From: an uncultured Gemmatimonadota bacterium
GTDB lineage: Bacteria; SM23-81; DAOVCL01
DNA length: 64,000 bases
Assembly (NCBI GenBank): GCA_964626665.1
Contig: CAZVGK010000015.1
Location: 1-64,000 of the forward strand
Direction of reading: 5' to 3'
This document shows, in pieces, positions 1 to 64,000 of the stretch. Under the pieces are notes generated by a model that saw only the letters and a program-made list of their open reading frames with translations, was not told where the DNA came from and ran no database searches. Position 1 is the stretch's first letter; the number at the start of each line of letters is the position of its first letter. Both the position numbers and the translations under genes were made by a program.

Positions 1-310
1 GATGATAAGCCTACCTTCTGCAGTTTCGGGCTCTAGGCTTTAATATACAAGGGACCCCGATGGATCGGGGTCCGCAGGGTCCCCTGGGCTACCCGTCCCG
101 AACCGGAACGGGTCGGGAAAGCCCAGGAGAGGTTACCCCCCGCTTTAGCGGGGGTAGAAGTGTAAAGACCGCATTTATACGACCATCTATTCGTGTAGAT
201 TCGTGTCATTTATGTTCCAAAGATTCAGTGAAATCCGTGTAATCCGTGGCTGTTGTTTGGTTGCGGCTTTGCTGCGCTGTGTTCATCTGTGGTTATAGCA
301 TATTTTGTCT

Positions 311-2179
311 TCATTTCCCTTGGCGAAGATGAACCATGAGCACGGAGATGGCCGCTGGAGTAACGCCCGAGAGGCGGGAGGCCTGACCCAAGGAGAGCGG
401 ACGGAAATGAGAGAACTTCTCCTTGACCTCAACGGAGAGGCCGGGAAGATGGTTGAAATCCATATCCTGAGGTATCCTCCACTGCTCCATTTTTTTGAAT
501 TTCTCCACCTCTTTTGCCTGCCTCTGGATGTAGCCGGCATACTTAACCTCAGCTTCCAAGATGGGCCATAGCCGACGAGGGAGTTTCTCCACTTCATTGT
601 TCAATTCCCGAAGGTGGCTGTAGGTAACCTCTGGTTTTCTTAAAAGCTCCTCTAAGGTCGTTGACTTTTTCAGAGGGGGAGCTCCCCAGGATTGGAATTT
701 AAGGTTCATCTCCTCATTGGGGGAGATCCTGATCATCTTCAGCCTTTTGAGTGTCTCGTCATAGCTCCTTTTTAGGGCCAGAACCTTTTCATACTTTTCT
801 CGGTTTAGCAGGCCAACTTTATATCCCAATGGGGAAATCCGAAACGCGACGTTGTCCTCCCGCAGGATAAGCCGATACTCCACGCGGGAGGTAAACATCC
901 GATAGGGCTCATCCGTCCCCTTGGTAACCAAGTCATCTATCATAACGCCGATGTAAGCCTGGGAGCGGTCCAGAATCAGGGGGGATTCCCCCTTTGCCTG
1001 GAGGGCGGCATTTATGCCGGCCAGGATTCCCTGTGCCCCGGCTTCCTCATATCCAGTGGTGCCATTTATCTGCCCGGCCATAAAGAGTCCCTCAATAAGC
1101 TTACACTCTAAAGTGGGTTTAAGCTGTGTAGGGTCCACATAATCGTGCTCGATACCGTATCCAGGCCTGACGATCCTGGCCCTCTCTAATCCAGGGATCG
1201 TATGGAGAAATCTATATTGAACATCGATAGGGAGGCTGGTGAAGAGCCCATTGGGGTAGATGAGGTTGCTCTTTACGCCCTCAGGTTCCAGAAAGACCTG
1301 ATGACTCTCCCTCTGGGGGAACTTCACTACCTTGTCCTCGATGGAAGGGCAGTATCTGACGCCTTTTGATCTTATCTTCCCACTATAGAGGGGAGAACGG
1401 TGCAGATTCTCCCTGATAACTTGATGGGTCTCAGGAGTGGTGCGGGTGAGGTAACAGGAGACTTGCTGCCTCTCTAATTCCTTTGTCCAGAAGGAGAAGG
1501 GTAGAGGATAGGGATCACCTTTCTGTTCGGCAAGCTGGGAGAGATCAACCGTTCTTCTGTCAACGCGAGGAGGGGTACCAGTCTTAAACCTTCCCAACTT
1601 GAGGCCGAGTCTCTTGAGGGATTTGGAGAGCCCAACGGAAGGGAAGTCACCAATGCGTCCTGCAGGGCTGCTTTGCAGGCCGATGTGAATTAAGCCATTA
1701 AGAAAAGTCCCTGGGCAGAGGATAACTGTCTTGCCCAGGAACTTCTCCTTAAACTTGGTCCTCACTCCGCTTACTCTCCCCTTTTTAGTGAGGAGCCATT
1801 CGACCATTTCCTCCTTTAGATCTAAGTTGGGTTGGTCCTCCAATACCTGTCTGAAATATTGATTGTATGCCTTTCTATCTGCCTGGGCCCGGGAGGATCT
1901 CACTGCTGGCCCCTTGCTTGTGTTCAATTGTCTGAACTGGATTCCGGTGGCATCGATAGCCTTGCCCATCTCCCCGCCTAAGGCATCGATCTCCTTGACG
2001 AGTTGTCCCTTTCCCACCCCTCCGATGGCGGGATTGCAGGACATAAGGGCAATGTTGTTTATGTTTGAGGTCAAGAGCAGGGTCTGGCAACCCATGCGGG
2101 CGGAGGCTAAGGCAGCCTCACAGCCAGCATGCCCTGCCCCCACCACAATCACATCATATCTCTGAGGACAGGTAAACAT
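311..2179 (-). CDS. mnmG: tRNA uridine-5-carboxymethylaminomethyl modification enzyme MnmG/GidA
   Basis: 622 aa; [17 protein letters not shown] motif, [35 protein letters not shown]. Confidence 0.98.
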
Positions 2180-2188
2180 CTTAGTAAT

Positions 2189-2216
2189 AAGTTAATCCCT
2201 CTCCCCAATTTGTCAA
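2189..2216 (-). promoter_or_regulatory. sigma70-type promoter directly before the mnmG ATG
   Basis: TTGACA-16nt-TAACTT, then 9 nt to ATG. Confidence 0.45.
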
Positions 2217-3016
2217 GGCTAAACCGATCTTTGTGTAGACAGTTATCATGCTGGAAGTGCTCAGGGGAACATATTCCTCTTGATTTTGCTCTATTTTCCA
2301 TAACCCTTGATGACCTCCTGAAGGAGACTCCCAGGGGTTGTAACCTTGTATGGTTTTCAGCGAGAAAGCTGACAAAAATATCTTGACAAAAAGTCAGAGT
2401 AGTTTATAAAGGGAAATCTGGAGAAAAAACGGGAAATCCTTTCTGATATAGGTTTGAACTACCAGCTCAGGGACAGAATTCTGCTAATTCAACTTAAAAA
2501 ACCCTTCCTCATCATCGAGAAAGGGCGCAGGTTTCCCTCTTGGTGCACCATAGTTGAGGAAGTCAGAAATTATTTCCTTGAACATCCGTCCTGGTGGTGC
2601 TAATCTGAGTATATCTTACTACATTAGGCGATATCTGACAAGGGCGTGTTCAGCTAAGCGAAAAGGAGAAGCCGGAAATTATAGCGAGTGTTCCAAGAAC
2701 ACTCATGATGCGATCATTTTTTTCTTGACAAGCGACCATTGATGTGTTATTTTATTAAAAGTAGGGTAGCGGAGATAACTTCTGATTAAGCCTATCTCTC
2801 AAATCTATGCCAAGATAGCTCTGTTTCTTCTTCTCTACTCCCCGATCTGATATTATTTCTTATTTGATCAGTTTTTCTGCGTGAAAGTTGAAGTCATTGC
2901 TCCTTAAACGCACAGATTCCTCCACTAATCCTTTCCAAAGAACGAATCCCTCGTGTCCCCTTAGTTACCCGGGTTATCTCCTCTTAAACTAATAACTGCA
3001 AAAACAAGGCGATGAA

Positions 3017-4546
3017 ATGAAACGCAACTTTATGTTATTCGTCTGTCTGCTTGGCCTCGTGGCTAGCGCCGGTCTTTCCCTTGCTAGCCCACCAGATATA
3101 CGGATTGGGCCCAGTATTAGGGTGCCCTCTACTCCTACTACCCAGCTTCAGCCTTCTATTGCTGTAGACATTGATGGGAATATCAATATAACCTGGGATG
3201 ATTGTCGCCAGGGCTTTGACTCCGAAGATGTCTACTTCTCCCGTTCTACTGATGGGGGATGGACCTGGAGCACGGAGGTGAAAGTAAACGATGAGCATCC
3301 AGGGAGCTCCAAATTCTCCTCGCTGGGGCTTGATGCTGCAGGCAAACTATATGTAGCTTGGGAGCAGGAGCCGGAGGGGAATGTCTACTTCTCTATGTCC
3401 ACGGACAGTGGGAAGAGCTGGAGCTCAGATGTAAGGGTGAACGAGGATGCCCCTGGATGGCAGGGTGCCCCCTCTTTGGCTGTGGATCCAGATGGCAACA
3501 TCTATGTCACCTGGTATGATGAGCGCAACGGCCTCAGTGACATCTACTTTGCCCGCTCTACGGATGCAGGGAGCACCTGGACCACCCCTAATGTGCGGGT
3601 AAATAGCCCCTCCTCTGGCTACCAGCTTGGATCTCATACAGCAGTGGACGATAGTGGAAGAGTCTATGTTGTGTGGGATGATAGTAGGAGTGGGATCGAT
3701 GATGTTTATTTCTCCTTCTCCCAGGACGGCGGGAAGAGCTGGTCACCTGATGTGAGGGTGAACGATGATGAGCACAGACATGTGAATGATCCCCATGTAG
3801 CGTTGAGCAAGGAGGGGATCATCTATGTGGTCTGGGAGAGTGAGGACATCTGCTTTGCCCGCTCCACAGACAATGGGCAGCGCTGGACTAACCCCAATAT
3901 CAAGGTAAACAGCGATTCGTTGACCCTGTTGGAGTACTCTCAGCCTTGGATAAGGGTAGATGATCAGGGGAGGATATCTGTTGTCTGGAGGGGTCGCAGT
4001 GGGCCTGAGGATGACTACAAGACTCACATCTACTGTGCTATGTCCAGTGACAGTGGCAATACCTGGACAGATCCCGAGATTCGGGTGGATGATAGCCTCT
4101 GTATTGCCGCAGAGCTTCCTTCGTTAGATGTGGGTCCCTATGGGAACCTCTACATAGCCTGGGATGGCGATCGCATAACAATGCAGCCGGTGCAGATCTT
4201 CTTTGCCCGGGGTTGGCCCATCATCACGGTGGTTCCCGAAGCCCCACAGGCTGGCACCCCCAAAGAATTCAAGCTACTCCAGAACTACCCCAATCCCTTC
4301 AACTCAAAGACAGCGGTCAGCTATCAGCTCTCAGCGGTCAGTCCCCTCCACACCACCCTCAAGATCTATGATATTTTAGGCCAGCAGATAAGAAAATTAG
4401 TGGAGAAAGAACAGGGACCCGGCTTCTATAACATCCGTTGGGACGGCAAGGATGATAAAGGCAAAGAGGTAGCAAGTGGGGTCTATTTTTGCAGACTCCA
4501 AAACGGTGATCTTGTGGCCACCAAGAAGCTCCTTCTACTTAGATAG
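3017..4546 (+). CDS. Secreted BNR/Asp-box (sialidase-like beta-propeller) protein with T9SS/FlgD-type C-terminal domain
   Basis: Signal peptide; repeated STDxGxTW Asp-boxes; C-terminal [10 protein letters not shown]...ASGVYFCRL...KKLLLLR. Confidence 0.85.
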   Translation: MKRNFMLFVCLLGLVASAGLSLASPPDIRIGPSIRVPSTPTTQLQPSIAVDIDGNINITWDDCRQGFDSEDVYFSRSTDGGWTWSTEVKVNDEHPGSSKFSSLGLDAAGKLYVAWEQEPEGNVYFSMSTDSGKSWSSDVRVNEDAPGWQGAPSLAVDPDGNIYVTWYDERNGLSDIYFARSTDAGSTWTTPNVRVNSPSSGYQLGSHTAVDDSGRVYVVWDDSRSGIDDVYFSFSQDGGKSWSPDVRVNDDEHRHVNDPHVALSKEGIIYVVWESEDICFARSTDNGQRWTNPNIKVNSDSLTLLEYSQPWIRVDDQGRISVVWRGRSGPEDDYKTHIYCAMSSDSGNTWTDPEIRVDDSLCIAAELPSLDVGPYGNLYIAWDGDRITMQPVQIFFARGWPIITVVPEAPQAGTPKEFKLLQNYPNPFNSKTAVSYQLSAVSPLHTTLKIYDILGQQIRKLVEKEQGPGFYNIRWDGKDDKGKEVASGVYFCRLQNGDLVATKKLLLLR

Positions 4547-4676
4547 CCCAAAACAAAAAAGTCGGGAAGCAATTGAATGGTCTGGGCATTTCTCCATCGG
4601 CGAGTGCCGACGATCCTCGAACGCATCATGCAAAGTGTGTGCTCTGAATGTGAGGGTTACTTGAGCTTGAATGCAA

Positions 4677-4727
4677 AGCACAATCGTGTTGACGCTCTGA
4701 GCAGCGTATTCGATTGTGCTTCTTTAT
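4677..4727 (+). terminator. Hairpin, probable terminator
   Basis: AAGCACAATCG...CGATTGTGCTT with inner ACGCT/AGCGT, followed by CTTTATT. Confidence 0.45.
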
Positions 4728-4946
4728 TGGTCAATAGGTCCGCGATGTGGATTTGAAAAGTGGACGAACTTGGCGATATTTCCAACCATCATTCCCGGAG
4801 GTGATTAAAATGTACATCTAAAGATTTCCTCTCTCAATTTTCATTTCTCAATCTCAAAAAAGGAGGCGAGATGGTCACCACAAGAGTTTGATGTCTATCT
4901 CTACATTGTTGTTGTATTCCTTCATTCTAAAAGGAGGAGAGAAACA

Positions 4947-7900
4947 ATGAAAACCATAATTTCCAGGGCGATGACCGGTGTCGTCCTGTTCCTCACCCTT
5001 GGGTTCTTGCTGGGGCAAGGGAGAGATGCTCTCGCCCAAACGATTACGGACACCCTCAACTTCTCAGAGAACGATCTCATTCTCTCTGAGTACCAATCCG
5101 GAGGTCAAGTTTACACGGTAGTTATCCTCCCAGGGGGCTCCCACATAATTGCCAAATCCAAGCCCTACCTGCCTGTGAAGAACCTGAAATATGTTATACC
5201 GCCATCCCAGAAGTTCGATAGCCTGAAAGTCGTAGCTGTGGATAGCGTTGAAGTTTCTGGAGGACCTTATTCTATCTATCCCTCTCAACCTCCAGAGCCG
5301 ACTTTGATAGGCTCCATCCCAACAGCGTTTACTACGGGAGACTCTTCCATCTATGAATCTAGCCACCTCTGGCCAGGATACAGGGTCTCATTGACCAAGC
5401 AGGATTACTCTCTGGGATTCAAGATCATTACCCTCTCAGTATTCCCAGTTCAGTATCTTCCATCTGAGGGCAGTCTCTATCTCTATACTCACATGGAATA
5501 TGAGATATATTGTAGTAGTTCACCTGGAGGCAATTGGGCTCAGCAGGCCTCAAGAACTCAAGAGGATCAGAATGAATATCTGGAAATTGTCAAACAGAGC
5601 GTGGAAAATCCTAATCAAGTGGAAGAGTTTGCGCCCAATCCGCAGATTATCTCCTACGACAAAGCCTGGAGTTACATCATCATCACCCCAGACTCTCTCA
5701 AGGTGGCCCTTCAGCCCTTAAGTGATTGGTATAATAGACGCGGCATTAGGGCTTATGTCCAAGACTTGGATTCCATCTACCAGAACTATTCTGGGGCAAA
5801 CAACGAAGAGAAGATCCGGAATTTCATCAAAGATCGGTATGCCAATGAGGGGGCCAGATATATATTGTTGGGCGGAGATGGCGCTCTCATACCACCCACC
5901 CCCTGGCTCAACGGGTGGACAGCTAATTGCATTCCCACAGATTTATACTACTCCTGCTTGGATTGGACTTGGGATCCCAATGGAAACGGAGACTATGCTG
6001 ATCCGGATCCGTTTTTTGTGCAGACACCAGATGGGGATACCCTGATAGAACAGGGAGCCATTGACTACGGCCCGGACATCTTCGTGGGCAGAGCCCCTGT
6101 ATCGAACAGCCAAGAGGCAGCGCTTTTTGTCCAGAAAACCCTCTCCTATCAAGAGAACCCCTCACCGAATTACCACCAGGGTGAGAAGGGGTTACTGCTG
6201 GGGGCTATGCTTTTCTGCTGGTGTTCGGGTGGGGTGGATAAGGATAGCTCTATAGCAGACCTACCAGGTTATTCTACCAACTACTACAGGCTTTACGATG
6301 ATGCGTATGATACGCTCTCGCCAACCTGGTATCTGAAGAACGCCCGAATAAACCGCCAGGGATCTGTGGACCAACTCAACGAAAGTTATTATCTAGTCAA
6401 TCACGGAGGCCATGGAAATTACAGTAGAATTAGCGTTAGCCCCTCGGAAGACCCAGCCAATGAGGTGCTTACCCCCACGGACCTTGATAGCCTCTCCAAC
6501 GAGGGCTATAGCCCTATCTTCTCCTTCGCCTGCTTAAGCGCGCCCTTAGATAAGGGGGCTGATTCCTGTTTCGCCAGACACTGGCTTTCCAACGATGAGG
6601 GTGGAGGGATAGCCTATGTTGGCCACAGCCGCTTGGGCTTTAATGCAGTGCCTATAAGTACAGAGGCCTTATCTCCCCTCTTGGATAGGCTCTTCTGGCG
6701 TTCCCTCTACCGGCAGAACAAGGTGGGTCAGGCTTTAGCTGAGGCGAAATTCGATTATCCCCTTGATCCTTACTTTCCTGATTCTACAGACACTATTTCT
6801 TCCTGCGCATCATTCCAATACGGGGAGTTCGCCAGCTTGAATTTGCTCGGAGATCCGGCCCTCCCCGTCTGGATGTCCTTTCCTGAGACCCTCCATGTCT
6901 CCCATCCCGATTCCGGTCCTACAGCCGAATGCTCGTTCTCTGTTCAGGTCATCTCAGACGGAAGCCCTGTCTCAGATGCTTGGGTCTGTCTCTATAAAGA
7001 GGGAGATATATATACCAAATTGCTTACAGACGGCTCAGGAGAGGCAGATTTCACCGTATTCCCCCAATCTTCCGGTAGCCTCTATGTGACGGTGACCAAG
7101 TATAGTGAGTATATCCCTTATCGGGGCAAGGCCGCAGTCTCCCCATGTTCCTCATGTGTCTCAACCCATATCGGCGGGACCAAGGATTGGGAGGGGGAAA
7201 TCCTCATCTGTGGAGATGTCACAGTGGATAGCGGGGCGGTGCTTACCATTAAACCGGGGGCAGTGGTCAGGTCTGTGCCGGATAGAGATAATGAGAAAAG
7301 TGGAGTGGACACCACCAAGTGTGAGCTGATAGTTTATGGTACCTTGAATATTGCGGGGACTGATACAGAAGAGGTGACGATTACCAGCACCGGCGCTGAG
7401 CCCAAAGCAGGTGACTGGTATGGGATCAGGATTATGAATGGGGGGAAGGCAGACATCCAGCATGCCAATATCAAATATGGCTACTGTGGGCTGAAGCTCC
7501 ACTCTGGCAGCGTGGATACGGTGAAGAACTGTCACATTACCCAAAATGAGGTCTATGGCATCAGGTGCGAGACCGATGACGCCTATATCTACAATAATAC
7601 CATAGACTATAACGAGCGCTATGGGATTTATGTCCATAACCACTCTCCTAATATCGTAGAGAACACCGTTGCCAACTATCCTCAGTCAACGCCGTCATAT
7701 GATATCTACTGTTACTTTCAAACTCAAACTTCCTCCAAAATCCAGAGCGATACACTCAAGGGCAATCCCCATGGGGTCGGCCTCTATCTCTATCGCTCCA
7801 GACCTCTGGTAGAGGACTGCACCATAAAGGATGACTCCATAGGTGTTGTTGTCTTTGATTCCGATCCCGTGATAACGGAGAACACACTCTCTGCTAACCA

Positions 7901-8510
7901 GATTGGCCTATCCTGCGACTGTCTGGCTGATCCTACCTTTAAGAAGAGCACAATCGAGAATAGCACAAGGTACGGAGTTTACTGCACTGGGGGATCATAT
8001 CCGGTCATTGGTGGTTCGGGAATCAATTGCTGTAGCATAACGGGCAGTGCTTACTTCCATGTCTACAACGACAACCAACCCAGGCCAAATCCCATAATGG
8101 CAGAGCGGAACTGGTGGGGAACGAGACCACCCGACCCCAACAAATTCGCTGGCCCGGTTGATTACAACCCCTATTCTTTCTTTAACTGTCGTCCGAGCTT
8201 CCCCAAAGTGGCCTTACCAGAGAACCTTCCCCAGGAGTTCTCCCTTTCCCAGAACTATCCCAACCCATTTAATCCTACTACGGTAATCAAATATGCTCTA
8301 CCTACGAAGCAGCATGTGGTCTTAAGAATCTATAATCTTCTCGGACAGGTGGTTACGACTTTGGTGGATGACCACCAGCGCGCCGGTTATTACCAGGTTA
8401 GGTGGAACGGGAAGAACAGCCGGGGTAAGAATATCGCCAGTGGAGTCTACTTCTATCGTATCAAAGCAGGTAGCTTTGTAAGGACGAGGAAACTTCTCCT
8501 GTTGAAATAG
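4947..8510 (+). CDS. Peptidase C25 (gingipain-like) with propeptide, right-handed beta-helix and T9SS/FlgD-type CTD
   Basis: YILLGGD, TDLYYSCLD, DIFVGRAP, NHGGHG (His) and FACLS (Cys) dyad, [27 protein letters not shown]. Confidence 0.9.
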   Translation: MKTIISRAMTGVVLFLTLGFLLGQGRDALAQTITDTLNFSENDLILSEYQSGGQVYTVVILPGGSHIIAKSKPYLPVKNLKYVIPPSQKFDSLKVVAVDSVEVSGGPYSIYPSQPPEPTLIGSIPTAFTTGDSSIYESSHLWPGYRVSLTKQDYSLGFKIITLSVFPVQYLPSEGSLYLYTHMEYEIYCSSSPGGNWAQQASRTQEDQNEYLEIVKQSVENPNQVEEFAPNPQIISYDKAWSYIIITPDSLKVALQPLSDWYNRRGIRAYVQDLDSIYQNYSGANNEEKIRNFIKDRYANEGARYILLGGDGALIPPTPWLNGWTANCIPTDLYYSCLDWTWDPNGNGDYADPDPFFVQTPDGDTLIEQGAIDYGPDIFVGRAPVSNSQEAALFVQKTLSYQENPSPNYHQGEKGLLLGAMLFCWCSGGVDKDSSIADLPGYSTNYYRLYDDAYDTLSPTWYLKNARINRQGSVDQLNESYYLVNHGGHGNYSRISVSPSEDPANEVLTPTDLDSLSNEGYSPIFSFACLSAPLDKGADSCFARHWLSNDEGGGIAYVGHSRLGFNAVPISTEALSPLLDRLFWRSLYRQNKVGQALAEAKFDYPLDPYFPDSTDTISSCASFQYGEFASLNLLGDPALPVWMSFPETLHVSHPDSGPTAECSFSVQVISDGSPVSDAWVCLYKEGDIYTKLLTDGSGEADFTVFPQSSGSLYVTVTKYSEYIPYRGKAAVSPCSSCVSTHIGGTKDWEGEILICGDVTVDSGAVLTIKPGAVVRSVPDRDNEKSGVDTTKCELIVYGTLNIAGTDTEEVTITSTGAEPKAGDWYGIRIMNGGKADIQHANIKYGYCGLKLHSGSVDTVKNCHITQNEVYGIRCETDDAYIYNNTIDYNERYGIYVHNHSPNIVENTVANYPQSTPSYDIYCYFQTQTSSKIQSDTLKGNPHGVGLYLYRSRPLVEDCTIKDDSIGVVVFDSDPVITENTLSANQIGLSCDCLADPTFKKSTIENSTRYGVYCTGGSYPVIGGSGINCCSITGSAYFHVYNDNQPRPNPIMAERNWWGTRPPDPNKFAGPVDYNPYSFFNCRPSFPKVALPENLPQEFSLSQNYPNPFNPTTVIKYALPTKQHVVLRIYNLLGQVVTTLVDDHQRAGYYQVRWNGKNSRGKNIASGVYFYRIKAGSFVRTRKLLLLK

Positions 8511-8533
8511 CAAAAGCAGAAAGGAGTGAAAAG

Positions 8534-9094
8534 ATGAAACGTTATAGCTTATTAGCTATCATCCTCTGTGGTCTCTTGCTGTCCATATCTTCTCTTGGGG
8601 CAGCCACATTGGAGATACCCATTGAAAAGGTAGTAGAGCTTTCACCTCCAGACAGCCTACATGCGGCGAGGTTTCTCATCAACTTCTCCCTGCCCGAAGA
8701 AGTCGATGGAGCTACAGTCGACTTTGCCCAGCTTGAGATCAGTCTTGGTATAGAGCAGACAGAGAACAGGCCGGTTACTTTGGAGTGCTGTGCCCTGGTT
8801 ACGGACTGGGATGCTGGAACGGTTAGCTGGTCTCAGCCCTGGAGCAATCCTGGAGGAGATATATCCGATAGCAACAAAACCGTTCTTGCCCTTTACTCTG
8901 GTGGAGAGATGCTCTGCAGGGCTAACATCACCCATCTTCTGCAGGCCTGGGTGGATGGAGCGCCCAACTATGGTCTGATCTTAAAGGCAGTCCGGGACAA
9001 GAACCTGAGTTTGAGTAGGCTTGATGGCCCAAACCTCCCTCCAGGCGTAAAAGCAAGGATAAAGGTCTGGTATACTTCCAAGGAAGCAGAATAA
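8534..9094 (+). CDS. Secreted DNRLRE-like domain protein
   Basis: Signal peptide; W..PW..PGGD, NITHLLQAWVDG.PNYGLILK pattern. Confidence 0.6.
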   Translation: MKRYSLLAIILCGLLLSISSLGAATLEIPIEKVVELSPPDSLHAARFLINFSLPEEVDGATVDFAQLEISLGIEQTENRPVTLECCALVTDWDAGTVSWSQPWSNPGGDISDSNKTVLALYSGGEMLCRANITHLLQAWVDGAPNYGLILKAVRDKNLSLSRLDGPNLPPGVKARIKVWYTSKEAE

Positions 9095-9118
9095 CAGCTT
9101 CTGGATGTTTTTAACTCT

Positions 9119-9152
9119 CAGGCCGTCGGGAACCTTAACCTGACGGCCTGTG
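9119..9152 (+). terminator. Hairpin after the secreted-protein operon
   Basis: CAGGCCGTC(G)GG...CCTGACGGCCTG. Confidence 0.45.
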
Positions 9153-9307
9153 ATGTTTAAATGGGTCGCTGAATATGTAAAATACTGGTAGCCTATCCTA
9201 ACTTTAAGTATGGTAACTTGTGAGGTTCTCAGTCAAAAAAATATAATTTTTTTCTTGACAAGGGGATCTTGAAGATGTATTATTAATAGACTTATCTGGA
9301 GGATATT

Positions 9308-9805
9308 ATGCGTAGGTTAGGTAAGGTTATCTTCCCATTAGCAGTAGTGAGTTTTTTTCTTCTCATTTCCTCGGTTAAGGGGGAGCTTTTCTCTGGGACA
9401 AATGTTTTAGATATATCTAATGGAGATGGGTTCGATTTCTCCTCTGGCAAAGTAATCTCAGATGAAGACGCGGATCTCCTTACTGGTTTGGATGGCGATG
9501 GTAATCCCTCTTTCCTTCCCCCCACGGTGATAAAGGATATGGGAGAGATGTCTATGGAGGAAGTGAGGGAGGCACCACCTAAGGGTGATTATTCAGATAA
9601 GGCCAAGGTAGAAAAAGGCCATACCTACTGCATAGTCACCAGAGAGAGCCATTATGTCAAGTTTTTTGTGGATGAAAAGCCCACAGAGGCGATGAAACTA
9701 ACCATTCGTTGGGTTTACCAATCCGATGGAAGCAGGGAGTTGAACTCGCGGGCTGGTGTCATTACCAGCACTACCTGGGGAAAGATAAAAGCTCTTTTTA
9801 GATAG
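9308..9805 (+). CDS. Secreted hypothetical protein ending in a TTWGKIKALFR motif
   Basis: Signal peptide, SD GGAGG, TTGACA...TATTAT promoter at about 9255-9284. Confidence 0.75.
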   Translation: MRRLGKVIFPLAVVSFFLLISSVKGELFSGTNVLDISNGDGFDFSSGKVISDEDADLLTGLDGDGNPSFLPPTVIKDMGEMSMEEVREAPPKGDYSDKAKVEKGHTYCIVTRESHYVKFFVDEKPTEAMKLTIRWVYQSDGSRELNSRAGVITSTTWGKIKALFR

Positions 9806-10202
9806 TAAAGGGTTGTAGGTGTAATGATTTATCTCAAATGGAGAGGGGATAATTTCTCTCTCCATTATTTTTTTTGAGCCCTTATCTAAATTACTCACAA
9901 ATTTAGTATCGAAGGTTTTACTACTTTTCCACATTATAGTTTGCACATTGCTACTTCAAGTGTCATTGCGAAGAGCTTAACGGCGAAGCAATCCCGTAGT
10001 CTCAACTTGAAAACGAATGGTTCCTTTCCCACTAAAACGAGATAACAGAACCCCCATTCTGCCACCTTCCTCTCTTGTCCTCAAGTGAGGGCATCTGACC
10101 GCTTACGAGGTCTCTGAACGGCATCTTATGAGCAATTCGGCCTAATTGGTAATTGAAGGCTTGACCCCATTTCACCCCAAGCATCTCAGTTTGACAGAAT
10201 GC

Positions 10203-10469
10203 CTATTTAGTTTTAGCTTCTATTTCTTGCCAGAAATCCTTATGCGATACACCACCAGTCTTTTGAATCTGCTGGCGACCACGAGCCAAAACGGCTTGAA
10301 ACTTGGGCGAATAGGCCAATACTAGCCGATCTATCTCTTCCTCATCGGTTACCCCTAATAATACGGCTACCGGTTTACCATTTTTGGTAACCACAATCGG
10401 CCCCTTTTCAGATTCCTTTAAGTAGGCACTAAGATGTGCTTTTATTTCGGCAATGGGTGCAATCTTCAT
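10203..10469 (-). CDS. Phd/YefM family antitoxin
   Basis: EIKAHLSAYLK...PIVVTKNGKPVAVL; SD GGAGG. Confidence 0.9.
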   Translation of the reverse strand: MKIAPIAEIKAHLSAYLKESEKGPIVVTKNGKPVAVLLGVTDEEEIDRLVLAYSPKFQAVLARGRQQIQKTGGVSHKDFWQEIEAKTK

Positions 10470-10534
10470 AGATTTACCTCCTCTCCGCCAATGAACAAGC
10501 GATTCCCTTGTTTAATACCTATAGCCAGAATAAT
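10466..10534 (-). pseudogene. 3' remnant of a RelE/ParE-type toxin
   Basis: Translates IILAIGIKQGNRLFIGGEEVNL* with ATGA overlap on the antitoxin start; no 5' part. Confidence 0.65.
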
Positions 10535-10557
10535 AAAATAGGGACACTTCCCATTTT
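10535..10557. repeat. AAAATAGGGACACTTCCCATTTT hairpin; related copies at 10721-10742 (inverted), 12883-12907, 16828-16854
   Basis: Direct sequence comparison. Confidence 0.8.
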
Positions 10558-11006
10558 TAAATCATTTTTCTTGCACTGCCATGTGATTTGGGTATCAATT
10601 TTCTTTGCCCAATTTTCACCAACAAGATTCTCATAAAACTGTATCCCTTTGAGACGCCTTGCCTTTGAGAGAGACTCTTCCTTCCCGGCGAAAGGGAAAG
10701 CATAGTGAGCCCTGGCGGGAAAAATAGGAAGTGTCCTCATTTATCCTTTAAAATAAGAGGTGGGAGGCGTCCCAAGCAGGTGAGGGCGCTGCGGATGTCC
10801 GCATTCCTGCGTTTACAACGCAAAGACCTAACGCCTCGGAAAGTACACCTGGAACCGATACTTGGTCTTCGGGCTTACCTCCCACCTGATAAAATCATAA
10901 GCTGCTATTTCTCCAAGTTCTTTCGACGGTTGCCAAGATAGCCAAGTCGAATAGGGTTCAAATCTAAATTTAACCCACATTGTTTGGGGTCTGGTTGAGC
11001 GAATAG

Positions 11007-11354
11007 TTATGCGGCCTTAATCCATTTTGCGAGCTTTTGCTTTAGTCTGAGGAGGCGATCCTGGTTTATTTGGCCCAATTTTCCAATGAGAATCTCTCCA
11101 TCTACGACAGCGAGCCTGCTGGTTCGAATAACGCTTGGAAATTTCAACCCAGATTGCAAGTGATCCGAATCTTCTGAAGTGATAACTTCATCCAGTTCAG
11201 GTAGTTGCTGATGAAGCTGGGAAGAAATCATGCAAATAAGCCAATCATCATATTCCCCAGGCAATCTGCGCAAAACAAGGACTGGACGAAACTTTCCGGC
11301 CTCTTGATCAGTTCGTAGAAACTTGAATAAAACAATTTGTCCTTCGGAAATCAT
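11007..11354 (-). CDS. PemK/MazF family toxin
   Basis: GQIVLFKF...GKFRPVLVL...ICMISS...GLKFPSVIRTSRL. Confidence 0.88.
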   Translation of the reverse strand: MISEGQIVLFKFLRTDQEAGKFRPVLVLRRLPGEYDDWLICMISSQLHQQLPELDEVITSEDSDHLQSGLKFPSVIRTSRLAVVDGEILIGKLGQINQDRLLRLKQKLAKWIKAA

Positions 11355-11563
11355 GAGAAAATTTCCTTAAGATCATCCAGTGAATAGGGAGACTTTTCGT
11401 CTTCCATTCCTCGCATCGCAGAAGACAGAGAAAGGTCTGTCCAGTCTTTTCTCTCTTGTTTTTCTACATTTGAGCGTAGATATTCCACAAAATCAAGAAC
11501 TTCTACCTGTTTAGATTCCGGCAATGCTTGTATATTTTTGATAATCTTCTCTGCCAAGCTCAT
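11351..11563 (-). CDS. DUF2281-like antitoxin
   Basis: LPESKQVEVLDFVEYL, YSLDDLKE; ATGA overlap with the toxin. Confidence 0.8.
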   Translation of the reverse strand: MSLAEKIIKNIQALPESKQVEVLDFVEYLRSNVEKQERKDWTDLSLSSAMRGMEDEKSPYSLDDLKEIFS

Positions 11564-11671
11564 ACTATCCCTCCAGTTTTACTTATAGTTATGGGACATA
11601 AATTGAATTGGATTCGAACCTTTAATTAGGGGGTTGTTCAACAACAAAAAACTAATCCCTCTAACTTAATT

Positions 11672-11846
11672 CTCAAGATGACCCGGCCATCCCTGGTTGA
11701 TGAACTGTAACTCAAGAATGCAAACTTGAGCGCTGCGGTTTTGTTCCTCCCGATTCCCCATCACCCCACTTCGTTCTGCGAGAGGGTTTTCTCTCTTCAT
11801 CTTCAGGAGTTACGATAAAATTAGCAAATTATCTCCAATTTGTCAA
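11672..11846 (-). promoter_or_regulatory. Promoter plus conserved structured leader, copy A (GEMM-like, degenerate)
   Basis: TTGACA-17-TAATTT followed by a leader homologous to 16984-17160. Confidence 0.5.
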
Positions 11847-12241
11847 GGACTTTTTACGATTTGCTCGGCCCATCATCTCTCGAAGTCGCGATAGATAACC
11901 AGGTAGGTGGAAATTCATTTTGGGACGTAGATGAACGCAGATCCTCAAGATTTTAGAAATTTTTTTCCTGTCAGGGTTCCTGCCCTGACGGAAAGGGGGA
12001 AACACTGGACTCGTTGGTTCTCCTTTTTTTCGCTGTGGAAATAGCCTCTACTTCAACAGAGTCAAGGGGCTCAGACCTCACAGTGTTCTGTCATTGCGAG
12101 GAGTGCAAGCTTTTGGACGACGAAGCAATCTCATTGGTGAGTTCCGTATGAATTGCAGGGACAGGGCTTCAACCCTGTCCAAGGAGATCAACCTTTCAGA
12201 AATCGAGTTTGCTCCTGTCTAACTCCCTTTAAATAGACAAC

Positions 12242-12313
12242 GTCTCACAACCAGGCTTATCTGTTGTTATGGAGCGCAGCTAAATAGCGGTCAGGTGGAG
12301 CGACTTGTTAGGT
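12242..12313 (-). other. Degenerate integron attC site
   Basis: ACCTAAC (RYYYAAC) 6 nt after the toxin stop, GCTCCACCTGACCGCTAT arm, ends GTGAGAC (mutated GTTRRRY); 72 bp. Confidence 0.6.
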
Positions 12314-12319
12314 TGTGCC

Positions 12320-12589
12320 CTATAGTTGAGATAATAATTTATCATAATCCGAATGCGAGCCGATCCAAAACCATACCATTCCACTTTTTGTTCTCTGGCC
12401 GAGAGCACGATAACCTTTTGATACTCGTGCAGAGTAGATTGGGATGGTGGGATGCACTTGTTTAAACCGTAAGCTTGGATGCCACGGATTTTGCCTGAAT
12501 TGTCTATACGCTCCCCGAGCTTGAACACGAACCCGCTCTGGTAATACGGAAAATGCCTTTCTAAATCTCCTTGTGGTTCTCGATTTCAC
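12320..12589 (-). CDS. ParE/RelE-like toxin
   Basis: FRQNPWHPSLRFKQV...YSARVSKGYRALG...WFWIGSHSDYDKL. Confidence 0.88.
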   Translation of the reverse strand: MKSRTTRRFRKAFSVLPERVRVQARGAYRQFRQNPWHPSLRFKQVHPTIPIYSARVSKGYRALGQRTKSGMVWFWIGSHSDYDKLLSQL

Positions 12590-12804
12590 AGGGAATCTGG
12601 ATCAAGTTCCTTTGTTTCCCCATTTCGGTCCTCCTCCATTGCCTCTGCAGCCAGCTTAGCGAGCGCATCCTGCGACTTGGAAAATGCTTGTTCCCAACGA
12701 GCCTCATCCTCCAGCTCTTCAAGGATAATAGTAGCGATGGCATCTTGCTCAGCATCAGGAAGCCTTCCCGCCTTTTTCATTGCGCGTTCAAGTAACTTAG
12801 ACAT
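12586..12804 (-). CDS. Cognate antitoxin (acidic, small)
   Basis: LPDAEQDAIATIILEELEDEARWEQAF; GTGA overlap with the toxin; SD GGAGG. Confidence 0.8.
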   Translation of the reverse strand: MSKLLERAMKKAGRLPDAEQDAIATIILEELEDEARWEQAFSKSQDALAKLAAEAMEEDRNGETKELDPDSL

Positions 12805-13169
12805 ACTGGTTTACCTCCTACTGAACATTTCTGTCCTCTCCTATTCAGTGCATGGGATTTGCTAATTGCTCTTGAAGGAAAAAAAATAGGGACACTTCCC
12901 TTATTTTCTGTATCTTCAATCTTCTAACCCCACCATCTGCAACCCTGAAGATCCCATTCCTCGCCACACCTGGGTCCAGACCTAAGCCAAGAAAGAAACA
13001 GGCCTGCTACCAATTTGCACCTTCGAAAGCCCGTTTATCCTTTGTTGAAGTATGGTCTTTAATCATTGGAGTCTTGTTCTTATAATAACAAATTGTATTC
13101 CCTTTGTCAAGGATCTTCTCGATTTGCTTAACTCAACTCTTCGTAAGTAGCCGTAACTGGCCGAGAAGG

Positions 13170-13263
13170 AAATTTCATTTTGAACGCAGATTGCTAGGAT
13201 TTTAGGTATTAGCTTTCTGCGTTTATCGGCGAAATCTGCGTCCTGATTAAAGGTTCTCTCATT
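13170..13263. repeat. AACGCAGAT...CTGCGTCCTGATTAAAGGTTCTCTCATT element; second copy 17225-17325, partial copy about 11912-11958
   Basis: Near-identical blocks of about 90 nt. Confidence 0.8.
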
Positions 13264-13425
13264 TTTTTCTTGTGTTATCAGAGTTCCTGCCTGCACTGAC
13301 AGGTCCAACGAAGTGAATTTTGGTAGGGGTTGGATTTATCCAATCCGCACCCCTTACGGGTTCGATAAATCGAACTCGTACATTTTAGTGCGACGTCAGG
13401 ATTCCCAACCCTGCCATGAATTAAA

Positions 13426-13459
13426 AAACCTCCCGCAGATTCCAAATCTGCGAGAGGTT
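13426..13459 (-). terminator. Intrinsic terminator of the 1068-aa gene
   Basis: AACCTCCCGCAGATT/AATCTGCGAGAGGTT stem followed by a T-run on the minus strand. Confidence 0.55.
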
Positions 13460-13518
13460 GCTCTCGAACCCCCGATCTACGATCTACGGTTCCTTTTAGT
13501 CCTTTTACTTGTGCCTTG

Positions 13519-16500
13519 TCACTTCAGTAAAATCATCTTCCTTGTCTCCACAAAATCCCCAGCTTTCAACCGATAAAAGTAAACCCCACTGGAGAAAGAA
13601 CTTGCATCCCACCTGACCGATTTATATGCCGCCGTCTGTCTTCCATCTACCAAGGTTGCTACCTTCTGTCCAAGGACACCATACACTTCCAGCCTTACTT
13701 GACAGTCCCTTGGTATGCTATACCTGATCTCCGTAGTTGGATTAAAAGGATTAGGATAATTCTGGGAAAGAGAAAAGCTCTCAGGCAACTTCTCAGTCCC
13801 ATTATTGGAAATACCTACAAACAGGCAACTGGCCTCATTAGAATACTCGCTCTCATTACCGGCAAAGTCAAAGGCAGAAACCTGATAGTAATAGGTGGCA
13901 CCGCTGATGACCGCAGTATCACCGTAGAGTGTATCTATGGTTGTTCCTAGAAGGCTTAAGGTAGTATCTGGGTTAGTCCTTCTGTAGATGGCATAATAAC
14001 GGAAGTCCTCATCTGGGATAGCATTCCAAACCAGGTTTATGGATGTATCCCCTGAAGCGGCCATCAGCCCCTGGGGTGTTGAAGGGGCCAGGTTGTCTAC
14101 CGAATAGCCACTGTCAATTTCGGAGACGAAGTAGACTAATGGTTCAGGAGTCATAGCGGAGATAAAGAATACTGACCAGCAAACACCTTCAACTGTGGAA
14201 TCACACAGAGTAGGTGCAACGTAGTTGTATACCTCCTGTCCACAGGCAGGCACGGCCAAGACATAATCCCAATCCCCTGGAGGGAAGGATTGCAAGGAAG
14301 GAATATTATCCTCTTTAGCCTCTTTACCAACCAATGCAACTGAGAGGCTGTCAATTCTTCTCCATAAGCAGTATTCTGTGATGGTAACCGTATCCCCTGG
14401 GCTATCGTATTCGGAGGCATACCAGGAGACTCTCACCTCCCGTCCCTGGTCATTGGGCACATCGGTGATAGATTTGATAATCGGCGGATTCCATACGGTA
14501 TTGACGATGAAACTCCTCACCGGTATCCATTCCCCATACTCAAACCCATCATAGGCTCTTGCCCTCCACCAGTATGGCCATTCCTCCTCCAGGGGAACAT
14601 CAACCTGCCAACTGGTGTAATCCGTCCCCTCCTGCACCCCAGTTACCGATGTAATAACGCTGTCCATAAGGCTATCGCTGTAAACCACGAAGCTATAGGT
14701 CAAGGTATCCCCCTCACCATCAGAGCTGTTGGAAACAATCAGTATTACTATGCTATCACCCAGGATTTGGCCGTCATAAGGGCTTAAGACTATTGGTATG
14801 GTGGGAAGGCTGTTCATCCTGAAGGATAGATTGGCCCAACTTGACCACAGTCCGCCACTATTCTTGACTTTTGCCCTCAAGTAGTAGATCTCCCCATCAA
14901 CCAAGGAACTTCCAGCATAGGTTACAAAGGTGTCCGCACTGCTCGCCTCCCCTATATCCCACATCTCAGCAACCGTCCAGTCGTCATCAGTTCCTACCTG
15001 AACCTGGAAGGTAGCTTGAGCCAAAGTCCCTGGGTCGGAATATGACCAGGCGATTAACGGGTTGTGAGTAATCAGATGTTCTATATCCTCCGAACCCCCA
15101 ATGTCCAGATTGGAAATAAACGGGTGTGGGCTTTCACCCACCAGAACGGTGGTGAACTTGGTGGAATCCACATTAGAGGTTATGGTGACCATTTCCCCAA
15201 CTGTAGCTCCAATGGATATACCTTCCACGCTGACGGAGTCTATCAAAGCAGTTCCCCTGAATATGCCGGAGATGGAATCAGTTTCCGTAAGAGCAACACG
15301 AATACCCAATGTATCCGTTGAATCACTGGTTATTGTAACTGTGGTCTGGTTAACACAAATCGAATCGCTGTCTTCACCCTCAAGCTGGATATACATTGTC
15401 GCCCCGACCCACAGATCGATGGTTAAATCATCCGTGTAAGCGCCATCTGCTTTCAGCACCACACAATACACAGAATCCGGTTCACCTACTGTGGGAGAGG
15501 TAAGAATAGGATCATAAAGAACTTTCCCTAAGGTTAAGTCATTATAGTAATCATAAATTCTGTCATCAACCGAATCTGTATTTGTTGTGCCCCACCAGTT
15601 GTAGGTGGCATCAATGTCATTACTGTTATTATGAAGGTAAATCTCATATTCACCCTCGTTCACAAGATTGTTATAGTTTATCGTAGGCGTTGCGTCACCA
15701 TAGCTCTGGCAGTAAATACCAGCCCCATTACCAGAAGCAGAATTCGCAGTGATGGTGTTGCCGGTAATAGTTGGAGCTGCCCTGAAGCAGACAATACCAC
15801 CCCCATTACCAGAAGCAGAATTCCCAGTGATGGTGTTGCCAGTAATAGTTGGACATGCGTTCACAAACTCGCAGAAAATACCACCCCCCGCATCAGCGGA
15901 ATTCCCACTAATGGTGTTGTCGGTAATAGTTGGGGATGAATTGTAGCAGAAAATACCACCCCCCTCATCAGCGGAATTCCCAGTGATGGTGTTGCCAATA
16001 ACAACAGTTGGGTTAGAACAATAGAGGTAAATACCACCCCCATGTCGGCAAGTCCACCAATCGCCATTCCCAGTTATGGTGTTGCCGGTAATGGTGGGAG
16101 AGGACCAATCGCAGCAAATACCAGCCCCATCTGAAGAAGCAGAATTTCCAGTGATGGTGTTGCCAGTAATAGTTGGAGATGAAGACCCTCCGAAGTAAAT
16201 ACCACCGCCATAACTACCGGAATTCCCAGTGATGGTATTGTGACTAATGAACGGTGAAGCGTTGTCACCATGGATTGCACCGTCGTAATTTGTCCCTGGG
16301 ATATCTCCTCCATACTCAATCCTACAATACTCAACAATGCACCCACTAACATAATTGCCCAGTGTATCCAAAACTACATCCACGCTGGTATCAACAAACT
16401 TGATACTTCCCCAGTCCCTTGGTTGTGGCGTTGCATTGTTACTGGTGAAGACAATGCTATCTGTCACCGTCCCCCTGGCTATCAACTCCGCGCCAATATT

Positions 16501-16725
16501 AAGGGATAGTCCATCGTTGAATTTCACCGTCACCCCGGGCTCAATGGTCAAGGTTGCTCCATCGAGCACCTGCACTGTACCCACCACAATATAGGGACTC
16601 CCAGCGATCGTCCAGGTGGTATCAGAGGTGATATTGCCACTAACCTCCGTATCGGCAATGGCTTGCTGAAGAGCAAAACTAAAGAGAAATATCATTGCAA
16701 CGAAACCTACTGTTGCCTTTCTCAT
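13519..16725 (-). CDS. Secreted right-handed beta-helix protein with Fn3-like domain and T9SS/FlgD-type CTD
   Basis: Signal peptide; tandem [18 protein letters not shown] repeats; [11 protein letters not shown] Fn3; [12 protein letters not shown]. Confidence 0.88.
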
Positions 16726-16775
16726 CTTGTTCCCCTCCTTCCTATTTGATACGCTACCTATTTAGCGTTTTAAGC

Positions 16776-16826
16776 TCACTTCATCAAAACCATTCTCCCT
16801 GTCTCCACAAAATCCCCGGATTTCAA
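16776..16826 (-). pseudogene. 3'-terminal remnant of another CTD-bearing gene
   Basis: LKSGDFVETGRMVLMK* versus [17 protein letters not shown] at 13519; shared TGTCTCCACAAAATCCCC. Confidence 0.7.
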
Positions 16827-16983
16827 TAAAGATAGGGACACTTCTCATATTTTTCTAGGCAAATTCGGGGAGCTGCCCATTTTGTATCCTCTAACAGTCC
16901 TCTCTAAGTCCGTCAGGGCAGGAACCCTGACGGCACAGGCGCTTTCAATGTGACGGAAAGGAAAAGCCAGCCTGCTTTAGCTC

Positions 16984-17160
16984 GATCCTTCGGCAGCCCG
17001 GCTATCCTGGGTTATTGAGCTCCGGCTCAAGAATGTATGCCCAAGTCCCGCGGCTTTGTTCCTCCCGATTTCCCCTCACCATACTTCGTTCTGCGGAAAA
17101 AATATGCTTTGTCGCCATCGGAATCTTAATGAAGATAGTAAATTAAATCCTCTTGGTCAA
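16984..17160 (-). promoter_or_regulatory. Promoter plus structured leader, copy B (c-di-GMP-I/GEMM-like variant)
   Basis: TTGACC-17-TATCTT; ACAAAGCCGCGGG...GATAGCCGGGCTGCCGAA resembles the GEMM-I 3' half. Confidence 0.5.
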
Positions 17161-17363
17161 GGATTTTTTTGACGATTTAACTGAACCCCTCTAAAGTCGC
17201 CATAAAGCTGGTAGCACAGGACAATTCCATTTTTGAACGCAGATGAACGCAGATTGCCAGATTTTAGGTATTGGCTTTCTGCGGGTATCAACGAAAACCT
17301 GCGTCCTGATTAAAGGTTCTCTCATTCTTAATTCTACATTCTACATTCTTCATTCTCTCCTCC

Positions 17364-18104
17364 CTACGAGGAGAGCAGATCCTTAAGGATACGCAAAGCT
17401 TTAGAGGCTGGTTGTTGGATGAATATATCGGTGATAGCCTCCGTATATTCTGATTTTTCTATGTTTATCTCGATTATCTTTGCCCCTTGACTTTGGGCAA
17501 TTTTAGGTATCATCCCTGCAGGATAGACCACCCCTGTTGTGCCAATGACCAGCATTGCCTGCAAGTTCTCCATCAACTCCCCAACCCCCTTCAATGCCTT
17601 GACCGGAATAGGTTCTCCAAAGAAGACGAAATCCGGCTTCAGTATGGTGCCACAAATTTTGCAGATAGGGGGAAAGTCCATCTGGGAAAGGTTTGCCTCT
17701 TGATATTCGTCACATCTGCGGCAATACAATAGTCTGGTGTTCCCGTGATATTCGATCACATTCTTGCTCCCAGCTTTGTAATGGAGGTTATCGATGTTCT
17801 GGGTGATTATGCCTTGGAGCAATCCCCTCTCCTCCATCCAGGCCAAGCTGAGGTGGGCGTCATTTGGTTGGACATCCTTTAGGAAGTCGTAGAATATCTT
17901 CTTGATGACCTCCCAGCATTCCTTGGGGTGTCTGTAGAAATAGTCCAATTCCAGAAGTCTGGGATCGTATTTGGACCAGAGCCCGTCCGGCCCTCGGAAA
18001 TCAGGAACGCCACTCTCCACCGAGATGCCCGCTCCGGTGAAAGCCACTGTCTTATGGCTCTGCCTTATCAATTGAGCCGCCCTTTTTAACGCATTGGCCT
18101 CCAT
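17364..18104 (-). CDS. cobB: NAD-dependent protein deacylase (sirtuin)
   Basis: TGAGISVESGVPDFRG, ITQNIDNLH, EYHG, CxxC...CxxC, KPDFVFFGE, IGTTGVVYPA. Confidence 0.93.
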   Translation of the reverse strand: MEANALKRAAQLIRQSHKTVAFTGAGISVESGVPDFRGPDGLWSKYDPRLLELDYFYRHPKECWEVIKKIFYDFLKDVQPNDAHLSLAWMEERGLLQGIITQNIDNLHYKAGSKNVIEYHGNTRLLYCRRCDEYQEANLSQMDFPPICKICGTILKPDFVFFGEPIPVKALKGVGELMENLQAMLVIGTTGVVYPAGMIPKIAQSQGAKIIEINIEKSEYTEAITDIFIQQPASKALRILKDLLSS

Positions 18105-18401
18105 TGATTTCGCGCCTCATCTTTGACTACCTATAAAAATTCACCACGGATAACCACGGAATGACACGGAAAAATAGGGATCAGTAGTCAGTTTAGAGTA
18201 ATCAAGAATTAGGAAGAATAGCGTAGACTTCATTCTCAATTTTCAATTGATAAGTCAGCTCTCAGCGGTTAGCACTCAGCTTTTGACTCTTGTCTTTCGT
18301 CCTTCGTCTCCTCTGATCTACGAGTAACGAGCTACGATACACGATCTACGATGATTTTTTGGTTGCGGCTTTGCCACGCTGTGGGATTCTGGGGTGAGCC
18401 G

Positions 18402-18596
18402 TTACCTTAAGTTTCTGCGGATTTCCCCATTTGGTAACATATTGTCTGGGTGGAATTCCCCTTTTTCCTCCATTTGGTAACGAATGCAGTTCTTATTGCC
18501 CACCAAGCAATAATTTTCCACCCAATACTTCTCCAATTTCCCTTCATCAGTGAAGTACTTGATGGGACAACTGTAATACCATTTGCATACCGCCAT
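18402..18596 (-). CDS. Small Cys-rich hypothetical protein
   Basis: 64 aa, C..CP...YC...CIRY...HPDNMLPNG; AAGGAG upstream. Confidence 0.7.
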   Translation of the reverse strand: MAVCKWYYSCPIKYFTDEGKLEKYWVENYCLVGNKNCIRYQMEEKGEFHPDNMLPNGEIRRNLR

Positions 18597-18864
18597 ATTT
18601 TTTGTTTGAATTTGTCTCCTTCGCTATTTGTAGTGCATAACGAGTACAAATCCGAAGCGAGACTGGGAATTACGTCTATCGGAACCAACGGCTTATTGCT
18701 GTCAGAGCTCCTGCCCGGACAAAAGAGATTCCTTTCCTGGGTACGATAGTTTCTTTGACCTGCCTAAGGTTTGCAACACTCAAGATATTTTTCGGGATTT
18801 TCAATTTGGGCGTGACTCAATCTAGAGCCCGAAGTGGAGGAAGCACCGGATCTCTTTCTTATCA

Positions 18865-18995
18865 CATCTTCTACAATCTTAATTTCTTCCACTATCAATC
18901 CGTACAATTGTAAACCACCTGATTGATCCGGTGTTCGATCATGTCGGTTTGGCATTGAATTATCATCTCTTTGTGGCTTGTTTTCGCCGTCAAGG
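18865..18995 (-). pseudogene. Frameshifted remnant of a type IIG R-M C-terminus
   Basis: AKTSHKEMIIQCQTDMIEHRINQVVY/LYGLIVEEIKIVED aligns with AKTPDEKTRLQRQIDATDQQIDRLVYELYGLTEEEIKIVEE. Confidence 0.7.
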
Positions 18996-19246
18996 TCATC
19001 GTATACCTGTCCCGCGATTTTGCGAGCAGCGGAAACATCGATTCGAAACGGCGCGCAGCCTCGTCTGATTAACAGGTTCGGGTTCTATCAAAGTGCCAAA
19101 CATTTTGAGAGGGAAATAAAGGACGTGGCGCAGATAAATTCCTATTGCCCCGTTTTCCCTCATTCCCTGCGAATTTAAAAAAAGATGTGCTGAATGTGTA
19201 GCTAGGCTACAGTGGACAAAGCAGCTTCCGCACACTCTTTTTATCT

Positions 19247-22030
19247 CTACCGAAGGTTGCCCAGCAAGCCTTTCACCCAAGAGACTTGCTCGAGGTCATT
19301 CCACAACCAATCGTAGGCCAGTTCTGTTGCGGAGTTCGGGCGGAATATATCGAGACCTTCCTTGTGTAGCGTTACACCAATCCATTCGGCTGCCTCGGGG
19401 CGTAAGGAACGTACTCGATCAAAGCTTGTTTGAAGAATATCGGAGTCCGGGTAGTGAAGGTGTTCGCCGAGGTGGAGATCGACCGTAGTTTTGCTACCGT
19501 GCGGCAACGCCTCCAAATACCATTTGATAACGGGACCAACCTGGATTCCTTTATCCGGCTGCGGTGGGGCTACTATACCTACAAAGCGAGCAGGTAATGT
19601 TGCCGCTGTCTGCAGTCTATGTGTGAACTTCTGAAGCCACATATCAACGAGTCGCTGGTATCCCTCAAGCGCTCCCGCATATACAGCCTTCGCGCGAGTA
19701 AGTATCTGCTTGTCGGTATAAGGACTCCAAATCCATCCTCCGCTGAAGTCTCGGTCCGGTCCAGGCCAAGGACTACACAATTCTGTCTCGCCAGCCCCAT
19801 GGAGGCGATTCACCTCCGCCCTGAATTGGTTAAGATCGTACCGCCGTCCGCCTGTGCCAACGGGACCAGCATCCTCTGGCAACCGGGAGAGACGTTCTTC
19901 GATTTCGGCGAGAGGGATGGGGCCGGGATGCAGTGATCCGCGTCCGGTAACCGCTAGTGCAGCTTGCCACACGGCTTCGCGCGCAAGGGGGCCCTTGCTA
20001 ACCGGTAGTGCACGATGTTGCAACAAATTTGAGAGTGAGGAGACGAGCTCATCAAGTGCCCATCGCCAAGCCCATGCCGGCTGGCGGCCAGGCCTAGCCC
20101 TCCGAAGCCTAGTCCAATTAGTTGATAATGAGCCAAAGACATGAACGTCCGATGGTAACTCGACCACCTTAGCTAGATCATCGTCCCCACGATACCAGGC
20201 GGTTGTAAGCCACACCCCGCTTGTGTGTGCGCCAACTGACAGAAGCGTGCCATCCTTGCGAACTGGTGCAATCAACTGGGCGAGCGGGCCGATGCCACTT
20301 GTCCATGCTTGCATCGCTGTCCGTACTCGCTTCCCGCATTCGAGCGGCGGCGGTGGTGGCACGTCCTCCACAAGACCCCAACGCGCCAGTCCCTCGTTTA
20401 CAATCTCAGCAGCGAGAGCAGGATGCCTCTCAGCGAGCGGCGCGAGCAGCTTCGATACTTGGTCGTGGTTGAAAGTACCAGCAAAGATGATGAATGGGTA
20501 TCGCCAGTGCTCAAGTCGCTGAGAGTCGCTTATAAGAACTTCGGCCTTGGGAACACCGGCAGCCAGACTCTGCGCTGCAAACCACTGAGTCAAGATGGGT
20601 AAGGGAAAAGCAAGTGCTCCAGAGCGCTCGACGACCAATCCTGAATTTAAAAGCTGCTGCAACTCAGCTTTTGAGGCAACTTCTGCAGCGGAGACTGGTC
20701 CACCATTACGGTCAGTAGAAAGGCTCGCGAGCCGTTGTAGCAACCAGTTGGCGTTGGTGAGGTTAACTTTCACTCGACTGAGGGCGCGCTCGACGAGACT
20801 TGACAACAACTCCCCTGTCGAGCGTGGCGCTCTCATGTCTTGCTCCCGCAGGTAAATACCCAGCAGCACGGCAAACAAGGGGCAGCGAACGGCGTCCTGA
20901 ACCGATTTTGGCCAACTCCAAGCCGTGGATGCTGTGACCGGATGTCCTGAAAACCGGCCAATGAGAGCATACGCTTCCGCTTCAGAAAGCTGGGGGACTT
21001 GAACAGCTTCCTCTGCTTCAGTAAGATTCGGGATTGGTCTACTGGTGATAACTGTCTTAGTTTTTGGCCATGTACCGACAAGAACACGAGCTTCATTGAG
21101 CAACTCGGCAGCAAGACCAGTTCCGACCTCATCAGCTCCGTCGATGATGATCGCCGCACCTTGTATTTGCGGATTGCCTAAGCCACTAGCGGCTGCTTCT
21201 ACAGCTTCTCTCAGCCGTTCTACAGCAGATCTCGCGTCTAGATAGACAGGGACAGGGGTATTGGCGTTGTCTCGCGCTCTCATGACCGCGTCTTGAAGAA
21301 GGCGCTCCGCTGTCAGCGACTTGCCCACGCCGATTTCTCCTATAAGTAGAAGAATCGGCTTCTCAGCGTGGGGTTGCAGCTCAGACCTGAGTGCCCCGAC
21401 GGAGAGGTTGTCAGCAAGATTGGAAGCTTCGGCCCAAGGCACTCCTGCAGCTTGCCAGCGCATGATGCACCGTGCCCTCGAGGCCCGACCGATCTCCTCT
21501 AACCGAGCGAGACGGCCGAGACCCCGCTTACCACGCATAGCCCACACGATTTCATCCCCCAAGGTCAAATCGAGCGCCTGTCGTAGGCCACCTGCTGCGG
21601 TCGTGTCAATCCACTTTGCCTGAGGCTTAACTTCTTGCAGCAAGGTTTTTGTCACCTCATCCTGTTGTTCTGCGGGTAGTTTCATCACCCATAAGCGACG
21701 GTTGCTGGCCAGCGCCTCGCGGATCTCCTTTTGAACTGGCTTCGTAGTCTTCTCCCCCACAAGCCATATTACGACATCAGCTTCCCGAACTTTGCGCAGG
21801 TAGCCCTCGTCGACAGGCTCCGAACTGGCAGGGGTGTACTCGAATGCCCACGAGGTCAGCCACGGGACGCGATTGAGCGTGTGGACTGTTTCTTGGCGCA
21901 CTTCGTCAAGCTCTGGGCACATTACACTGCTCACAAACGCAATTAGCGGCGGTTCGCCTGGCTTGATGGGTGGACGGCCGGAAACTGGACCTTTTTGCTC
22001 TTTCTCATATCTGGCATTTGGGCCTTTCAT
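19247..22030 (-). CDS. DUF4062 (TIR/NDT-like) plus NACHT-type STAND NTPase, candidate antiphage protein
   Basis: N-terminal FVSSVM..L...R...AFE...YLRKVREADVVIWL; Walker A GEIGVGKS; Walker B IIIDGADE; PLF motif; ATG overlaps the R-M stop. Confidence 0.75.
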   Translation of the reverse strand: MKGPNARYEKEQKGPVSGRPPIKPGEPPLIAFVSSVMCPELDEVRQETVHTLNRVPWLTSWAFEYTPASSEPVDEGYLRKVREADVVIWLVGEKTTKPVQKEIREALASNRRLWVMKLPAEQQDEVTKTLLQEVKPQAKWIDTTAAGGLRQALDLTLGDEIVWAMRGKRGLGRLARLEEIGRASRARCIMRWQAAGVPWAEASNLADNLSVGALRSELQPHAEKPILLLIGEIGVGKSLTAERLLQDAVMRARDNANTPVPVYLDARSAVERLREAVEAAASGLGNPQIQGAAIIIDGADEVGTGLAAELLNEARVLVGTWPKTKTVITSRPIPNLTEAEEAVQVPQLSEAEAYALIGRFSGHPVTASTAWSWPKSVQDAVRCPLFAVLLGIYLREQDMRAPRSTGELLSSLVERALSRVKVNLTNANWLLQRLASLSTDRNGGPVSAAEVASKAELQQLLNSGLVVERSGALAFPLPILTQWFAAQSLAAGVPKAEVLISDSQRLEHWRYPFIIFAGTFNHDQVSKLLAPLAERHPALAAEIVNEGLARWGLVEDVPPPPPLECGKRVRTAMQAWTSGIGPLAQLIAPVRKDGTLLSVGAHTSGVWLTTAWYRGDDDLAKVVELPSDVHVFGSLSTNWTRLRRARPGRQPAWAWRWALDELVSSLSNLLQHRALPVSKGPLAREAVWQAALAVTGRGSLHPGPIPLAEIEERLSRLPEDAGPVGTGGRRYDLNQFRAEVNRLHGAGETELCSPWPGPDRDFSGGWIWSPYTDKQILTRAKAVYAGALEGYQRLVDMWLQKFTHRLQTAATLPARFVGIVAPPQPDKGIQVGPVIKWYLEALPHGSKTTVDLHLGEHLHYPDSDILQTSFDRVRSLRPEAAEWIGVTLHKEGLDIFRPNSATELAYDWLWNDLEQVSWVKGLLGNLR

Positions 22031-25000
22031 CACTGCGTTGCCTCCTCCACAATCTTAATCTCCTCCTCCGTCAACCCGTATAGCTCGTAAACCAGCCGGT
22101 CAATCTGTTGGTCGGTGGCGTCAATCTGCCGCTGGAGCCGGGTCTTCTCGTCTGGTGTCTTGGCCACTGCCAGGCGCTTGTGCAATTCCAGCATCTGCTC
22201 TACCAGTTCCACCATTCGGTCGTGATGGGCTTTGTCAGAAACCGAGGTCAAATCAAGGACAGGTATTGGAGTTGATTCTATGTATTGTTTGGAAAACCTG
22301 AAGTAACCACCACGCATCTGCGTACTTTTAGCAAAGACAATAGCTCCAAAAAGCCTGGAGTTCAGAATGCCTAACAAATAGGGAAGACTAATGGTTTCAT
22401 CCAATGAGCGAATACCATAAAAAGGGCCGCCACCGCCACCTGTCATGTAAAGTTTTCGATCATCATAGATCACCGTTGGTCTTAACGCAAGGACTTGAAT
22501 GATCAACTTAGGTTCTTCCATCTGTGTCAGATTTTGAGATCGCCCAAAGGCATACCATTTTTCATGATTCCACTTGCCTTTTTCTCGAGACCTTAGCGCC
22601 TTTTCATGAGATTTTAGATGAGCCCATGCATTTGGGAATTTATCTTCAAAATCACCTTGTGATATAAGCGTTGCTTTCTTGTTCTGCAAATAATAAGGAA
22701 ACAACATCCAGTAGGAAGTTTGGGGGAATCCATAGGGTGGAATGGAACTCGGTTTTAAAAAACGGTGAAGAACCTGTGGTTCTATGTTGTGAGGGTTTTC
22801 AAATACGAAAACTCTATCAGCACCAGTCACGAGGCCTTGAAATATTTTGCTTATGTCCCCCAACGTTACTGGCATCTTGTTCAACTCTTCGAAGAGATCC
22901 GATCCTTTTCCCACGATAAAATTCCATTCTGAAGCCAAAGTTTCCCCCGCATCAAATTTGCCCTCAGTCGCTTCTGCATTCGTTCTCCATGCTGTTAAGT
23001 TATCCACCCTGGCAAATTCAAATTGATTACAGATGGCCTTATCTAAAAAGAGCAAGCAAGTATATGTTGAGGCTCCTGAAAATATCTGCTGCGCACCGAA
23101 ATGAATGATCTTTGAAATATGTCTACCCTTGGAGAGGATTTCACGTAGGGGCTCACCATACTTTGCATTGAAAAACTTGTGTGGCAAAATGTAGCCCATG
23201 CGACCTCGGTCATTGAGCAGTTGTAACGCTCGTTCCACAAAGACCACATAAATGTCGTAATTTCCTATGGAAGCGGAGTAATAGTGTTGCTTGTAAAATT
23301 CTACCTCTGTGGGTGCCCACTCCCTCAACGCTTGAATCCGGACATACGGTGGATTGCCGATTACTGCATCGAAGCCACCTGCCTTTATAATCTCTGGGAA
23401 TTCCGTTTCCCAGTCAAAGACATTAATGCGGTAGCGTTCTTCCTCGGCGAGCAGGCTCATCTGCTGATTATCGTAAAAGTCGGGGCCGATGAGGGAGTTG
23501 CCGCATTTAATGTTATCTCCCAGATCGGGGAGTGCCCGCTCTCGCCAAAGCTTTTGTTGGCTTTCCAAGGTATCCTGGCTTTCCCCCTCCAAGACCTTGA
23601 GCAGGAGGTTAAGCTTGGTTACCTCCACGGCCTGACTGTCTATATCTACACCGTAGATGTTGTTTAACAGAATCCGTTTCTTCTCCTGGGTGGTGAGCCA
23701 CCACTGGCCGCCAGGGCCCTGGTAGATAGGGATCTGGGGTCGGGGGCCGGGGACCAAGGAGCGGAGGGCCCTGGCCGGGATTTTGCCCCTGAAATCCCTT
23801 GATGGGAGGAAGTGTTCCACATACCAGTCACGGTGGTAGTCCAGAAGATAGCTATAGGCACCGATCAAGAAGGAACCAGAGCCACAGGCAGGGTCTAAGA
23901 TGCGAAGGTTGACTATCTGCTTAGGGTTTTTGCCGTTACACAATTTTCCTAAAGTGTTTTCTACAATGTAATTCACGATATAGGTAGGTGTATAGTAAAC
24001 TCCACCGGCTTTCTTCACCTCTGGTTTGTCCTCAACCTTGGCCTGATGCTTAGGGGTGAGCCTGATCACTTTTCCCAGGAACTGTTCGTAGACATTGCCC
24101 AGTATATCAGAACCAAGGACGGAGAACTCATAAGGGCTCTCCGGATAGTAGAGGAAGCGGATGATCTCCTTGAGCACTTTATCGTCAATTATGAGGGCTG
24201 GAGTGAGGTCATCCGGTGGTTCGGCCCGATCCCTTTCGGCTCGGAAATGGAAGAGGCCGGAGTTATATTTGTCATCGGCAAGGCCGTAGAGGTAGTTTAG
24301 GCGGGCATAGGTTTTTGTGCCGTTGAGCAAGGCCTGAAGCTGGCCATAGGTCTCAATGCCCCGATCCTCACACATCCGCAGGAAGATGATGCGGTCAATG
24401 GTGCGCTGCACAGCGAAATTAAGCTCCCTTACAGATAGGGTAGGGTTACGCAGGGCAATGTTGCGGGCCAGGGCATTACGCCACTGTTCTATCTCCTTTA
24501 AAAATTCCACATCAACCGGGGAGGTGCCTTTTTTCCCTTTGGTTGTCTCGGCAAAACGATCAAAGGAACCCTTTAAAACTGACTCCTTAGAAAAGATCTC
24601 GGCGATCTCGTTCCAACGAGTGGGATAATCTTTGTAGGACAGGTAGAAAATCCTGTCTATGCTTGGCCTGTCTGTTGGCTTGGGGCGGATGCGGCAGTCA
24701 TAGACGGCAAACTCTTCAAAGTCGGTAAGTATGGAAAGGGGGAGCTTGGCGCTCCAGGCATAGCGGCGCAGTTGATAGGCAGGGCTTATATTCCCCTTAA
24801 GGTCAATGGCTGGTTTCTTCGCTTCCAAGAAGAATTTGCGAGCGCCACCAATGCGAAAGCAGTAATCCGGGGCCTTGGTGGCCCCACCAACCTTGATCGC
24901 ATCCTCGAAGATAACATCCTTGTAGGCCTCGGCATAACCGGCCCTGTTGGAGACATCCCATCCCAATTTCTCAAAGAAGGGTTCGATGAACTCTCGCCGC

Positions 25001-25113
25001 ACCTGAGCTTCGTTGTAGCCCAGGCTGCGGTAGGAGGATAGATTCCTCTCAAACCGCTCTACCAGGTCCAGGATCAGACTGGGCACATCAATGTTTGATC
25101 TCTTATTGCTCAT
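22030..25113 (-). CDS. Type IIG (Eco57I/TaqI-C-like) restriction-modification enzyme
   Basis: PDY...FLEAKK nuclease; GVYYTP, ILDPACGSGSFL, GVDID, GNPPY N6-methyltransferase motifs; TRD; LYGLTEEEIKIVE tail. Confidence 0.93.
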   Translation of the reverse strand: MSNKRSNIDVPSLILDLVERFERNLSSYRSLGYNEAQVRREFIEPFFEKLGWDVSNRAGYAEAYKDVIFEDAIKVGGATKAPDYCFRIGGARKFFLEAKKPAIDLKGNISPAYQLRRYAWSAKLPLSILTDFEEFAVYDCRIRPKPTDRPSIDRIFYLSYKDYPTRWNEIAEIFSKESVLKGSFDRFAETTKGKKGTSPVDVEFLKEIEQWRNALARNIALRNPTLSVRELNFAVQRTIDRIIFLRMCEDRGIETYGQLQALLNGTKTYARLNYLYGLADDKYNSGLFHFRAERDRAEPPDDLTPALIIDDKVLKEIIRFLYYPESPYEFSVLGSDILGNVYEQFLGKVIRLTPKHQAKVEDKPEVKKAGGVYYTPTYIVNYIVENTLGKLCNGKNPKQIVNLRILDPACGSGSFLIGAYSYLLDYHRDWYVEHFLPSRDFRGKIPARALRSLVPGPRPQIPIYQGPGGQWWLTTQEKKRILLNNIYGVDIDSQAVEVTKLNLLLKVLEGESQDTLESQQKLWRERALPDLGDNIKCGNSLIGPDFYDNQQMSLLAEEERYRINVFDWETEFPEIIKAGGFDAVIGNPPYVRIQALREWAPTEVEFYKQHYYSASIGNYDIYVVFVERALQLLNDRGRMGYILPHKFFNAKYGEPLREILSKGRHISKIIHFGAQQIFSGASTYTCLLFLDKAICNQFEFARVDNLTAWRTNAEATEGKFDAGETLASEWNFIVGKGSDLFEELNKMPVTLGDISKIFQGLVTGADRVFVFENPHNIEPQVLHRFLKPSSIPPYGFPQTSYWMLFPYYLQNKKATLISQGDFEDKFPNAWAHLKSHEKALRSREKGKWNHEKWYAFGRSQNLTQMEEPKLIIQVLALRPTVIYDDRKLYMTGGGGGPFYGIRSLDETISLPYLLGILNSRLFGAIVFAKSTQMRGGYFRFSKQYIESTPIPVLDLTSVSDKAHHDRMVELVEQMLELHKRLAVAKTPDEKTRLQRQIDATDQQIDRLVYELYGLTEEEIKIVEEATQ

Positions 25114-25301
25114 TTTTTAGATAAGATGGACAGGATGGCAAAATTGGGTAAGCCCTGTCAGCCTAATTTAATCTTAGATCCGATAGGGGAGGGGTTCTGC
25201 CGACACCAAACTCACCCTCTCCTTAGCCCTCCCCCATCAAGGGGGAGGAAATTGTTTGGGAGCCGTTAGTGGCTATCTCCATTTTGTAATTCGAAGCTTC
25301 G

Positions 25302-25973
25302 TCAGTCTTCCTCTATCAACTCCTCAGGAATCTCATCTATGGGGAAGAAGTACTTGAAATTATCAGGGCCCAACTTTGCCTCCAGCTTTTGCATAATTGC
25401 CTGCACATTATCATCTGGGCCACTTATATAAAATGGCTTTCCATTTTTGCCAAATTCCACCTCGGTAATCTCTCCAAACTTATCTCTTTCCTCCAGGATA
25501 TACTTGGACAGTTTGAAATCCTTTTGCGGCTTGAAGCCCAGCTCTGAGGCATAATCAATTGCCCCATAGATGATCTGATGGGCTAAGTCCACCGGACATT
25601 CAACGGGGTTTTGCTCCTGGTATATCTTAGCCTTCAAGTCCCCTTCATAATTCGACATAGAGAAGTTGGCATGGCAGAAGGTATTCTTCAGGCCGAGGCA
25701 GAATATATCTATCAGGTAGACTCCAAAAACGAGGTTTCCATCTGCTTGCTGGCGGGAGAGCAGGATGTTGGCCATTCCTCGCTCTTTCCAGGAAGCATTT
25801 ATCAGACATTCATAAACGGGGTAATGGAGGGCATTGTAGATGATGCTCTTGGGGGATAAATGAGTCCAGGCCGAGGAGAAGAGACCTTCCTTTTTAGCCT
25901 TTTTCTTCCTCAACTTGTCCTTTTGCCTCTTCTTCATCAGTGTCTTCTGCCTTCGCTTTTTGTCTCTTCCCAT
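25302..25973 (-). CDS. Conserved hypothetical protein with basic N-terminus
   Basis: Start moved to ATG 25973 (SD GGAGG); YLIDIFCLGLKN, GKPFYISGPDDN. Confidence 0.75.
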   Translation of the reverse strand: MGRDKKRRQKTLMKKRQKDKLRKKKAKKEGLFSSAWTHLSPKSIIYNALHYPVYECLINASWKERGMANILLSRQQADGNLVFGVYLIDIFCLGLKNTFCHANFSMSNYEGDLKAKIYQEQNPVECPVDLAHQIIYGAIDYASELGFKPQKDFKLSKYILEERDKFGEITEVEFGKNGKPFYISGPDDNVQAIMQKLEAKLGPDNFKYFFPIDEIPEELIEED

Positions 25974-26603
25974 TTTTAGCCCTCCAGAAGGAGCAGTCGG
26001 TAAATCCAACCGTCCTTTTTTTAGGTTTTGTAACAGTTCACCACGGATAGCCATAGATTTCACTGAATCTCTTTGGAACATTCACCCCGCACTTATGCAT
26101 AAGTGCAGGGCGAATAAACGAATCTACACGGATAGATAAATTTACCACGGAACTGCAAAGCTTACCACGGAAATTCACGGAACCACACGAAAAAGAGCAA
26201 GTAAAAATTGAGAATTAAGAATGAAATTTATGCTGGCTATCCCCAATCCCTGTTTTTTTGTGCATAGTCCGTGGTTGTCCGTGGTGAAATTACCACAGAA
26301 TCTCACGGAAAAAAGCAATTGAGAATTAAAAATTAAGAATTAAAACAGATTGCACGGATAGTAAAAAAGATACTTGAGGTCCCAGGCATTCTCCTGATAT
26401 ATACCGCTTCTCGCCTAGGCAGCCTGGAAAACTTTGCCCAAATAAAAAGCTCTTACGAAATTGTAGCACAGGGGACAGGGACCGGCAGTCAGTGGTAAAT
26501 AATCAGGAGTCAGCTGTGGTCGGTTTCCCCCAAGGTTGCTGCCCTTTGGTCAAAGAGTTTAGCAAATCTATCTCTGTTATATTGGGGCATTCTACGCTAA
26601 CTT

Positions 26604-27503
26604 TTAGTTTCCCTTTTCTGATGTTTCCTCAAATGCCTTTTTCAATGCTGCCTTTTCTGTGATGGTGTATGCCTTGGCCAGCAGAAGGTTGAGGTTTTTA
26701 TTTCCTATAGTGAAAGGGGACTTCCCCAGCCTCTTCAGGATCGGATTTTCCACCTCAGGTGGAGAGGGATCGACCACAAAGGAGTCCAGGGCCTTCCCGG
26801 CCAGCCAAAACTCCTCCGGGGATCCGCTAAAAGAGAGGACCGGCTCCCCCTTGGGGGGAGATTTTCCCTCCGACTTCGCTGTGGCCTCTGGCTGGACCTC
26901 GGTCCGTTTCTCCCGCAGGGTTTTAGTAATCTCTTCCTTTGTTCTGCCCCTCAGCTTGAAGATGAGGAATGGGTCCTCATCGAAGCGCTCTGCCAGAAGA
27001 TAGTAGACAGCAGCGATATGCTTGCAGGGGTTAGCCCAATCAGGACAGGAGCAACTGGTGATCAGCTCCCTTCTTTTCTGGGGAAAGAGCGAAACCTTAG
27101 CCTGGGCAAAGGCCTCCTCTATATTTTGGGGCATCTCTCCAGCCAGCAACTTGGCCACAAATATGGCCTTGGATGTCATTGCATCTGCCACTTTATCCCA
27201 ATTCTTATCGGAGAGGGGATGCAACTGAATCTTGACCGCATAGGGTTTTCGCCTCGTCCCCTGGACCTTGGCTATTACCTCCCCCTTTTCCACATCAATG
27301 GAGACCACCTGGCCTCTGCGGGCATAGGAACGTCCTCTGGTGAGCCTGGCCCCCATATTAAAGGACTCCAGAACGCCAATCCAACGTTTGGACCACCAGG
27401 TCTCGCCGATTTTTCCCCGTTGGCTTTTCGCCTTGATACCATCCTTGACCTTCTTGGGCCTTGCCGGTGGGTAATATTGCCAGTAGCTATCCCATCGAGG
27501 CAT
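26604..27503 (-). CDS. SWIM zinc-finger protein
   Basis: RGRSYARRGQV, CSCPDWANPCKHIAAV. Confidence 0.92.
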   Translation of the reverse strand: MPRWDSYWQYYPPARPKKVKDGIKAKSQRGKIGETWWSKRWIGVLESFNMGARLTRGRSYARRGQVVSIDVEKGEVIAKVQGTRRKPYAVKIQLHPLSDKNWDKVADAMTSKAIFVAKLLAGEMPQNIEEAFAQAKVSLFPQKRRELITSCSCPDWANPCKHIAAVYYLLAERFDEDPFLIFKLRGRTKEEITKTLREKRTEVQPEATAKSEGKSPPKGEPVLSFSGSPEEFWLAGKALDSFVVDPSPPEVENPILKRLGKSPFTIGNKNLNLLLAKAYTITEKAALKKAFEETSEKGN

Positions 27504-27745
27504 ATTTCCCTCCTCTGGAGCTTAGCTCCTTTTGACCGCTAACTTCTTTGCATTGGAATTGCCATAAAGTGTGCTGTCAGGAGTTACCTCCTGACAGCTC
27601 TTACAATAATAGACAGGATGGACACGATGAAAAAATCCCGTAAATCCTGTTCATCCTGTTAGAAAAACTCCACCGCAGGGGGCTAAGTTCACTCTGATCC
27701 CGTCTCTGCTTGCCTGGGTTGATAAGGAGTAACCTTTGTCGGTGG

Positions 27746-30700
27746 TTAATCACTGACTGCCTCCTTGCTCAGGGTAAAGACCTCCCTCAGTTGATTGGTG
27801 GAGAGTTCTGTGAGCCAGCCCTCGCCTGCGCCGATGATCTTTTCGGCTAGCTCCTTTTTTAACTCGATCATCTGGTCTATCCGCTCCTCCAGCGTGCCGA
27901 TACAGACGAACTTGTGCACCTCTACATTCTTGGTTTGGCCAATGCGGAAGGCCCGGTCGGTTGCCTGATTCTCCACTGCTGGGTTCCACCAGCGGTCGAA
28001 GTGGAAGACATGGTTGGCGGCAGTGAGGTTGAGCCCAAGTCCACCAGCCTTGAGGGAGAGGATGAAGAGAGATGGCCCCCGGCGGTCATTCTGGAACCTT
28101 TCCACCATATTGTCGCGCTGTCTCTTGGGGGTGCTACCATAAAGGAAGATTACCTCGCATCCCAGTTTTTCTTGTAGATAACGATGCAATATACCCCCCA
28201 TACTGGAGAACTGGGTGAAGATCAGGGCCTTGTCTTCCTCGGCGAGAACCACTTCCAGCATCTCCTCTAACCTCTTGAGCTTGCCTGAGCGTCCGAGGAG
28301 GATACTCCCATCCTGCAGGAAGAGAGCCGGATGGTTGCAGATCTGCTTGAGCTTCATCAGGGTGGCCAGCACCAGTCCCTTTCGTTCGATCCCCTCTGAA
28401 TTCTCTATCTTCTCCAGCATTTCCTTGACCACCGCCTCATAGAGCGATGCCTGCTCCGATGTGAGGTTACAGAAGACCTTCATCTCCATCTTCTTCGGCA
28501 GATCTTTGATGACCTTTGGGTCTGTCTTCAACCGCCTGAGCACAAAGGGTTGGATTATCCTTCTGAGCGACTGAGCCCGTTGGGGATTTCTATACTTCTC
28601 AATGGGTAGGGCGAAATTGGTGCGGAAATCTTTGGCAGATCTAAGATAACCTGGGTTGAGGAACTCCATAATCGACCAGAGCTCGGAGAGACGGTTCTCC
28701 ACAGGGGTGCCGGTGAGGGCTATGCGGTGGTTGGCCTTCAGTTTTCTTATGGCCTGGGTCTGCTTGGCAGATGGGTTCTTGATATTCTGTGCCTCGTCTA
28801 AGCCAATGTTCTCCCAGTGGACCGCGGAGAAGGTCTCTTGATCTCTATAGGCCAAAGCATAGGTGCTGAGGACCAGATCATTTTTCTTTGCCTCCCTCTT
28901 AAAGGTTCTACCTGTGAGCCTGTTAGGACCATGGTGAACCATAACCCTGAGCGAGGGGGCAAACCTCTCCACCTCCCTCTGCCAGTTGCCCACAACCGAC
29001 ATCGGGCAGATGAGGAGCGTGGGACCGGGCTTGGCCTTTTTGTTCTTCCTCTCGTGGAGCAGAAGGGCGATGAGCTGGATAGTCTTGCCCAGGCCCATAT
29101 CGTCAGCCAGACAGGCACCAAGACCAAACTCTTTCAGGAATACAAGCCAGCTAAGCCCTTTTACCTGATAGGGACGGAGTTTGCCTTGGAAGGCTCTGGG
29201 TGGTTTGAGTGGAGTTAACTGAACATCATCGGAGAGCCTTTGCAGGAGATCGTTTAACCTACCCTCGGCCACCACTCCCACCACGGGGAGGCCCACTGCC
29301 GGCTCCTGGCCACCAAGTCCGAGCCGCATAGCCTCACCCAACTCCATCTGACCATCACCGTGCCTCTTCTGGAAGAAGGCAATGGCCGATTCGATCTCCT
29401 CCCGCCGCAGCTCTACCCACTCCCCTCTTACCTTAACTAAGGGGACTTTTAAGCTGGAGAGTTTCTCGAATTCTTCAGGGGAAAGGGTCTCCTCTCCAAT
29501 GGCCACCTCCCAATCGTATGACACGATACCATTTAGGCCCAGAAGGCCGGAACTGGTTCCAGTGGAGGATTTTGGTAAGGTCAACTTCAGTTTAATCCCT
29601 ACCTTATTTCTCCGTTTCTGCCACCAGGAGGGGAGGAGAAGGCCGAAGCCGCTCTCCTCTAAGAGGGGAGCTGACTGGCGGAGGAAGGCGTACGCCTTCT
29701 CGGTTTTCATCTTTAGTTCCACCGGCCTGGGGGTCTGCAGGCTTTCCTCAATGGTCGGGAAAAGCCGGGAAGCCCTCCCCAGGTCGGCTAAGAGCCTCTC
29801 CTGGGGGTTTTCAAACCTCCGCTTGAGGAAGGTAACCACCCTTGACCTTGACCTCCAGACCTTCTCTGCTGGAACAAGCAGGCTGCGATCGTCTTTGGCC
29901 TGAAGCCAGAAACTTATCTTCCATTCCTTTTCCTGGTCATCAACTGGGGGGTCGAGCCTGAAACAGGTGCGAAAGGGAGCCCCTGAATCTGCGGGCTTGA
30001 CCTGGCTCAGCCAGGGGCGAGCCTTTTCCAGGAAGGGGAGGATCTCCTTGTCCGATGCCTTAATCGTCGGATCGGTAGAGCTCAGGGCTTCAAGCAATCT
30101 TTCTGCTAGGGTAGGCTTGTGGCCCTTACGGGGAGAAAAGAACGATCCTGGGTTCAGGCTCCTGCGCACAAAGCCGTCCAGGGTGCGATGCAGAAAGCTC
30201 AAGAGGAGTTCTGAGGGTAGGGGGGACCTGCCAGGGAGCAAGCGACAAATAGGGGGCATTGCCTCGGTGAGGTAAAAGATTCTTTCAGCTTCCCCTCCCC
30301 CGATAACGGCTTCCCAGCGGGCCTGAAGGTATCGTTTGCCATCCTCTATCTTCTCGCTGATTGTTGGCGCATACTGCCCTTTAATGATCAACTGCAAGGA
30401 GAATTTGGCTACTTCCATCCAAAAACGAAGGGAATCACTAAAGGCAACTCCGTGAGGAGATTGGCTGGACAGGGAAAGGAGGAATTTCAGAGCCAGGTCA
30501 GGATCTGCTTTCAGGAAAGGGACATCCCAGGGCAAGAGATCAGTCTCCTTCATAGTTTCCATAGGTTCCTCCCGAATTAACCAGGGGGAAGGAAGAGGTC
30601 CCTGGGGACTGGAGGGTAGAAGGATGGGAGTAACTTGCCAGGCTGCACTTTTCCAGGGAATCCGGGGAGAGAGATCCTCTAATGCTCCTTTTAGCTCCTC

Positions 30701-30847
30701 CTCGGCCAAGGCAAAAGGATGAAGGCGGGATCTTGGTTTCCTTGGCCGCCTTCCCTTCCGCTTTGAGGCAGAGGTTGGGAGGTCGGAGGATTCGGCCCAG
30801 AGGCCCAATTTGCCTGAGTTATCCCAGATGGAATGGAGAACTAACAT
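27746..30847 (-). CDS. SNF2-family helicase with DUF3670-type region
   Basis: LADDMGLGKT, LDEAQNIKN, TGTPVEN, GLNLTAANHV, WNPAVENQATDRAFRIGQ. Confidence 0.95.
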   Translation of the reverse strand: MLVLHSIWDNSGKLGLWAESSDLPTSASKRKGRRPRKPRSRLHPFALAEEELKGALEDLSPRIPWKSAAWQVTPILLPSSPQGPLPSPWLIREEPMETMKETDLLPWDVPFLKADPDLALKFLLSLSSQSPHGVAFSDSLRFWMEVAKFSLQLIIKGQYAPTISEKIEDGKRYLQARWEAVIGGGEAERIFYLTEAMPPICRLLPGRSPLPSELLLSFLHRTLDGFVRRSLNPGSFFSPRKGHKPTLAERLLEALSSTDPTIKASDKEILPFLEKARPWLSQVKPADSGAPFRTCFRLDPPVDDQEKEWKISFWLQAKDDRSLLVPAEKVWRSRSRVVTFLKRRFENPQERLLADLGRASRLFPTIEESLQTPRPVELKMKTEKAYAFLRQSAPLLEESGFGLLLPSWWQKRRNKVGIKLKLTLPKSSTGTSSGLLGLNGIVSYDWEVAIGEETLSPEEFEKLSSLKVPLVKVRGEWVELRREEIESAIAFFQKRHGDGQMELGEAMRLGLGGQEPAVGLPVVGVVAEGRLNDLLQRLSDDVQLTPLKPPRAFQGKLRPYQVKGLSWLVFLKEFGLGACLADDMGLGKTIQLIALLLHERKNKKAKPGPTLLICPMSVVGNWQREVERFAPSLRVMVHHGPNRLTGRTFKREAKKNDLVLSTYALAYRDQETFSAVHWENIGLDEAQNIKNPSAKQTQAIRKLKANHRIALTGTPVENRLSELWSIMEFLNPGYLRSAKDFRTNFALPIEKYRNPQRAQSLRRIIQPFVLRRLKTDPKVIKDLPKKMEMKVFCNLTSEQASLYEAVVKEMLEKIENSEGIERKGLVLATLMKLKQICNHPALFLQDGSILLGRSGKLKRLEEMLEVVLAEEDKALIFTQFSSMGGILHRYLQEKLGCEVIFLYGSTPKRQRDNMVERFQNDRRGPSLFILSLKAGGLGLNLTAANHVFHFDRWWNPAVENQATDRAFRIGQTKNVEVHKFVCIGTLEERIDQMIELKKELAEKIIGAGEGWLTELSTNQLREVFTLSKEAVSD

Positions 30848-30975
30848 AGGGGAGGTAAGATTGGCAAGTCAATTTGAAACTACTATCTCGGACTTGGCTT
30901 ATCATACAAATTTGCAGGGGATTTGACATAAAGCGGTCAGATTAGGGGCTCTGACCGCTCGCTTTTGATAAAGAG

Positions 30976-31049
30976 CGGGGTCGACCGGACTTGAACCGGC
31001 GATCTCTGGCTTGACAGGCCAGTGTGTTAACCAACTACACCACGACCCC
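30976..31049 (-). tRNA. tRNA-Asp(GTC)
   Basis: GGGGTCG acceptor, CTGGC-CTGTCAA-GCCAG anticodon arm, GTTCAAGTC T-loop; CCA not encoded. Confidence 0.96.
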
Positions 31050-31288
31050 ATATATAAAAATTGGGACATACGGCCGATAGGCTTCGTTCAAGGAAAGATA
31101 ATATGTCTCCTCTTAATTAGCAAGCTTTTTTTCTCCCCCTTCAAAAGACACTCAGTGAGGTAGAAGGCCTGATGGTCAGGGGAATTAAGCGGATACTTAA
31201 AACTCTAAAGAAAAGAACACTGATCCGTTCCCAAAGGGCCCCTAATCACATCGAGATAGGGTTCCCCGGCCTATGTAAATTGTGACTT

Positions 31289-31322
31289 GGCGTTTCGGAA
31301 TTCCTAAGAATTCCGAAACGCC
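31289..31322. repeat. Perfect 15-bp inverted repeat between the tRNAs
   Basis: GGCGTTTCGGAATTC-CTAA-GAATTCCGAAACGCC. Confidence 0.8.
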
Positions 31323-31468
31323 GGGGGTTGTTTGAAGGGGGTATGCCTCCTTCAAAGGTGACAGCGGAGCAATCCGAGCAGGCGGAGGATTACGGAGCGC
31401 CATAGGGCCGGTGAGGCCCTCTGGAGAAGTTAGCGACCGAAGGGAGCTAAGTTCGAACTCAGGGTCAG

Positions 31469-31543
31469 TGGGCGATACTGGATTCGAACCAGTGACCTTC
31501 TGCTTGTAAGGCAGACGCTCTCCACCAACTGAGCTAATCGCCC
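31469..31543 (-). tRNA. tRNA-Val(TAC)
   Basis: GGGCGAT acceptor, TCTGC-CTTACAA-GCAGA, GTTCGAATC. Confidence 0.96.
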
Positions 31544-31580
31544 CGAGCTTGATTAGCCCAACAAACTATAAAGAAGAAAC

Positions 31581-31856
31581 TCAGCTTCCTTCGCTGGACT
31601 CCGTTTTCCTGAGCTTTTTCTTCCCCCTGGCCACAATAGCGATCGGGATGATCACGCAGTAGGCCCCCACAAGGAGGATGGGAGCCAGAGTAATAGATCC
31701 TAGGTTTAAAGCAATATAACCAATAATCAGGATAAAAATCCCGATGGCCATAAGAAGCCTGTTCTTGGAAGTGAATACTTCCTTTACTGCTGGCCTCTTT
31801 GGTGGAGGGGTTCTTTTCTCCTTTGGGGCAGCTTTGGTAACCTTCGGTTTAGCCAT
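31581..31856 (-). CDS. Small two-TM membrane protein (DUF3098-like)
   Basis: N..LMAIGIFILIIGY...ITLAPILLVGAY; start moved to ATG 31856, just after a TTGACA-17-TAAATT promoter. Confidence 0.7.
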   Translation of the reverse strand: MAKPKVTKAAPKEKRTPPPKRPAVKEVFTSKNRLLMAIGIFILIIGYIALNLGSITLAPILLVGAYCVIIPIAIVARGKKKLRKTESSEGS

Positions 31857-32573
31857 AATGGTTAAATTTAAGCTTTTCATGGCTGAATGTCAAGGGAAAA
31901 TGGTGGGGTTTCTGGCTGAAAACACCACAAATTTATATCGAAAATAGGGTGTAGGCAGCGAATATGAACAAATAGCCATCTTCATAAGGCAACTTCTTAA
32001 AATTTGTGTCAAGTTTTGGGGCCTGAAGAAAGAGGTGGACAATGAGCTTAGACCCAGGCTCCTTGGCTTCAGTTTTTTCATTCTTAATTCTAAATTCTTC
32101 ATTTTACATTCGAAGCTTCGCTAGAACAGGATAAGCCAAATCAATCATAGATTTCAATAGGGTTGGCTTGTCGTTCTCCGGATAAACGACAAAATCGAAG
32201 GGGGAATTCTGTTGGGGAAATGCCATCTCTCCTAAGGGGCAGGGCAACTAACATCATCAAAAAATCAGTGAGTCAATCAAACCCATCATTAGTTCCTGAA
32301 CAGACATCCTCTAACTTTCAAAAAATCTTATTCTATGCACGAATTTAACCTTGACAAAGAAAATGCGGTTTCGTAAATTTATCAAAGATGGTTATCCAAG
32401 TTTCTAGGAAATTTTATCAATTGGCTTTAACAGAAGATTAAATTCTAAACCGGAGATACAGGCAGAACAGTAAACTTATTCGACCTCAGTAGACAAAAGC
32501 ATCCTAAATGATGACGCACTTGCCAATAATGCCTTTGATCTAAAAGATTATCTGGAGAGAAAGGAGGAGTTTT

Positions 32574-33053
32574 ATGCTGAGAATTGACCCGAAGTGGCAT
32601 GAAACCAAGGAGACCTTGCTTGGAAAGGCTATTGAGTCTCCCCAACAGAGGGTAAGGGAACGATTTATCTGTCTCTTCCTGGTAGCTATTGGCATACCGG
32701 CCGTAGAAGTGGGAAAATTGATTGGCAGAAATCGAATGACTGTTGCTTCCTGGGTAAATAGCTTTAACCAGAAGGGACCGAAGGGTGTCACCCCTCTGTA
32801 TCGGGGCAAATCGAGGAGGATCCTTACCGAGGATCAATTAATCAAGTTGGGACAGGTAGTGAGAAGGTCTCCGAGGAATGCTGGATTTGAGAAAGTTCGC
32901 TGGAGCATAGACCTTTTGGCTGCTTTCATTGAAAGGGAGTTTGGTAAGAAGGTGCGGAACTCGACAATTCGAAGCTATCTTCGCCAGTCGGGTTTGGGGG
33001 CCAAGACTCTTCGCAGGAGAAAAGGCAGGATTAGGAAGCAGAAGACTTCCTGA
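32574..33053 (+). CDS. IS630-type helix-turn-helix protein without DDE domain
   Basis: TVASWVNSFNQKG.KG...RILTEDQ...RWSIDLLAAFIEREFG...STIRSYL; SD AGGAGG. Confidence 0.75.
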   Translation: MLRIDPKWHETKETLLGKAIESPQQRVRERFICLFLVAIGIPAVEVGKLIGRNRMTVASWVNSFNQKGPKGVTPLYRGKSRRILTEDQLIKLGQVVRRSPRNAGFEKVRWSIDLLAAFIEREFGKKVRNSTIRSYLRQSGLGAKTLRRRKGRIRKQKTS

Positions 33054-33127
33054 GCTTTAATCGAGGTTTTAATCCGAGTATCTTTTTGGAAGTAACCCTC
33101 GTTTGGTGATTACATTGGAGTTTTGTA

Positions 33128-33160
33128 TGGGGGGCAACTAAGTTTTATAGTTGCCCCCCA
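33128..33160. terminator. 13-bp hairpin after the HTH gene
   Basis: TGGGGGGCAACTA-N7-TAGTTGCCCCCCA. Confidence 0.6.
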
Positions 33161-33302
33161 ATTGAAACTTAACCTCCTTAGTCAGCAATTTAACAATTTA
33201 AATAGGTGTTAGCATAGACGAGGGGGCTGCCTTTTTATTAAAATCCTGGGGAGCGTAGGAGATCAAATAGGAAGTCCCCTCAAAACCAAAGGAGGTGAAA
33301 AA

Positions 33303-34175
33303 TTGAAAGGGAAAATTATTATCTGGATAGGTTTTTTGTCCTTTGTATCCTTGTTTGCGACCTACCCCTTAGCAAATGCCCAAGAGGAAGTGCTAAGCAA
33401 GACCCATCGGGAAGCCTTGCAAAGATATAACCAAGGGGTAGAGTATGTAAAATCTAAGGATTATGACAAGGCCATTGCTGAGTTTAAGGAATCTCTTCAA
33501 CTGGATCCCCAGTATGCTCAGGCCCATTATGCATTAGGTTTGGCCTACAGGAAAAAGTCCAACTTCAAGGAGGCCATTTCAGAATACAGCCGGGCGGTGG
33601 AAATAGATTCCAGTTTTGCCGATGCTTACTATAACTTAGGTCTGGCCTTAAGAGAGACAAAAAATTATAAGGAGGCCGTTTCCGCCTTCGAAAATGCAGT
33701 GAAGGTCGATTCCACAAATTATAAGGCTTGTTTTAGCTTGGGGTTAACCTATTACAATCTAAAAAAGAATAAAGGGTCCATAAGGGCTTATGAAAAGGCA
33801 TTGAAGATAAAACCCGATTACTATCGGGCCTATTATAATTTGGGAGTTGTCTATAGTAAGGGCGGGAAATTATCTCAAGCTATAGTTCAATACAAGAAGG
33901 TGACAGAAATTAAGCCCAGCCACTTTAATGCCCATTATAGAATGGCCGATGCCTATAACCAATTGGGCGAATATGATAAGGCAGTAACTGCTGCCCAGAA
34001 ATCTCTGAAATATAAATCAAACTACGCTCCTGCTCTGGTGGCTTTAGGGGAAGCCTATGAGAAGTTGGGAAAGATTCAGAAGGCCATTGACGAATTTCAG
34101 AAGGCAGCCAAAAACAGTAAATGGAAAACATACGCTGAGTATAAGATAAAGATACTTTCCGAGGAAAACCAATAG
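33303..34175 (+). CDS. Exported tetratricopeptide-repeat protein
   Basis: Signal peptide; about 7 TPR repeats (AHYALGLAY, AYYNLGLAL); SD GGAGGTG. Confidence 0.9.
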   Translation: MKGKIIIWIGFLSFVSLFATYPLANAQEEVLSKTHREALQRYNQGVEYVKSKDYDKAIAEFKESLQLDPQYAQAHYALGLAYRKKSNFKEAISEYSRAVEIDSSFADAYYNLGLALRETKNYKEAVSAFENAVKVDSTNYKACFSLGLTYYNLKKNKGSIRAYEKALKIKPDYYRAYYNLGVVYSKGGKLSQAIVQYKKVTEIKPSHFNAHYRMADAYNQLGEYDKAVTAAQKSLKYKSNYAPALVALGEAYEKLGKIQKAIDEFQKAAKNSKWKTYAEYKIKILSEENQ

Positions 34176-34194
34176 AATAGTTGACTTGCGCCAG

Positions 34195-34224
34195 GAAACC
34201 CGCAGGCAGAACCTGCGGGTTTCT
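34195..34224 (+). terminator. Hairpin after the TPR gene
   Basis: GAAACCCGCAGG-CAGAA-CCTGCGGGTTTC. Confidence 0.55.
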
Positions 34225-34244
34225 CTTAAGAACTGCACGAAGAG

Positions 34245-35981
34245 ATGATAAAACTAAAGGAAGTTTCTTATAGTTATCAAACAAAGGCGGGAGGATCTGT
34301 CTCTGCCCTTAAAGGGGTGGACCTGAGCATCGGGGAGGGGGAGAGGTTAGCAATTATTGGGCCAAATGGTTCGGGCAAGACGACCCTGGCCTGTTGCCTG
34401 AATGGGCTTCTGCGTCCCACCCACGGTGAGGTAAGGGTGGATGGTTTCCCAGTGGGTGATCAATCATCCACCTACCAGATCCGCAGGTTAGTAGGGATGG
34501 TCTTTCAAAATCCCGATAATCAAATAATCTCCACCACTGTAGAGAGGGAAATAGCGTTTGGGTTGGAGAATATTGGTCTGCCAGCAGAGGAGATAGGGAA
34601 GAGGGTGAAGTGGGCCTTGCAAACTTTCGGCTTGGAGGAATATAGGGATTTCAGTCCCTACCATCTCTCCGGAGGTGAAAAGCAAAGGCTCGCTCTGGCT
34701 TCTGTTCTGGCTATGAGGCCTAAATATCTCGTCCTGGATGAACCCACTTCTCTACTGGACCCCATTGGCCGCCAGGAGGTAATCCAAGTCATATCTCAAT
34801 TAAATAATTTGGGCATCTCCAGCCTTGTTCACATAACCCAGTTTCCGGAGGAGGCCCTGCTCTCTTCCAGGCTAATTGTCCTCTATCAGGGAAGAATCTT
34901 ATTGGATGGAGCTCCTGAGGATGTTTTCTCCCAAAGGGAGGTTCTCAGAAGGATTGGCCTCAAACCGCCGCCCCTTATGGAGTTCGTTGAGGAGCTTAGG
35001 GAGCAAGGCATTTGGCTGGAAGGCTCCTTATCCAGGAGGCCAGAGGAGCTTTTGCAGGTTCTCCTTGAGCTAAAGGGCAGGGAAAGCCTTAAAGGCAAAA
35101 CATTCTTTCCTGAGGAAAAGGTGGTTCGGCCAACGGTTGTAGAGACGAAGTCGCTCCGTTACATCTATAACCCGGGTCTTCCCAATCAGAAGGAGGCTTT
35201 AAGAGGGGTGAACCTGAGGGTGGGGGAGGGGGAGCTTATTGGCCTGATAGGCCCAACCGGGTCAGGGAAGACAACCTTGGCCCAACATTTTAATCTCCTT
35301 CTAACCCCCACCTCGGGTTTGGTTTCTCTCTTCGGCCAGAAGTTGAACGGGACTAACCTGCATGCCGTGAGAAAAGAAGTTGGATTTCTCTTTCAATTTC
35401 CAGAAAAACAACTATTTGAGGAGACTGTCTATAAGGATGTGGCCTTCGGCCCCAATAACCTGAAGCTTCCTCAGCAGAAGATAAAGGAAAGGGTGCAAGA
35501 ATCCCTGGAGATGGTTAAGTTAAACTATGATCAGTTTGCCTCTCGTTCCCCCTTTAGCCTGAGTGGAGGCGAACAGAGAAGGGTGGCCCTGGCTGGAGTG
35601 CTGGCGATGGAGCCTCAGCTCATCATCTTAGATGAGCCCACAGTGGGCCTTGATCCGGCGGGGAGCGACCTTGTAGCCGAAATCTTAAAGGAACTTCACC
35701 TCTCTGGCAAGACGGTGATCCTTATCTCCCATAATTTGGATTTCGTCTTTAGCCTGACCAACAGGGTTATCGCTCTTCAGCGGGGCAAAATCTATGCTCA
35801 GGGGCCGCCAGAGAGTTTTATGGATGATGAGGAGACCTTGCCTGGATTAGGCCTAAATCTGCCATCACTTAACTATATGCTATTTCTTTTGCGTAAAGCC
35901 GGATTTGGAATCGAGGTTACCCCATCCTCAGTCCAGGATACGGCAAGCCAGATAGCCGAGCAATTGCAAAAAACTGCTTGA
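34245..35981 (+). CDS. ecfA: Fused double ECF-transporter ATPase (EcfA1-EcfA2)
   Basis: Two ABC domains: GPNGSGKT/FQNPDNQ/LSGGEKQR and GPTGSGKT/FQFPEKQLF/SPFSLSGGEQRR. Confidence 0.9.
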   Translation: MIKLKEVSYSYQTKAGGSVSALKGVDLSIGEGERLAIIGPNGSGKTTLACCLNGLLRPTHGEVRVDGFPVGDQSSTYQIRRLVGMVFQNPDNQIISTTVEREIAFGLENIGLPAEEIGKRVKWALQTFGLEEYRDFSPYHLSGGEKQRLALASVLAMRPKYLVLDEPTSLLDPIGRQEVIQVISQLNNLGISSLVHITQFPEEALLSSRLIVLYQGRILLDGAPEDVFSQREVLRRIGLKPPPLMEFVEELREQGIWLEGSLSRRPEELLQVLLELKGRESLKGKTFFPEEKVVRPTVVETKSLRYIYNPGLPNQKEALRGVNLRVGEGELIGLIGPTGSGKTTLAQHFNLLLTPTSGLVSLFGQKLNGTNLHAVRKEVGFLFQFPEKQLFEETVYKDVAFGPNNLKLPQQKIKERVQESLEMVKLNYDQFASRSPFSLSGGEQRRVALAGVLAMEPQLIILDEPTVGLDPAGSDLVAEILKELHLSGKTVILISHNLDFVFSLTNRVIALQRGKIYAQGPPESFMDDEETLPGLGLNLPSLNYMLFLLRKAGFGIEVTPSSVQDTASQIAEQLQKTA

Positions 35982-36031
35982 CAACTGAAGTTCAATGGAT
36001 AAATATAGGGGAACTTAAAAAGGAGGAACGG

Positions 36032-36661
36032 ATGAGGTGCAAAACTATTTGTTTAATTCTGTTTCCTGTTCTTTTTCTGGGAATGGCTGTCCCCAGGGCA
36101 TCTGGAATTACAGGCCTCGGCTTTGGCCTGAGGGGTGGAATTATATCCAGTCTGGATGATCCGAATACAGATGAATCAATTGATAACCTTCCCTTCATTG
36201 GAGCCCATCTGAAGATAGGCACCCTGCCCATTATTGATTTCGAAGCGGATGTGTCATATGCCAAAAAGAGCTATAAACCAACTATAAAGGTGATCGTAGG
36301 AGGTATCACAGTTGAGAAGAAAGTGGAAACTGACTATCATGACCTTTCTCTGAACGCCTCGGCCAAATACGGTCTTCCTCTCTCTCTGGTGGTGGTAAAA
36401 CCCTATATCGGAGCAGGGATGGGAGTTCATCTTTTGGGATCCACCCTGCATATCATCGAAGGGCAAGATATTAGAGGTGAAGAGATAAAGCCCGATTTTT
36501 CCTCCAGCAAGAACGGATACCACTTCTTGGCTGGCCTGAAGTTCCATATCCCAATGATTCCCTTTGACCTCTTTGCCGAGGGGAGGTATACGGTTATTCA
36601 AACCACACCAAAGACAAAATACAACTCCATTTACGCTGGGTTTACCCTGAATCTGCCTTGA
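36032..36661 (+). CDS. Outer-membrane beta-barrel protein
   Basis: Start moved to ATG 36032 (SD AGGAGG); signal peptide; KPYIGAGMG, FAEGRY, terminal beta strand. Confidence 0.8.
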   Translation: MRCKTICLILFPVLFLGMAVPRASGITGLGFGLRGGIISSLDDPNTDESIDNLPFIGAHLKIGTLPIIDFEADVSYAKKSYKPTIKVIVGGITVEKKVETDYHDLSLNASAKYGLPLSLVVVKPYIGAGMGVHLLGSTLHIIEGQDIRGEEIKPDFSSSKNGYHFLAGLKFHIPMIPFDLFAEGRYTVIQTTPKTKYNSIYAGFTLNLP

Positions 36662-36759
36662 GTTTGAGGATTTAACGGTGGAATTATCTGAGCGGTCAGA
36701 CCTTCTGATCTGACGGAGGCAGAGCGGGTTTCTGCCACCTCGTTTTTAGTTGAGGGGGG

Positions 36760-37686
36760 TTAACGACGGGATAACGGACAGGTAGGAAAAGAGAGGTTCT
36801 TAAGGTGTTTGGCTATGAGGGAGTTTAAATACTCCCTCTTCTTTTTCTCGTTATACATTATGGCAAACCTTTCGGCGTTGTATCTGCTCCCCCAGTAATA
36901 TCTTGACCAGACAAAAAGATATAGTGCTGATCCCTCGTAATAACGTCTGTCCTTTATCGCCTTCAAGGTAAGGTAGCCGAGGGTGCTATTTAAAATCGCC
37001 GAGATTAACCCTTGTTCTATCTTTCCGCAGTAGATCTGCCCTGCCCCAGGCAAAAATGTGGAGAGCCAATTAGCCACTTGGGGTGATCTTCTGGGCAGAT
37101 CCAATCCTTGTCTTGATTCCTGCACCAATAAAGATGCCTGGTAGCTATAGAAGTTTTTGACTTTCCCTTTTGCTGTTTCTGCAAATTCATTACAGGCTCG
37201 CTCAAAATTGTATTCCGAGAGTAAGTTCCACCCCTTCCAGAACCTAAGCTCTGTGATCTGACTATCCTTTTGCGAATAGGTCAAAAGATCGTTAAACTCC
37301 AATTCAGCTAAGTTGTTCTTACCTTCCCTCATATAGGATTTGGCCAAGGTGAGTTGTGCCTCGCATTTCACATTAGAAAGGGCCTTCTCATCATTTAGTA
37401 TCCCCTTTAGATAGTTTCTGCCCAATTCTCCGTTCCCCGTAGCCAAGTGACTCAATCCAATTTTGTATCTGGTATACGAAACCAACTTGCTCTGGGGATA
37501 GAGCCAGCCAAACCGTAGATATTCTGTTATTGCGGCCTCGTAAATCCCCTTCTGGAAAAGTGACTGAGCAGAGGAGTAGACCTCAGATTCTGATTGAGCC
37601 TGACACAACCCCTGCACAGGCCCAGCTATGATTAGCAGAAGCAAAATTAGCGGAGCAGTCGCCTTAGCTGCCAAGGGATTACTCAT
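36760..37686 (-). CDS. TPR (BamD/YfiO-like) protein with C-terminal membrane domain
   Basis: Signal peptide; AITEYLRF TPRs; LSTFLPGAGQIYCG motif. Confidence 0.75.
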   Translation of the reverse strand: MSNPLAAKATAPLILLLLIIAGPVQGLCQAQSESEVYSSAQSLFQKGIYEAAITEYLRFGWLYPQSKLVSYTRYKIGLSHLATGNGELGRNYLKGILNDEKALSNVKCEAQLTLAKSYMREGKNNLAELEFNDLLTYSQKDSQITELRFWKGWNLLSEYNFERACNEFAETAKGKVKNFYSYQASLLVQESRQGLDLPRRSPQVANWLSTFLPGAGQIYCGKIEQGLISAILNSTLGYLTLKAIKDRRYYEGSALYLFVWSRYYWGSRYNAERFAIMYNEKKKREYLNSLIAKHLKNLSFPTCPLSRR

Positions 37687-38956
37687 TGCCTATATCTACC
37701 TCTTTGAGTTTCCCCTCTATTTGGTTCTGGAGGCAGTTTTGTGCCTGATCGTTGAATATTTTAGCCCCCTTAATGGAGCCGTAGATGTCCCCGGAATAGA
37801 AAAAGAGGCTCATTGCTCCAAAAATGAATGATTGTGAGGGGTGGTGATGAAGATAATAATATCTGCTGGCGTAAGCAGTTCCAGCTATTAGCATAAACGA
37901 GTAAAATGCATCCCCAAATCTCCGGCAATATGCCCTTCCCGATCCCGGAAGCAGGGATGAAAAAAGGCCAGCCAGTGCCGAATTTCTCTGGGGAAGGCTC
38001 TCTCCCTTCTGAGTTAAGTTAGCAATCTCCCAGAAATGGTTTGCCCTACTATGGTCGGGAGGGAAATTGGCCATTTTTTTAAAGATGAGAGAAGCTTTAT
38101 GCCAATCCTTTTTTCTCAACCAGGACCAGCCGATCATATAATCCAACTTCGACTGCCAATCCTTGGATTTTACCTCATTCCTTAACTGCGTAAAGATATG
38201 AATTGCTCGCTTATAGTCGCCCAAGAGGAAATAGGAATATCCCAGGTGAAACTTTACCTGCTTGATTAGTTTCCCTTGCGGATAAATCTTCTCCCATCCT
38301 TTGGAGTGGTCTATAGCCGAGCGGTATCTCCCCTCTTTCTGTAGACAGATCCCTATTTTAAAATTTGCCTCCTCGGCTCGAGGAGCCTGAGGGGATAGGT
38401 AGATAAACCTTTGATATTCGGTGTAGGCTCGGCGGTAATCTCCCATCCGGTAAAGATACTCCGCAAATCCCCAGATCCCAGCAGGTTGATAGCTGTTTGG
38501 CTTTCCCAGGGGAAGGGGCTCCGTTAGCTCGGATTTTTTGGAGGGGACTTCAGGTTTCTGTTTCCCCCAAAGGAGGTGGTTTTCCACCGGGTCATAGAGG
38601 TGTCTTTTATCATTCGCCAAAGGATAATGACCCCTGGCCCAATAGTTGCACCTTTGCAGCCTATCTGGGGTCATCAAAAGACCTCTTAAAGCCCCATACC
38701 TTTTGAAGGCCTGGAAGGAGAAGTGAGAACAGGTGGGGTGGAAGTTACAGGCAGGCACGGACTGAGGAGAGAGAACTTTCTGGTAAAATCTAATTGCCCC
38801 CAAGGGGATGAGGGCAAAAGGTGAGGTTCCTTTTGCTCTTGGCGCATTTAGGGAGTCCCCTGGGAAGGCTCCCATAGCTTTGGCTCCTCCTGGAGATAAG
38901 AGGAGCCCCAATAGACAAAGGGAGATTATTCCCTTTTTGCTGGCCGTTGTCCTCAT
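37679..38956 (-). CDS. YidD-like (haemolytic domain) + TPR + membrane domain fusion
   Basis: FYQKVLSP....CNFHPTCS...YG...G....DRLQRC; TPRs; SSLLPGSGRAYC. Confidence 0.8.
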   Translation of the reverse strand: MRTTASKKGIISLCLLGLLLSPGGAKAMGAFPGDSLNAPRAKGTSPFALIPLGAIRFYQKVLSPQSVPACNFHPTCSHFSFQAFKRYGALRGLLMTPDRLQRCNYWARGHYPLANDKRHLYDPVENHLLWGKQKPEVPSKKSELTEPLPLGKPNSYQPAGIWGFAEYLYRMGDYRRAYTEYQRFIYLSPQAPRAEEANFKIGICLQKEGRYRSAIDHSKGWEKIYPQGKLIKQVKFHLGYSYFLLGDYKRAIHIFTQLRNEVKSKDWQSKLDYMIGWSWLRKKDWHKASLIFKKMANFPPDHSRANHFWEIANLTQKGESLPQRNSALAGLFSSLLPGSGRAYCRRFGDAFYSFMLIAGTAYASRYYYLHHHPSQSFIFGAMSLFFYSGDIYGSIKGAKIFNDQAQNCLQNQIEGKLKEVDIGNE

Positions 38957-39025
38957 CTATAAGGAGAGAGGTAAGGAATATCATCCTTACCTCTCTCATC
39001 ATCAGGTTAAATTGTTGATTTTAAT

Positions 39026-39469
39026 CTACTTCTTAAGCTTCTCCTCTTCCTCAATCTGGGTCATTGTCTGGCCATTTAAGGCCTCTATGCTAATCATAGC
39101 AATGGAGACCCAGTTCACTACAGGGACCAAAAGTAACCACTCCTTGGTCCTGATCTTTCTCTTTTTTAGCTCATTGCCCACCCGGGGGCCAATACAGACA
39201 TTTGCCAAACAGCCCCCTGGACCGGCTGCTTTCCACCCCTCCGATCCAGACCAGACCAGACCAGCAGGGCTAAAGACTAACCTAACCCATTCTACAGTCC
39301 TCACCTGTTGCCCTTCATTCAACTCCAGGCCAACCCTGGGCCCCAAACAGCAGCTCGCTAGAAATGGGCCAACGCCTCCCTTCTTGTCCTGATCCTGAGT
39401 AACAGCCGCAGCATAGCTAAATTGGGCTAAAAAAAGCAGAGTCAGACCAGCAACAATAAATTTCTTCAC
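39026..39469 (-). CDS. Exported/membrane hypothetical protein with an internal repeat
   Basis: ASCCLGPRVGLEL / ANVCIGPRVGNEL; GTG start with SD GGAGGTG. Confidence 0.75.
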   Translation of the reverse strand: MKKFIVAGLTLLFLAQFSYAAAVTQDQDKKGGVGPFLASCCLGPRVGLELNEGQQVRTVEWVRLVFSPAGLVWSGSEGWKAAGPGGCLANVCIGPRVGNELKKRKIRTKEWLLLVPVVNWVSIAMISIEALNGQTMTQIEEEEKLKK

Positions 39470-39487
39470 CTTTTCACCTCCTTTCCA

Positions 39488-40300
39488 TCACCCCTTGGGA
39501 GTGATAATCTTAGCCTTCTTGGGGGGAATAAACTCAAAATTTTTATCAGGTATGGGTTGGTTCAACCTCACCCGGGAGAAGTTGTCCGTCTCCTCCAGGA
39601 TTTCCCCCTGATAAATTGACCTTGTCAATACTCTATTGGGGAATAAGAGACTGTCCCCATACAGGGAGTAATCTTCATATTTTGTCTGGCTGACCAGGTT
39701 TCCCTCTAAATCGAATATCTCATAAGCCAGAATTACCCATTTCTTGGGGTCTATCTTAATTAAGATCTTAGAGATGAGTTCCCCTCCAGATTTCGGCTTT
39801 GCGGAGACAACCAAATCCCCATTGAGGGTATCAAATAGGGAAAAGCTGAACCCCTCCCTAAGCTGGTCAAACACATTGAGACCTATCAGCCCCTCTATGC
39901 CCAGTGCCTCCCTCTCAAACCTATTCATCCTGGCAATGTGGAACTTTAGGACTACATTCTCCTCTACATTGTCCACCCAACAGAGCGAGTCATTGGAGCA
40001 AACGATCTGATGGGGGTTAGCGAATTCCACATAGGAGCAATGAGGCCTCTTTATCAAAAACCTCCCTTTTATGCTCTGAGTATTCCCGCCACCCTGGATG
40101 TTTCTGCTTATCATCCCTCCGATGGTTTTTATCTTAGCGTATTGCTCATTTACCATTTGGATAATGTGTTCAACCTCCTGATCAGCCAGCAAGTTAGAGG
40201 AAGGTGAAAAAAGGAGACCAATGAGCAGAAACAGGATTGGCAATCCCTTGGCAAGCCGCCCCTTTGGAGGGGGGATCTTTTTCCATAAGCAGAAATTCAT
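39488..40300 (-). CDS. LolA-family outer-membrane lipoprotein carrier/sorting protein
   Basis: KGRFLIKRP, IVCSNDSLCW, IDPKKW, LNQPIPDKNFEFIPP. Confidence 0.75.
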   Translation of the reverse strand: MNFCLWKKIPPPKGRLAKGLPILFLLIGLLFSPSSNLLADQEVEHIIQMVNEQYAKIKTIGGMISRNIQGGGNTQSIKGRFLIKRPHCSYVEFANPHQIVCSNDSLCWVDNVEENVVLKFHIARMNRFEREALGIEGLIGLNVFDQLREGFSFSLFDTLNGDLVVSAKPKSGGELISKILIKIDPKKWVILAYEIFDLEGNLVSQTKYEDYSLYGDSLLFPNRVLTRSIYQGEILEETDNFSRVRLNQPIPDKNFEFIPPKKAKIITPKG

Positions 40301-40427
40301 TCTTCGCTCTCGTCAGGTATAGAAATTAAGATTTTAACAGGTTAAAATGTGATTGTCAAGGTTTTTCTTTGGTTTTTTCAAGAATTGATTTGCCCTCAAA
40401 GTTATTCCACTTTATCTTAGCCTCAGG

Positions 40428-41024
40428 ATGGATGACGAATATCTTACCATTAAGGGTTTAGCCCAAAGCGAGATAAAGGTTAAGGGTTCCCGGTTTATCG
40501 CCACAGCTAAACCTGTAGGGACCGAGGGGGAGGCCAAATCCTTTCTTCAACGGGTGTCCGACGAATTCCGAGATGCTACTCACAATTCTTATGCTTACCG
40601 GCTAAAGGAAGGGGTCTTTCGGTTTAGCGATGCCGGAGAACCCTCTGGAACTGCCGGGAAACCCATCCTGAGTGCGATCGATTCTCAAGGCCTGACCGAT
40701 CTGGCCCTGATAGTCACCCGGTATTTTGGCGGGACAAAACTGGGTGTGGGAGGTCTCATCAGGGCCTACCATCAGGCTACCCTATCTTGCCTTCAGAGGG
40801 CAAAGGTAATCACCGCCTACATAACCGAGACCCTAACTCTGGAGTTCCCTTACGATCAAACGAATACGGCTAAAAGGTTGTTGAGCCAGTTTGGGGCTGA
40901 GTCAATCGAAGAGGAATATTCTGATAGGGTGAGGATGACTGTAACGGTGAGGAGATCCTTCCTCGATAAGTTCCAAAGGGCAATAACTGAAGCCACTAAT
41001 GGAAGGGCAGAGATTACATTTTGA
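40428..41024 (+). CDS. yigZ: YigZ/IMPACT family protein
   Basis: KGSRFIA, DATHNSYAY, SDAGEPSGTAGKP, VTRYFGGTKLGVGGLIRAY. Confidence 0.93.
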   Translation: MDDEYLTIKGLAQSEIKVKGSRFIATAKPVGTEGEAKSFLQRVSDEFRDATHNSYAYRLKEGVFRFSDAGEPSGTAGKPILSAIDSQGLTDLALIVTRYFGGTKLGVGGLIRAYHQATLSCLQRAKVITAYITETLTLEFPYDQTNTAKRLLSQFGAESIEEEYSDRVRMTVTVRRSFLDKFQRAITEATNGRAEITF

Positions 41025-41917
41025 TGTCATTGGTCTGGGGATTGCCCCTCTTGATGTATCAGGCATTCTTCCCAGATATCCCTCCTTAGATGAGAAGACC
41101 GAATTTACCCAAACTTCCATTCATGGAGGAGGGCCAGTTCCCACGGCAATGGTTACCCTGGTTAGGCTGGGGGCTAAGGTTTCCTTTGTGGGCAAAATAG
41201 GGAATGATCCCAATGGAGTTCTGGTGAAAGAGGAGCTGGAAAGAGAGGGAGTGAATACCTCCCAGCTTATCATTGACCCAAAAGCCGAGACATCAGTGGC
41301 CTATATTTGGATTGATGGCAAAAGTGGAAAGAAGACCATAGCTCTGGACAGGACGAGCATCTCTGCTCTAAAACCTCAGGAGTTGGACAGGGAGCACATC
41401 ACCTCCGGCAGGTTCCTCCATCTTGATGGAAGGGAAACTGAAGCCTGCTTAAGGGCGGCCCGGTGGGCAAGGGAGGAGGGAATTAGGGTGGTGCTCGATC
41501 TGGGTAGCTTAAGGCCAAAGTTGGAGTCCATCCTCGGCTTAACTGATTATCTGATAACCTCAGAGAGGTTTGCCCAGGCCTACACCGGGTTGATCGATCC
41601 TAAGAAAGCCGCCCAAGCCCTTTTCCAGCCTCATTATCAGGCTGTGGTAATCACACTTGGGAGAGAGGGGCTCGCTGGGCTACTCACCTCCTATAACCAT
41701 ATATCAACCTCCTTTTGCGGTCAAGGTTGTCGACACCACCGGAGCCGGGGATGTCTTTCACGGAGCCTTTATCTACAGTCTGCTACAGGGTTGGAACCTG
41801 GCCAAGGCCCTGAAGTTCTCCAGTGGAGCAGCTGCCTTGAAGTGCACCAAAATTGGAGGAAGGGAGGGTATCCCTACCAGGGATGAGGTGGAAAGGTTAA
41901 TCAGGGAAAATGGTTAA
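40999..41917 (+). pseudogene. PfkB-family carbohydrate kinase split by a one-base frameshift at about 41659-41670
   Basis: GGGPVPTA in frame 1; VVDTTGAGDVFHGAF only in the +1 frame (41657-41917). Confidence 0.85.
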
Positions 41918-42791
41918 GAAGAAGTTGGCCAAAGAGAGGGCCAACCAGGCTAAGGAACTTCTCACTAAATGTAAACTCTGTCCGCGAGACTGTAAGGTTA
42001 ATAGACTCAAGGGTGGAATGGGAGTTTGTGGCGGGGGAAAGTTGGCTCGGATAGCAAGTGTTGCTCCCCATTTTGGAGAGGAGAAGGTGTTGGTGGGCAG
42101 ACATGGGTCTGGGACGATCTTCTTCGCCGGTTGTGGCCTAAGGTGTAGTTTCTGCCAAAACTACCAGATTAGCCATCTTAACCAGGGGAAGGAGGTTTCC
42201 GCTGCCAAGCTCGCTGAGGAGATGCTCTATCTCCAATACATTGGCTGTCACAACATAAACCTGGTTACCCCCACACATTTTCTTCCTCACATTATTAAAG
42301 CTTTGGGAATTGCTTATTCGAAGGGGCTGGAGCTGCCCATAGTTTACAATTGTGGCGGCTACGAGTCACTGGAGGCCCTGGAGCTTCTGGATGGGTTGGT
42401 GGACATCTATATGCCCGATTTGAAGTTCACAGATCCTGGGGTGGGGGAAGAGCTCTCCCATGCTGCAGACTATTATCCTGTGGCCCAGAAGGCGATCAGG
42501 GAAATGCATCGCCAGGTGGGTGACTTAGAGGTTGATGGGGAAGGGATAGCCCAAAGGGGGCTCCTTCTCAGGCACCTTGTCCTTCCCAATGGAGTTGCCG
42601 GAACCCAGGAGGCGATGAGGTTTATCGCCCAAGAGGTTTCGGTTAACACCTATGTAAACATTATGGACCAATACCGTCCCTGTTATAAGGCCACGGAGAA
42701 CCCTCAGCTCAACCGCCGGATAACAAAGGAAGAGTATCAGAAGGCTCTGGAGATAGCCAGAGGCTATGGCCTTCACAGGTTCGCAGATTAA
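41910..42791 (+). CDS. Radical SAM protein, PflX family
   Basis: CKLCPRDC, GSGTIFFAGCGLRCSFCQNYQIS, GCHNINLVTPTH, DIYMPDLK. Confidence 0.9.
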   Translation: MVKKKLAKERANQAKELLTKCKLCPRDCKVNRLKGGMGVCGGGKLARIASVAPHFGEEKVLVGRHGSGTIFFAGCGLRCSFCQNYQISHLNQGKEVSAAKLAEEMLYLQYIGCHNINLVTPTHFLPHIIKALGIAYSKGLELPIVYNCGGYESLEALELLDGLVDIYMPDLKFTDPGVGEELSHAADYYPVAQKAIREMHRQVGDLEVDGEGIAQRGLLLRHLVLPNGVAGTQEAMRFIAQEVSVNTYVNIMDQYRPCYKATENPQLNRRITKEEYQKALEIARGYGLHRFAD

Positions 42792-43382
42792 ACCAGCTCC
42801 GTTCTTGGCTTCCTCAGATATATACTCCGAACGGTCATAGCTTAAGCATTTTCGGGATTTCTTTTAACCGCAAAGAACGCAGAGATCGCAAAGGATTTTA
42901 CTCTGTGGGTCTTGCGTCTTCTTCGCGAACTTTGCGGTTAGAAAACGCAGATTATACCCGTGTAAAGTATACAAGGGATATTCTACCACGCTTTAGCGCA
43001 GGGTCTTCCTGAGCCGTCAGTTGCCCTCCTCTGACGGCTCGCCGCAAAGGATGTGCGTTAATCTGCGTCCCATAGAGTCCGTCTGAAGCGAGCTAAGTTC
43101 AGTGTAGGGGTTCGATTCATCGAACCCGCAAGACGGTCGGATAAATCCGATCCTTACGAAGATTTTCTCCCACCCTTTACCCCATCCATTCATAAATTCG
43201 TAGGTAACATCTCAGGTCGCCGAAAGTTTTTATTGCAAGGACAGAGGAAAGCGGACAGGCATAAGGTTTCTCCCTACAGAACTCCGTCAGGGCAAGGGGC
43301 CTACCAGCACAGAAAATCCAGAGGATCTGCGTTAATCTGCGTCCCACAGAGTCCACCCGCAGGACATTAAGTTCTTCTCGGG

Positions 43383-43410
43383 GGAACCATTCGGCCTTGG
43401 TAATCGTCTA
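43383..43410 (+). promoter_or_regulatory. ECF-type promoter, probably autoregulatory
   Basis: GGAACC-16nt-CGTCTA just upstream of the ECF sigma gene. Confidence 0.6.
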
Positions 43411-43428
43411 TTCTTATGAGAGAGGCAA

Positions 43429-43938
43429 ATGAGATCTGACAAAATGATTATAGAGGCTGTTTTAACGGGAGATAAAGAGGCGTTCGCAGAGATTGTGAAC
43501 CGATATAAAGATCCGCTCTTCAGATATCTCCTCTCCTTGGGGGCCCAGATGGAAGAAGCAAGAGATTTAGCTCAGGACTCCTTTTTCAAGCTTTTTCTCA
43601 CCCTGGAAAATTTTGGCTTTCGCTCAAGCCTCTACACTTATCTCTGTCGCATAGGCAGAAATCTGCATATCGACCGAGTAAGGAGGCAAAGGAGGGAAAG
43701 AGAGGTAATTGGGTATTGGGTGGATTGCCATCAGCCTAAAATACCCCAAAAGATGGAGCTCCTTGAGGCCCTTTCCCGCCTGCCCCCTGAACAAAGGTTG
43801 GTTATGGACTTCTTCTACATTCAGGGATACAAACAGAGGGAGATTGCTGAGTTATTGGGGATACCCACAGGGACGGTGAAGTCAAGGATAGACAGGGGAT
43901 TAAAGAAGTTGAAAGGTATATTAAATGAAGAGACTTAG
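43429..43938 (+). CDS. ECF RNA polymerase sigma factor
   Basis: GDKEAFAEIVNRY, ARDLAQDSF, EIAELLGIPTGTVKSRI. Confidence 0.92.
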   Translation: MRSDKMIIEAVLTGDKEAFAEIVNRYKDPLFRYLLSLGAQMEEARDLAQDSFFKLFLTLENFGFRSSLYTYLCRIGRNLHIDRVRRQRREREVIGYWVDCHQPKIPQKMELLEALSRLPPEQRLVMDFFYIQGYKQREIAELLGIPTGTVKSRIDRGLKKLKGILNEET

Positions 43939-44125
43939 AGAATTAAAGGTTCATAAACTGGATGGGAATTTTACCTCCGAGGTAATGGCTAAAATAGAGT
44001 TGGCCCAGAGGATGAAGGGTTTGTATACATTTTCTCGGATAGGGAGAACTTTAGCTTCCTATGGCTTTGGCCGTATGGTTCGAAGGAAGGTAGTTAGAAG
44101 AAGAATCTTAATTCCAAGGAGGTAG
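43925..44125 (+). CDS. Small basic protein, possible anti-sigma factor
   Basis: Overlaps the sigma stop; NFTSEVMAKI motif. Confidence 0.6.
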   Translation: MKRLRELKVHKLDGNFTSEVMAKIELAQRMKGLYTFSRIGRTLASYGFGRMVRRKVVRRRILIPRR

Positions 44126-44129
44126 AGAA

Positions 44130-44870
44130 ATGTTAAATTTTGCAGAGGTTATTGAGAAGGTTCCTCAGAGGTTGCCTCAGATAGAGGTAGAAAAACCCCC
44201 AGAGAGGGAGATAGAGCTTCTCATCAAAGGTGATCCTTCCTTTATGAACAGATTCCAGTATGGGGACGAATATATCTGGTGCGATTATGACTATCCCTCA
44301 AAGGAGCTGAGCCAGGTTAGCCTCTGCCAGGTGGGGGGACCGATGCTGGTTAATGGAGAGGAAACCTTTGAGCTCTGGATAAGGGGTTACAACCCAAAAG
44401 GGGAGAGGTCAGATGAATCCTGGTGGTATCATGCGGTCAAGGGGGAGAAAGTAGATACCCTTCTCTTTGTAAGCAAAGACAACGAGGGAAAGGGAAAGGT
44501 TGAGGAAACCGAAATTAGCTTCCCTTTGCGGGTGAGGACAGGCCAGAGATGGAAGTCAAAGGAGGTTTATCATACTGGTAGGTTACACAGAGAAAGTGAA
44601 TCTCAGGAAGAGGTTGATGGCCCCTATCTGGTTAAGTTTGGAGAGACCGAGGAGGAGTGTATAAGGTGGCTGATGGCTGGCCACGGAGAGGGGAGAAAGG
44701 ACCTGGCTGAGGTTTTTATCTCCATTAAATCCGGGATTACTTTCCTTTTCCGCAGATACAACGGCTCAGGGTGGGACAATCTAAGGGAGCTAAAGGATTC
44801 CCCTAAGGTTAACTACGGTGGGGAGGATTATCTTCTCTGGTACTGCTCGATTCCGTTCAGAGGCATTTAG
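44130..44870 (+). CDS. Hypothetical cytoplasmic protein in the ECF operon
   Basis: 246 aa, SD AGGAGG. Confidence 0.75.
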   Translation: MLNFAEVIEKVPQRLPQIEVEKPPEREIELLIKGDPSFMNRFQYGDEYIWCDYDYPSKELSQVSLCQVGGPMLVNGEETFELWIRGYNPKGERSDESWWYHAVKGEKVDTLLFVSKDNEGKGKVEETEISFPLRVRTGQRWKSKEVYHTGRLHRESESQEEVDGPYLVKFGETEEECIRWLMAGHGEGRKDLAEVFISIKSGITFLFRRYNGSGWDNLRELKDSPKVNYGGEDYLLWYCSIPFRGI

Positions 44871-45078
44871 CCTGAACCGATACGGAAATACCACAAGATT
44901 TGAACTTTGGCGATTTATGCATCTCTTGTAGGGATAAACCTTCAGGCCTGTCCGCTCTCCTCCGTTGTTCCGAGAGGGTGGGGGCTATGGAGTACGTCAA
45001 TTCCTGTTGACGCATGCTGTGACAGAAGTCACAGCACTCCAAAATTATGGAGCGAAGTGAAAAGGATGTGACAAAAAT

Positions 45079-45561
45079 TTAGCCATTGCAGAGTTGTCTG
45101 TGAGGACATCGGCGACAGGCAAAGCCCTTGCGGGTCCATCTTTTTAAAAGTGGGAGGAATAGGGATAGCCCAAAGATGATCAGCCAGTGGAGGTTCCTCT
45201 GGGTAAGTAATTTGAAAAGGGCTAAGAGAGAGGGTAGTACCCAGATGAGAGTTAAAAGCAAGGCAAAGTGAAGGCTAAAGGCAAAATCCTTCTCTTTACC
45301 CCGGGGGAAGAGAAAGGCAGCGACCTTTCCCCATCCTATCTGGCACCTTTTCCCATACCAATAACAATTTCGGCACCTGGAGAGAGGAAGAATAACTAAA
45401 ACACCAAAAACGGCATAGATGGAGTAGACAATTGCTGCCATCTGGTTTAATCTGTTGAAGATATAAAATCCCAGGGCGAAAATGGAACCACAGATTATCC
45501 ACCTGAGGATGATCAATGCCCAAGGATATGCCTCCCTGGGGAGTCTTTCCTCTCCCTCCAT
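45079..45561 (-). CDS. Four-TM membrane protein with Cys clusters
   Basis: CRNCYWYGKRC, CRRCPHRQLC; start moved to ATG 45561. Confidence 0.7.
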   Translation of the reverse strand: MEGEERLPREAYPWALIILRWIICGSIFALGFYIFNRLNQMAAIVYSIYAVFGVLVILPLSRCRNCYWYGKRCQIGWGKVAAFLFPRGKEKDFAFSLHFALLLTLIWVLPSLLALFKLLTQRNLHWLIIFGLSLFLPLLKRWTRKGFACRRCPHRQLCNG

Positions 45562-45798
45562 TTGTTTCCTCCCTTCTTTTATAAAAGCTTGAACACGAAT
45601 TCCACGAATAGACAAATGGCACGAATTCTAATTGACTCGGCTTTCAGCGTTCAGCCTTCAGCACTCAGCTTTTAACACCGAGGTGGCAGAACCCCGATTC
45701 TGCCACTCTCCCTTAATCGCCGTCAGGTGAGGGCACCTGACGGCTCGTCTATTCCTGTGGATTCGTTTATTCGTGCCATTTGTGTTCCAAAGCTTCGA

Positions 45799-48700
45799 CT
45801 ATTTTATGAGGAGAAGTTTACGTACCCCTTGAAAATCCCCGGCCCTGAGCCGACAGAAGTAGATGCCGCTTGCTAACCCTTTGGTATTCCATGTAACTGC
45901 CTTATATCCTGGGGTTTGTTTCCCATCCACCAATGTGACTACCTTCTGCCCAAGGATGTTGTAGATTTCCAGGCTGACCGCTGATCGCTGACCTGTGCTC
46001 GGAACGGCATCGCTGACAGCCGGGATGGCGTAGCGGATGAGGGTGGTGGAATTAAAGGGGTTGGGGTAGTTCTGAAAGAGGGTAAAAAAGGTCGGGAGCT
46101 TCCTCCCGCTGACCTCACTTTTTACCCCCACTGAATAGTCTACATAGGATACTTTTACATCATCAATATACCAACCTGCCCTGGTGCCTGAGCCATTTGA
46201 GCCAAACTGCCACCTGATAACCGCCGTATCGCCCTCTCCTAAATAGGGTGAGAGGTCAACTTTGGCCTTCTCCCAGAAGCTATGGTTACCTGTATAGCAC
46301 CGTTGTCCCGGTATGCCAGAGTTGTCTAAAGGAACCCAACCCTGAGGATAAGGATCTTCGGGATCGATGATCTGCCAATCTCCCCCGTTTACCGAGATCT
46401 TCAGATTACCACCATCCGCATCCTGGCAGTCATACCAGTGCCAGAACTCCAAGGTTGCCTTAGAGGAGTTGGGGATGGGTAGCTTAGGGGAATCAAGGAT
46501 AGAATTGGAGTTATTAGAGTAGGAACCATCTAAGGATGTTGCCCAGAGGTTAGAGTCGCTGTGGGCCCCGCTCGGGCCATATTGGGGCTTTCCCCATTGC
46601 CAATTGCCAGAGGGGAAGAGTGCTCCGCTGTCTGAGTCAAAATCGGAGAAATAGATATAGACCCTTGGATAAAGAACAAGGTCTATGCTCGTCGTTTCCT
46701 CATAAGATATGGTTACCTCAGATATAAGGGTATCCTCATACCCTTCCTTTGAGGCCCGCAGGGTATAGCTTCCTTGGTAGAGCCCATCCAGATGCCAATT
46801 GCCATCAGCAGAGGTGGTATCTGCTGCAGAAAACGCTCCCGAAGTTAGGGTTACTACAGCCCCTCCATCATTGGGTCTACCCCTCAAATCAACCATTCCG
46901 CGGATCATACCTTGGGGTTCCCCTTCCTTTGCCAAAAGATAGAAACAGGTGTTTTCCAAGAGGTCCTTTCGCTGCAAGCTATCCGTAAGGGCAAGGAAGT
47001 TGAAGCTATAGAAGACTATCTGCCCACCTTGCGGATCTGGGGTGGGATCATAGACCAAGACACCAGCATCACCATCATTGCACTGATAGACCACAAAGGC
47101 ATCCCCAGCGGGGACCGATGCATCCTGGTCCCCCCAGTCAAAGGGATCAAAGGTTATCCCCAGGGTAGAAGGCAGCCTGTTGGGATAATTGGCAATGGGA
47201 TGATCGCTGAAGGAGCCAACCTGGTTTAAATCCCCCGCTTCGTCTCCTTCCCATCCCGTTATATGGAGGACACTTTGGGCAAAGGAGGGATATTTCGGAT
47301 CCACGCAAGAGTCATAGCCCAGCTCTCCCCCTTCAATAAGCAGTTTGCCCCCGCTTGCCACATAGCTTTCCAAGGCATCCCGATAAGATGAGATTACCAC
47401 GGGGCTTTGATCCTGTCCATCGCTCCAAATGATGAAAGGATAATTACTCCAATTGGACGGATTTGTAGAAGAGGATGGTTCCAATTTGGCATTGAGGTTC
47501 AGCTCCCGTAAATATTGGACGATAGTCTGCGCTGCTCCCTTTGCCTTTGTCTTCTCCCATTTTTTGTTTGTCGCGCCCCCCCTGACATTTACAAGCCCCT
47601 GCTTCCCTGTTTCATCGTCAATTACCAGAATGCTATCTGCAAATGGGAGCATCCCAAAATCCTCTTTCAGGCTATCCTCCCCAAACGAAACAGTTGTTGT
47701 CCGAGGAAGATGCAGCCAGGAACTGACTTTAAAAGTATAGCCGAAGTAGGGAAGTTTTACAGAGAAGCTCCCCCCCTGTGTGGAGTCCGTTTGGATGGTA
47801 GCGTAAAGTTGTGGTCTTTCCTCTCTGGTAAAGACGCGGACAGTGGCGTTCAGCGGTTCACCAGTGGAAGAATCATAGACTACCCCCTCAACCTTTCCTT
47901 GAGAAGCAGAATTCAAGCATAAGGCGATGTCGTTTACATTATGCCTTAAAAGGATAGCTGTTTTCTTTGGACTGTATCCAAACATTTCCAGGTAGAGATC
48001 ATATACCCCAACGGGGAGTTTCTCTTCTACTTGAAACCTACCCCTGCCATCGGTATCCAGTTTGAAAAGGGGAGAAACCGAGGATGTATCAGCTCCTCCG
48101 GGGAATCCCAGGATTTGCACCCCGCTCAGGGAGTCTTGGCTGAGACTGTCGTACACAACACCCGATAGCCACCCATACACTTCGGTCACTGGGATGTCCT
48201 TTTGATAAATCTTAAAGCCGGACTTGGCGATCGCACACTTGAGACTCCCTACGGTATCAGGGAGAACCTCCACCTCTGTGGCATAGCCCGAAGTATAGAC
48301 GCTTGTATTCACCCCACATCCCCTGGCAAAGAGGGAAAAGCCTGGGTTCCATACCTGAGCCTGGATCTCCCCGGCAATATCTGGAGTCAAGGCATTAATC
48401 AGCCAGATAGAGGGGACAAAGGCAGAGATGGAGGGTGAAGTAAGAGTTAAACCACCTATGATTATAATCGAATCTGCAAGCAGATCATAAGCATCCCCTA
48501 TCTTCCTGCCCTTGACCATAAGAACCTCCCCATAGGGAGGGTAAACCATAAGGGATGCTTCCCCCAGGCTATTAGTGGTATCCACAAGGGAAATTCCCCA
48601 ACCCGAAATGGTAACCTCCACATCCGGTATGGGTTGAGCCGTTCCCTCGTCCAAAACCTTAACTTCCACCTGAGTAGAGGTGTTTATGGGGATGGAGTCC

Positions 48701-50748
48701 GGGCTAACAGTTGATATTGCGGGGGAGATAACCTCTACCATCCCGATATAGGGCTTAAAGTTGTGTTTGGTAACCGTCACATAGAGGGTTCCTGGAGAGG
48801 AGATTTGGGGATAAATTCCCACATTGGCATAGCCCCCTTGGGAATAAGCTACCCCGTAAGTTATACCATCTTTGTAGAGGGTTACTAAGGCGCTGTCCTG
48901 GTCTACAGCCATCTCCATTGTCTGGACAAGGAGAGGAAGGGTGTCGTTGTATGAAACTACAAAGGTACCAGGAGCTCCAATAAAAAGGTCCAAGGATGGT
49001 TCCCCCAAGAGGTTATAGACCTCAAAGTAGTATTTGACATTTGCTGCCAGCCCATAATACTGGAAGATCTTCAATTTCGCTCCATTGGTCATCCCCGAGA
49101 GGGTATGCAGACCTCCACCAAAGCCTGATAGATAAAGCCCTCTCTCCAAAACATCGTCCTCGTCCCAGTAGGTGTAATTGGAAGCTCCCCAGAAGCCCAC
49201 TCCTCCCTTATCCTTGGCCCTTAACCATTTTTCACCGAAGCAAACCGAAGAGTTGTAGGTTCCTGTTAGGCAGGCATTGCTGATCACAAAGGGATACATC
49301 CCCTGGTTGGTTAGGCTTGTTATATTGGAGCCACCATACCCCGGATCTTGCCAGGTAGTTACGCTTCCATGCCCGGAATAGTTGACCCAGACCTGCCCCC
49401 AATTGAGAGCGGAGTCTATGTTGCTTGTCGATCCCCCAAAGTGGGAATAGACCCTCGTGGAAAGGACTCCCAAAGGCTCAAAATAGGTGAGGGCCATCTC
49501 ATTGTGAGTTCCCTCCGTAAGGTTATGATTTTCACTTGAGGCAATGAACGTGGCCCGGGAAAGCCAATCCGTTTGAAGATTTTCCAGCTTCTCAAAACTA
49601 AGTATCTTGTCCACGATATTCCCGGCTTCATTGGAAATCTTTACCGATAAACGGCCAATGCCGATGTCGGGGAAGAGATCGGAGCCATCCACCGTGGAAT
49701 AATAAAGATCCGTGGCTTTTGCCGTGTGTCCCTCTAAGGGGTATCTGCCGGAATAGGGCTGAATATAGGCGGATGCCACTCCAGACGTATCCCCTTCCCC
49801 CACCAGGAGGACATAAGCGGGAGGATTTTCCCAATTGTAATAAGCATTGCTGATAAATGTTCTTATGCTTGCCGTATCCGAGCCTATCTCCGATGTCCTC
49901 ACCATAACAGTTGAGAAGCCCCTCTTACCAATCCACTCTTTTAAGGGCTGAATCTCTTCCCAGAAATCATCGGCAGTAATGATCAGGTAGCCCTTTGGAG
50001 ATGTTTTCGGGAAGAAGCCTTCATAGGTGCCATAATTTATGAAACTGTTTTGGACCAGTTTCTCCCAGGAGGGTGAGTAGAGTCTTTTCAAATTGGCCTC
50101 TGTAGAGGAAATATCTGATCCCAGGAGGTTAATTTGCAGTTTAAGCTGAGTAATTAGCTTCACCTGTGCTTTCCCGGGATTATAGATTAGGGGGAAAACC
50201 TCCAGGGTGATAAATCTGTGTCCCCTTATCACCCCTTCTGGGCCTATCCTCACAGGCTTCTCAGGGGAAAAGACGTCTTGGGAATAGAAGGAATTATCGA
50301 TGGAAAACTTGCTTGGCGTATCGATGTCCTTTCGCCTGGAAGGCTGAGACGGGAGAATGGGATATTCCAACCCCAGATCAGTTAATCTATATTCCTTTAT
50401 GGAAGAAGAGACTATCTGCAGGGAAGGGGTAGCCCCATAAGGGATCTCCACAAGTTCCCTGATAACGGGAAGTTTAGGTCTGCCGACCTCTCTGTTGAAG
50501 CCATATCCAGGAAAGGAGATTTCGCTGAATTTTCCGCCCTTGGTGGAGACAACTTCATAGCTCAACCCTTTTACATCTATCTCCAAACTGATGGCCGTGG
50601 GGTCAGATCTGACCAAAGACACCCTTGGTTTCTCAGGGGAGGTGATGCCCTGGGGTGAGAACCATCCTCCTTGTGCTTCTCCCAAAAGAAAAAAGGACAA
50701 AGCAACAAATAGGAAACCAACCAATCTTTTCGTCCTAAACAATTCCAT
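45799..50748 (-). CDS. Large peptidase C25 with propeptide, carboxypeptidase-regulatory-like repeats, jelly-roll domain and T9SS/FlgD-type CTD
   Basis: YVLLVGE, TDLYY, IGIGRLS, NYSGHG (His), SNACLTG (Cys), [22 protein letters not shown]. Confidence 0.9.
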   Translation of the reverse strand: MELFRTKRLVGFLFVALSFFLLGEAQGGWFSPQGITSPEKPRVSLVRSDPTAISLEIDVKGLSYEVVSTKGGKFSEISFPGYGFNREVGRPKLPVIRELVEIPYGATPSLQIVSSSIKEYRLTDLGLEYPILPSQPSRRKDIDTPSKFSIDNSFYSQDVFSPEKPVRIGPEGVIRGHRFITLEVFPLIYNPGKAQVKLITQLKLQINLLGSDISSTEANLKRLYSPSWEKLVQNSFINYGTYEGFFPKTSPKGYLIITADDFWEEIQPLKEWIGKRGFSTVMVRTSEIGSDTASIRTFISNAYYNWENPPAYVLLVGEGDTSGVASAYIQPYSGRYPLEGHTAKATDLYYSTVDGSDLFPDIGIGRLSVKISNEAGNIVDKILSFEKLENLQTDWLSRATFIASSENHNLTEGTHNEMALTYFEPLGVLSTRVYSHFGGSTSNIDSALNWGQVWVNYSGHGSVTTWQDPGYGGSNITSLTNQGMYPFVISNACLTGTYNSSVCFGEKWLRAKDKGGVGFWGASNYTYWDEDDVLERGLYLSGFGGGLHTLSGMTNGAKLKIFQYYGLAANVKYYFEVYNLLGEPSLDLFIGAPGTFVVSYNDTLPLLVQTMEMAVDQDSALVTLYKDGITYGVAYSQGGYANVGIYPQISSPGTLYVTVTKHNFKPYIGMVEVISPAISTVSPDSIPINTSTQVEVKVLDEGTAQPIPDVEVTISGWGISLVDTTNSLGEASLMVYPPYGEVLMVKGRKIGDAYDLLADSIIIIGGLTLTSPSISAFVPSIWLINALTPDIAGEIQAQVWNPGFSLFARGCGVNTSVYTSGYATEVEVLPDTVGSLKCAIAKSGFKIYQKDIPVTEVYGWLSGVVYDSLSQDSLSGVQILGFPGGADTSSVSPLFKLDTDGRGRFQVEEKLPVGVYDLYLEMFGYSPKKTAILLRHNVNDIALCLNSASQGKVEGVVYDSSTGEPLNATVRVFTREERPQLYATIQTDSTQGGSFSVKLPYFGYTFKVSSWLHLPRTTTVSFGEDSLKEDFGMLPFADSILVIDDETGKQGLVNVRGGATNKKWEKTKAKGAAQTIVQYLRELNLNAKLEPSSSTNPSNWSNYPFIIWSDGQDQSPVVISSYRDALESYVASGGKLLIEGGELGYDSCVDPKYPSFAQSVLHITGWEGDEAGDLNQVGSFSDHPIANYPNRLPSTLGITFDPFDWGDQDASVPAGDAFVVYQCNDGDAGVLVYDPTPDPQGGQIVFYSFNFLALTDSLQRKDLLENTCFYLLAKEGEPQGMIRGMVDLRGRPNDGGAVVTLTSGAFSAADTTSADGNWHLDGLYQGSYTLRASKEGYEDTLISEVTISYEETTSIDLVLYPRVYIYFSDFDSDSGALFPSGNWQWGKPQYGPSGAHSDSNLWATSLDGSYSNNSNSILDSPKLPIPNSSKATLEFWHWYDCQDADGGNLKISVNGGDWQIIDPEDPYPQGWVPLDNSGIPGQRCYTGNHSFWEKAKVDLSPYLGEGDTAVIRWQFGSNGSGTRAGWYIDDVKVSYVDYSVGVKSEVSGRKLPTFFTLFQNYPNPFNSTTLIRYAIPAVSDAVPSTGQRSAVSLEIYNILGQKVVTLVDGKQTPGYKAVTWNTKGLASGIYFCRLRAGDFQGVRKLLLIK

Positions 50749-50967
50749 TTTCATCTCCTTTGCTGAGTTGTTCCTTAAGATAAGCAATTGCTCAGAGTTT
50801 TTCAAGAAGTTTTATCTCAGACAATAGGTGAAAACACCAAGTGACACCGAAACCACCGAAATATCAGGAAATTATAAACCTGATTTGTCGGGAGGTTTTT
50901 AAGCGAATCCCCCCAGTTTTCTGTTATTACTCAGGTTACATTATAGTCAACACATAGGCATTCCAAT

Positions 50968-51057
50968 TGTCATTGCGAGGAGCGTAGCGACGAAGCAATC
51001 TCATAGTCTAAACCCCCGTTCGAAGGTTTAGATTGCTTCGCTGCGCTCGCAATGACA
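50968..51057. repeat. TGTCATTGCGAG...CTCGCAATGACA palindromic element (RPE/REP-like); partial copies near 9961, 12089, 53057
   Basis: Terminal inverted repeats with GAAGCAATC/GATTGCTTC arms. Confidence 0.85.
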
Positions 51058-51132
51058 TGTAATCTTTTTAGTGACCCCAATAGTATTTCGGTGTTTAATG
51101 AACAATTTGTGTAAAAGGGGGTGAACTGCAAA

Positions 51133-51188
51133 AAAATACAACAAAATACCACAAAATCCTTGACATACGAGATCGTATTGATTACTTT
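51133..51188 (+). promoter_or_regulatory. Promoter with candidate operator
   Basis: TTGACA-17-TACTTT; ATACGA-GA-TCGTAT palindrome in the spacer; 10-bp AAAATAC.AC direct repeats upstream. Confidence 0.55.
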
Positions 51189-51210
51189 TTTTTAAAAAAA
51201 GGCGGGATGT

Positions 51211-51681
51211 ATGACTTCAAAACAGAGGGCAAAGGATTTGAAGCTGCTGACTGCAGGCGAGATAGCCAATATCCTGAGGATGAACCATCAAGTTATCCTG
51301 CGGAAACTACAAAGCGGCGAGATTGAAGGCTACAAGTTAGGAAAGGACTGGAGGATTGAGGAGGAAAAGTTCTGGGAGTGGCTACAAAGCAAAGGCAATA
51401 GGCTGCTTGCCAAAGATGAGAGGGCGAAGACCATTCAGACATTTTTCAAAAACGGGAAGTTAGTTAGCCTTCCAGCTAAGAGAAAGAAGAGGTTGTATGT
51501 ATTGGAAAGGATTTGGCAGGATTTCTCCCGTAACAGGGTCTATAGTGAAAGCGATGTGAATGAGATTATTTTGCGGTATTACGACGATTTCTGCACCATC
51601 AGAAGGGAGCTGGTTGACAATGGCTTTATGGTCAGATCAGGTGGTAAATACAAGGCAGTGGCCGGGAAACAAAGCCTTTAA
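51211..51681 (+). CDS. Excisionase-like HTH_17 fused to DUF2087
   Basis: LLTAGEIANILRM...GYKLGKDWRI; LVSLPAKRKKR...YSESDVN...DFCTIRRELVD. Confidence 0.85.
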   Translation: MTSKQRAKDLKLLTAGEIANILRMNHQVILRKLQSGEIEGYKLGKDWRIEEEKFWEWLQSKGNRLLAKDERAKTIQTFFKNGKLVSLPAKRKKRLYVLERIWQDFSRNRVYSESDVNEIILRYYDDFCTIRRELVDNGFMVRSGGKYKAVAGKQSL

Positions 51682-51903
51682 CTTTTCAACAATTTTCTTT
51701 GCTTAAAGCATAATCCGGCTATTCTCCTCGGGAATACCTTCCCCTTTTGACGATTACCCCCTCGGTTAACGGCAAGGCGAAGAGTAGGGGCCAAAAAACC
51801 AAAGCCAATTGCAACCAGAAAAGGGGCCTGACATTCCCACCTCCATTTATTACTCAGGCCACTTGTCCATGGGCCCCTTTTACCTCAGCCAGAGGCCCAT
51901 AAA

Positions 51904-52872
51904 CTATTTGGCCAAAATTGAGGCCAGATTATAGAGACCTTTATCCAGCCTTTTCTTCTTCTCCCAGGATTCATTTAAAGGGGTAAGGACTACCCTCCCA
52001 TTTACCTCCCCTACCATCTTGTCCTTCTCCCCTTTGGTCAAGGCCTCTACCGCCGCTGCTCCTAACCTGCTGGCCAAGACCCTATCTCTGGCAGTGGGCC
52101 TACCGCCTCTTTGTATATGGCCCAAGACTACCACCCTAAAACCCACGCCTATAGAAGATTTGATCTCCTTAGCAATCTGGAAAGCCCCACCAGCTTCATC
52201 CCCCTCTGCCACCACCACAATAGCACTTGTTTTCCCCTTTTTCTTACCCTCAGTTAACCTTTTACAGATAGCAGGTAGGTCTGTTTTGACCTCCGGAATC
52301 AGGATTTCCTCTGCTCCCCCACCTATTCCCACTTCCAAGGCAATAAAACCGGCTTTCCTACCCATCACCTCTACCAGGAATATCCTTTCATGGGCGGCTG
52401 CCGTATCTCTGATCCTGTCTATGGATTCCAGGGCAGTGTTCACCGCGGTATCATACCCTATGGTATAGTCACTGCCATAGATATCATTGTCAATGGTGGC
52501 CGGAACGCCAATTGCCGGCGTATACCACTCCACAAAGAGGTCATGTGCCCCGCGAAAGCTACCATCCCCTCCAATCACTATCAGACCCTCAACATTGGCC
52601 TCACCCAATTTCAGGGCAGCCATCTTTCTTCCCTCCTTAGTGGTGAACTCCTGAGAACGTGCCGTTTCCAGTATTGTCCCTCCCCGTTGGATAATGTTAG
52701 AGACCGATCTCATCGTCATAGGGAAAAGCTCACCGGCAATCAGGCCGGCATATCCCCTCCTTATCCCCATCACATCCAGATCGTTATATAAAGCCATTCT
52801 TACCACTGCCCGCAGGCAAGCGTTCATCCCCGGGGCATCTCCGCCACTGGTTAAGACGCCAATCCTCTTCAT
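51904..52872 (-). CDS. pfkA: ATP-dependent 6-phosphofructokinase
   Basis: LTSGGDAPGMNA, IGGDGS, ATIDND, EVMGR, LGHIQRGG. Confidence 0.97.
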   Translation of the reverse strand: MKRIGVLTSGGDAPGMNACLRAVVRMALYNDLDVMGIRRGYAGLIAGELFPMTMRSVSNIIQRGGTILETARSQEFTTKEGRKMAALKLGEANVEGLIVIGGDGSFRGAHDLFVEWYTPAIGVPATIDNDIYGSDYTIGYDTAVNTALESIDRIRDTAAAHERIFLVEVMGRKAGFIALEVGIGGGAEEILIPEVKTDLPAICKRLTEGKKKGKTSAIVVVAEGDEAGGAFQIAKEIKSSIGVGFRVVVLGHIQRGGRPTARDRVLASRLGAAAVEALTKGEKDKMVGEVNGRVVLTPLNESWEKKKRLDKGLYNLASILAK

Positions 52873-52909
52873 TACAGCCTCCTGATGTATTATTACTTAG
52901 GACACATTA

Positions 52910-53040
52910 TATAGTTTCTGTCTGAATTTGTCATTCCCGCACGCCGTTAGCGGGAATCCATTGCTGAATTCAAGTAGATTCCGGCTTAAAGATTGCCGGA
53001 ATGACAGGAAATATGGGTATTTCCGGACAGACACTATATA
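52910..53040. repeat. TGTCATTCCCGC...GGAATGACA palindrome nested in a TATAG..TCTGTC/GACAGACACTATA inverted repeat
   Basis: Direct inspection. Confidence 0.7.
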
Positions 53041-53244
53041 GTTTACACATTATTGGGATTGCTTCGCTGCGCTCGCAATGACATGTAATCTATTTATTGC
53101 CCTTAGTGGTATCTTTTGTTCGTTGCCTGTTCCTGCTATCTAATGAGAGGATAATAGCAAAAGATAGGGGAGATGTCAAAAAGATTCTCACCCCACCGAA
53201 AATCCCCTTGACCTTAGGGGGATGAGAGGGTATTATTCACGGCG

Positions 53245-55653
53245 ATGGCTATGGGTAAAAGGGGAAAGGGCCCTTATTTGGTGGTCCACGGACATTTTTA
53301 CCAACCCCCACGGGAAAACCCCTGGACAGAGATGGTGGAGAGGGAGAAAACCGCTTTCCCCTATCATAATTGGAATCAGAGGATCTCGCACCAGTGTTAC
53401 CGGCCGAACTCCGCGGCACGCATAGTGGATGGAGAGGGAAAGATCTTGGATATAGTCAACAACTACTCCCTGATGAGTTTCAACTTTGGCCCCACCTTGT
53501 TAAGCTGGCTTGAGGATAATGACCCCGTAACCTATCTTAGGATATTAGAGGCAGACCGGAGGAGCATTGCCCTCCGCTCCGGGCATGAAAACGCCCTGGC
53601 CCAGGTCTACAATCACCTGATTATGCCCTTAGCTATCTACAGGGATAAGTGGACCCAGGTGAGATGGGGGATTGAGGATTTCAAATTTAGGTTTGGCAGG
53701 GAACCGGAGGGGATGTGGCTCCCGGAAACGGCGGTAGATGAAGAGACATTATCCGTCTTGGCGGAAAATGGGATTAAGTTCACCATTCTGGCTCCCCATC
53801 AAGCCAAAAGGGTAAGAAGGATTGGGGGAATGAGGTGGAGAAGGGTGACCTCTGAATCCTTAGATACTACCAAGGTCTACAGATGTTTCCTCAAGGGGCA
53901 GCACATTGACATCTTTTTCTATAATGGTCCCATCTCCTATGAGATAAGCTTTGGAGACTTCTTAAAGAATGGCGAGCTCCTTGCCCAGAGGCTGAGGGAA
54001 GCCCTCAGGCCCAGGGATAAGGGAAAACAACTTATCCTTGTGGCCACAGATGGGGAGACATTCGGCCACCACAAACCATTTGGAGAGATGGCCTTAGCCT
54101 ATATCCTAAGCAGGGAGGTTGCCCAAAAGGGTTTGAGGGTAACGAATTTAGGGCAATTTGTTGAGGAGAACCCTCCCCAATGGGAGGTAGAGATCGATGA
54201 AGGGCCCCGGGGAGAGGGGAGCTCCTGGAGCTGCAGCCACGGGGTAGGGAGATGGAAGGAGGATTGTGGCTGCTCCACGGGGGGGCAACCCCACTGGAAT
54301 CAGGGTTGGAGGAAATCCTTGAGGGAGGGGTTGGACTGGTTAAGGGACAAATTGGCCGCCATCTACGAAAGGGAAGGGGGAAAATACTTGAGGGATGTTT
54401 GGCAAGCAAGGGATGAATATATCAAGGTTATCCTGGATAGAAGCCCCAAAAATGTAAATAAATTTTTTAAAAAAATTCAAACCTATCCTTTAAATAAAGA
54501 TGAAAAAATCAGGTGTCTTAAACTGTTAGAGATACAAAGAAATGCCATGTTGATGTTCACCAGTTGTGGCTGGTTCTTTGCCGATATATCTGGATTGGAG
54601 TCGGTGCAGATACTAAAATATGCTGCTCGCGCCGTTGAATTGGCCAAAGATCTCACCCAGAAAGATCTGGAGAAGACTCTGCTTCAATTTCTGCGAAAGG
54701 CAAAGAGCAACCTCGAGAAGTACGAGGATGGGGAGAAGATCTACCTCAAGCAGGTGAAACCAATTGCCGTCCCTCCTCAAGTTGTTATGGCTAATTATGC
54801 CCTCAGGCTCCCCTTTCGCTGGGAAAAGAGGAAGGAAATAAAAATTTCCTCCTATCAAATAGCGGATAGAGGGGGTCGGACTAAAAGGCTGGGGCGGGAA
54901 AAATTTGCCTGGGGAAAGGCAAATTTAGAGAGCCTCTTAACCAGGGAGGAGGAGAGTTTTCTCTATCTAACCCATTTTCAAAGAGAGGGAAGACTTGACT
55001 GCTGGATTAAGAGATCGAATGAAGCGGATTGGCCACAAACCCCTGACCCTGAGCAGCTTATCTCTCAGGTTAAGGGAGAAATGGGCTGGAAGAGCTGCAC
55101 CCCTCAGGACCTTTCTGCGGAGTGGAGGGAGGAAATCTTAGGTTATCTGCAGGAGGAGGCGTTAAAAGAGGTCAATCGGAGCCTGCGCCGGATATATAAG
55201 AGAAACCTTGGTTTGATTAAAAACCTGCAGGAAAATGGGGGGGGAGTTCCTCAGATCTTTAGGCAATTGGCTTCCTTTTTGCTCATCCTGCGCTTGGAAA
55301 AGGGAATAGAGGGGATGAGGGGGGATTTTGAGAAAAACTTCCGGCGGATTGTTCAGCTCCATTCTGATATGGAGAATTTTGGCTATCTCCCACCCCAGGG
55401 AAGATTAGAGCCCCTTTTCTCCGAGCCCCTCTCTGCCAGGGTGAAGAACTTGGTTCAGAACCTCTCCCTCAGGGAGATTAAGAGGATAGATAAACTTTTG
55501 GATCTGGCGGATCAATGGGGGTTGCAGCCGGATTTAAGGGGGGTTCAAGAGGATTTTTATCCTCTATGGAAGGGGAGAATCCGGGCGAAAGGGACGAGAA
55601 ACCGCCAACGACACTTGAACGGATTAGCGGAGAAACTCGGTTTCAGTGTTTAG
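53245..55653 (+). CDS. Glycoside hydrolase family 57 with DUF3536
   Basis: HGHFYQPPRENPW, GMWLPET, ATDGETFGHH, SWSCSHGVGRW, MFTSCGWFF. Confidence 0.92.
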   Translation: MAMGKRGKGPYLVVHGHFYQPPRENPWTEMVEREKTAFPYHNWNQRISHQCYRPNSAARIVDGEGKILDIVNNYSLMSFNFGPTLLSWLEDNDPVTYLRILEADRRSIALRSGHENALAQVYNHLIMPLAIYRDKWTQVRWGIEDFKFRFGREPEGMWLPETAVDEETLSVLAENGIKFTILAPHQAKRVRRIGGMRWRRVTSESLDTTKVYRCFLKGQHIDIFFYNGPISYEISFGDFLKNGELLAQRLREALRPRDKGKQLILVATDGETFGHHKPFGEMALAYILSREVAQKGLRVTNLGQFVEENPPQWEVEIDEGPRGEGSSWSCSHGVGRWKEDCGCSTGGQPHWNQGWRKSLREGLDWLRDKLAAIYEREGGKYLRDVWQARDEYIKVILDRSPKNVNKFFKKIQTYPLNKDEKIRCLKLLEIQRNAMLMFTSCGWFFADISGLESVQILKYAARAVELAKDLTQKDLEKTLLQFLRKAKSNLEKYEDGEKIYLKQVKPIAVPPQVVMANYALRLPFRWEKRKEIKISSYQIADRGGRTKRLGREKFAWGKANLESLLTREEESFLYLTHFQREGRLDCWIKRSNEADWPQTPDPEQLISQVKGEMGWKSCTPQDLSAEWREEILGYLQEEALKEVNRSLRRIYKRNLGLIKNLQENGGGVPQIFRQLASFLLILRLEKGIEGMRGDFEKNFRRIVQLHSDMENFGYLPPQGRLEPLFSEPLSARVKNLVQNLSLREIKRIDKLLDLADQWGLQPDLRGVQEDFYPLWKGRIRAKGTRNRQRHLNGLAEKLGFSV

Positions 55654-55893
55654 CATTATGTAGATGGCTTGTGAGGTCAGACATTTATCTTTGGGGGATA
55701 CTATGGTCAGATCAGGGGATCTGATCGCGCAACTGTGCGATATTTAAGGCACCAGCGAAGCTTCGCCTTCCCGGCCCGGGAGGGGCAAACCGTCAAGGTA
55801 AGGCAACTTAAACTGGGCGAAGCTCCGAATTTGAAATTGAAAAATGCAAAGGGTAAAAGTGAATCTTCCCACCCACAGAGCAGGCATTCACGA

Positions 55894-55990
55894 CACTTCC
55901 CTCCCCCTTGATGGGGGAGGACTAAGGAGAGAGTGAGAATTATCTCCGATTCCCCCCTGACCCTGACCCTCTCCCACCAGGGGAGAGGAA
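55894..55990. repeat. CCTCCCCCTTGATGGGGGAGG...CCCTCTCCCACCAGGGGAGAGG REP pair; inverted partial copy at 25212-25248
   Basis: Direct inspection. Confidence 0.75.
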
Positions 55991-56198
55991 ACTATAAGGA
56001 TGTCATTCATCCCCGTTTACAGAACTGGGCATTCTGATATTTTCAATTTACAATTGCTGGCTGCAAACTATTGCCTCAAATTTTAAGAGTTGCCTTTCGA
56101 AGCCGGCTAATATTGGCTCTTATGTTATGAATTGGTGGAGGCCGGAAAAAATCCTTGACATTCACCGTTGCACGAATTATTTTAGGGTTTAACGCGGT

Positions 56199-56275
56199 GG
56201 GGCTGTAGCTCAGCTGGGATGAGCGCTTGTCTGGCAGACAAGAGGTCACGGGTTCGATCCCCGTCAGCTCCACCA
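56199..56275 (+). tRNA. tRNA-Ala(GGC)
   Basis: GGGGCTG acceptor with G3:U70, CTTGT-CTGGCAG-ACAAG, GTTCGATC, CCA; TTGACA promoter at 56155. Confidence 0.96.
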
Positions 56276-56804
56276 ATTTATTTCAGATGATTTGGAACAT
56301 TTTTGCAACCTTCTCCTTCCTGATCAAATTTATCCTTTACGAAGGCCTTAGTGGTCTATGGGCTGGGTTTTGTGCCTGCATCTCCCTTTCCATCTGCTTG
56401 GCCGGATTTCTCCTTCTCCTCTGGCTGAAGCTCAGGAGGGAACCATCCCCCCAACTAAGCCTCAAACTGGCTTATCATTCCTCTAAGCGCCATTCCAATT
56501 GACCATATTTAGACCAGATTACCCTGTTTGAATAGCAAGGGCTCTCCTCGCCGGTGAGGTGGACATCCTTGATCATCCACCTAAATACCCTTTAAAAGCT
56601 GGCTATCTCTGTCCTTCCTCCCAAAATATAGGTTGGCATAAAATTTGCATTATCAACAACAGGTAGATAGGTCTTGGTTAAGCGTGGGCCATATTCGGAT
56701 CAACCCAAGGGGTTTCTCTAAAGAGACTTTCGCATTGAAACCCCAAAAAAGGGTTGACAAGGGAAAATGGATATAGTATTTTGAACTTTTGCCGGGAGGG
56801 AAAA

Positions 56805-58634
56805 GTGAGTCTCAAAAAACTTCCCCCTTTATTGCCTCTCTTTTTTCTGTTTATCGGCTGTTTCTCGCTCCCGCAGCGGAGCATCAAAGAGGAGAAACTC
56901 CCTCCTCCACCTCTTCCGCAAGTTAAATTAGGGGAGGATGAGTTTGCTCAAGGGGAACTGCAGAGGGCAAGAGGGCTTTATGCTTTGGGGGTGAGGGCGA
57001 TTGGCGAACGGAAGTGGGACAAGGCACAAGAGCACTTTGAAAAAGCCATAGAGATCTTAGTTGATCTGGATTTGGATGAGGAGCACCCCCAATTGGTGGG
57101 CCAGTTTGACCTTCTTCTCAATCAGATCTCCAGCGATTACCGGCGGGCCTTAGCCTCCATTGAGGAGTTGCCCCCTGGGATTTCCGTCTCTGCAGTGATG
57201 GAACGGCTCCAGGAGATGAAGATCTCCCATAAGGAGATAGAATCTCTCTACTTCCCGCTATTTGACCCCACTCGTTACGATTTTCCCGTTTGCTGGAATG
57301 AAGAGGTGAAAAGGTGTATCCATTTCTACCAAACCACTGGTCGGAAACCCTTTGTTGCCTGGTTGAAGAGATCCGGGAAATATGTCTCTATGATGAGGGA
57401 GATCCTTAAGGAGGCAGGGTTGCCACAGGATTTGGTGTACCTTGCCCTCATAGAAAGTGGATTCAACCCCTATGCTTACTCCTGGGCCCGTGCTGTGGGG
57501 CCCTGGCAGTTTATCTATTCAACTGGCCGACTCTTTGGCTTGCAGAGAAACTGGTGGATGGACGAGAGAAGGGATCCAGAGAAGTCAACCAGGGCTGCGG
57601 CCGCTTATCTTTCGGAGCTCTATCAGGAGTTTAAATCCTGGCCTTTAGCCATTGCGGCCTACAACTGCGGAAAGGGGAGGGTCCACCGGGCTATCCGTAA
57701 ATTTAAGACGAGGGACTTCTGGTCATTGCCCCTTCCCAGGCAGACCAGAAATTATGCCCCCTCCTATATGGCAGCTACTATAATCGCCAAAGACCCAGAG
57801 ATATATGGTTTCAACATAAAGGTAGACAAGCCCCTTTCCTGGGATCTCGTCTGGGTGGATGGATCAACTGACTTGCGGGTAGCGGCAAAATGTGCGGGGA
57901 CCACCTATAAAAGGATTAAGGAGTTAAATCCTGAGCTTTCCCGTTGGTGTACTCCCCCGCGGATCAAGAGATATGCGCTGCGGATTCCCGCTGGCAGGAA
58001 AGGGATGTTTGAGGCCAACTATTCGCGGCTTCCTGCAAAGAAGAAGGTTGTCTGGGACAGACACAGGGTCAAAAGAGGGGAGACCCTTTCCCAAATAGCT
58101 GAAGAATATCATACTTCTGTCTGGGCGATTGTCGATGCCAATTCCTTGAAGAACAGACATCGGATCATCGCCGGGGATTACCTGCTCATCCCAGTTCCCC
58201 CATCCCGCAGCTCTCGTGTAACCCATACGAAAAAGGGTGTTCCCACTCCCTCCCAGCAGGGCAAGAAGATTGTCTATAAGGTAAAGAAGGGGAATACATT
58301 GAGCCAAATTGCCGCAGAGTTTGGGGTGAAGAGCGGGGACTTGAGGAAATGGAACGGGTTACAGAAGGGTAGGTTTATCTATCCCGGACAGGAGCTTGGT
58401 ATCTGGGTAGAGCCGGGTTTCCGGCGCTTATCCTCTAACTTGGAGGAAAGTGACGGAAAGGGCAAGGAAAAGTTGATTTATGTTGTACGCACCGGGGATA
58501 CCCTTTGGGATATTGCCCGCGGATTTGGGGTAGAGGTGAAGGATCTCTGCCGTTGGAATGACCTCCACCCCAGACAGAGGATCTACCCAGGGGAGAAACT
58601 CCAGATTTTTGTGCAAATGGACAAAACCCTGTAA
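56805..58634 (+). CDS. mltD: Membrane-bound lytic transglycosylase with three LysM domains
   Basis: GTG start with SD GGGAGG; lipobox FIGC; LALIESGFNP, GPWQF, AAYNCG; three LysM repeats. Confidence 0.9.
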   Translation: MSLKKLPPLLPLFFLFIGCFSLPQRSIKEEKLPPPPLPQVKLGEDEFAQGELQRARGLYALGVRAIGERKWDKAQEHFEKAIEILVDLDLDEEHPQLVGQFDLLLNQISSDYRRALASIEELPPGISVSAVMERLQEMKISHKEIESLYFPLFDPTRYDFPVCWNEEVKRCIHFYQTTGRKPFVAWLKRSGKYVSMMREILKEAGLPQDLVYLALIESGFNPYAYSWARAVGPWQFIYSTGRLFGLQRNWWMDERRDPEKSTRAAAAYLSELYQEFKSWPLAIAAYNCGKGRVHRAIRKFKTRDFWSLPLPRQTRNYAPSYMAATIIAKDPEIYGFNIKVDKPLSWDLVWVDGSTDLRVAAKCAGTTYKRIKELNPELSRWCTPPRIKRYALRIPAGRKGMFEANYSRLPAKKKVVWDRHRVKRGETLSQIAEEYHTSVWAIVDANSLKNRHRIIAGDYLLIPVPPSRSSRVTHTKKGVPTPSQQGKKIVYKVKKGNTLSQIAAEFGVKSGDLRKWNGLQKGRFIYPGQELGIWVEPGFRRLSSNLEESDGKGKEKLIYVVRTGDTLWDIARGFGVEVKDLCRWNDLHPRQRIYPGEKLQIFVQMDKTL

Positions 58635-58646
58635 CCAAGGAGGAAG

Positions 58647-59537
58647 ATGGCAAAAAAGGGCGATTGGGCAGCAGGGATCATCATTGGCGTAAGCTTCCTG
58701 TTGGTGGGAGCCCTATTCCTCTTGATGTTGATTGGGCTTGCCGGTCAGAGGGGAACCCTCAACCTGCCAAGCTGGGGGAAGAAGATAGCCCTGGTTGAGG
58801 TAAATGGAGTCATCAATAACCCGCAGCTTATTGTGAAACAGATTAGGTCTTACAAAAAGGACGACTCTGTTCTTGGAATGGTCTTAAGGATTAACAGCCC
58901 AGGGGGAGGGGTGGCCGCAGCCCAGGAGATTTACGAGGAGCTGCAAAAGTTCAAGGAGGCTGGGAAAGGGTTGGTAGCTTCCTTCGGTTCTGTGGCTGCA
59001 TCAGGAGGTTACTATATTGCCTGTGCGACAGATTCCATAGTAGCCAACCCCGGATCCATTACAGGCAGCATCGGGGTTATTTACGAGTTCCCCAATGCTC
59101 AAGAGCTATTAAAGAAGATCGGATTGAGATTTGAAGTTGTGAAAAGTGGTAAGTATAAAGATATTGGCTCCCCCTCCCGAAAGTTAACTCCGGAGGAGAG
59201 GAAGCTCCTGCAATCCGTGATAGATGATGCCTACAATCAGTTTATCGGGGCCATCTGTCAGGGAAGAAACCTGAATGAGACTAAGGTAAGAAGGATAGCT
59301 GATGGAAGGATATTCACGGGGAACCAGGCCAAGAAGATAGGGTTGGTGGACCGGTTAGGAGATTACCACGATGCTATCCTTCTAGTGGCCAGGATGTGTG
59401 GAATAAGGGGAGAGCCGAAGACGGTTAAGTTAAGGAGAAGGAGGCCGGGAATCCTTGATCTCCTTTTCAGCAAGCTCAAACTCTGGGGACCGGAGGGGAA
59501 TTACAGAACCCCCAGCTTACAATACAGGTTTCAATGA
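58647..59537 (+). CDS. sppA: Signal peptide peptidase SppA (36K type)
   Basis: RINSPGG, AASGGYYIA, TGSIGV, KSGKYKD. Confidence 0.95.
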   Translation: MAKKGDWAAGIIIGVSFLLVGALFLLMLIGLAGQRGTLNLPSWGKKIALVEVNGVINNPQLIVKQIRSYKKDDSVLGMVLRINSPGGGVAAAQEIYEELQKFKEAGKGLVASFGSVAASGGYYIACATDSIVANPGSITGSIGVIYEFPNAQELLKKIGLRFEVVKSGKYKDIGSPSRKLTPEERKLLQSVIDDAYNQFIGAICQGRNLNETKVRRIADGRIFTGNQAKKIGLVDRLGDYHDAILLVARMCGIRGEPKTVKLRRRRPGILDLLFSKLKLWGPEGNYRTPSLQYRFQ

Positions 59538-59762
59538 GGTTTCCCTGTATCTCCCCATGAGTTCTTGAATCTTAGCTCTTACAGAACCCAAGGTTCTAAA
59601 AGCCTCTCGCCTGATTAAAGACCAGAGGGGAGGTAAGATATTATTGCCTTTGTGGGAACACGATTTTCGTTGGGGGCAGGCTCCTCCGGAGTTACCCCTT
59701 GTTCGCTCGGTAAAAGCAGAGACTGAGCATCTGCGGTTAACACCTAAAAAGGAGGTTCAGCA

Positions 59763-60038
59763 ATGACCAAGGCTGACTTGGTAAGGGAAGTGGCTGAGGA
59801 GACGGGGTTTACAAAATCCGATACGGCGCTGATGCTAGAGGCCTTTCTTCAAGCAATCAAAAACGGCTTGAAGAAACACAAAAGGATAGATATTAGGGGC
59901 TTGGGTAGTTTGGGGGTAAAAATGAGGAAAGCCAGGCAAGCCAGGAACCCGCGCACTGGTGAGGCAGTTCCAGTTCCCAAAAGGTATGTGCCGGTTTTCA
60001 AGGCTTCCAGAAAGCTAAAGACCCTGGTGGCCAAGTAA
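59763..60038 (+). CDS. HU/IHF family DNA-binding protein
   Basis: MTKADLV, RGLGSL, ARNPRTGE, VPVFKAS. Confidence 0.95.
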   Translation: MTKADLVREVAEETGFTKSDTALMLEAFLQAIKNGLKKHKRIDIRGLGSLGVKMRKARQARNPRTGEAVPVPKRYVPVFKASRKLKTLVAK

Positions 60039-60055
60039 GAGTGCACTTTTTCTAG

Positions 60056-60087
60056 TAGAAGCAGGGCAGATGGCTGCCCTGCTTCTA
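60056..60087 (+). terminator. Hairpin after the HU gene
   Basis: TAGAAGCAGGGCAG-ATGG-CTGCCCTGCTTCTA. Confidence 0.6.
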
Positions 60088-60268
60088 CCAATTATCCCAA
60101 ATTATGCATTAAACACCGAAAATCGCTGAAATTCCAAAAGATCCAAAGAAAGGATTTCACCTAAAAAATGAAATGTTACTTTCTGCAAATCCCTGATATT
60201 TCAGTGGTTTCGGTGTCATTTAGTGTTTTCTCGCATAATCTAGGGTTAAATATCGAGGGGAGGGAAAA

Positions 60269-60437
<169 letters not shown>

Positions 60438-60448
60438 CTCTCATCTCT

Positions 60449-60532
60449 GCCGAAGTGGCGGAACTGGTAGACGCGCTGCGTTCAGGGCGCAGTGCCCGTA
60501 TGGGTGTGGGGGTTCAAATCCCCCCTTCGGCA
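60449..60532 (+). tRNA. tRNA-Leu(CAG)
   Basis: GCCGAAG acceptor, CTGCG-TTCAGGG-CGCAG, long variable arm. Confidence 0.96.
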
Positions 60533-61050
60533 CTGTTGTCCTTTAATGGATAGGACCAATGAGGATTTAGGGACATAAATGGTTCAATCTCCTTTTTTGG
60601 TAGGGTTCATTGTGCAAATGGGGCTTTCACTCAGTTTTACATGGGTTTATACCAATTGGCCATAGATCAAAAATCTTCCTCTAAAAATAGCTTGACAAGT
60701 GGATTTGCAGGTGTTAATCTTCATTTGGTTTGTTTTACCTTTATATCTTTTGATTTAAAAATCGTAGCGTAGCACAATTAGCATGTCTTGCCTTGGTGTA
60801 TGAAGCGATGTTTTCCTAATACCTGGTAGAAGGAGTTAATAAACAAGGTAGTTAATCGACATCCTTTTATGATTCCAATCTTAATGCCCATTCGAGGTTC
60901 ACCATCTCGTTAAGAGATGTAAAAAAAACTATATATGGACCGGCATCGAAAATTCAGTTAAAGAGGAGCGGCGCACACCCGAGCGGAGCGGCTTTGCTTG
61001 TGGTTTGGAAACCACCAAAGCCTGCATAGAAAGGGGGCGATCAAACTACT

Positions 61051-61110
61051 ATGTGGCTCCTTGATCTACTCGTTAGCTTATTAGGTAAAGGCGGCGATAC
61101 TGATTGGTAA
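61051..61110 (+). CDS. Putative 19-aa peptide MWLLDLLVSLLGKGGDTDW
   Basis: AAAGGGGG SD-like element 13 nt upstream; enclosed by an 18-bp inverted repeat. Confidence 0.5.
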   Translation: MWLLDLLVSLLGKGGDTDW

Positions 61111-61143
61111 TAGCTTTTCGATGTCGGTCCATTTTTTGTTCAC

Positions 61144-61830
61144 CACTTATCTCACCGCAAAGCCGCCAAGTTCGCAAAGGAAATAAAAAAGCAAAAGCGA
61201 AATAAAACGAATGGTTAATAACTTTTAAAAAACTTTGCGTCCTTTGCGCCTCTGCGGTTAATCTGTCCCACCGCAAAGCCACTAAGATCGCAAAGGGGGG
61301 AAAACAAAAGGAAGGAGGAATGATTAAACGAGAAGATGAATTATCAAATGAAATTATTGGATCAGCAATCGAAGTGCATCGGCATTTAGGGCCAGGATTG
61401 CTTGAATCTGCTTATGAAGAATGTCTCTGTCGAGAATTTGCTATTAATAATATTGTCTTTGAAAGACAAAAGCCTCTTCCTATAAATTATAAAGGGATAA
61501 ACTTGGACTGTGGTTATAGACCTGATCTCGTTGTAGAGAAATTGGTAATTGTAGAATTAAAGACGATCCAACAAATCGAGGCTATACATCAAGCACAACT
61601 TTTGACATATTTGAAATTATCGAATCTAAAACTGGGGTTATTAATCAATTTTAATGTTCCAGTTTTAAAGGATGGGATAAAGCGATTGGTTAATAATCTT
61701 TAAAAAACTCTGCGTCCTTTGCGGTTAATCACTTATCTCACCGCAAAGACGCCGAGATCGCAAAGGAAATAAATGAAATAATTGGTTAATAATCTTTAAA
61801 GCTTTGCGCCCTTTGCGCCTTTGCGGTGAA
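61144..61830 (+). mobile_element. Three tandem inverted-repeat units; the middle one carries the GxxExxY gene
   Basis: Each unit: CACCGCAAAG..CGCAAAG ... TGGTTAATAA..TTTAA ... CT(T/C)TGCG..TGCGGT. Confidence 0.65.
61320..61703 (+). CDS. GxxExxY protein (PD-(D/E)XK nuclease superfamily)
   Basis: EVHRHLGPGLLESAYEECL, YRPDLVVE...VELK, HQAQLLTYL, GLLINF. Confidence 0.93.
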   Translation: MIKREDELSNEIIGSAIEVHRHLGPGLLESAYEECLCREFAINNIVFERQKPLPINYKGINLDCGYRPDLVVEKLVIVELKTIQQIEAIHQAQLLTYLKLSNLKLGLLINFNVPVLKDGIKRLVNNL

Positions 61831-61842
61831 TTATTTCATCCA

Positions 61843-63198
61843 ATGAAAGAACTGCCTAAACCAGCCCAAATCTATATCTCCGGGATAATACTAATTGGCC
61901 TTGCCTATCTCGGCTACTTTTCCCAAAAGATGGTCCTCCCCCAGTGGTGGGAACTTCTCTTTTGGGCAGCACTTATTATTTTAACTAAACTCCAGTCCAT
62001 CCCACTGCCGAGAGGAGGGGCCACGATGACCGTGTCATCAGCTCTCTACTTTGCCCTCATTCCCCTTTATGGTCCCGTTGTCACCGCCTGGTTGGCAATT
62101 CCTGGCGATGTAGTTTTGAATGGTATAATAAAGAGGAAACCCCTTTATAGGGTTGAATTCAACGCCCTGCAACTCGTCATCTCCATCGGCCTAGCTGGAT
62201 TGATCTACCAACATCTTGGGGGTCAATTTATGCCCACCAACTACAGCAGAATCATTTTACCATTCACTTTTTCCGCCATAACCTTCTTTCTGGCAAATAC
62301 CGTTTTAGTGAGCATAGCTATCCACCTAATGGAGAAGATATCAACCTTGCGGATATGGTGGGTGAATTACAGTTGGACATCTGTGGACCTTTTAGCCCTT
62401 GGCCCTCTGGGTTTCCTTTTGACCCTGGTCTACATCCAAATTGGTCCCTGGGCAGTTTTCATCTGTATTGCCCCCATAATTCTGGCCCGATACTCCTTCA
62501 AGCTCTATACGGATCTTCGCCAATCTTATATCAACTCCATTACCGCTTTATCTGCCGCCTTAGATGCCAGCGATCCCTATACCCACGGTCACTCCAACCG
62601 AGTGGCGGAGAACGCCGAGAAGGTAGCCAGGCAGATGGGGCTTTCCGAGGGGAAGATCGAAAGGGTAAAATTTGCGGGACAGTTGCATGACATCGGAAAG
62701 ATAGGCCTTGATGTTAATATCCTTAATAAACCTGGCTCTTTAAATAACCAAGACTGGGAGGAGATGAAAAAGCATCCGGCCAAAGGTGCTGAGATAGTGA
62801 AGGGACTTAAGCCACCCATTTATGACATAGTTATGGCTCATCAGGAACATTATAATGGAGCAGGCTACCCGGCAAAACTAAAGGAAGACCATATACCTAT
62901 AGAGGCTCGTATAATCCATGTCTGCGATGCTTTTGAGGCGATGACCTCTGACCGACCTTACCGTTTTGCCCTTCCCCTTAGCCAAGCCGTCGACGAGTTG
63001 AGAAGGGAATCGGGAAAGCAATTTGACCCTAAGGTAGTGGAGGCCTTTCTCAAGTTAATGGAGAAGAGCGAGCTGATAATCGAGAGTGAGCGTAAACACA
63101 AGTTTACCGAGATAAAGAAAGGCCTCAGTAAAGACCTCATAGTCCTTAACGAAGCTTCACCTTCCCGGCCACAGGACGGCCAGACCACCCTGGAATGA
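61843..63198 (+). CDS. Membrane-sensor HD-GYP cyclic-dinucleotide phosphodiesterase
   Basis: Multi-TM N-terminus; DPYTHGHSNRV, LHDIGKI, HQEHYNGAGYP, DAFEAMTSDRPYR; start moved to ATG 61843, outside the repeat. Confidence 0.9.
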   Translation: MKELPKPAQIYISGIILIGLAYLGYFSQKMVLPQWWELLFWAALIILTKLQSIPLPRGGATMTVSSALYFALIPLYGPVVTAWLAIPGDVVLNGIIKRKPLYRVEFNALQLVISIGLAGLIYQHLGGQFMPTNYSRIILPFTFSAITFFLANTVLVSIAIHLMEKISTLRIWWVNYSWTSVDLLALGPLGFLLTLVYIQIGPWAVFICIAPIILARYSFKLYTDLRQSYINSITALSAALDASDPYTHGHSNRVAENAEKVARQMGLSEGKIERVKFAGQLHDIGKIGLDVNILNKPGSLNNQDWEEMKKHPAKGAEIVKGLKPPIYDIVMAHQEHYNGAGYPAKLKEDHIPIEARIIHVCDAFEAMTSDRPYRFALPLSQAVDELRRESGKQFDPKVVEAFLKLMEKSELIIESERKHKFTEIKKGLSKDLIVLNEASPSRPQDGQTTLE

Positions 63199-63840
63199 GG
63201 TGGCAGAAGCACTCTCCCGGTGCTGGTAGGGCTCCTGCCCTGACGGAAGATAGAATCTTCTACCCGACTTTAGTCGGGGTCTTTAGGGCTTAAGCCCTTT
63301 GGAATGCTGTGACTCCTGTCACAGCATCTGTCAACAGGAGTTACCACACTCCATAATAACCCGCACTAAAGTGCGGTAGAATCTACGTCTGTCTGCGTGA
63401 ACCTGCGATTTCTACCCGGTTTAGCCGAGGGTTTCCTCACCACGGATAACCACGGAATCACATAGAAAGATAGGGATCGGGGGTCAAGAATAACCGGCAT
63501 AAACCCCATTTTTAATTCTCAATTCTCAATTCTCAATTGCCTTCGCATTGTTACCCTGCAAAAAAAATTCTGAGAAGATCAAAAAAAGCTTGACAGGAAG
63601 TGATTTTAGCCTTATATTTACACTTGAAATTTGAAATAGCCCACAAAGTTGCGGGTTTTTTGTGCTGGTAGGGCTTTTGCCCTGACGAACAAGGCTTTTT
63701 GTGGGATGGGGAGAAACTCTAATCGAGGTTGAGGTAGCAGAACAGGGTTCTGCCACTTCGGTTGTTGCAACCAATAGTTTTTTATTCTTAATTCTACATT
63801 CTTCATTTTACATTCAAAATTCACTGTGAGGTGAGATAAG

Positions 63841-64000
63841 ATGAATAGAAAAATATGGGTTGGTTTGCTGGTCTTGGCCTTTATGCTCGGTTCTGTGAGT
63901 GGCTTCTGGTCAAAGCCAGTGGTGGCTAATACAGGTTCAGAACGCAGGGTTATGCTCTGCGCCGCTGAGCCGTGGCATAACGATTTATATCAATCAGGCA
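63841..64000 (+). CDS. 5' end of an exported protein (runs off the window)
   Basis: SD GAGGTG; MNRKIWVGLLVLAFMLGSVSG... signal peptide, open to the window end. Confidence 0.65.
   Translation, partial: MNRKIWVGLLVLAFMLGSVSGFWSKPVVANTGSERRVMLCAAEPWHNDLYQSG

Follow-up and report, generated by a model that had tools for sequence, protein, structure and literature searches.

Small membrane proteins that modulate sensors and enzymes include MgrB and SafA, which act with PhoQ, as well as MgtS, AcrZ, and KdpF. Leader and arrest peptides of 5–24 amino acids, such as TnaC, ErmCL, and the Cat86 leader, act in cis through the ribosome that translates them. Of the c-di-GMP enzymes, HD-GYP phosphodiesterases are to our knowledge those understood least, and for MASE9, as for most MASE domains, we know of no signal. 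Here we describe a locus from an uncultured Gemmatimonadota bacterium at which a small open reading frame (sORF), enclosed by a long-range RNA helix, precedes a gene predicted to encode an HD-GYP protein with a MASE9 domain. All coordinates refer to the window, the 64,000-nucleotide stretch of DNA that was analyzed, and all features discussed lie on its plus strand.

The structured RNA unit and its open reading frame

Sequence analysis delimited a single structured unit of approximately 205 nt at positions 60935–61137. The unit is closed by a long-range helix, P1, of 18 bp including one G:U pair, formed by a 5' strand at 60935–60952 (core GACCGGCAUC at 60938–60947) and a 3' strand at 61115–61132 (core GAUGUCGGUC at 61120–61129). 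A T-run at 61132–61137 directly follows P1 as a terminator-like tail, which is kept in four of four members of the genus and is not universal elsewhere. Between the strands of P1 lie, in this order, a degenerate first copy of a purine-rich AGCG repeat (GAGGAGCGGCG, 60963–60973), which lines up with the first AGCGRAGCG block in other elements; a conserved unpaired motif (GAGCGGAGCGG, 60981–60991; family consensus AGCGRAGCGG) that forms a near-invariant alignment block; an internal hairpin (60990–61022); a Shine-Dalgarno (SD)-like sequence (AAAGGGGG, 61030–61037); and, after a long spacer of 13 nt, the sORF (61051–61110) with its ATG at 61051, 19 codons, and a TAA stop at 61108–61110, 4 nt ahead of the P1 3' strand. 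The initial annotation of this DNA had reported an 18-bp stem with one G:U pair, a T-run, an SD-like site, and a 19-aa ORF, and all of these were recovered at the same positions. Its inner hairpin is also present, although not as the 7+7 pairing described: the MFE and centroid structures both contain 7 bp, a 3-nt bulge, 6 bp, and a 4-nt loop. The hairpin sequence varies among lineages, and in four genus members the stems persist with different loop bases. At the beginning of the P1 5' strand, the ATG is not conserved as a start, its first base being different in a close relative (L018). A further helix of the MFE fold, pairing 60963–60969 with the first codons of the sORF, was discarded, as manual pairing on the alignment showed it to be absent in the congener G002.

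The unit folded with an MFE of −74.3 kcal/mol compared to −58.7 ± 4.2 kcal/mol for 200 dinucleotide shuffles (z = −3.74), none of which folded as well as the native sequence. Shuffling the 3' flank 100 times never produced a helix of P1's quality between the two flanks, and the arms at 60935 and 61115 were also returned as an inverted pair by repeat search. Only one copy of the unit occurs in the 3.17-Mb genome (next best match, E = 0.107), which rules out that the inverted repeat represents a MITE. An Rfam search at E≤1 of positions 59500–64000 identified two tRNAs only and nothing on the element, and no Rfam match was obtained on the element in 12 other loci.

The sORF encodes a peptide with a hydrophobic N-terminal half followed by Gly-Lys-Gly-Gly, an acidic tail, and a C-terminal Trp. 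Its length of 19 codons and its frame are the same in three congeners (G001, G002, and L018); the changes within the genus are synonymous or conservative, and the stop codon changes from TAA to TGA. Among 22 same-length sORF pairs from five clades, which are not independent of each other, the differences by codon position amounted to 63:33:156, and 127 of the changed codons were synonymous and 75 non-synonymous (11 to 2 between L040 and L065). Selection extends beyond the end of the peptide to its whole length, including the hydrophobic N-terminal part. This substitution pattern strongly indicates that the sORF is a genuine coding sequence, and we are nearly certain that the module is real and translated.

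Association with MASE9-HD-GYP genes

The gene downstream of the element (61843–63198) encodes 451 aa from the ATG at 61843, a start that is backed by the N-termini of homologues. Pfam matches to MASE9 (2.6e-8) and HD_5 (1.1e-35) were obtained; the MASE9 domain (PF20972) scored 34.5 bits against a cut-off of 24.3 and was above the cut-off in the genome search as well. A control profile search also placed MASE9 in Thermotoga maritima and Thermus thermophilus. The His-Asp and Gly-Tyr-Pro motifs are present in the translation, and the His/Asp columns are invariant in a 44-row HD-GYP alignment. The gene product is predicted to be a membrane MASE9-HD-GYP c-di-GMP phosphodiesterase.

Element and gene are separated by an insertion in which copies of a dispersed repeat of about 110 nt (61138–61319 and 61704–61831; 38 matches in the genome) surround a PD-(D/E)XK gene of the GxxExxY type (61320–61703; PF13366, E = 6.6e-44) that lies outside the conserved module. 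The proposal that removing the GxxExxY block would join the element to the HD-GYP gene was right in spirit, the whole of 61138–61831 being made up of these repeat copies and the gene between them. The PF13366 gene is missing at this site in G001, and G002 carries instead a YafQ/ParE-type toxin gene with a neighboring ORF; inserted genes between element and HD-GYP gene are found in both G000 and G002. In other lineages, the sORF stop lies approximately 39–215 nt before the HD-GYP start, depending on the start codon chosen.

The initial annotation pointed to short hydrophobic peptides with a G...W ending upstream of multi-TM HD-GYP genes. Through protein or HMM search we assembled 35 loci with MASE9-type HD-GYP genes, their genomes being unrelated, and 22 of them had a qualifying sORF upstream on the sense strand, defined as same-strand, SD-preceded, hydrophobic, and with a Trp near its end, the criteria having been fixed after the data were seen. 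On the antisense strand none of the 35 loci qualified, and in 3500 shuffles the frequency was 2.97%. Among 21 other HD-GYP genes from five genomes, a single sORF was detected, a spurious case of 8 aa. The pattern is thus real in many families, and it is specific to HD-GYP genes of the MASE9 type. When 185,579 species genomes were scanned with a degenerate RNA motif, 44 loci were obtained. At 21 of these, a MASE9-HD-GYP homologue (tblastn E≤3e-54) begins on the same strand about 40–770 nt (mostly 80–240 nt) downstream of the motif, and an sORF is present at every one, detected by script at 20 and by eye at one (8 codons); the other 23 loci have neither homologue nor sORF. All 21 motif loci that look real sit just upstream of a MASE9-HD-GYP gene. 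A strict back-translated C-terminal pattern reached only the window's genus (three of seven phylum genomes and two metagenome loci, one of the latter from the same genome), and the wider family surfaced only via the HD-GYP protein search. Besides Zixibacteria, Eisenbacteria, and Actinomycetota, the carriers include a dozen or more other families, with at least 15 GTDB families represented. The sORF was absent in all six cases of MASE9 proteins with at least 655 aa and further domains, indicating a tie to a single orthologous group rather than to the MASE9 domain in general. We consider it very probable that the module is functionally tied to MASE9-HD-GYP.

The peptides of this family consist of 8–36 aa and comprise a hydrophobic helix, Gly-Gly, two to three residues, and a Trp at or beside the C-terminus. 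In the peptide alignment, the sole motif conserved across phyla is C-terminal, beside the stop, and no conserved codon run was found. All aligned elements have an SD sequence (AAGGAGG or AAGGGGG) before the sORF. Trp is the final residue in 29 of 41 peptides and is followed by one or two residues in others; the stop codon is UAA in 24 of 41, GC-rich genomes included. An apolar run of at least 15 residues occurs in 14 of 22 aligned peptides, usually after an N-terminal Lys/Arg. The apolar run of the window peptide has 7 residues only and is interrupted by Asp, so that this peptide would not span the membrane as a classical helix. The Eisenbacteria sORFs have 17, 12, or even 8 codons and retain only the Gly-Lys-x-Gly-Trp end. 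At two loci (L033 and L110), the sORF is doubled in tandem. Sixteen peptides of 20–36 aa had no Pfam match at E≤10, and three NCBIfam matches in this size range (E = 0.08–0.55) were far under the cut-offs; these profile tests took peptides of at least 20 aa and left out the 19-aa window peptide. Two longer peptides matched only unnamed clusters, below 0.9, in the ESM Atlas. The peptide family is unannotated, and we found no description of the peptide/RNA module in the literature.

As an alternative, a type I toxin-antitoxin system had been suggested, in which a hydrophobic membrane toxin would be encoded by an mRNA held inert by 5'/3' pairing and an antisense RNA. The combination of a small hydrophobic ORF with long 5'/3' pairing of its mRNA is indeed reminiscent of hok and aapA1. 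However, the element is single copy and keeps a fixed position before one gene family in all those GTDB families; as far as we know, type I toxins have no neighbor conserved across phyla and often occur in several copies. The versions of 8–17 aa and the short apolar run of the window peptide would make poor pore formers, and the wobble pattern of P1 (see below) points to a helix selected on the plus strand only. A search of the minus strand at 60900–61200 revealed no sigma-70-like promoter, which is weak evidence in the same direction. We regard a toxin as highly improbable.

Conservation of the RNA and gene X

Over 25 elements, P1 was paired at 95.7%. Its covariation score was 0.292; none of 500 shuffles (0.154 ± 0.013) matched this value, and sliding the partner columns gave no more than 0.131. 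The core of the helix is conserved and the flanking pairs covary, and G/A variation occurs only opposite U, indicating that an RNA helix is selected on the plus strand. On this alignment evidence, P1 is a real covarying RNA helix. It was the only helix recovered by RNAalifold from all 25 elements; the inner helices differ by clade and were judged clade by clade. At the loci that were not chosen by RNA motif, the flanking helix beat shuffles (≤2 of 100) in 13 of 23, and its arms are unrelated in sequence in L026, L084/L085, and L092.

The AGCGRAGCGG motif is present upstream in 15 of 23 sORF loci compared to none of 12 MASE9 loci that lack an sORF, and P1 together with this block is conserved at the sequence level across Zixibacteria, Eisenbacteria, and Actinomycetota. 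In 12 of the 23 sORF loci, a gene termed X is located immediately upstream on the same strand, its stop lying between approximately 30 nt before and 41 nt after the start of the P1 5' strand. The fold of protein X resembles the Leu/Ile-binding regulatory domain of LeuA/citramalate synthase; matches to dsRBD-like folds were weak (TM about 0.2). Two other identities for the upstream neighbor were rejected, SppA because the upstream ORFs in other lineages are not peptidase S49, and LeuA/CimA because X has only the part resembling the regulatory domain. A branched-chain amino acid leader, suggested by the richness of the sORF in Leu/Ile/Val and by the LeuA-like gene beside it, was rejected as well, as the sORF lies downstream of X, lacks a codon run, and has a conserved C-terminus of other residues. 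The distribution of P1 and the motif, the adjoining gene X, and its LeuA-like regulatory fold would be consistent with the RNA itself as the functional entity, a riboswitch-like or protein-binding element that senses a metabolite or a protein, perhaps X, with the ORF being incidental or a ribosome loader. However, the sORF is spread more widely than the RNA features (8 of 23 sORF loci are without the motif and 10 of 23 without a significant P1), the ORF has a clear coding signature, and the dsRBD-like matches of X are weak. We consider this explanation improbable.

Peptide action in trans or in cis

The conserved gene order and the chemistry of the peptide led us to favor, with somewhat less than even confidence, a peptide that acts in trans on MASE9 as a modulator. 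In this model, the peptide would enter the membrane and modulate the MASE9 sensor domain or serve as its intramembrane ligand, thereby tuning c-di-GMP hydrolysis, and the RNA fold would set both the amount of peptide and the extent to which transcription or translation continues into the HD-GYP gene. A ribosome finishing the sORF, with its stop 4 nt before the P1 3' strand, would have to unzip P1; without translation, P1 and the U-run would close and the transcript would end. In the window's genus, insertions of the dispersed repeat and the PD-(D/E)XK gene have split the module from the HD-GYP gene. We favor action in trans because selection covers the whole peptide, because 14 of the 22 aligned peptides resemble single-pass membrane proteins, because tandem sORFs occur, and because selection on the sORF persists in the window's genus despite the mobile DNA that now lies between it and the HD-GYP gene. 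A further reason is that the definers of MASE9 infer that its ligand binds within the membrane (bioRxiv 10.1101/2021.11.05.467447). Against this model stand the Asp-broken apolar run of the window peptide, the Eisenbacteria versions of 17, 12, and 8 codons, which better fit a nascent-peptide or cis role, the restriction of the cross-phylum motif to the C-terminus by the stop, and the attenuator-like structure between sORF and HD-GYP gene. We also count against it that long multidomain MASE9 proteins lack the sORF and that SD occlusion by a covarying helix, which is significant in Zixibacteria family 2 and in Eisenbacteria, is not significant in the window's genus.

A purely cis-acting leader peptide is a strong rival that fits part of the data equally well. 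As a translation-coupled attenuator, it would leave the decision on continuation into the HD-GYP gene to a ribosome at the stop beside a helix strand that precedes a U-run, be it the P1 3' strand or, in other lineages, a local terminator hairpin, and the released peptide would be functionless; the C-terminal Gly-x-Gly-Trp-stop might slow release. A terminator-like structure is usual between sORF and HD-GYP gene, with a helix strand near the stop codon. The distance from the stop to the 3' strand is 4–16 nt in 11 of the 13 loci with a significant helix, and the window fits this arrangement with P1 and its T6 run, a run maintained throughout the genus, upstream of the HD-GYP gene. At L086, inspection by eye revealed promoter-like hexamers, the sORF, a local hairpin with a U-run about 4 nt past the stop, and the HD-GYP gene 62 nt further on. 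The occlusion of the SD in two lineages, the cross-phylum conservation at the C-terminus, and the 8- and 12-codon versions that keep this motif only are likewise in agreement with a leader, and TnaC, ErmCL, and the Cat86 leader operate in this manner. However, about half of the P1 loci (for example, L084/L085, L092, and L093) have no U-run behind P1, and the gap between stop and P1 amounts to 45–52 nt in Eisenbacteria. Purifying selection reaches into the hydrophobic N-terminal part, the distance from Trp to stop varies whereas an arrest motif needs fixed geometry, and the prevailing UAA is the most efficiently read stop. Tandem duplicates, the genes inserted before the HD-GYP gene in G000 and G002, and the absence of a regulatory codon run in the peptide alignment also argue against a leader; no antiterminator alternative is evident in the folds examined. 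We regard it as possible rather than probable.

An extension of the trans model would combine three layers: an RNA sensor made up of P1, the AGCGRAGCGG repeats, and the SD-occluding helix, perhaps read by X, would gate a peptide that is the cognate intramembrane ligand of MASE9 and switches the HD-GYP domain. We consider this full version unlikely; if true, a MASE-type domain would for the first time have an assigned ligand, and RNAs closed by a helix that spans a coding sequence would form a new class. A peptide gene that travels with one enzyme family across many phyla is a candidate for the missing input or regulator of this family. This makes the matter directly testable, whether biochemically, with synthetic peptide and the purified enzyme, or genetically, in a carrier that can be cultured. 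The locus also adds an unannotated small-protein family, an RNA motif that is absent from Rfam, and an unusual RNA architecture with a covarying long-range helix enclosing an entire 5' UTR and ORF.

Comparison with known systems

With the type I toxin mRNAs hok and aapA1, the locus shares a hydrophobic sORF in an end-paired mRNA; it differs by its single copy, the lack of a detectable antisense promoter, and a neighboring gene conserved across phyla. With the downstream-peptide/glutamine-II riboswitch, it shares the linkage of a conserved RNA motif to a very short ORF. In contrast to this riboswitch, neither the window nor the 12 other loci gave an Rfam match on the element at E≤1, the closing helix surrounds the ORF, and an HD-GYP gene is the partner.

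The locus also resembles leader-peptide attenuators and nascent-peptide sensors such as trpL, ilvL, TnaC, and ErmCL. The sORF is located directly upstream, its stop is only a few nt from a helix strand with a U-run tail, the SD is occluded in some lineages, and the C-terminus of the peptide is conserved. However, the terminator stem is a helix with a span of 162 nt that encloses the sORF and 5' UTR instead of a local 3:4 hairpin, there is no regulatory codon run and no antiterminator evident in the folds, selection covers the entire peptide, and about half of the lineages lack the U-run.

Compared to the small membrane regulators MgrB, SafA, MgtS, AcrZ, and KdpF, the partner is a different one, a MASE9 c-di-GMP phosphodiesterase, for which we found no description of a small-protein partner in the literature. 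A conserved structured RNA surrounds the gene, the partnership is a putative one, and several members, including that of the window, would not span the membrane, being too short or too polar. What the locus has in common with these systems is a very short hydrophobic protein encoded beside a membrane signaling protein, a gene that escaped annotation because of its size, and, in many members, an N-terminal Lys/Arg, an apolar run of at least 15 residues, and an interfacial Trp.

The element and its small ORF

Reading of window positions 60000-64000 bore out every part of the element described in the initial annotation. On the plus strand, two 18-nt strands (60935-60952 and 61115-61132) pair with a single G:U to form the closing helix P1, which is followed by a T-run (61132-61137) and encloses a hairpin (60990-61022), an SD-like AAAGGGGG (61030-61037) and a 19-codon small ORF, the sORF (61051-61107, TAA at 61108-61110). 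Folding of 60930-61145 as RNA gave -74.3 kcal/mol compared to -58.7 ± 4.2 kcal/mol for 200 dinucleotide shuffles, none of which equalled this value (z = -3.74), and both P1 and the inner hairpin were common to the MFE and centroid structures. The sole Rfam matches at E ≤ 1 were tRNA-Arg(CCG) and tRNA-Leu(CAG), upstream of the element; the element itself had none at this threshold. It occurs as one copy in its own 3.17-Mb genome and is therefore not a MITE.

Two mutually similar promoter-like sites (60683-60721 and 63581-63618) consist of AAAAAWAGC-TTGACA, a 17-nt spacer and TAATCT or TATATT. The first is also conserved in the close metagenome relative L018 and, at about 120-210 nt ahead of the element, might drive its transcription. 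A 31-codon ORF composed almost entirely of Lys and Arg (60269-60364, plus strand) lies after the HU gene (59763-60038) and before the two tRNA genes; it had no Pfam match and may resemble bS22, a very small basic ribosomal protein of the THX-like class.

In a comparison with 40 relatives, only the two genomes of the window's genus showed DNA similarity, which in them was confined to the element (query 362-591 of 591, 86-89% identity); a metagenome scan added L018, likewise closely related, and a second copy of the window's genome. In all four sequences of the genus the sORF has 19 codons, changes within it are synonymous or conservative, one stop is altered from TAA to TGA, with a single indel, between SD and ATG. 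Codon positions were then compared for equal-length related sORFs from five clades, in 22 pairs that are not independent of each other: differences at positions 1:2:3 amounted to 63:33:156, and 127 changed codons were synonymous versus 75 non-synonymous. For the Actinomycetota clades, the corresponding codon changes were 11-12 and 2-3. This excess of third-position and synonymous changes therefore indicates selection on the amino-acid sequence along the whole length. As judged by substitution patterns, these comparisons establish the sORF as a real gene under selection. An element acting as RNA only is a poor fit and improbable; a type I toxin mRNA, the alternative named in the initial annotation, also fits poorly and is very improbable.

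Association with MASE9-HD-GYP genes

The gene downstream of the element (61843-63198, plus strand) encodes a MASE9 membrane domain and an HD-GYP domain. A membrane-domain search of 121 relatives matched 18 genomes and a PF20972 search of 401 relatives matched 29; most matched genes are preceded on the same strand by a 16-36-codon ORF that has an SD, is apolar towards its N-terminus and carries Trp in the last or a near-last position. The initial annotation had mentioned short hydrophobic peptides ending in G...W before similar multi-TM HD-GYP genes and suggested scanning upstream regions of homologues for them. Such sORFs were indeed present at 22 of 35 MASE9 loci and at 0 of 35 on the reverse strand of the identical regions, according to rules set post hoc on the same data (SD, 8-45 aa, at least 50% LIVFMAWC, Trp within the last four residues). 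Mononucleotide shuffles yielded a qualifying sORF in 2.97% of 3500 cases, and other HD-GYP genes from five genomes in 1 of 21, an 8-aa chance ORF. Among the 13 misses, six are long multidomain MASE9 proteins (at least 655 aa), one (L104) is a clear family member slightly below the hydrophobicity cut, and two (L101, L108) lie at the border of the examined sequence, where just the C-terminus of such an ORF is visible.

From the RNA side, we scanned one genome per species (185,579 species) with a degenerate pattern comprising the two helix strands and an AGCG block. Of the 44 loci obtained, 21 combine an sORF (20 identified by script and one, of 8 codons, by eye) with a same-strand MASE9-HD-GYP homologue about 40-770 nt downstream, in most cases 80-240 nt. 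The remaining 23, from GC-rich DNA, lack both features and are chance matches. Five of the 21 true loci belong to genomes already encountered. By record title, the true matches come from Candidatus Zixiibacteriota/Zixibacteria (the window's genus among them), Candidatus Eisenbacteria and Actinomycetota, Candidatus Aquicultor included, and one is labelled Gemmatimonadota. Overall, the pair was found in about 42 genomes or contigs. Taken on genome comparison, this distribution shows a specific and ancient tie of the sORF to those MASE9-HD-GYP genes whose products have about 415-500 aa.

In two genomes, G004 and G006 (loci L023, L024, L037 and L038), the gene is directly followed by a more distantly related MASE9-like HD-GYP paralogue (494 aa), so that a single sORF precedes two such genes. 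In the window, the gap between element and HD-GYP gene is occupied by copies of a dispersed repeat of about 110 nt (61138-61319 and 61704-61831) around a PF13366 (GxxExxY-type) nuclease-family gene. This REP/MITE-like repeat, which has internal inverted repeats and 38 matches across the window's genome, also occupies this position in the other genus members; in G001, of the same genus, the gap holds repeat copies only. The gap of G002, a further genus member (L010 678-1180), holds a YafQ/ParE-type toxin gene preceded by a 73-aa ORF that is possibly its antitoxin and had no Pfam match. Since this toxin gene occupies the same place as the PF13366 gene of the window, this position appears to be a hotspot for insertions. 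Past the HD-GYP gene, a gene-poor stretch contains a 26-nt direct repeat (63220-63245 and 63662-63687, 92% identical).

The RNA fold and upstream gene X

P1 has a conserved core, GACCGRCAUC paired with GRUGUCGGUC, whose two variable positions are purines facing U (A-U or G-U), a pattern that fits pairing on the plus strand only. The core-flanking pairs covary, one column pair occurring as AU 6, CG 6, GC 6 and UA 2. Across 25 elements, 95.7% of P1 cells were paired and the covariation score was 0.292 compared to 0.154 ± 0.013 for shuffles (0/500) and at most 0.131 for slid partners; as 10 of 13 P1 pairs belonged to the search pattern for 16 of the 25 rows, only the flanking pairs are independent evidence. 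At loci selected by protein alone, a helix reaching from upstream of the SD to after the stop exceeded shuffles (≤2/100) in 13 of 23 cases, with quite different arm sequences in three lineages (L026, L084/L085 and L092). An unpaired purine-rich block, AGCGRAGCGG, often present twice, occurred at 15 of 23 sORF loci versus none of 12 sORF-less loci. A helix occluding the SD reached significance, with differing sequences, in Zixibacteria family 2 and Eisenbacteria; in the window's genus it did not. All four sequences of the genus, and some others, have a U-run after P1; about half of the P1 loci have none. The element had no Rfam family match in 12 further loci. These results show that in many lineages a conserved RNA fold surrounds the sORF. 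In 11 of the 13 loci with a significant helix, its 3' strand starts 4-16 nt past the sORF stop; from this spacing and the known ribosome footprint size, we infer that a ribosome reaching the stop must open the closing helix.

At 12 of 23 sORF loci (L022, L026-L031, L092, L093, L097, L098 and L104, from many phyla), an uncharacterised gene, X, encoding about 220-290 aa, is located immediately upstream on the same strand. Its stop codon falls between about 30 nt before and 41 nt after the start of the P1 5' strand, which encodes the conserved C-terminal tail of many X proteins. These proteins are conserved and match no Pfam family; a confident structure model (pLDDT 89.7) most closely resembled the Leu/Ile-binding regulatory domains of LeuA and citramalate synthase, and dsRBD-like matches were weak. 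The window's genome carries X on another contig (G000 C6:80409-81014; L113 1480-2139, minus strand) with no element behind it. On one Actinomycetota contig, a region upstream of X (L042 331-733) matched the Rfam cspA thermoregulator below threshold, at 60.1 bits against a gathering score of 78 (E = 8e-13).

The peptide family and its possible mode of action

In an alignment of 22 peptides, 10-20 apolar residues, preceded in some members by a Lys/Arg-rich N-terminus, lead into Gly-Gly or Ala-Gly, two to three variable residues and a nearly invariant Trp. In a set of 41 sORFs, one of them (L021) mis-picked by script, Trp is the final residue in 29, and in most others one or two residues come after it; one Actinomycetota clade has a peptide without Trp. 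UAA is the stop in 24 of the 41, including most from genomes of at least 60% G+C, and UGG-UAA is therefore a recurrent ending. The apolar run spans at least 15 residues in 14 of 22 peptides and just 7, broken by Asp, in that of the window. Eisenbacteria versions have 17, 12 and 8 codons and retain a Gly-Lys-x-Gly-Trp end, and at two loci (L033 about 1165-1407; L110, oriented, about 1-185) a tandem double sORF precedes the MASE9-HD-GYP gene. Sixteen peptides of 20-36 aa had no match to Pfam or NCBIfam models.

We tentatively favour a peptide that would act in trans as a membrane-associated modulator of the MASE9 sensor, because selection spans the whole peptide, most members have membrane-protein-like chemistry, tandem duplicates exist and the sORF persists in the window's genus after uncoupling from the HD-GYP gene. 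The accessible part of a preprint, in which the MASE9 ligand is inferred to bind within the membrane (bioRxiv 10.1101/2021.11.05.467447), argues in the same direction; the words 'upstream' and 'peptide' are absent from that part. A leader peptide acting purely in cis is a strong though less probable rival, to which the shortest versions, the C-terminal conservation beside the stop, the terminator-like structures and the stop-to-helix spacing point; the two readings are not exclusive.

In the literature covered on MASE9, small or upstream ORFs of HD-GYP genes, c-di-GMP uORFs and Zixibacteria HD-GYP proteins, subscription journals lying outside this coverage, the module is undescribed. Matching nothing in Rfam, Pfam or NCBIfam, it belongs to no described family, yet it would work in the manner of small-protein regulators of membrane sensors or, alternatively, of leader-peptide attenuators.

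Follow-up and report, generated by a model that had tools for sequence, protein, structure and literature searches.

Positions 61152 to 61829 of the window (the whole 64-kb stretch of DNA that was analyzed), read on the plus strand, hold three units in tandem. Arms common to all three bound them; an arm consists of some three 9-nt repeats (ACC-GCAAAG...), and each unit directly abuts the right arm of the unit before it. The middle unit carries an intact gene for a GxxExxY protein, and a host gene follows in the same orientation. The features of the locus are as follows.

61152..61261, plus strand: unit 1, a gene-less miniature cassette, with its left arm at 61152-61180 and its right arm, CTTTGCGTCCTTTGCGCCTCTGCGGT, at 61233-61258
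61269..61296, plus strand: left arm of unit 2, CACCGCAAAGCCACTAAGATCGCAAAGG, with its outer tip ACC at 61270, where homology to the related cassette L001 (see below) starts
61297..61319, plus strand: leader of unit 2, with the Shine-Dalgarno-like GGAAGGAGGA ahead of the start codon
61320..61703, plus strand: intact GxxExxY gene, 127 aa, assigned to the PD-(D/E)XK class by profile matches, motif residues, and an AlphaFold2 model
61708..61728, plus strand: right arm of unit 2, CTCTGCGTCCTTTGCGGTTAA, reduced to two repeats
61738..61829, plus strand: unit 3, a gene-less miniature cassette, with its left arm at 61738-61766 and its right arm, CTTTGCGCCCTTTGCGCCTTTGCGGTGA, at 61802-61829
61843..63198, plus strand: downstream host gene with MASE9 and HD_5 domains (HD-GYP type), which starts 13 nt past the last right arm

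An earlier note on this DNA had described three tandem units with inverted arms, the middle one holding a GxxExxY gene. Both claims were borne out. The left-arm pattern CCGCAAAGNCNCYRAGWTCGCAAAGG has three plus-strand sites (61155, 61271, and 61741), whereas 100 shuffles gave an expectation of 0. The word CGCAAAG was expected 5.7 times in the window but was counted 21 times, and 15 of the 21 fall within these arm-bounded hairpins. The encoded protein matched PF13366 (PDDEXK_3; E 6.6e-44, 149.5 bits against a cut-off of 22) and TIGR04256 (GxxExxY; E 2.3e-46, 156.9 bits against a cut-off of 35). G26, E29, and Y32 of the GxxExxY motif and D69, E79, and K81 of the D...ExK motif are present and are invariant in 26 aligned sequences.

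An AlphaFold2 model of the protein (pLDDT 93.5) predicts a restriction-endonuclease-like alpha/beta fold. The top Foldseek matches were Cas4 SSO0001 (E 4e-3, TM 0.54), lambda exonuclease, and Hjc, all of them weak and none with E ≤ 0.001. A sequence search against solved structures returned nothing meaningful (best E 1.6). A profile search gave no match to a Y1 (HUH) transposase, and the class is PD-(D/E)XK. The GxxExxY/PDDEXK_3 family is very large: a scan matched 22,802 representatives of 50%-identity clusters when the limit was E ≤ 1e-3, and 8,078 when it was 1e-10. The TIGRFAMs note for the GxxExxY family reportedly mentions rRNA intervening sequences. In an excerpt of the 2012 survey of the PD-(D/E)XK superfamily, the function of the family is given as "Unknown" (PMC3424549).

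The outer units contain pieces of the gene. Its last 19 nt, ATTGGTTAATAATCTTTAA, occur exactly at 61685 and 61781 and with three mismatches at 61210 (0.01 expected). In unit 1 this variant occupies 61210-61228, and the unit has 47 nt in common with the gene's 3' end and right arm at 89% identity. Unit 3 also retains 15 nt of the 5' coding region (61771-61785 versus 61346-61360; 14 of 15 match), fused to the last 19 nt at a common ATTGG. Therefore, its interior looks like what remains after 329 nt were deleted between two ATTGG words. Units 1 and 3 are internally deleted copies of the gene-bearing unit with both ends kept. Because these gene-less units hold gene pieces, the descent runs from a gene-bearing copy to them and not the other way. 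The earlier note had called them deletion derivatives that keep only the last 19 nt of the gene, which the shared gene ends and arms confirm; it slightly understated the case, since unit 3 has the 5' piece as well.

As RNA, unit 1 folds at −29 kcal/mol (z −3.3) and unit 3 at −35.3 kcal/mol (z −5.4). The closing stem of unit 2 is weak (z −0.5 for 61266-61732) because its right arm is truncated. We count this against the reading of the locus as a selfish cassette that is set out below. We also count against it that units 1 and 3 share the 9 nt outside their left arms, CACTTATCT, which suggests that they probably arose by local tandem duplication and not by separate insertions. A promoter and terminator scan around the locus gave no signal above chance, and an Rfam E-value scan of 60500-61900 gave only chance-level matches.

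Arms around GxxExxY genes in other genomes

The earlier note had suggested collecting GxxExxY loci and looking for flanking arms. Our sample was the best 80 of at least 599 matches to the conserved subfamily, plus five matches from a plasmid collection; distant PF13366 members lie outside it. By a strict pattern, the nearest arms stood in left-gene-right order at 57 of these best 80 loci. The same arrangement was present in all or nearly all of five more distant annotated loci. We also aligned each upstream flank with the reverse complement of the downstream flank, allowing for transitions. This was done for 81 sets (80 loci and the window), one of which was omitted for its short flank. The alignment scored at least 30 in 66 of 80 sets; 14 were low, and a few of the 66 were in outward-facing order. 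Among control small ORFs at the same loci, only 7 of 1223 had a flanking inverted repeat scoring at least 36, and several of these seven lie in arm arrays or are cassettes with another cargo. Therefore, the earlier note's expectation of regular arms was correct, and arm-gene-arm is the rule for the sampled GxxExxY subfamily.

The left arm of a locus fits the right arm of that locus. In 61 sets (60 loci and the window), compared over 27 positions, 82.1% of own-locus arm positions form Watson-Crick pairs. When arms were swapped between loci, pairing was 56.9%, with a maximum of 60.7% in 200 permutations.

Arm mismatches showed no wobble bias (109 G.U versus 87 A.C, p 0.13, with 86 transversions), so selection for an RNA stem is unsupported. 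At one locus, L005, there were six G.U pairs and one A.C pair. Six pairs of cassettes in shared contexts gave three compensatory and nine non-compensatory double changes, no excess of compensation, and their single changes kept the pair in 15 cases and broke it in 15; arms decay. Two further shared-context pairs were omitted because one member had no pattern-defined arm. At many loci the left arm runs right up to the start codon, which means that transcription has to come in across it. A look for rRNA context found none in the window and 0 Rfam matches in 19 of 85 loci, and the neighbors are protein genes.

Ends, insertion sites, and distribution

We compared 240 cassette pairs by BLAST. Alignments that extend into the arms stop no more than 3 nt from the tip (49 5' ends and 63 3' ends). 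None stop 30 to 100 nt outside the arms, and flanks are shared in only seven pairs. The only close relative, the Calditrichaceae cassette L001, illustrates this: it aligns with the window over 61270-61699 only, at 78.8% identity, and the flanks are unrelated.

The earlier note had also predicted empty orthologous sites. None came to light for the window's own locus, where L001, with its unrelated flanks, was the sole close relative to compare. One exists at another locus. In Sphingomonas parapaucimobilis a cassette lies between fabD and fabG, and in S. paeninsulae the fabD-fabG junction is an empty 29-nt spacer. At least eight more alphaproteobacterial records are 430 to 450 nt shorter over this junction. 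The paired arms, the sharp ends, and the occupied and empty sites show that arms and gene form one discrete, horizontally mobile unit, which has passed between distant lineages.

The unit is present or absent at an orthologous spacer, and it lodges in very short spacers of co-directional gene strings, in the same orientation. In the median, the upstream gene stops 16 nt short of the left arm, and the next gene starts 12 nt beyond the right arm. At 49 of 69 loci the cassette and its two neighbors all point the same way; among control triples this was so in 74 of 181 (p 5e-7). The contexts are diverse and include trpE-trpG-like genes, fabD-fabG, radA, and ade. A search for target-site duplications found none: direct repeats of at least 3 nt were at chance level (2 of 61 versus 1.3 expected), which we count against a selfish cassette. 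We likewise count against it the rarity of the gene on plasmids (5 of 72,556 records) and its absence from phage (0 among 50,697 records).

Most loci are MAG contigs, and with the proviso that bin labels may be wrong, the 80-locus sample spans 16 named phyla in 73 named rows, including two bins labeled archaeal. Two genomic loci, L060 and L046, carry two gene copies each, and the L060 cassettes have identical arms. The gene has in-frame stops in L001, L069, and L077.

Arm sequence had been expected to follow the protein tree. Arm type does track clade across phyla: arm cores change 34 times on the tree, versus 48.8 times when shuffled, and 0 of 200 shuffles were as low. A clade with CACGAAG arms (SH-aLRT 97) covers six phyla. 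However, physical linkage alone suffices to produce such a correlation, and this part of the claim therefore carries less weight. The commonest core, ACAGAG, is unclustered (19 changes versus 20.9 shuffled).

Gene-less hairpins and other cargo

Hairpins without the gene are found in the window as well.

42862..42943, plus strand: dispersed gene-less hairpin of the same arm subfamily as the units, with GAGATCGCAAAGG in common with unit 3
26162..26287, plus strand: hairpin of another periodic-arm family, TTACCACGGAAATTCACGGAACCACACG ... GTCCGTGGTTGTCCGTGGTGAA, without cargo (RNA fold z −4.4)
17236..17310, plus strand: CGCAGAT-family hairpin without cargo (RNA fold z −3.0)

The first of these lies 18 kb from the cassette, folds as RNA at −35 kcal/mol (z −5.4), and shares fine-scale arm features with unit 3. 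It brings the hairpins of the CGCAAAG arm family in the window to four. The earlier note had seen this copy, with bounds of 42864-42940, and had spoken of further 9-nt-periodic arm families across the window. Such families are indeed there, with the cores CACGGA(A/T), CGCAGAT, and CACGAAT. The hairpin at 26162..26287 contains no GxxExxY or four-helix-bundle remnant, and for at least three arm families of the window besides that of the units there is no cognate gene or remnant within the 64 kb.

Arms are also abundant at the 80 sampled loci, where we counted 322 in 544,484 bp versus 21 to 28 in block-shuffled copies. Around GxxExxY genes they number 0.22 to 0.76 per kb, whereas shuffled DNA has 0.046. 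At distances above 1 kb the figure is 0.22 to 0.28 per kb, about five times background, and within 500 nt arms are three times denser again. The resident gene's core is found in 57 of 162 distant arms, versus 11% expected; the remaining 65% have another core. Left-right arm pairs that do not enclose the gene have loops shorter than 150 nt in 52 of 62 cases. In other genomes, 30 of 37 loops of gene-less hairpins are unrelated to the gene, and this, like the foreign cores of most distant arms, we count against a selfish cassette. We considered such loops outside the window as deletion derivatives and rejected the idea: just 7 of the 37 outscored shuffled sequence, several of them as artefacts of nested hairpins. 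L021 is a tandem array of about ten near-identical hairpins, one with the gene, and such arrays recur.

Other genes occupy similar arms. In L068, a 23S_rRNA_IVP four-helix-bundle gene, which is not a nuclease, is enclosed by a pair of similar periodic arms. In L056, a 154-aa protein of no known family lies between such arms. Therefore, the nuclease is not needed for the architecture. L008 has a four-helix-bundle gene with arms on both sides in outward order, and these arms begin TTTCACC like GxxExxY arms.

Candidate explanations and related systems

We think that the locus is probably a small selfish "hairpin cassette," a discrete mobile unit of about 430 to 460 nt. Its ends would be the inverted arms, each about 27 nt of roughly three 9-nt repeats, with tips ACC...GGT, often TTCACC...GGTGAA. 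The arms may act as functional ends of the element, able to pair as a DNA hairpin or cruciform. They could also pair in any transcript across the cassette and so permit its excision from host RNA, as RNase III does with 23S rRNA intervening sequences (IVSs). The nuclease would cut the DNA, and repair of that break, as opposed to cut-and-paste, would copy the cassette into a new or matching site. Miniatures could then come from slippage or deletion between short repeats, together with tandem duplication. A bolder form of this proposal is possible but tentative. GxxExxY cassettes might be a new class of autonomous prokaryotic mobile element, whose nuclease works on ends that consist of triple 9-nt repeats in hairpin or cruciform form. 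They would copy themselves into operon spacers of bacteria and archaea, seed REP-like hairpin families, and be a free-living relative that explains the origin of 23S IVSs, with four-helix-bundle cassettes as a sister line.

The earlier note had held that the nuclease mobilizes or maintains its own REP-like repeats, by analogy with RAYT/REPIN systems. What stands is that the gene is flanked by arms and that gene-less hairpins are common. The claimed action of the nuclease is weakened by non-nuclease cargo, by the unrelated loops, by the foreign cores of most distant arms, and by the missing Y1/HUH enzyme. Taken literally, a resident nuclease would recognize its own arms and spread or maintain hairpins in trans; the hairpins would replicate, and the gene would be a flanked "master" copy. 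We find this doubtful. It fits the inverted repeats around the gene, the gradient of gene-less arms toward it, the excess of the resident core among distant arms, the 42.8-kb copy with the arm details of unit 3, and the clustering of arm type on the protein tree. However, linkage accounts for that clustering, which ACAGAG does not share. Arm families in the window lack a cognate gene, and similar arms adjoin non-nuclease cargo. The gene has spread horizontally and has at times been duplicated (L060) or broken (L001, L069, and L077), unlike RAYTs, and the enzyme class differs. Like REPIN/RAYT systems, the cassette has one gene between inverted short repeats, the same repeat in what may be many gene-less hairpins, several repeat families per genome, and no target duplication. 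Unlike them, it encodes a PD-(D/E)XK protein in place of the HUH/Y1 TnpA_REP (IS200/IS605-like) that defines RAYTs. Its gene and arms move as a sharp-ended unit, whereas RAYTs are single copy and vertical. Its arms are triple 9-nt repeats, whereas a REP is a palindrome, and action of the protein on the arms is only putative.

Selection at the RNA level would explain other observations. The arms might form a long double-stranded stem, for RNase III processing, insulation, or masking of the ribosome-binding site, and so let a host-useful nuclease gene be expressed inside operons, with DNA that is not mobile by itself. We consider this unlikely. RNase III cuts IVS stems of the same size, according to an excerpt of PMC4990558. 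The tight operon spacers, co-orientation with both neighbors, left arms next to start codons, the lack of a promoter or terminator signal above chance at the window locus, and the G.U pairs of L005 also agree with it. Yet wobble pairs are not favored overall, the arms of orthologous cassettes decay, and the gene unit of the window lacks a good stem. Gene-less hairpins and arrays have nothing to express, and sharp-ended homology in unrelated contexts, with the occupied/empty pair, shows DNA mobility. The cassette is also in contigs binned as archaea, and most archaea are not known to have bacterial RNase III.

We regard as improbable that REP-like periodic-arm hairpins are older and that the GxxExxY gene and, in a separate event, the four-helix-bundle gene invaded them as parasites, copying into loops with matching arms by cutting and repair from a gene-bearing copy. 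The array with the gene in one of ten or so hairpins (L021), the 30 unrelated loops, the several cargo types in similar arms, the absent target duplication, and the two cassettes of L060 with identical arms would all follow from it. However, the gene-less units of the window hold gene pieces, arms move with the gene between phyla, and in Sphingomonas the vacant site is just a 29-nt spacer with no hairpin. Least credible, in our estimate, is a purely local rearrangement, in which tandem duplication and deletions produced the three units and nothing of wider meaning is involved. The abutting units and the 9 nt shared by units 1 and 3 favor it, but the dispersed copy at 42.8 kb, the sharp cassette ends, and the same architecture at 57 of 80 loci in many phyla contradict it as a full account. 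It may still describe the origin of units 1 and 3.

The closest known relative of the cassette is the 23S rRNA IVS of Salmonella, Leptospira, and Coxiella, with its S23p/four-helix-bundle ORF. Both are units of about 430 to 450 nt with a terminal stem of about 28 bp and a single ORF of about 120 to 130 aa in the loop, and both are embedded in a transcription unit of the host. Short tandem repeats are another common trait (in IVSs, heptamers on the 5' side), and four-helix-bundle genes outside rRNA adjoin periodic arms (L068 and L008). The cassette differs in that its cargo is a PD-(D/E)XK nuclease and its site an intergenic spacer, whereas IVSs carry a four-helix bundle and lie in helix 25 or 45 of 23S rRNA. 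The cassette arms have a period of about 9 nt and ACC...GGT tips, and RNase III cutting of the cassette is putative. In Coxiella, an excerpt of one account describes a 28-bp stem of terminal inverted repeats, three tandem heptamers, an ORF of about 14 kDa, and excision by RNase III, and adds that IVSs have long been suspected of being mobile by an obscure mechanism (PMC4990558).

Two other kinds of element are less similar. Transposons with terminal inverted repeats and their MITEs also have internally deleted copies that keep both ends, as in units 1 and 3. In contrast, the cassette has neither target duplication nor a DDE or other known transposase, is very small, and inserts in line within operons. 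Homing endonuclease genes, some of them PD-(D/E)XK, likewise are small nuclease ORFs that travel as a lone gene across lineages with no target duplication. However, cassettes occupy a variety of spacers and not a single conserved target, they lack any intron or intein context, and homing endonuclease genes do not carry inverted arms.

A literature search of sources other than subscription journals and database family notes found no paper that describes arms around GxxExxY genes. The cassette is probably a little-described kind of selfish mobile DNA. Most sampled members sit in a sharp-ended hairpin unit that moves between phyla, which recasts a "hypothetical nuclease" as what a selfish element carries and perhaps what drives it. 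REP-like intergenic repeats of one class are thereby tied to a gene, and the 30-year-old question of rRNA IVS origin gains a testable sister system. The architecture also accounts for GxxExxY genes turning up in housekeeping operons and for annotation artefacts, namely ORFs that start in an arm (MNHKDTKDTK extensions) and double-length read-through proteins.

The units and the gene of the window

By reading the sequence over 60600-62400 and running a repeat search, we confirmed that three units lie head to tail at this locus, the middle one being a cassette, that is, a GxxExxY nuclease gene between a left arm (5') and an inverted right arm (3').

61152-61261: unit 1, bounded by arms
61269-61728: unit 2, the middle unit, bounded by arms and containing the gene
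61320-61703: GxxExxY ORF (127 aa) in the middle unit, preceded by a GGAGG ribosome-binding site
61738-61829: unit 3, bounded by arms
42862-42943: gene-less copy away from the gene

The left arm that starts a unit reads (T)CACCGCAAAG-n-CnCnrAG-wT-CGCAAAGG, which occurs three times against none expected. The right arm that ends it is the reverse complement, CTTTGCG-yC-CTTTGCG-CC-TyTGCGGT(G/T)AA. Therefore, an arm is about three 9-nt repeats with an outer tip ACC...GGT. In the middle unit, the right arm is reduced to two repeats, so this unit as a whole has no significant closing stem (RNA fold z -0.5). Strong hairpins were predicted by RNA folding for unit 1 (z -3.3), unit 3 (z -5.4), and the 42862-42943 copy (z -5.4). 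An HD-GYP-type gene begins 13 nt after the last right arm, and a promoter and terminator scan around the locus gave no signal above chance.

The ORF encodes a full-length GxxExxY protein (TIGR04256, 2.3e-46; PF13366, 6.6e-44). G26, E29, and Y32, together with the PD-(D/E)XK residues D69, E79, and K81, are invariant among 26 aligned homologues. An AlphaFold2 model was confident (pLDDT 93.5), and its top PDB fold matches were Cas4, lambda exonuclease, and Hjc, all weak (best E 4e-3, TM 0.54). The protein has >8000 close database matches, the best of them 70-94% identical and from several phyla, and a full database scan returned 22,802 representatives of 50%-identity clusters at E <= 1e-3. The annotation of some homologues includes an N-terminal MNHKDTKDTK extension, which is the left arm translated. 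Many database proteins of 260-295 aa have two GxxExxY stretches and are probably read-through of tandem cassettes.

A long separate hairpin lies immediately 5' of unit 1, at 60927-61140. Its 26-nt arms are 85% complementary and enclose 162 nt (RNA fold -75.6 kcal/mol, z -3.8), including a 19-codon ORF at 61051-61110 (MWLLDLLVSLLGKGGDTDW). It had no match in Rfam.

Arms around GxxExxY genes in other genomes

We scanned genome contigs with a protein alignment, confirmed 599 of 601 candidates, and analysed the best 80 of the 599 (57-79% identity). All 80 are top matches within a single conserved subfamily, and most lie on contigs of metagenome-assembled genomes. The same arm-gene-arm design was found almost everywhere in their flanks. 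The core heptamer varies by locus (CGCAAAG, CACAAAG, CACAGAG, CACGGAG, CGCGGAG, CACGAAG, CATGAAG, and others) and is matched between both arms within a locus. Under a strict pattern of two or three [AG][CT]N[AG]AG cores spaced 8-11 nt, the nearest arms were in left-gene-right order at 57 of these best 80 loci, whereas only 7 of 1223 other small ORFs from the same DNA reached an inverted-repeat score of >=36. Among the remaining 23, two have a flank of <60 nt, three (L018, L056, and L078) have the outward-facing order right-gene-left, and several (L002, L020, L036, L039, and L040) have arms that are visible by eye outside the pattern. The 80 loci contain 322 arms (21-28 in block-shuffled copies), 162 of them within 130 nt of the gene. 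Flank was also aligned with flank in the 80 loci and the window (81 sets); one set was skipped, and of the other 80, 66 scored >=30 and 14 were low. The flanks contain five extra GxxExxY-like genes or gene fragments (33-62% identity), four of which also have inverted repeats on either side. The five annotated matches in a plasmid collection (40-55% identity) likewise have arms, or repeats resembling them: clear in Bacteroides, Bernardetia, and Sphingomonas, short in Treponema, and, in Gemmatirosa, a gene-less hairpin adjoining the gene. The observation of the earlier note is confirmed and generalises strongly.

The two arms of a cassette belong together. Anchored at their tips, cognate pairs were 82.1% Watson-Crick over 27 positions (61 sets: 60 loci and the window), compared with 56.9% for a left arm and the right arm of another locus (maximum 60.7% in 200 permutations), and variable positions switch together on both sides. 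Left arms have an ACC tip (58-60 of 61 at each base) and right arms GGT, with frequent extension to TTCACC and GGTGAA. Arm core also follows the protein, as the note had suggested might be checked: on a tree of 81 rows (quick method; 48 of 78 inner branches unresolved), it changed 34 times, compared with 48.8 in shuffled data, and none of 200 shuffles gave so low a count. One well-supported clade (SH-aLRT 97) reaches across six phyla, with CACGAAG or CATGAAG arms in 12 of its 13 rows, and the window's CGCAAAG clade spans Calditrichota, Pseudomonadota, Thermodesulfobacteriota, and Planctomycetota.

At locus L005 (about 3900-4450), the repeats are CGCGGAG in the left arm, and the right arm matches CACAGAG/CACGGAG, with six G.U-type pairs versus one A.C pair; a concerted change seems to have affected every repeat of one arm. 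In-frame stop codons interrupt the genes of L001, L069, and L077, which still have arms on both sides and are therefore decaying cassettes.

Cassette ends, insertion sites, and gene-less derivatives

Similarity between cassettes stops at the arm tips. When 58 units, each with flanks of 300 nt, were compared all-versus-all by BLAST (240 pairs), alignments that reached the arms ended <=3 nt from the tip at 49 5' ends and 63 3' ends, and none ended 30-100 nt outside. Flanks were in common in only 7 of the 240. The window and its nearest relative, L001, match only over 61270-61699, with unrelated flanks. An occupied and an empty site were found in Sphingomonas. S. parapaucimobilis has fabD-[cassette]-fabG-acpP-fabF, with the cassette after the fabD stop codon and before the fabG ribosome-binding site; in S. 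paeninsulae a 29-nt spacer separates these two genes, and in at least eight further alphaproteobacterial records the alignment is split in two, with the parts 430-450 nt nearer each other. The left arm begins a median of 16 nt after the upstream stop, and the next start follows the right arm at a median of 12 nt. At 49 of 69 loci both neighbouring genes have the orientation of the cassette gene, versus 74 of 181 control triples (p 5e-7); counted neighbour by neighbour, the orientation agrees in 124 of 150 cases versus 190 of 305 control pairs. Some sites are common to related genomes (L003/L017, L009/L067, L022/L072, and others). No target-site duplication was found at cassettes. Few plasmid records contain the gene (5 of 72,556), and none of 50,697 phage records does.

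Units 1 and 3 retain pieces of the gene. Its last 19 nt recur exactly at 61781 in unit 3 and with three mismatches at 61210 in unit 1 (0.01 expected). Unit 1 has 47 nt in common, at 89%, with the gene end and right arm. Unit 3 has, in addition, 15 nt from the 5' coding region (14 identical), and this piece meets the 3' piece at a common ATTGG, as expected after a 329-nt deletion between two ATTGG words. Therefore, the change ran from a gene-bearing to a gene-less state. Outside the left arm, units 1 and 3 have the same 9 nt (CACTTATCT), and they probably arose by local tandem duplication, not separate insertions. The 42.8-kb copy has GAGATCGCAAAGG in common with unit 3 and is a case of dispersal.

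Gene-less hairpins accompany the gene elsewhere. Of 122 adjacent left-right arm pairs in the loci, 60 surround the gene (median interior 403 nt), and 52 of the 62 without it have loops of <150 nt. Arm density is 0.76/kb at 130-500 nt from the gene and 0.22-0.28/kb beyond 1 kb, compared with 0.046/kb in shuffled DNA. Tandem arrays with a single gene-bearing unit recur, as in L021, with about ten units. Gene similarity was absent from 30 of 37 gene-less loops outside the window, and only 57 of 162 distant arms have the resident gene's core, versus 11% expected. The near-identical gene-less hairpins of the arrays at L021:200-1760 and, likewise, L025, L050, and L019 number up to about ten, with one unit holding the gene; their loops are 48-49 nt with a small palindrome inside.

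Nature of the arms and other cargo

Arm mismatches showed no wobble bias (G.U 109, A.C 87, transversions 86; p 0.13), and in six shared-context pairs the arms simply decay, with 3 compensatory versus 9 non-compensatory double changes. From these two results, arm complementarity seems to be a vestige of the way in which the unit is made or copied, rather than a product of long-term selection on an RNA stem. The stem must still form in any read-through transcript across the cassette. The closest described relative is the 23S rRNA intervening sequence (IVS). As described in PMC4990558, that of Coxiella is 428 nt, with terminal inverted repeats that give a 28-bp stem and three tandem heptamers ahead of a ~14-kDa S23p ORF; RNase III excises it, and an older idea quoted there regards the IVS as a mobile element with an ORF that serves its movement.

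Genes for four-helix-bundle proteins of the IVS type (23S_rRNA_IVP / TIGR02436) also occur beside such arms outside rRNA. One, from the control ORF screen (L068:5814-6188; PF05635, 2.9e-39, and TIGR02436), lies between periodic inverted arms, and an upstream ORF reads through its left arm. A second (L008:about 7294-7660) adjoins periodic inverted arms and has three tandem left arms beginning TTTCACC, as in GxxExxY arms. At L056:717-1178, a 154-aa protein with, by eye, a PD...EAK-like motif and no Pfam or NCBIfam match lies between CGCAGAG arms; a GxxExxY gene in outward-facing order (right arm-gene-left arm) directly follows it, and L078 has the same order. Therefore, the architecture is wider than GxxExxY.

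The earlier note had proposed an autonomous element with deleted copies. Our results support this as regards the unit and its ends, and likewise its mobility and miniatures. The note further proposed a RAYT-like role in which the nuclease would mobilise the repeats or maintain them; this is a reasonable hypothesis, weakened by the non-nuclease cargo and the loose arm-gene matching within genomes. We found nothing on arms around GxxExxY genes in the open literature, and the excerpts that mention GxxExxY had no passage on repeats.

The window has at least three further hairpin families with arms of period ~9 nt and cores CACGGA(A/T), CGCAGAT, and CACGAAT, in keeping with the note. No cargo gene and no GxxExxY or four-helix-bundle remnant was found in them.

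18141-18170, 26162-26287, 63437-63470: further hairpins, first group
11932, 13181-13245, 17236-17310, 42782, 43060, 43330: further hairpins, second group
45591-45787, 190-215: further hairpins, third group

Another intergenic repeat family (GTCATTGCGARGAG...GCGACGAAGCAATC) occupies several spacers (9956-9995, 12090-12135, 50963-51060, and 53057-53112). The window also encodes a PemK/MazF-like toxin (11007-11354) and many C25 peptidases with T9SS tails, the latter suggestive of a host in the FCB group or akin to Calditrichota. A defence-like island (17364-30847) comprises SIR2, a DUF4062/AAA protein, an Eco57I-type fused restriction-modification enzyme, a SWIM protein, and an SNF2 helicase with DUF3670.
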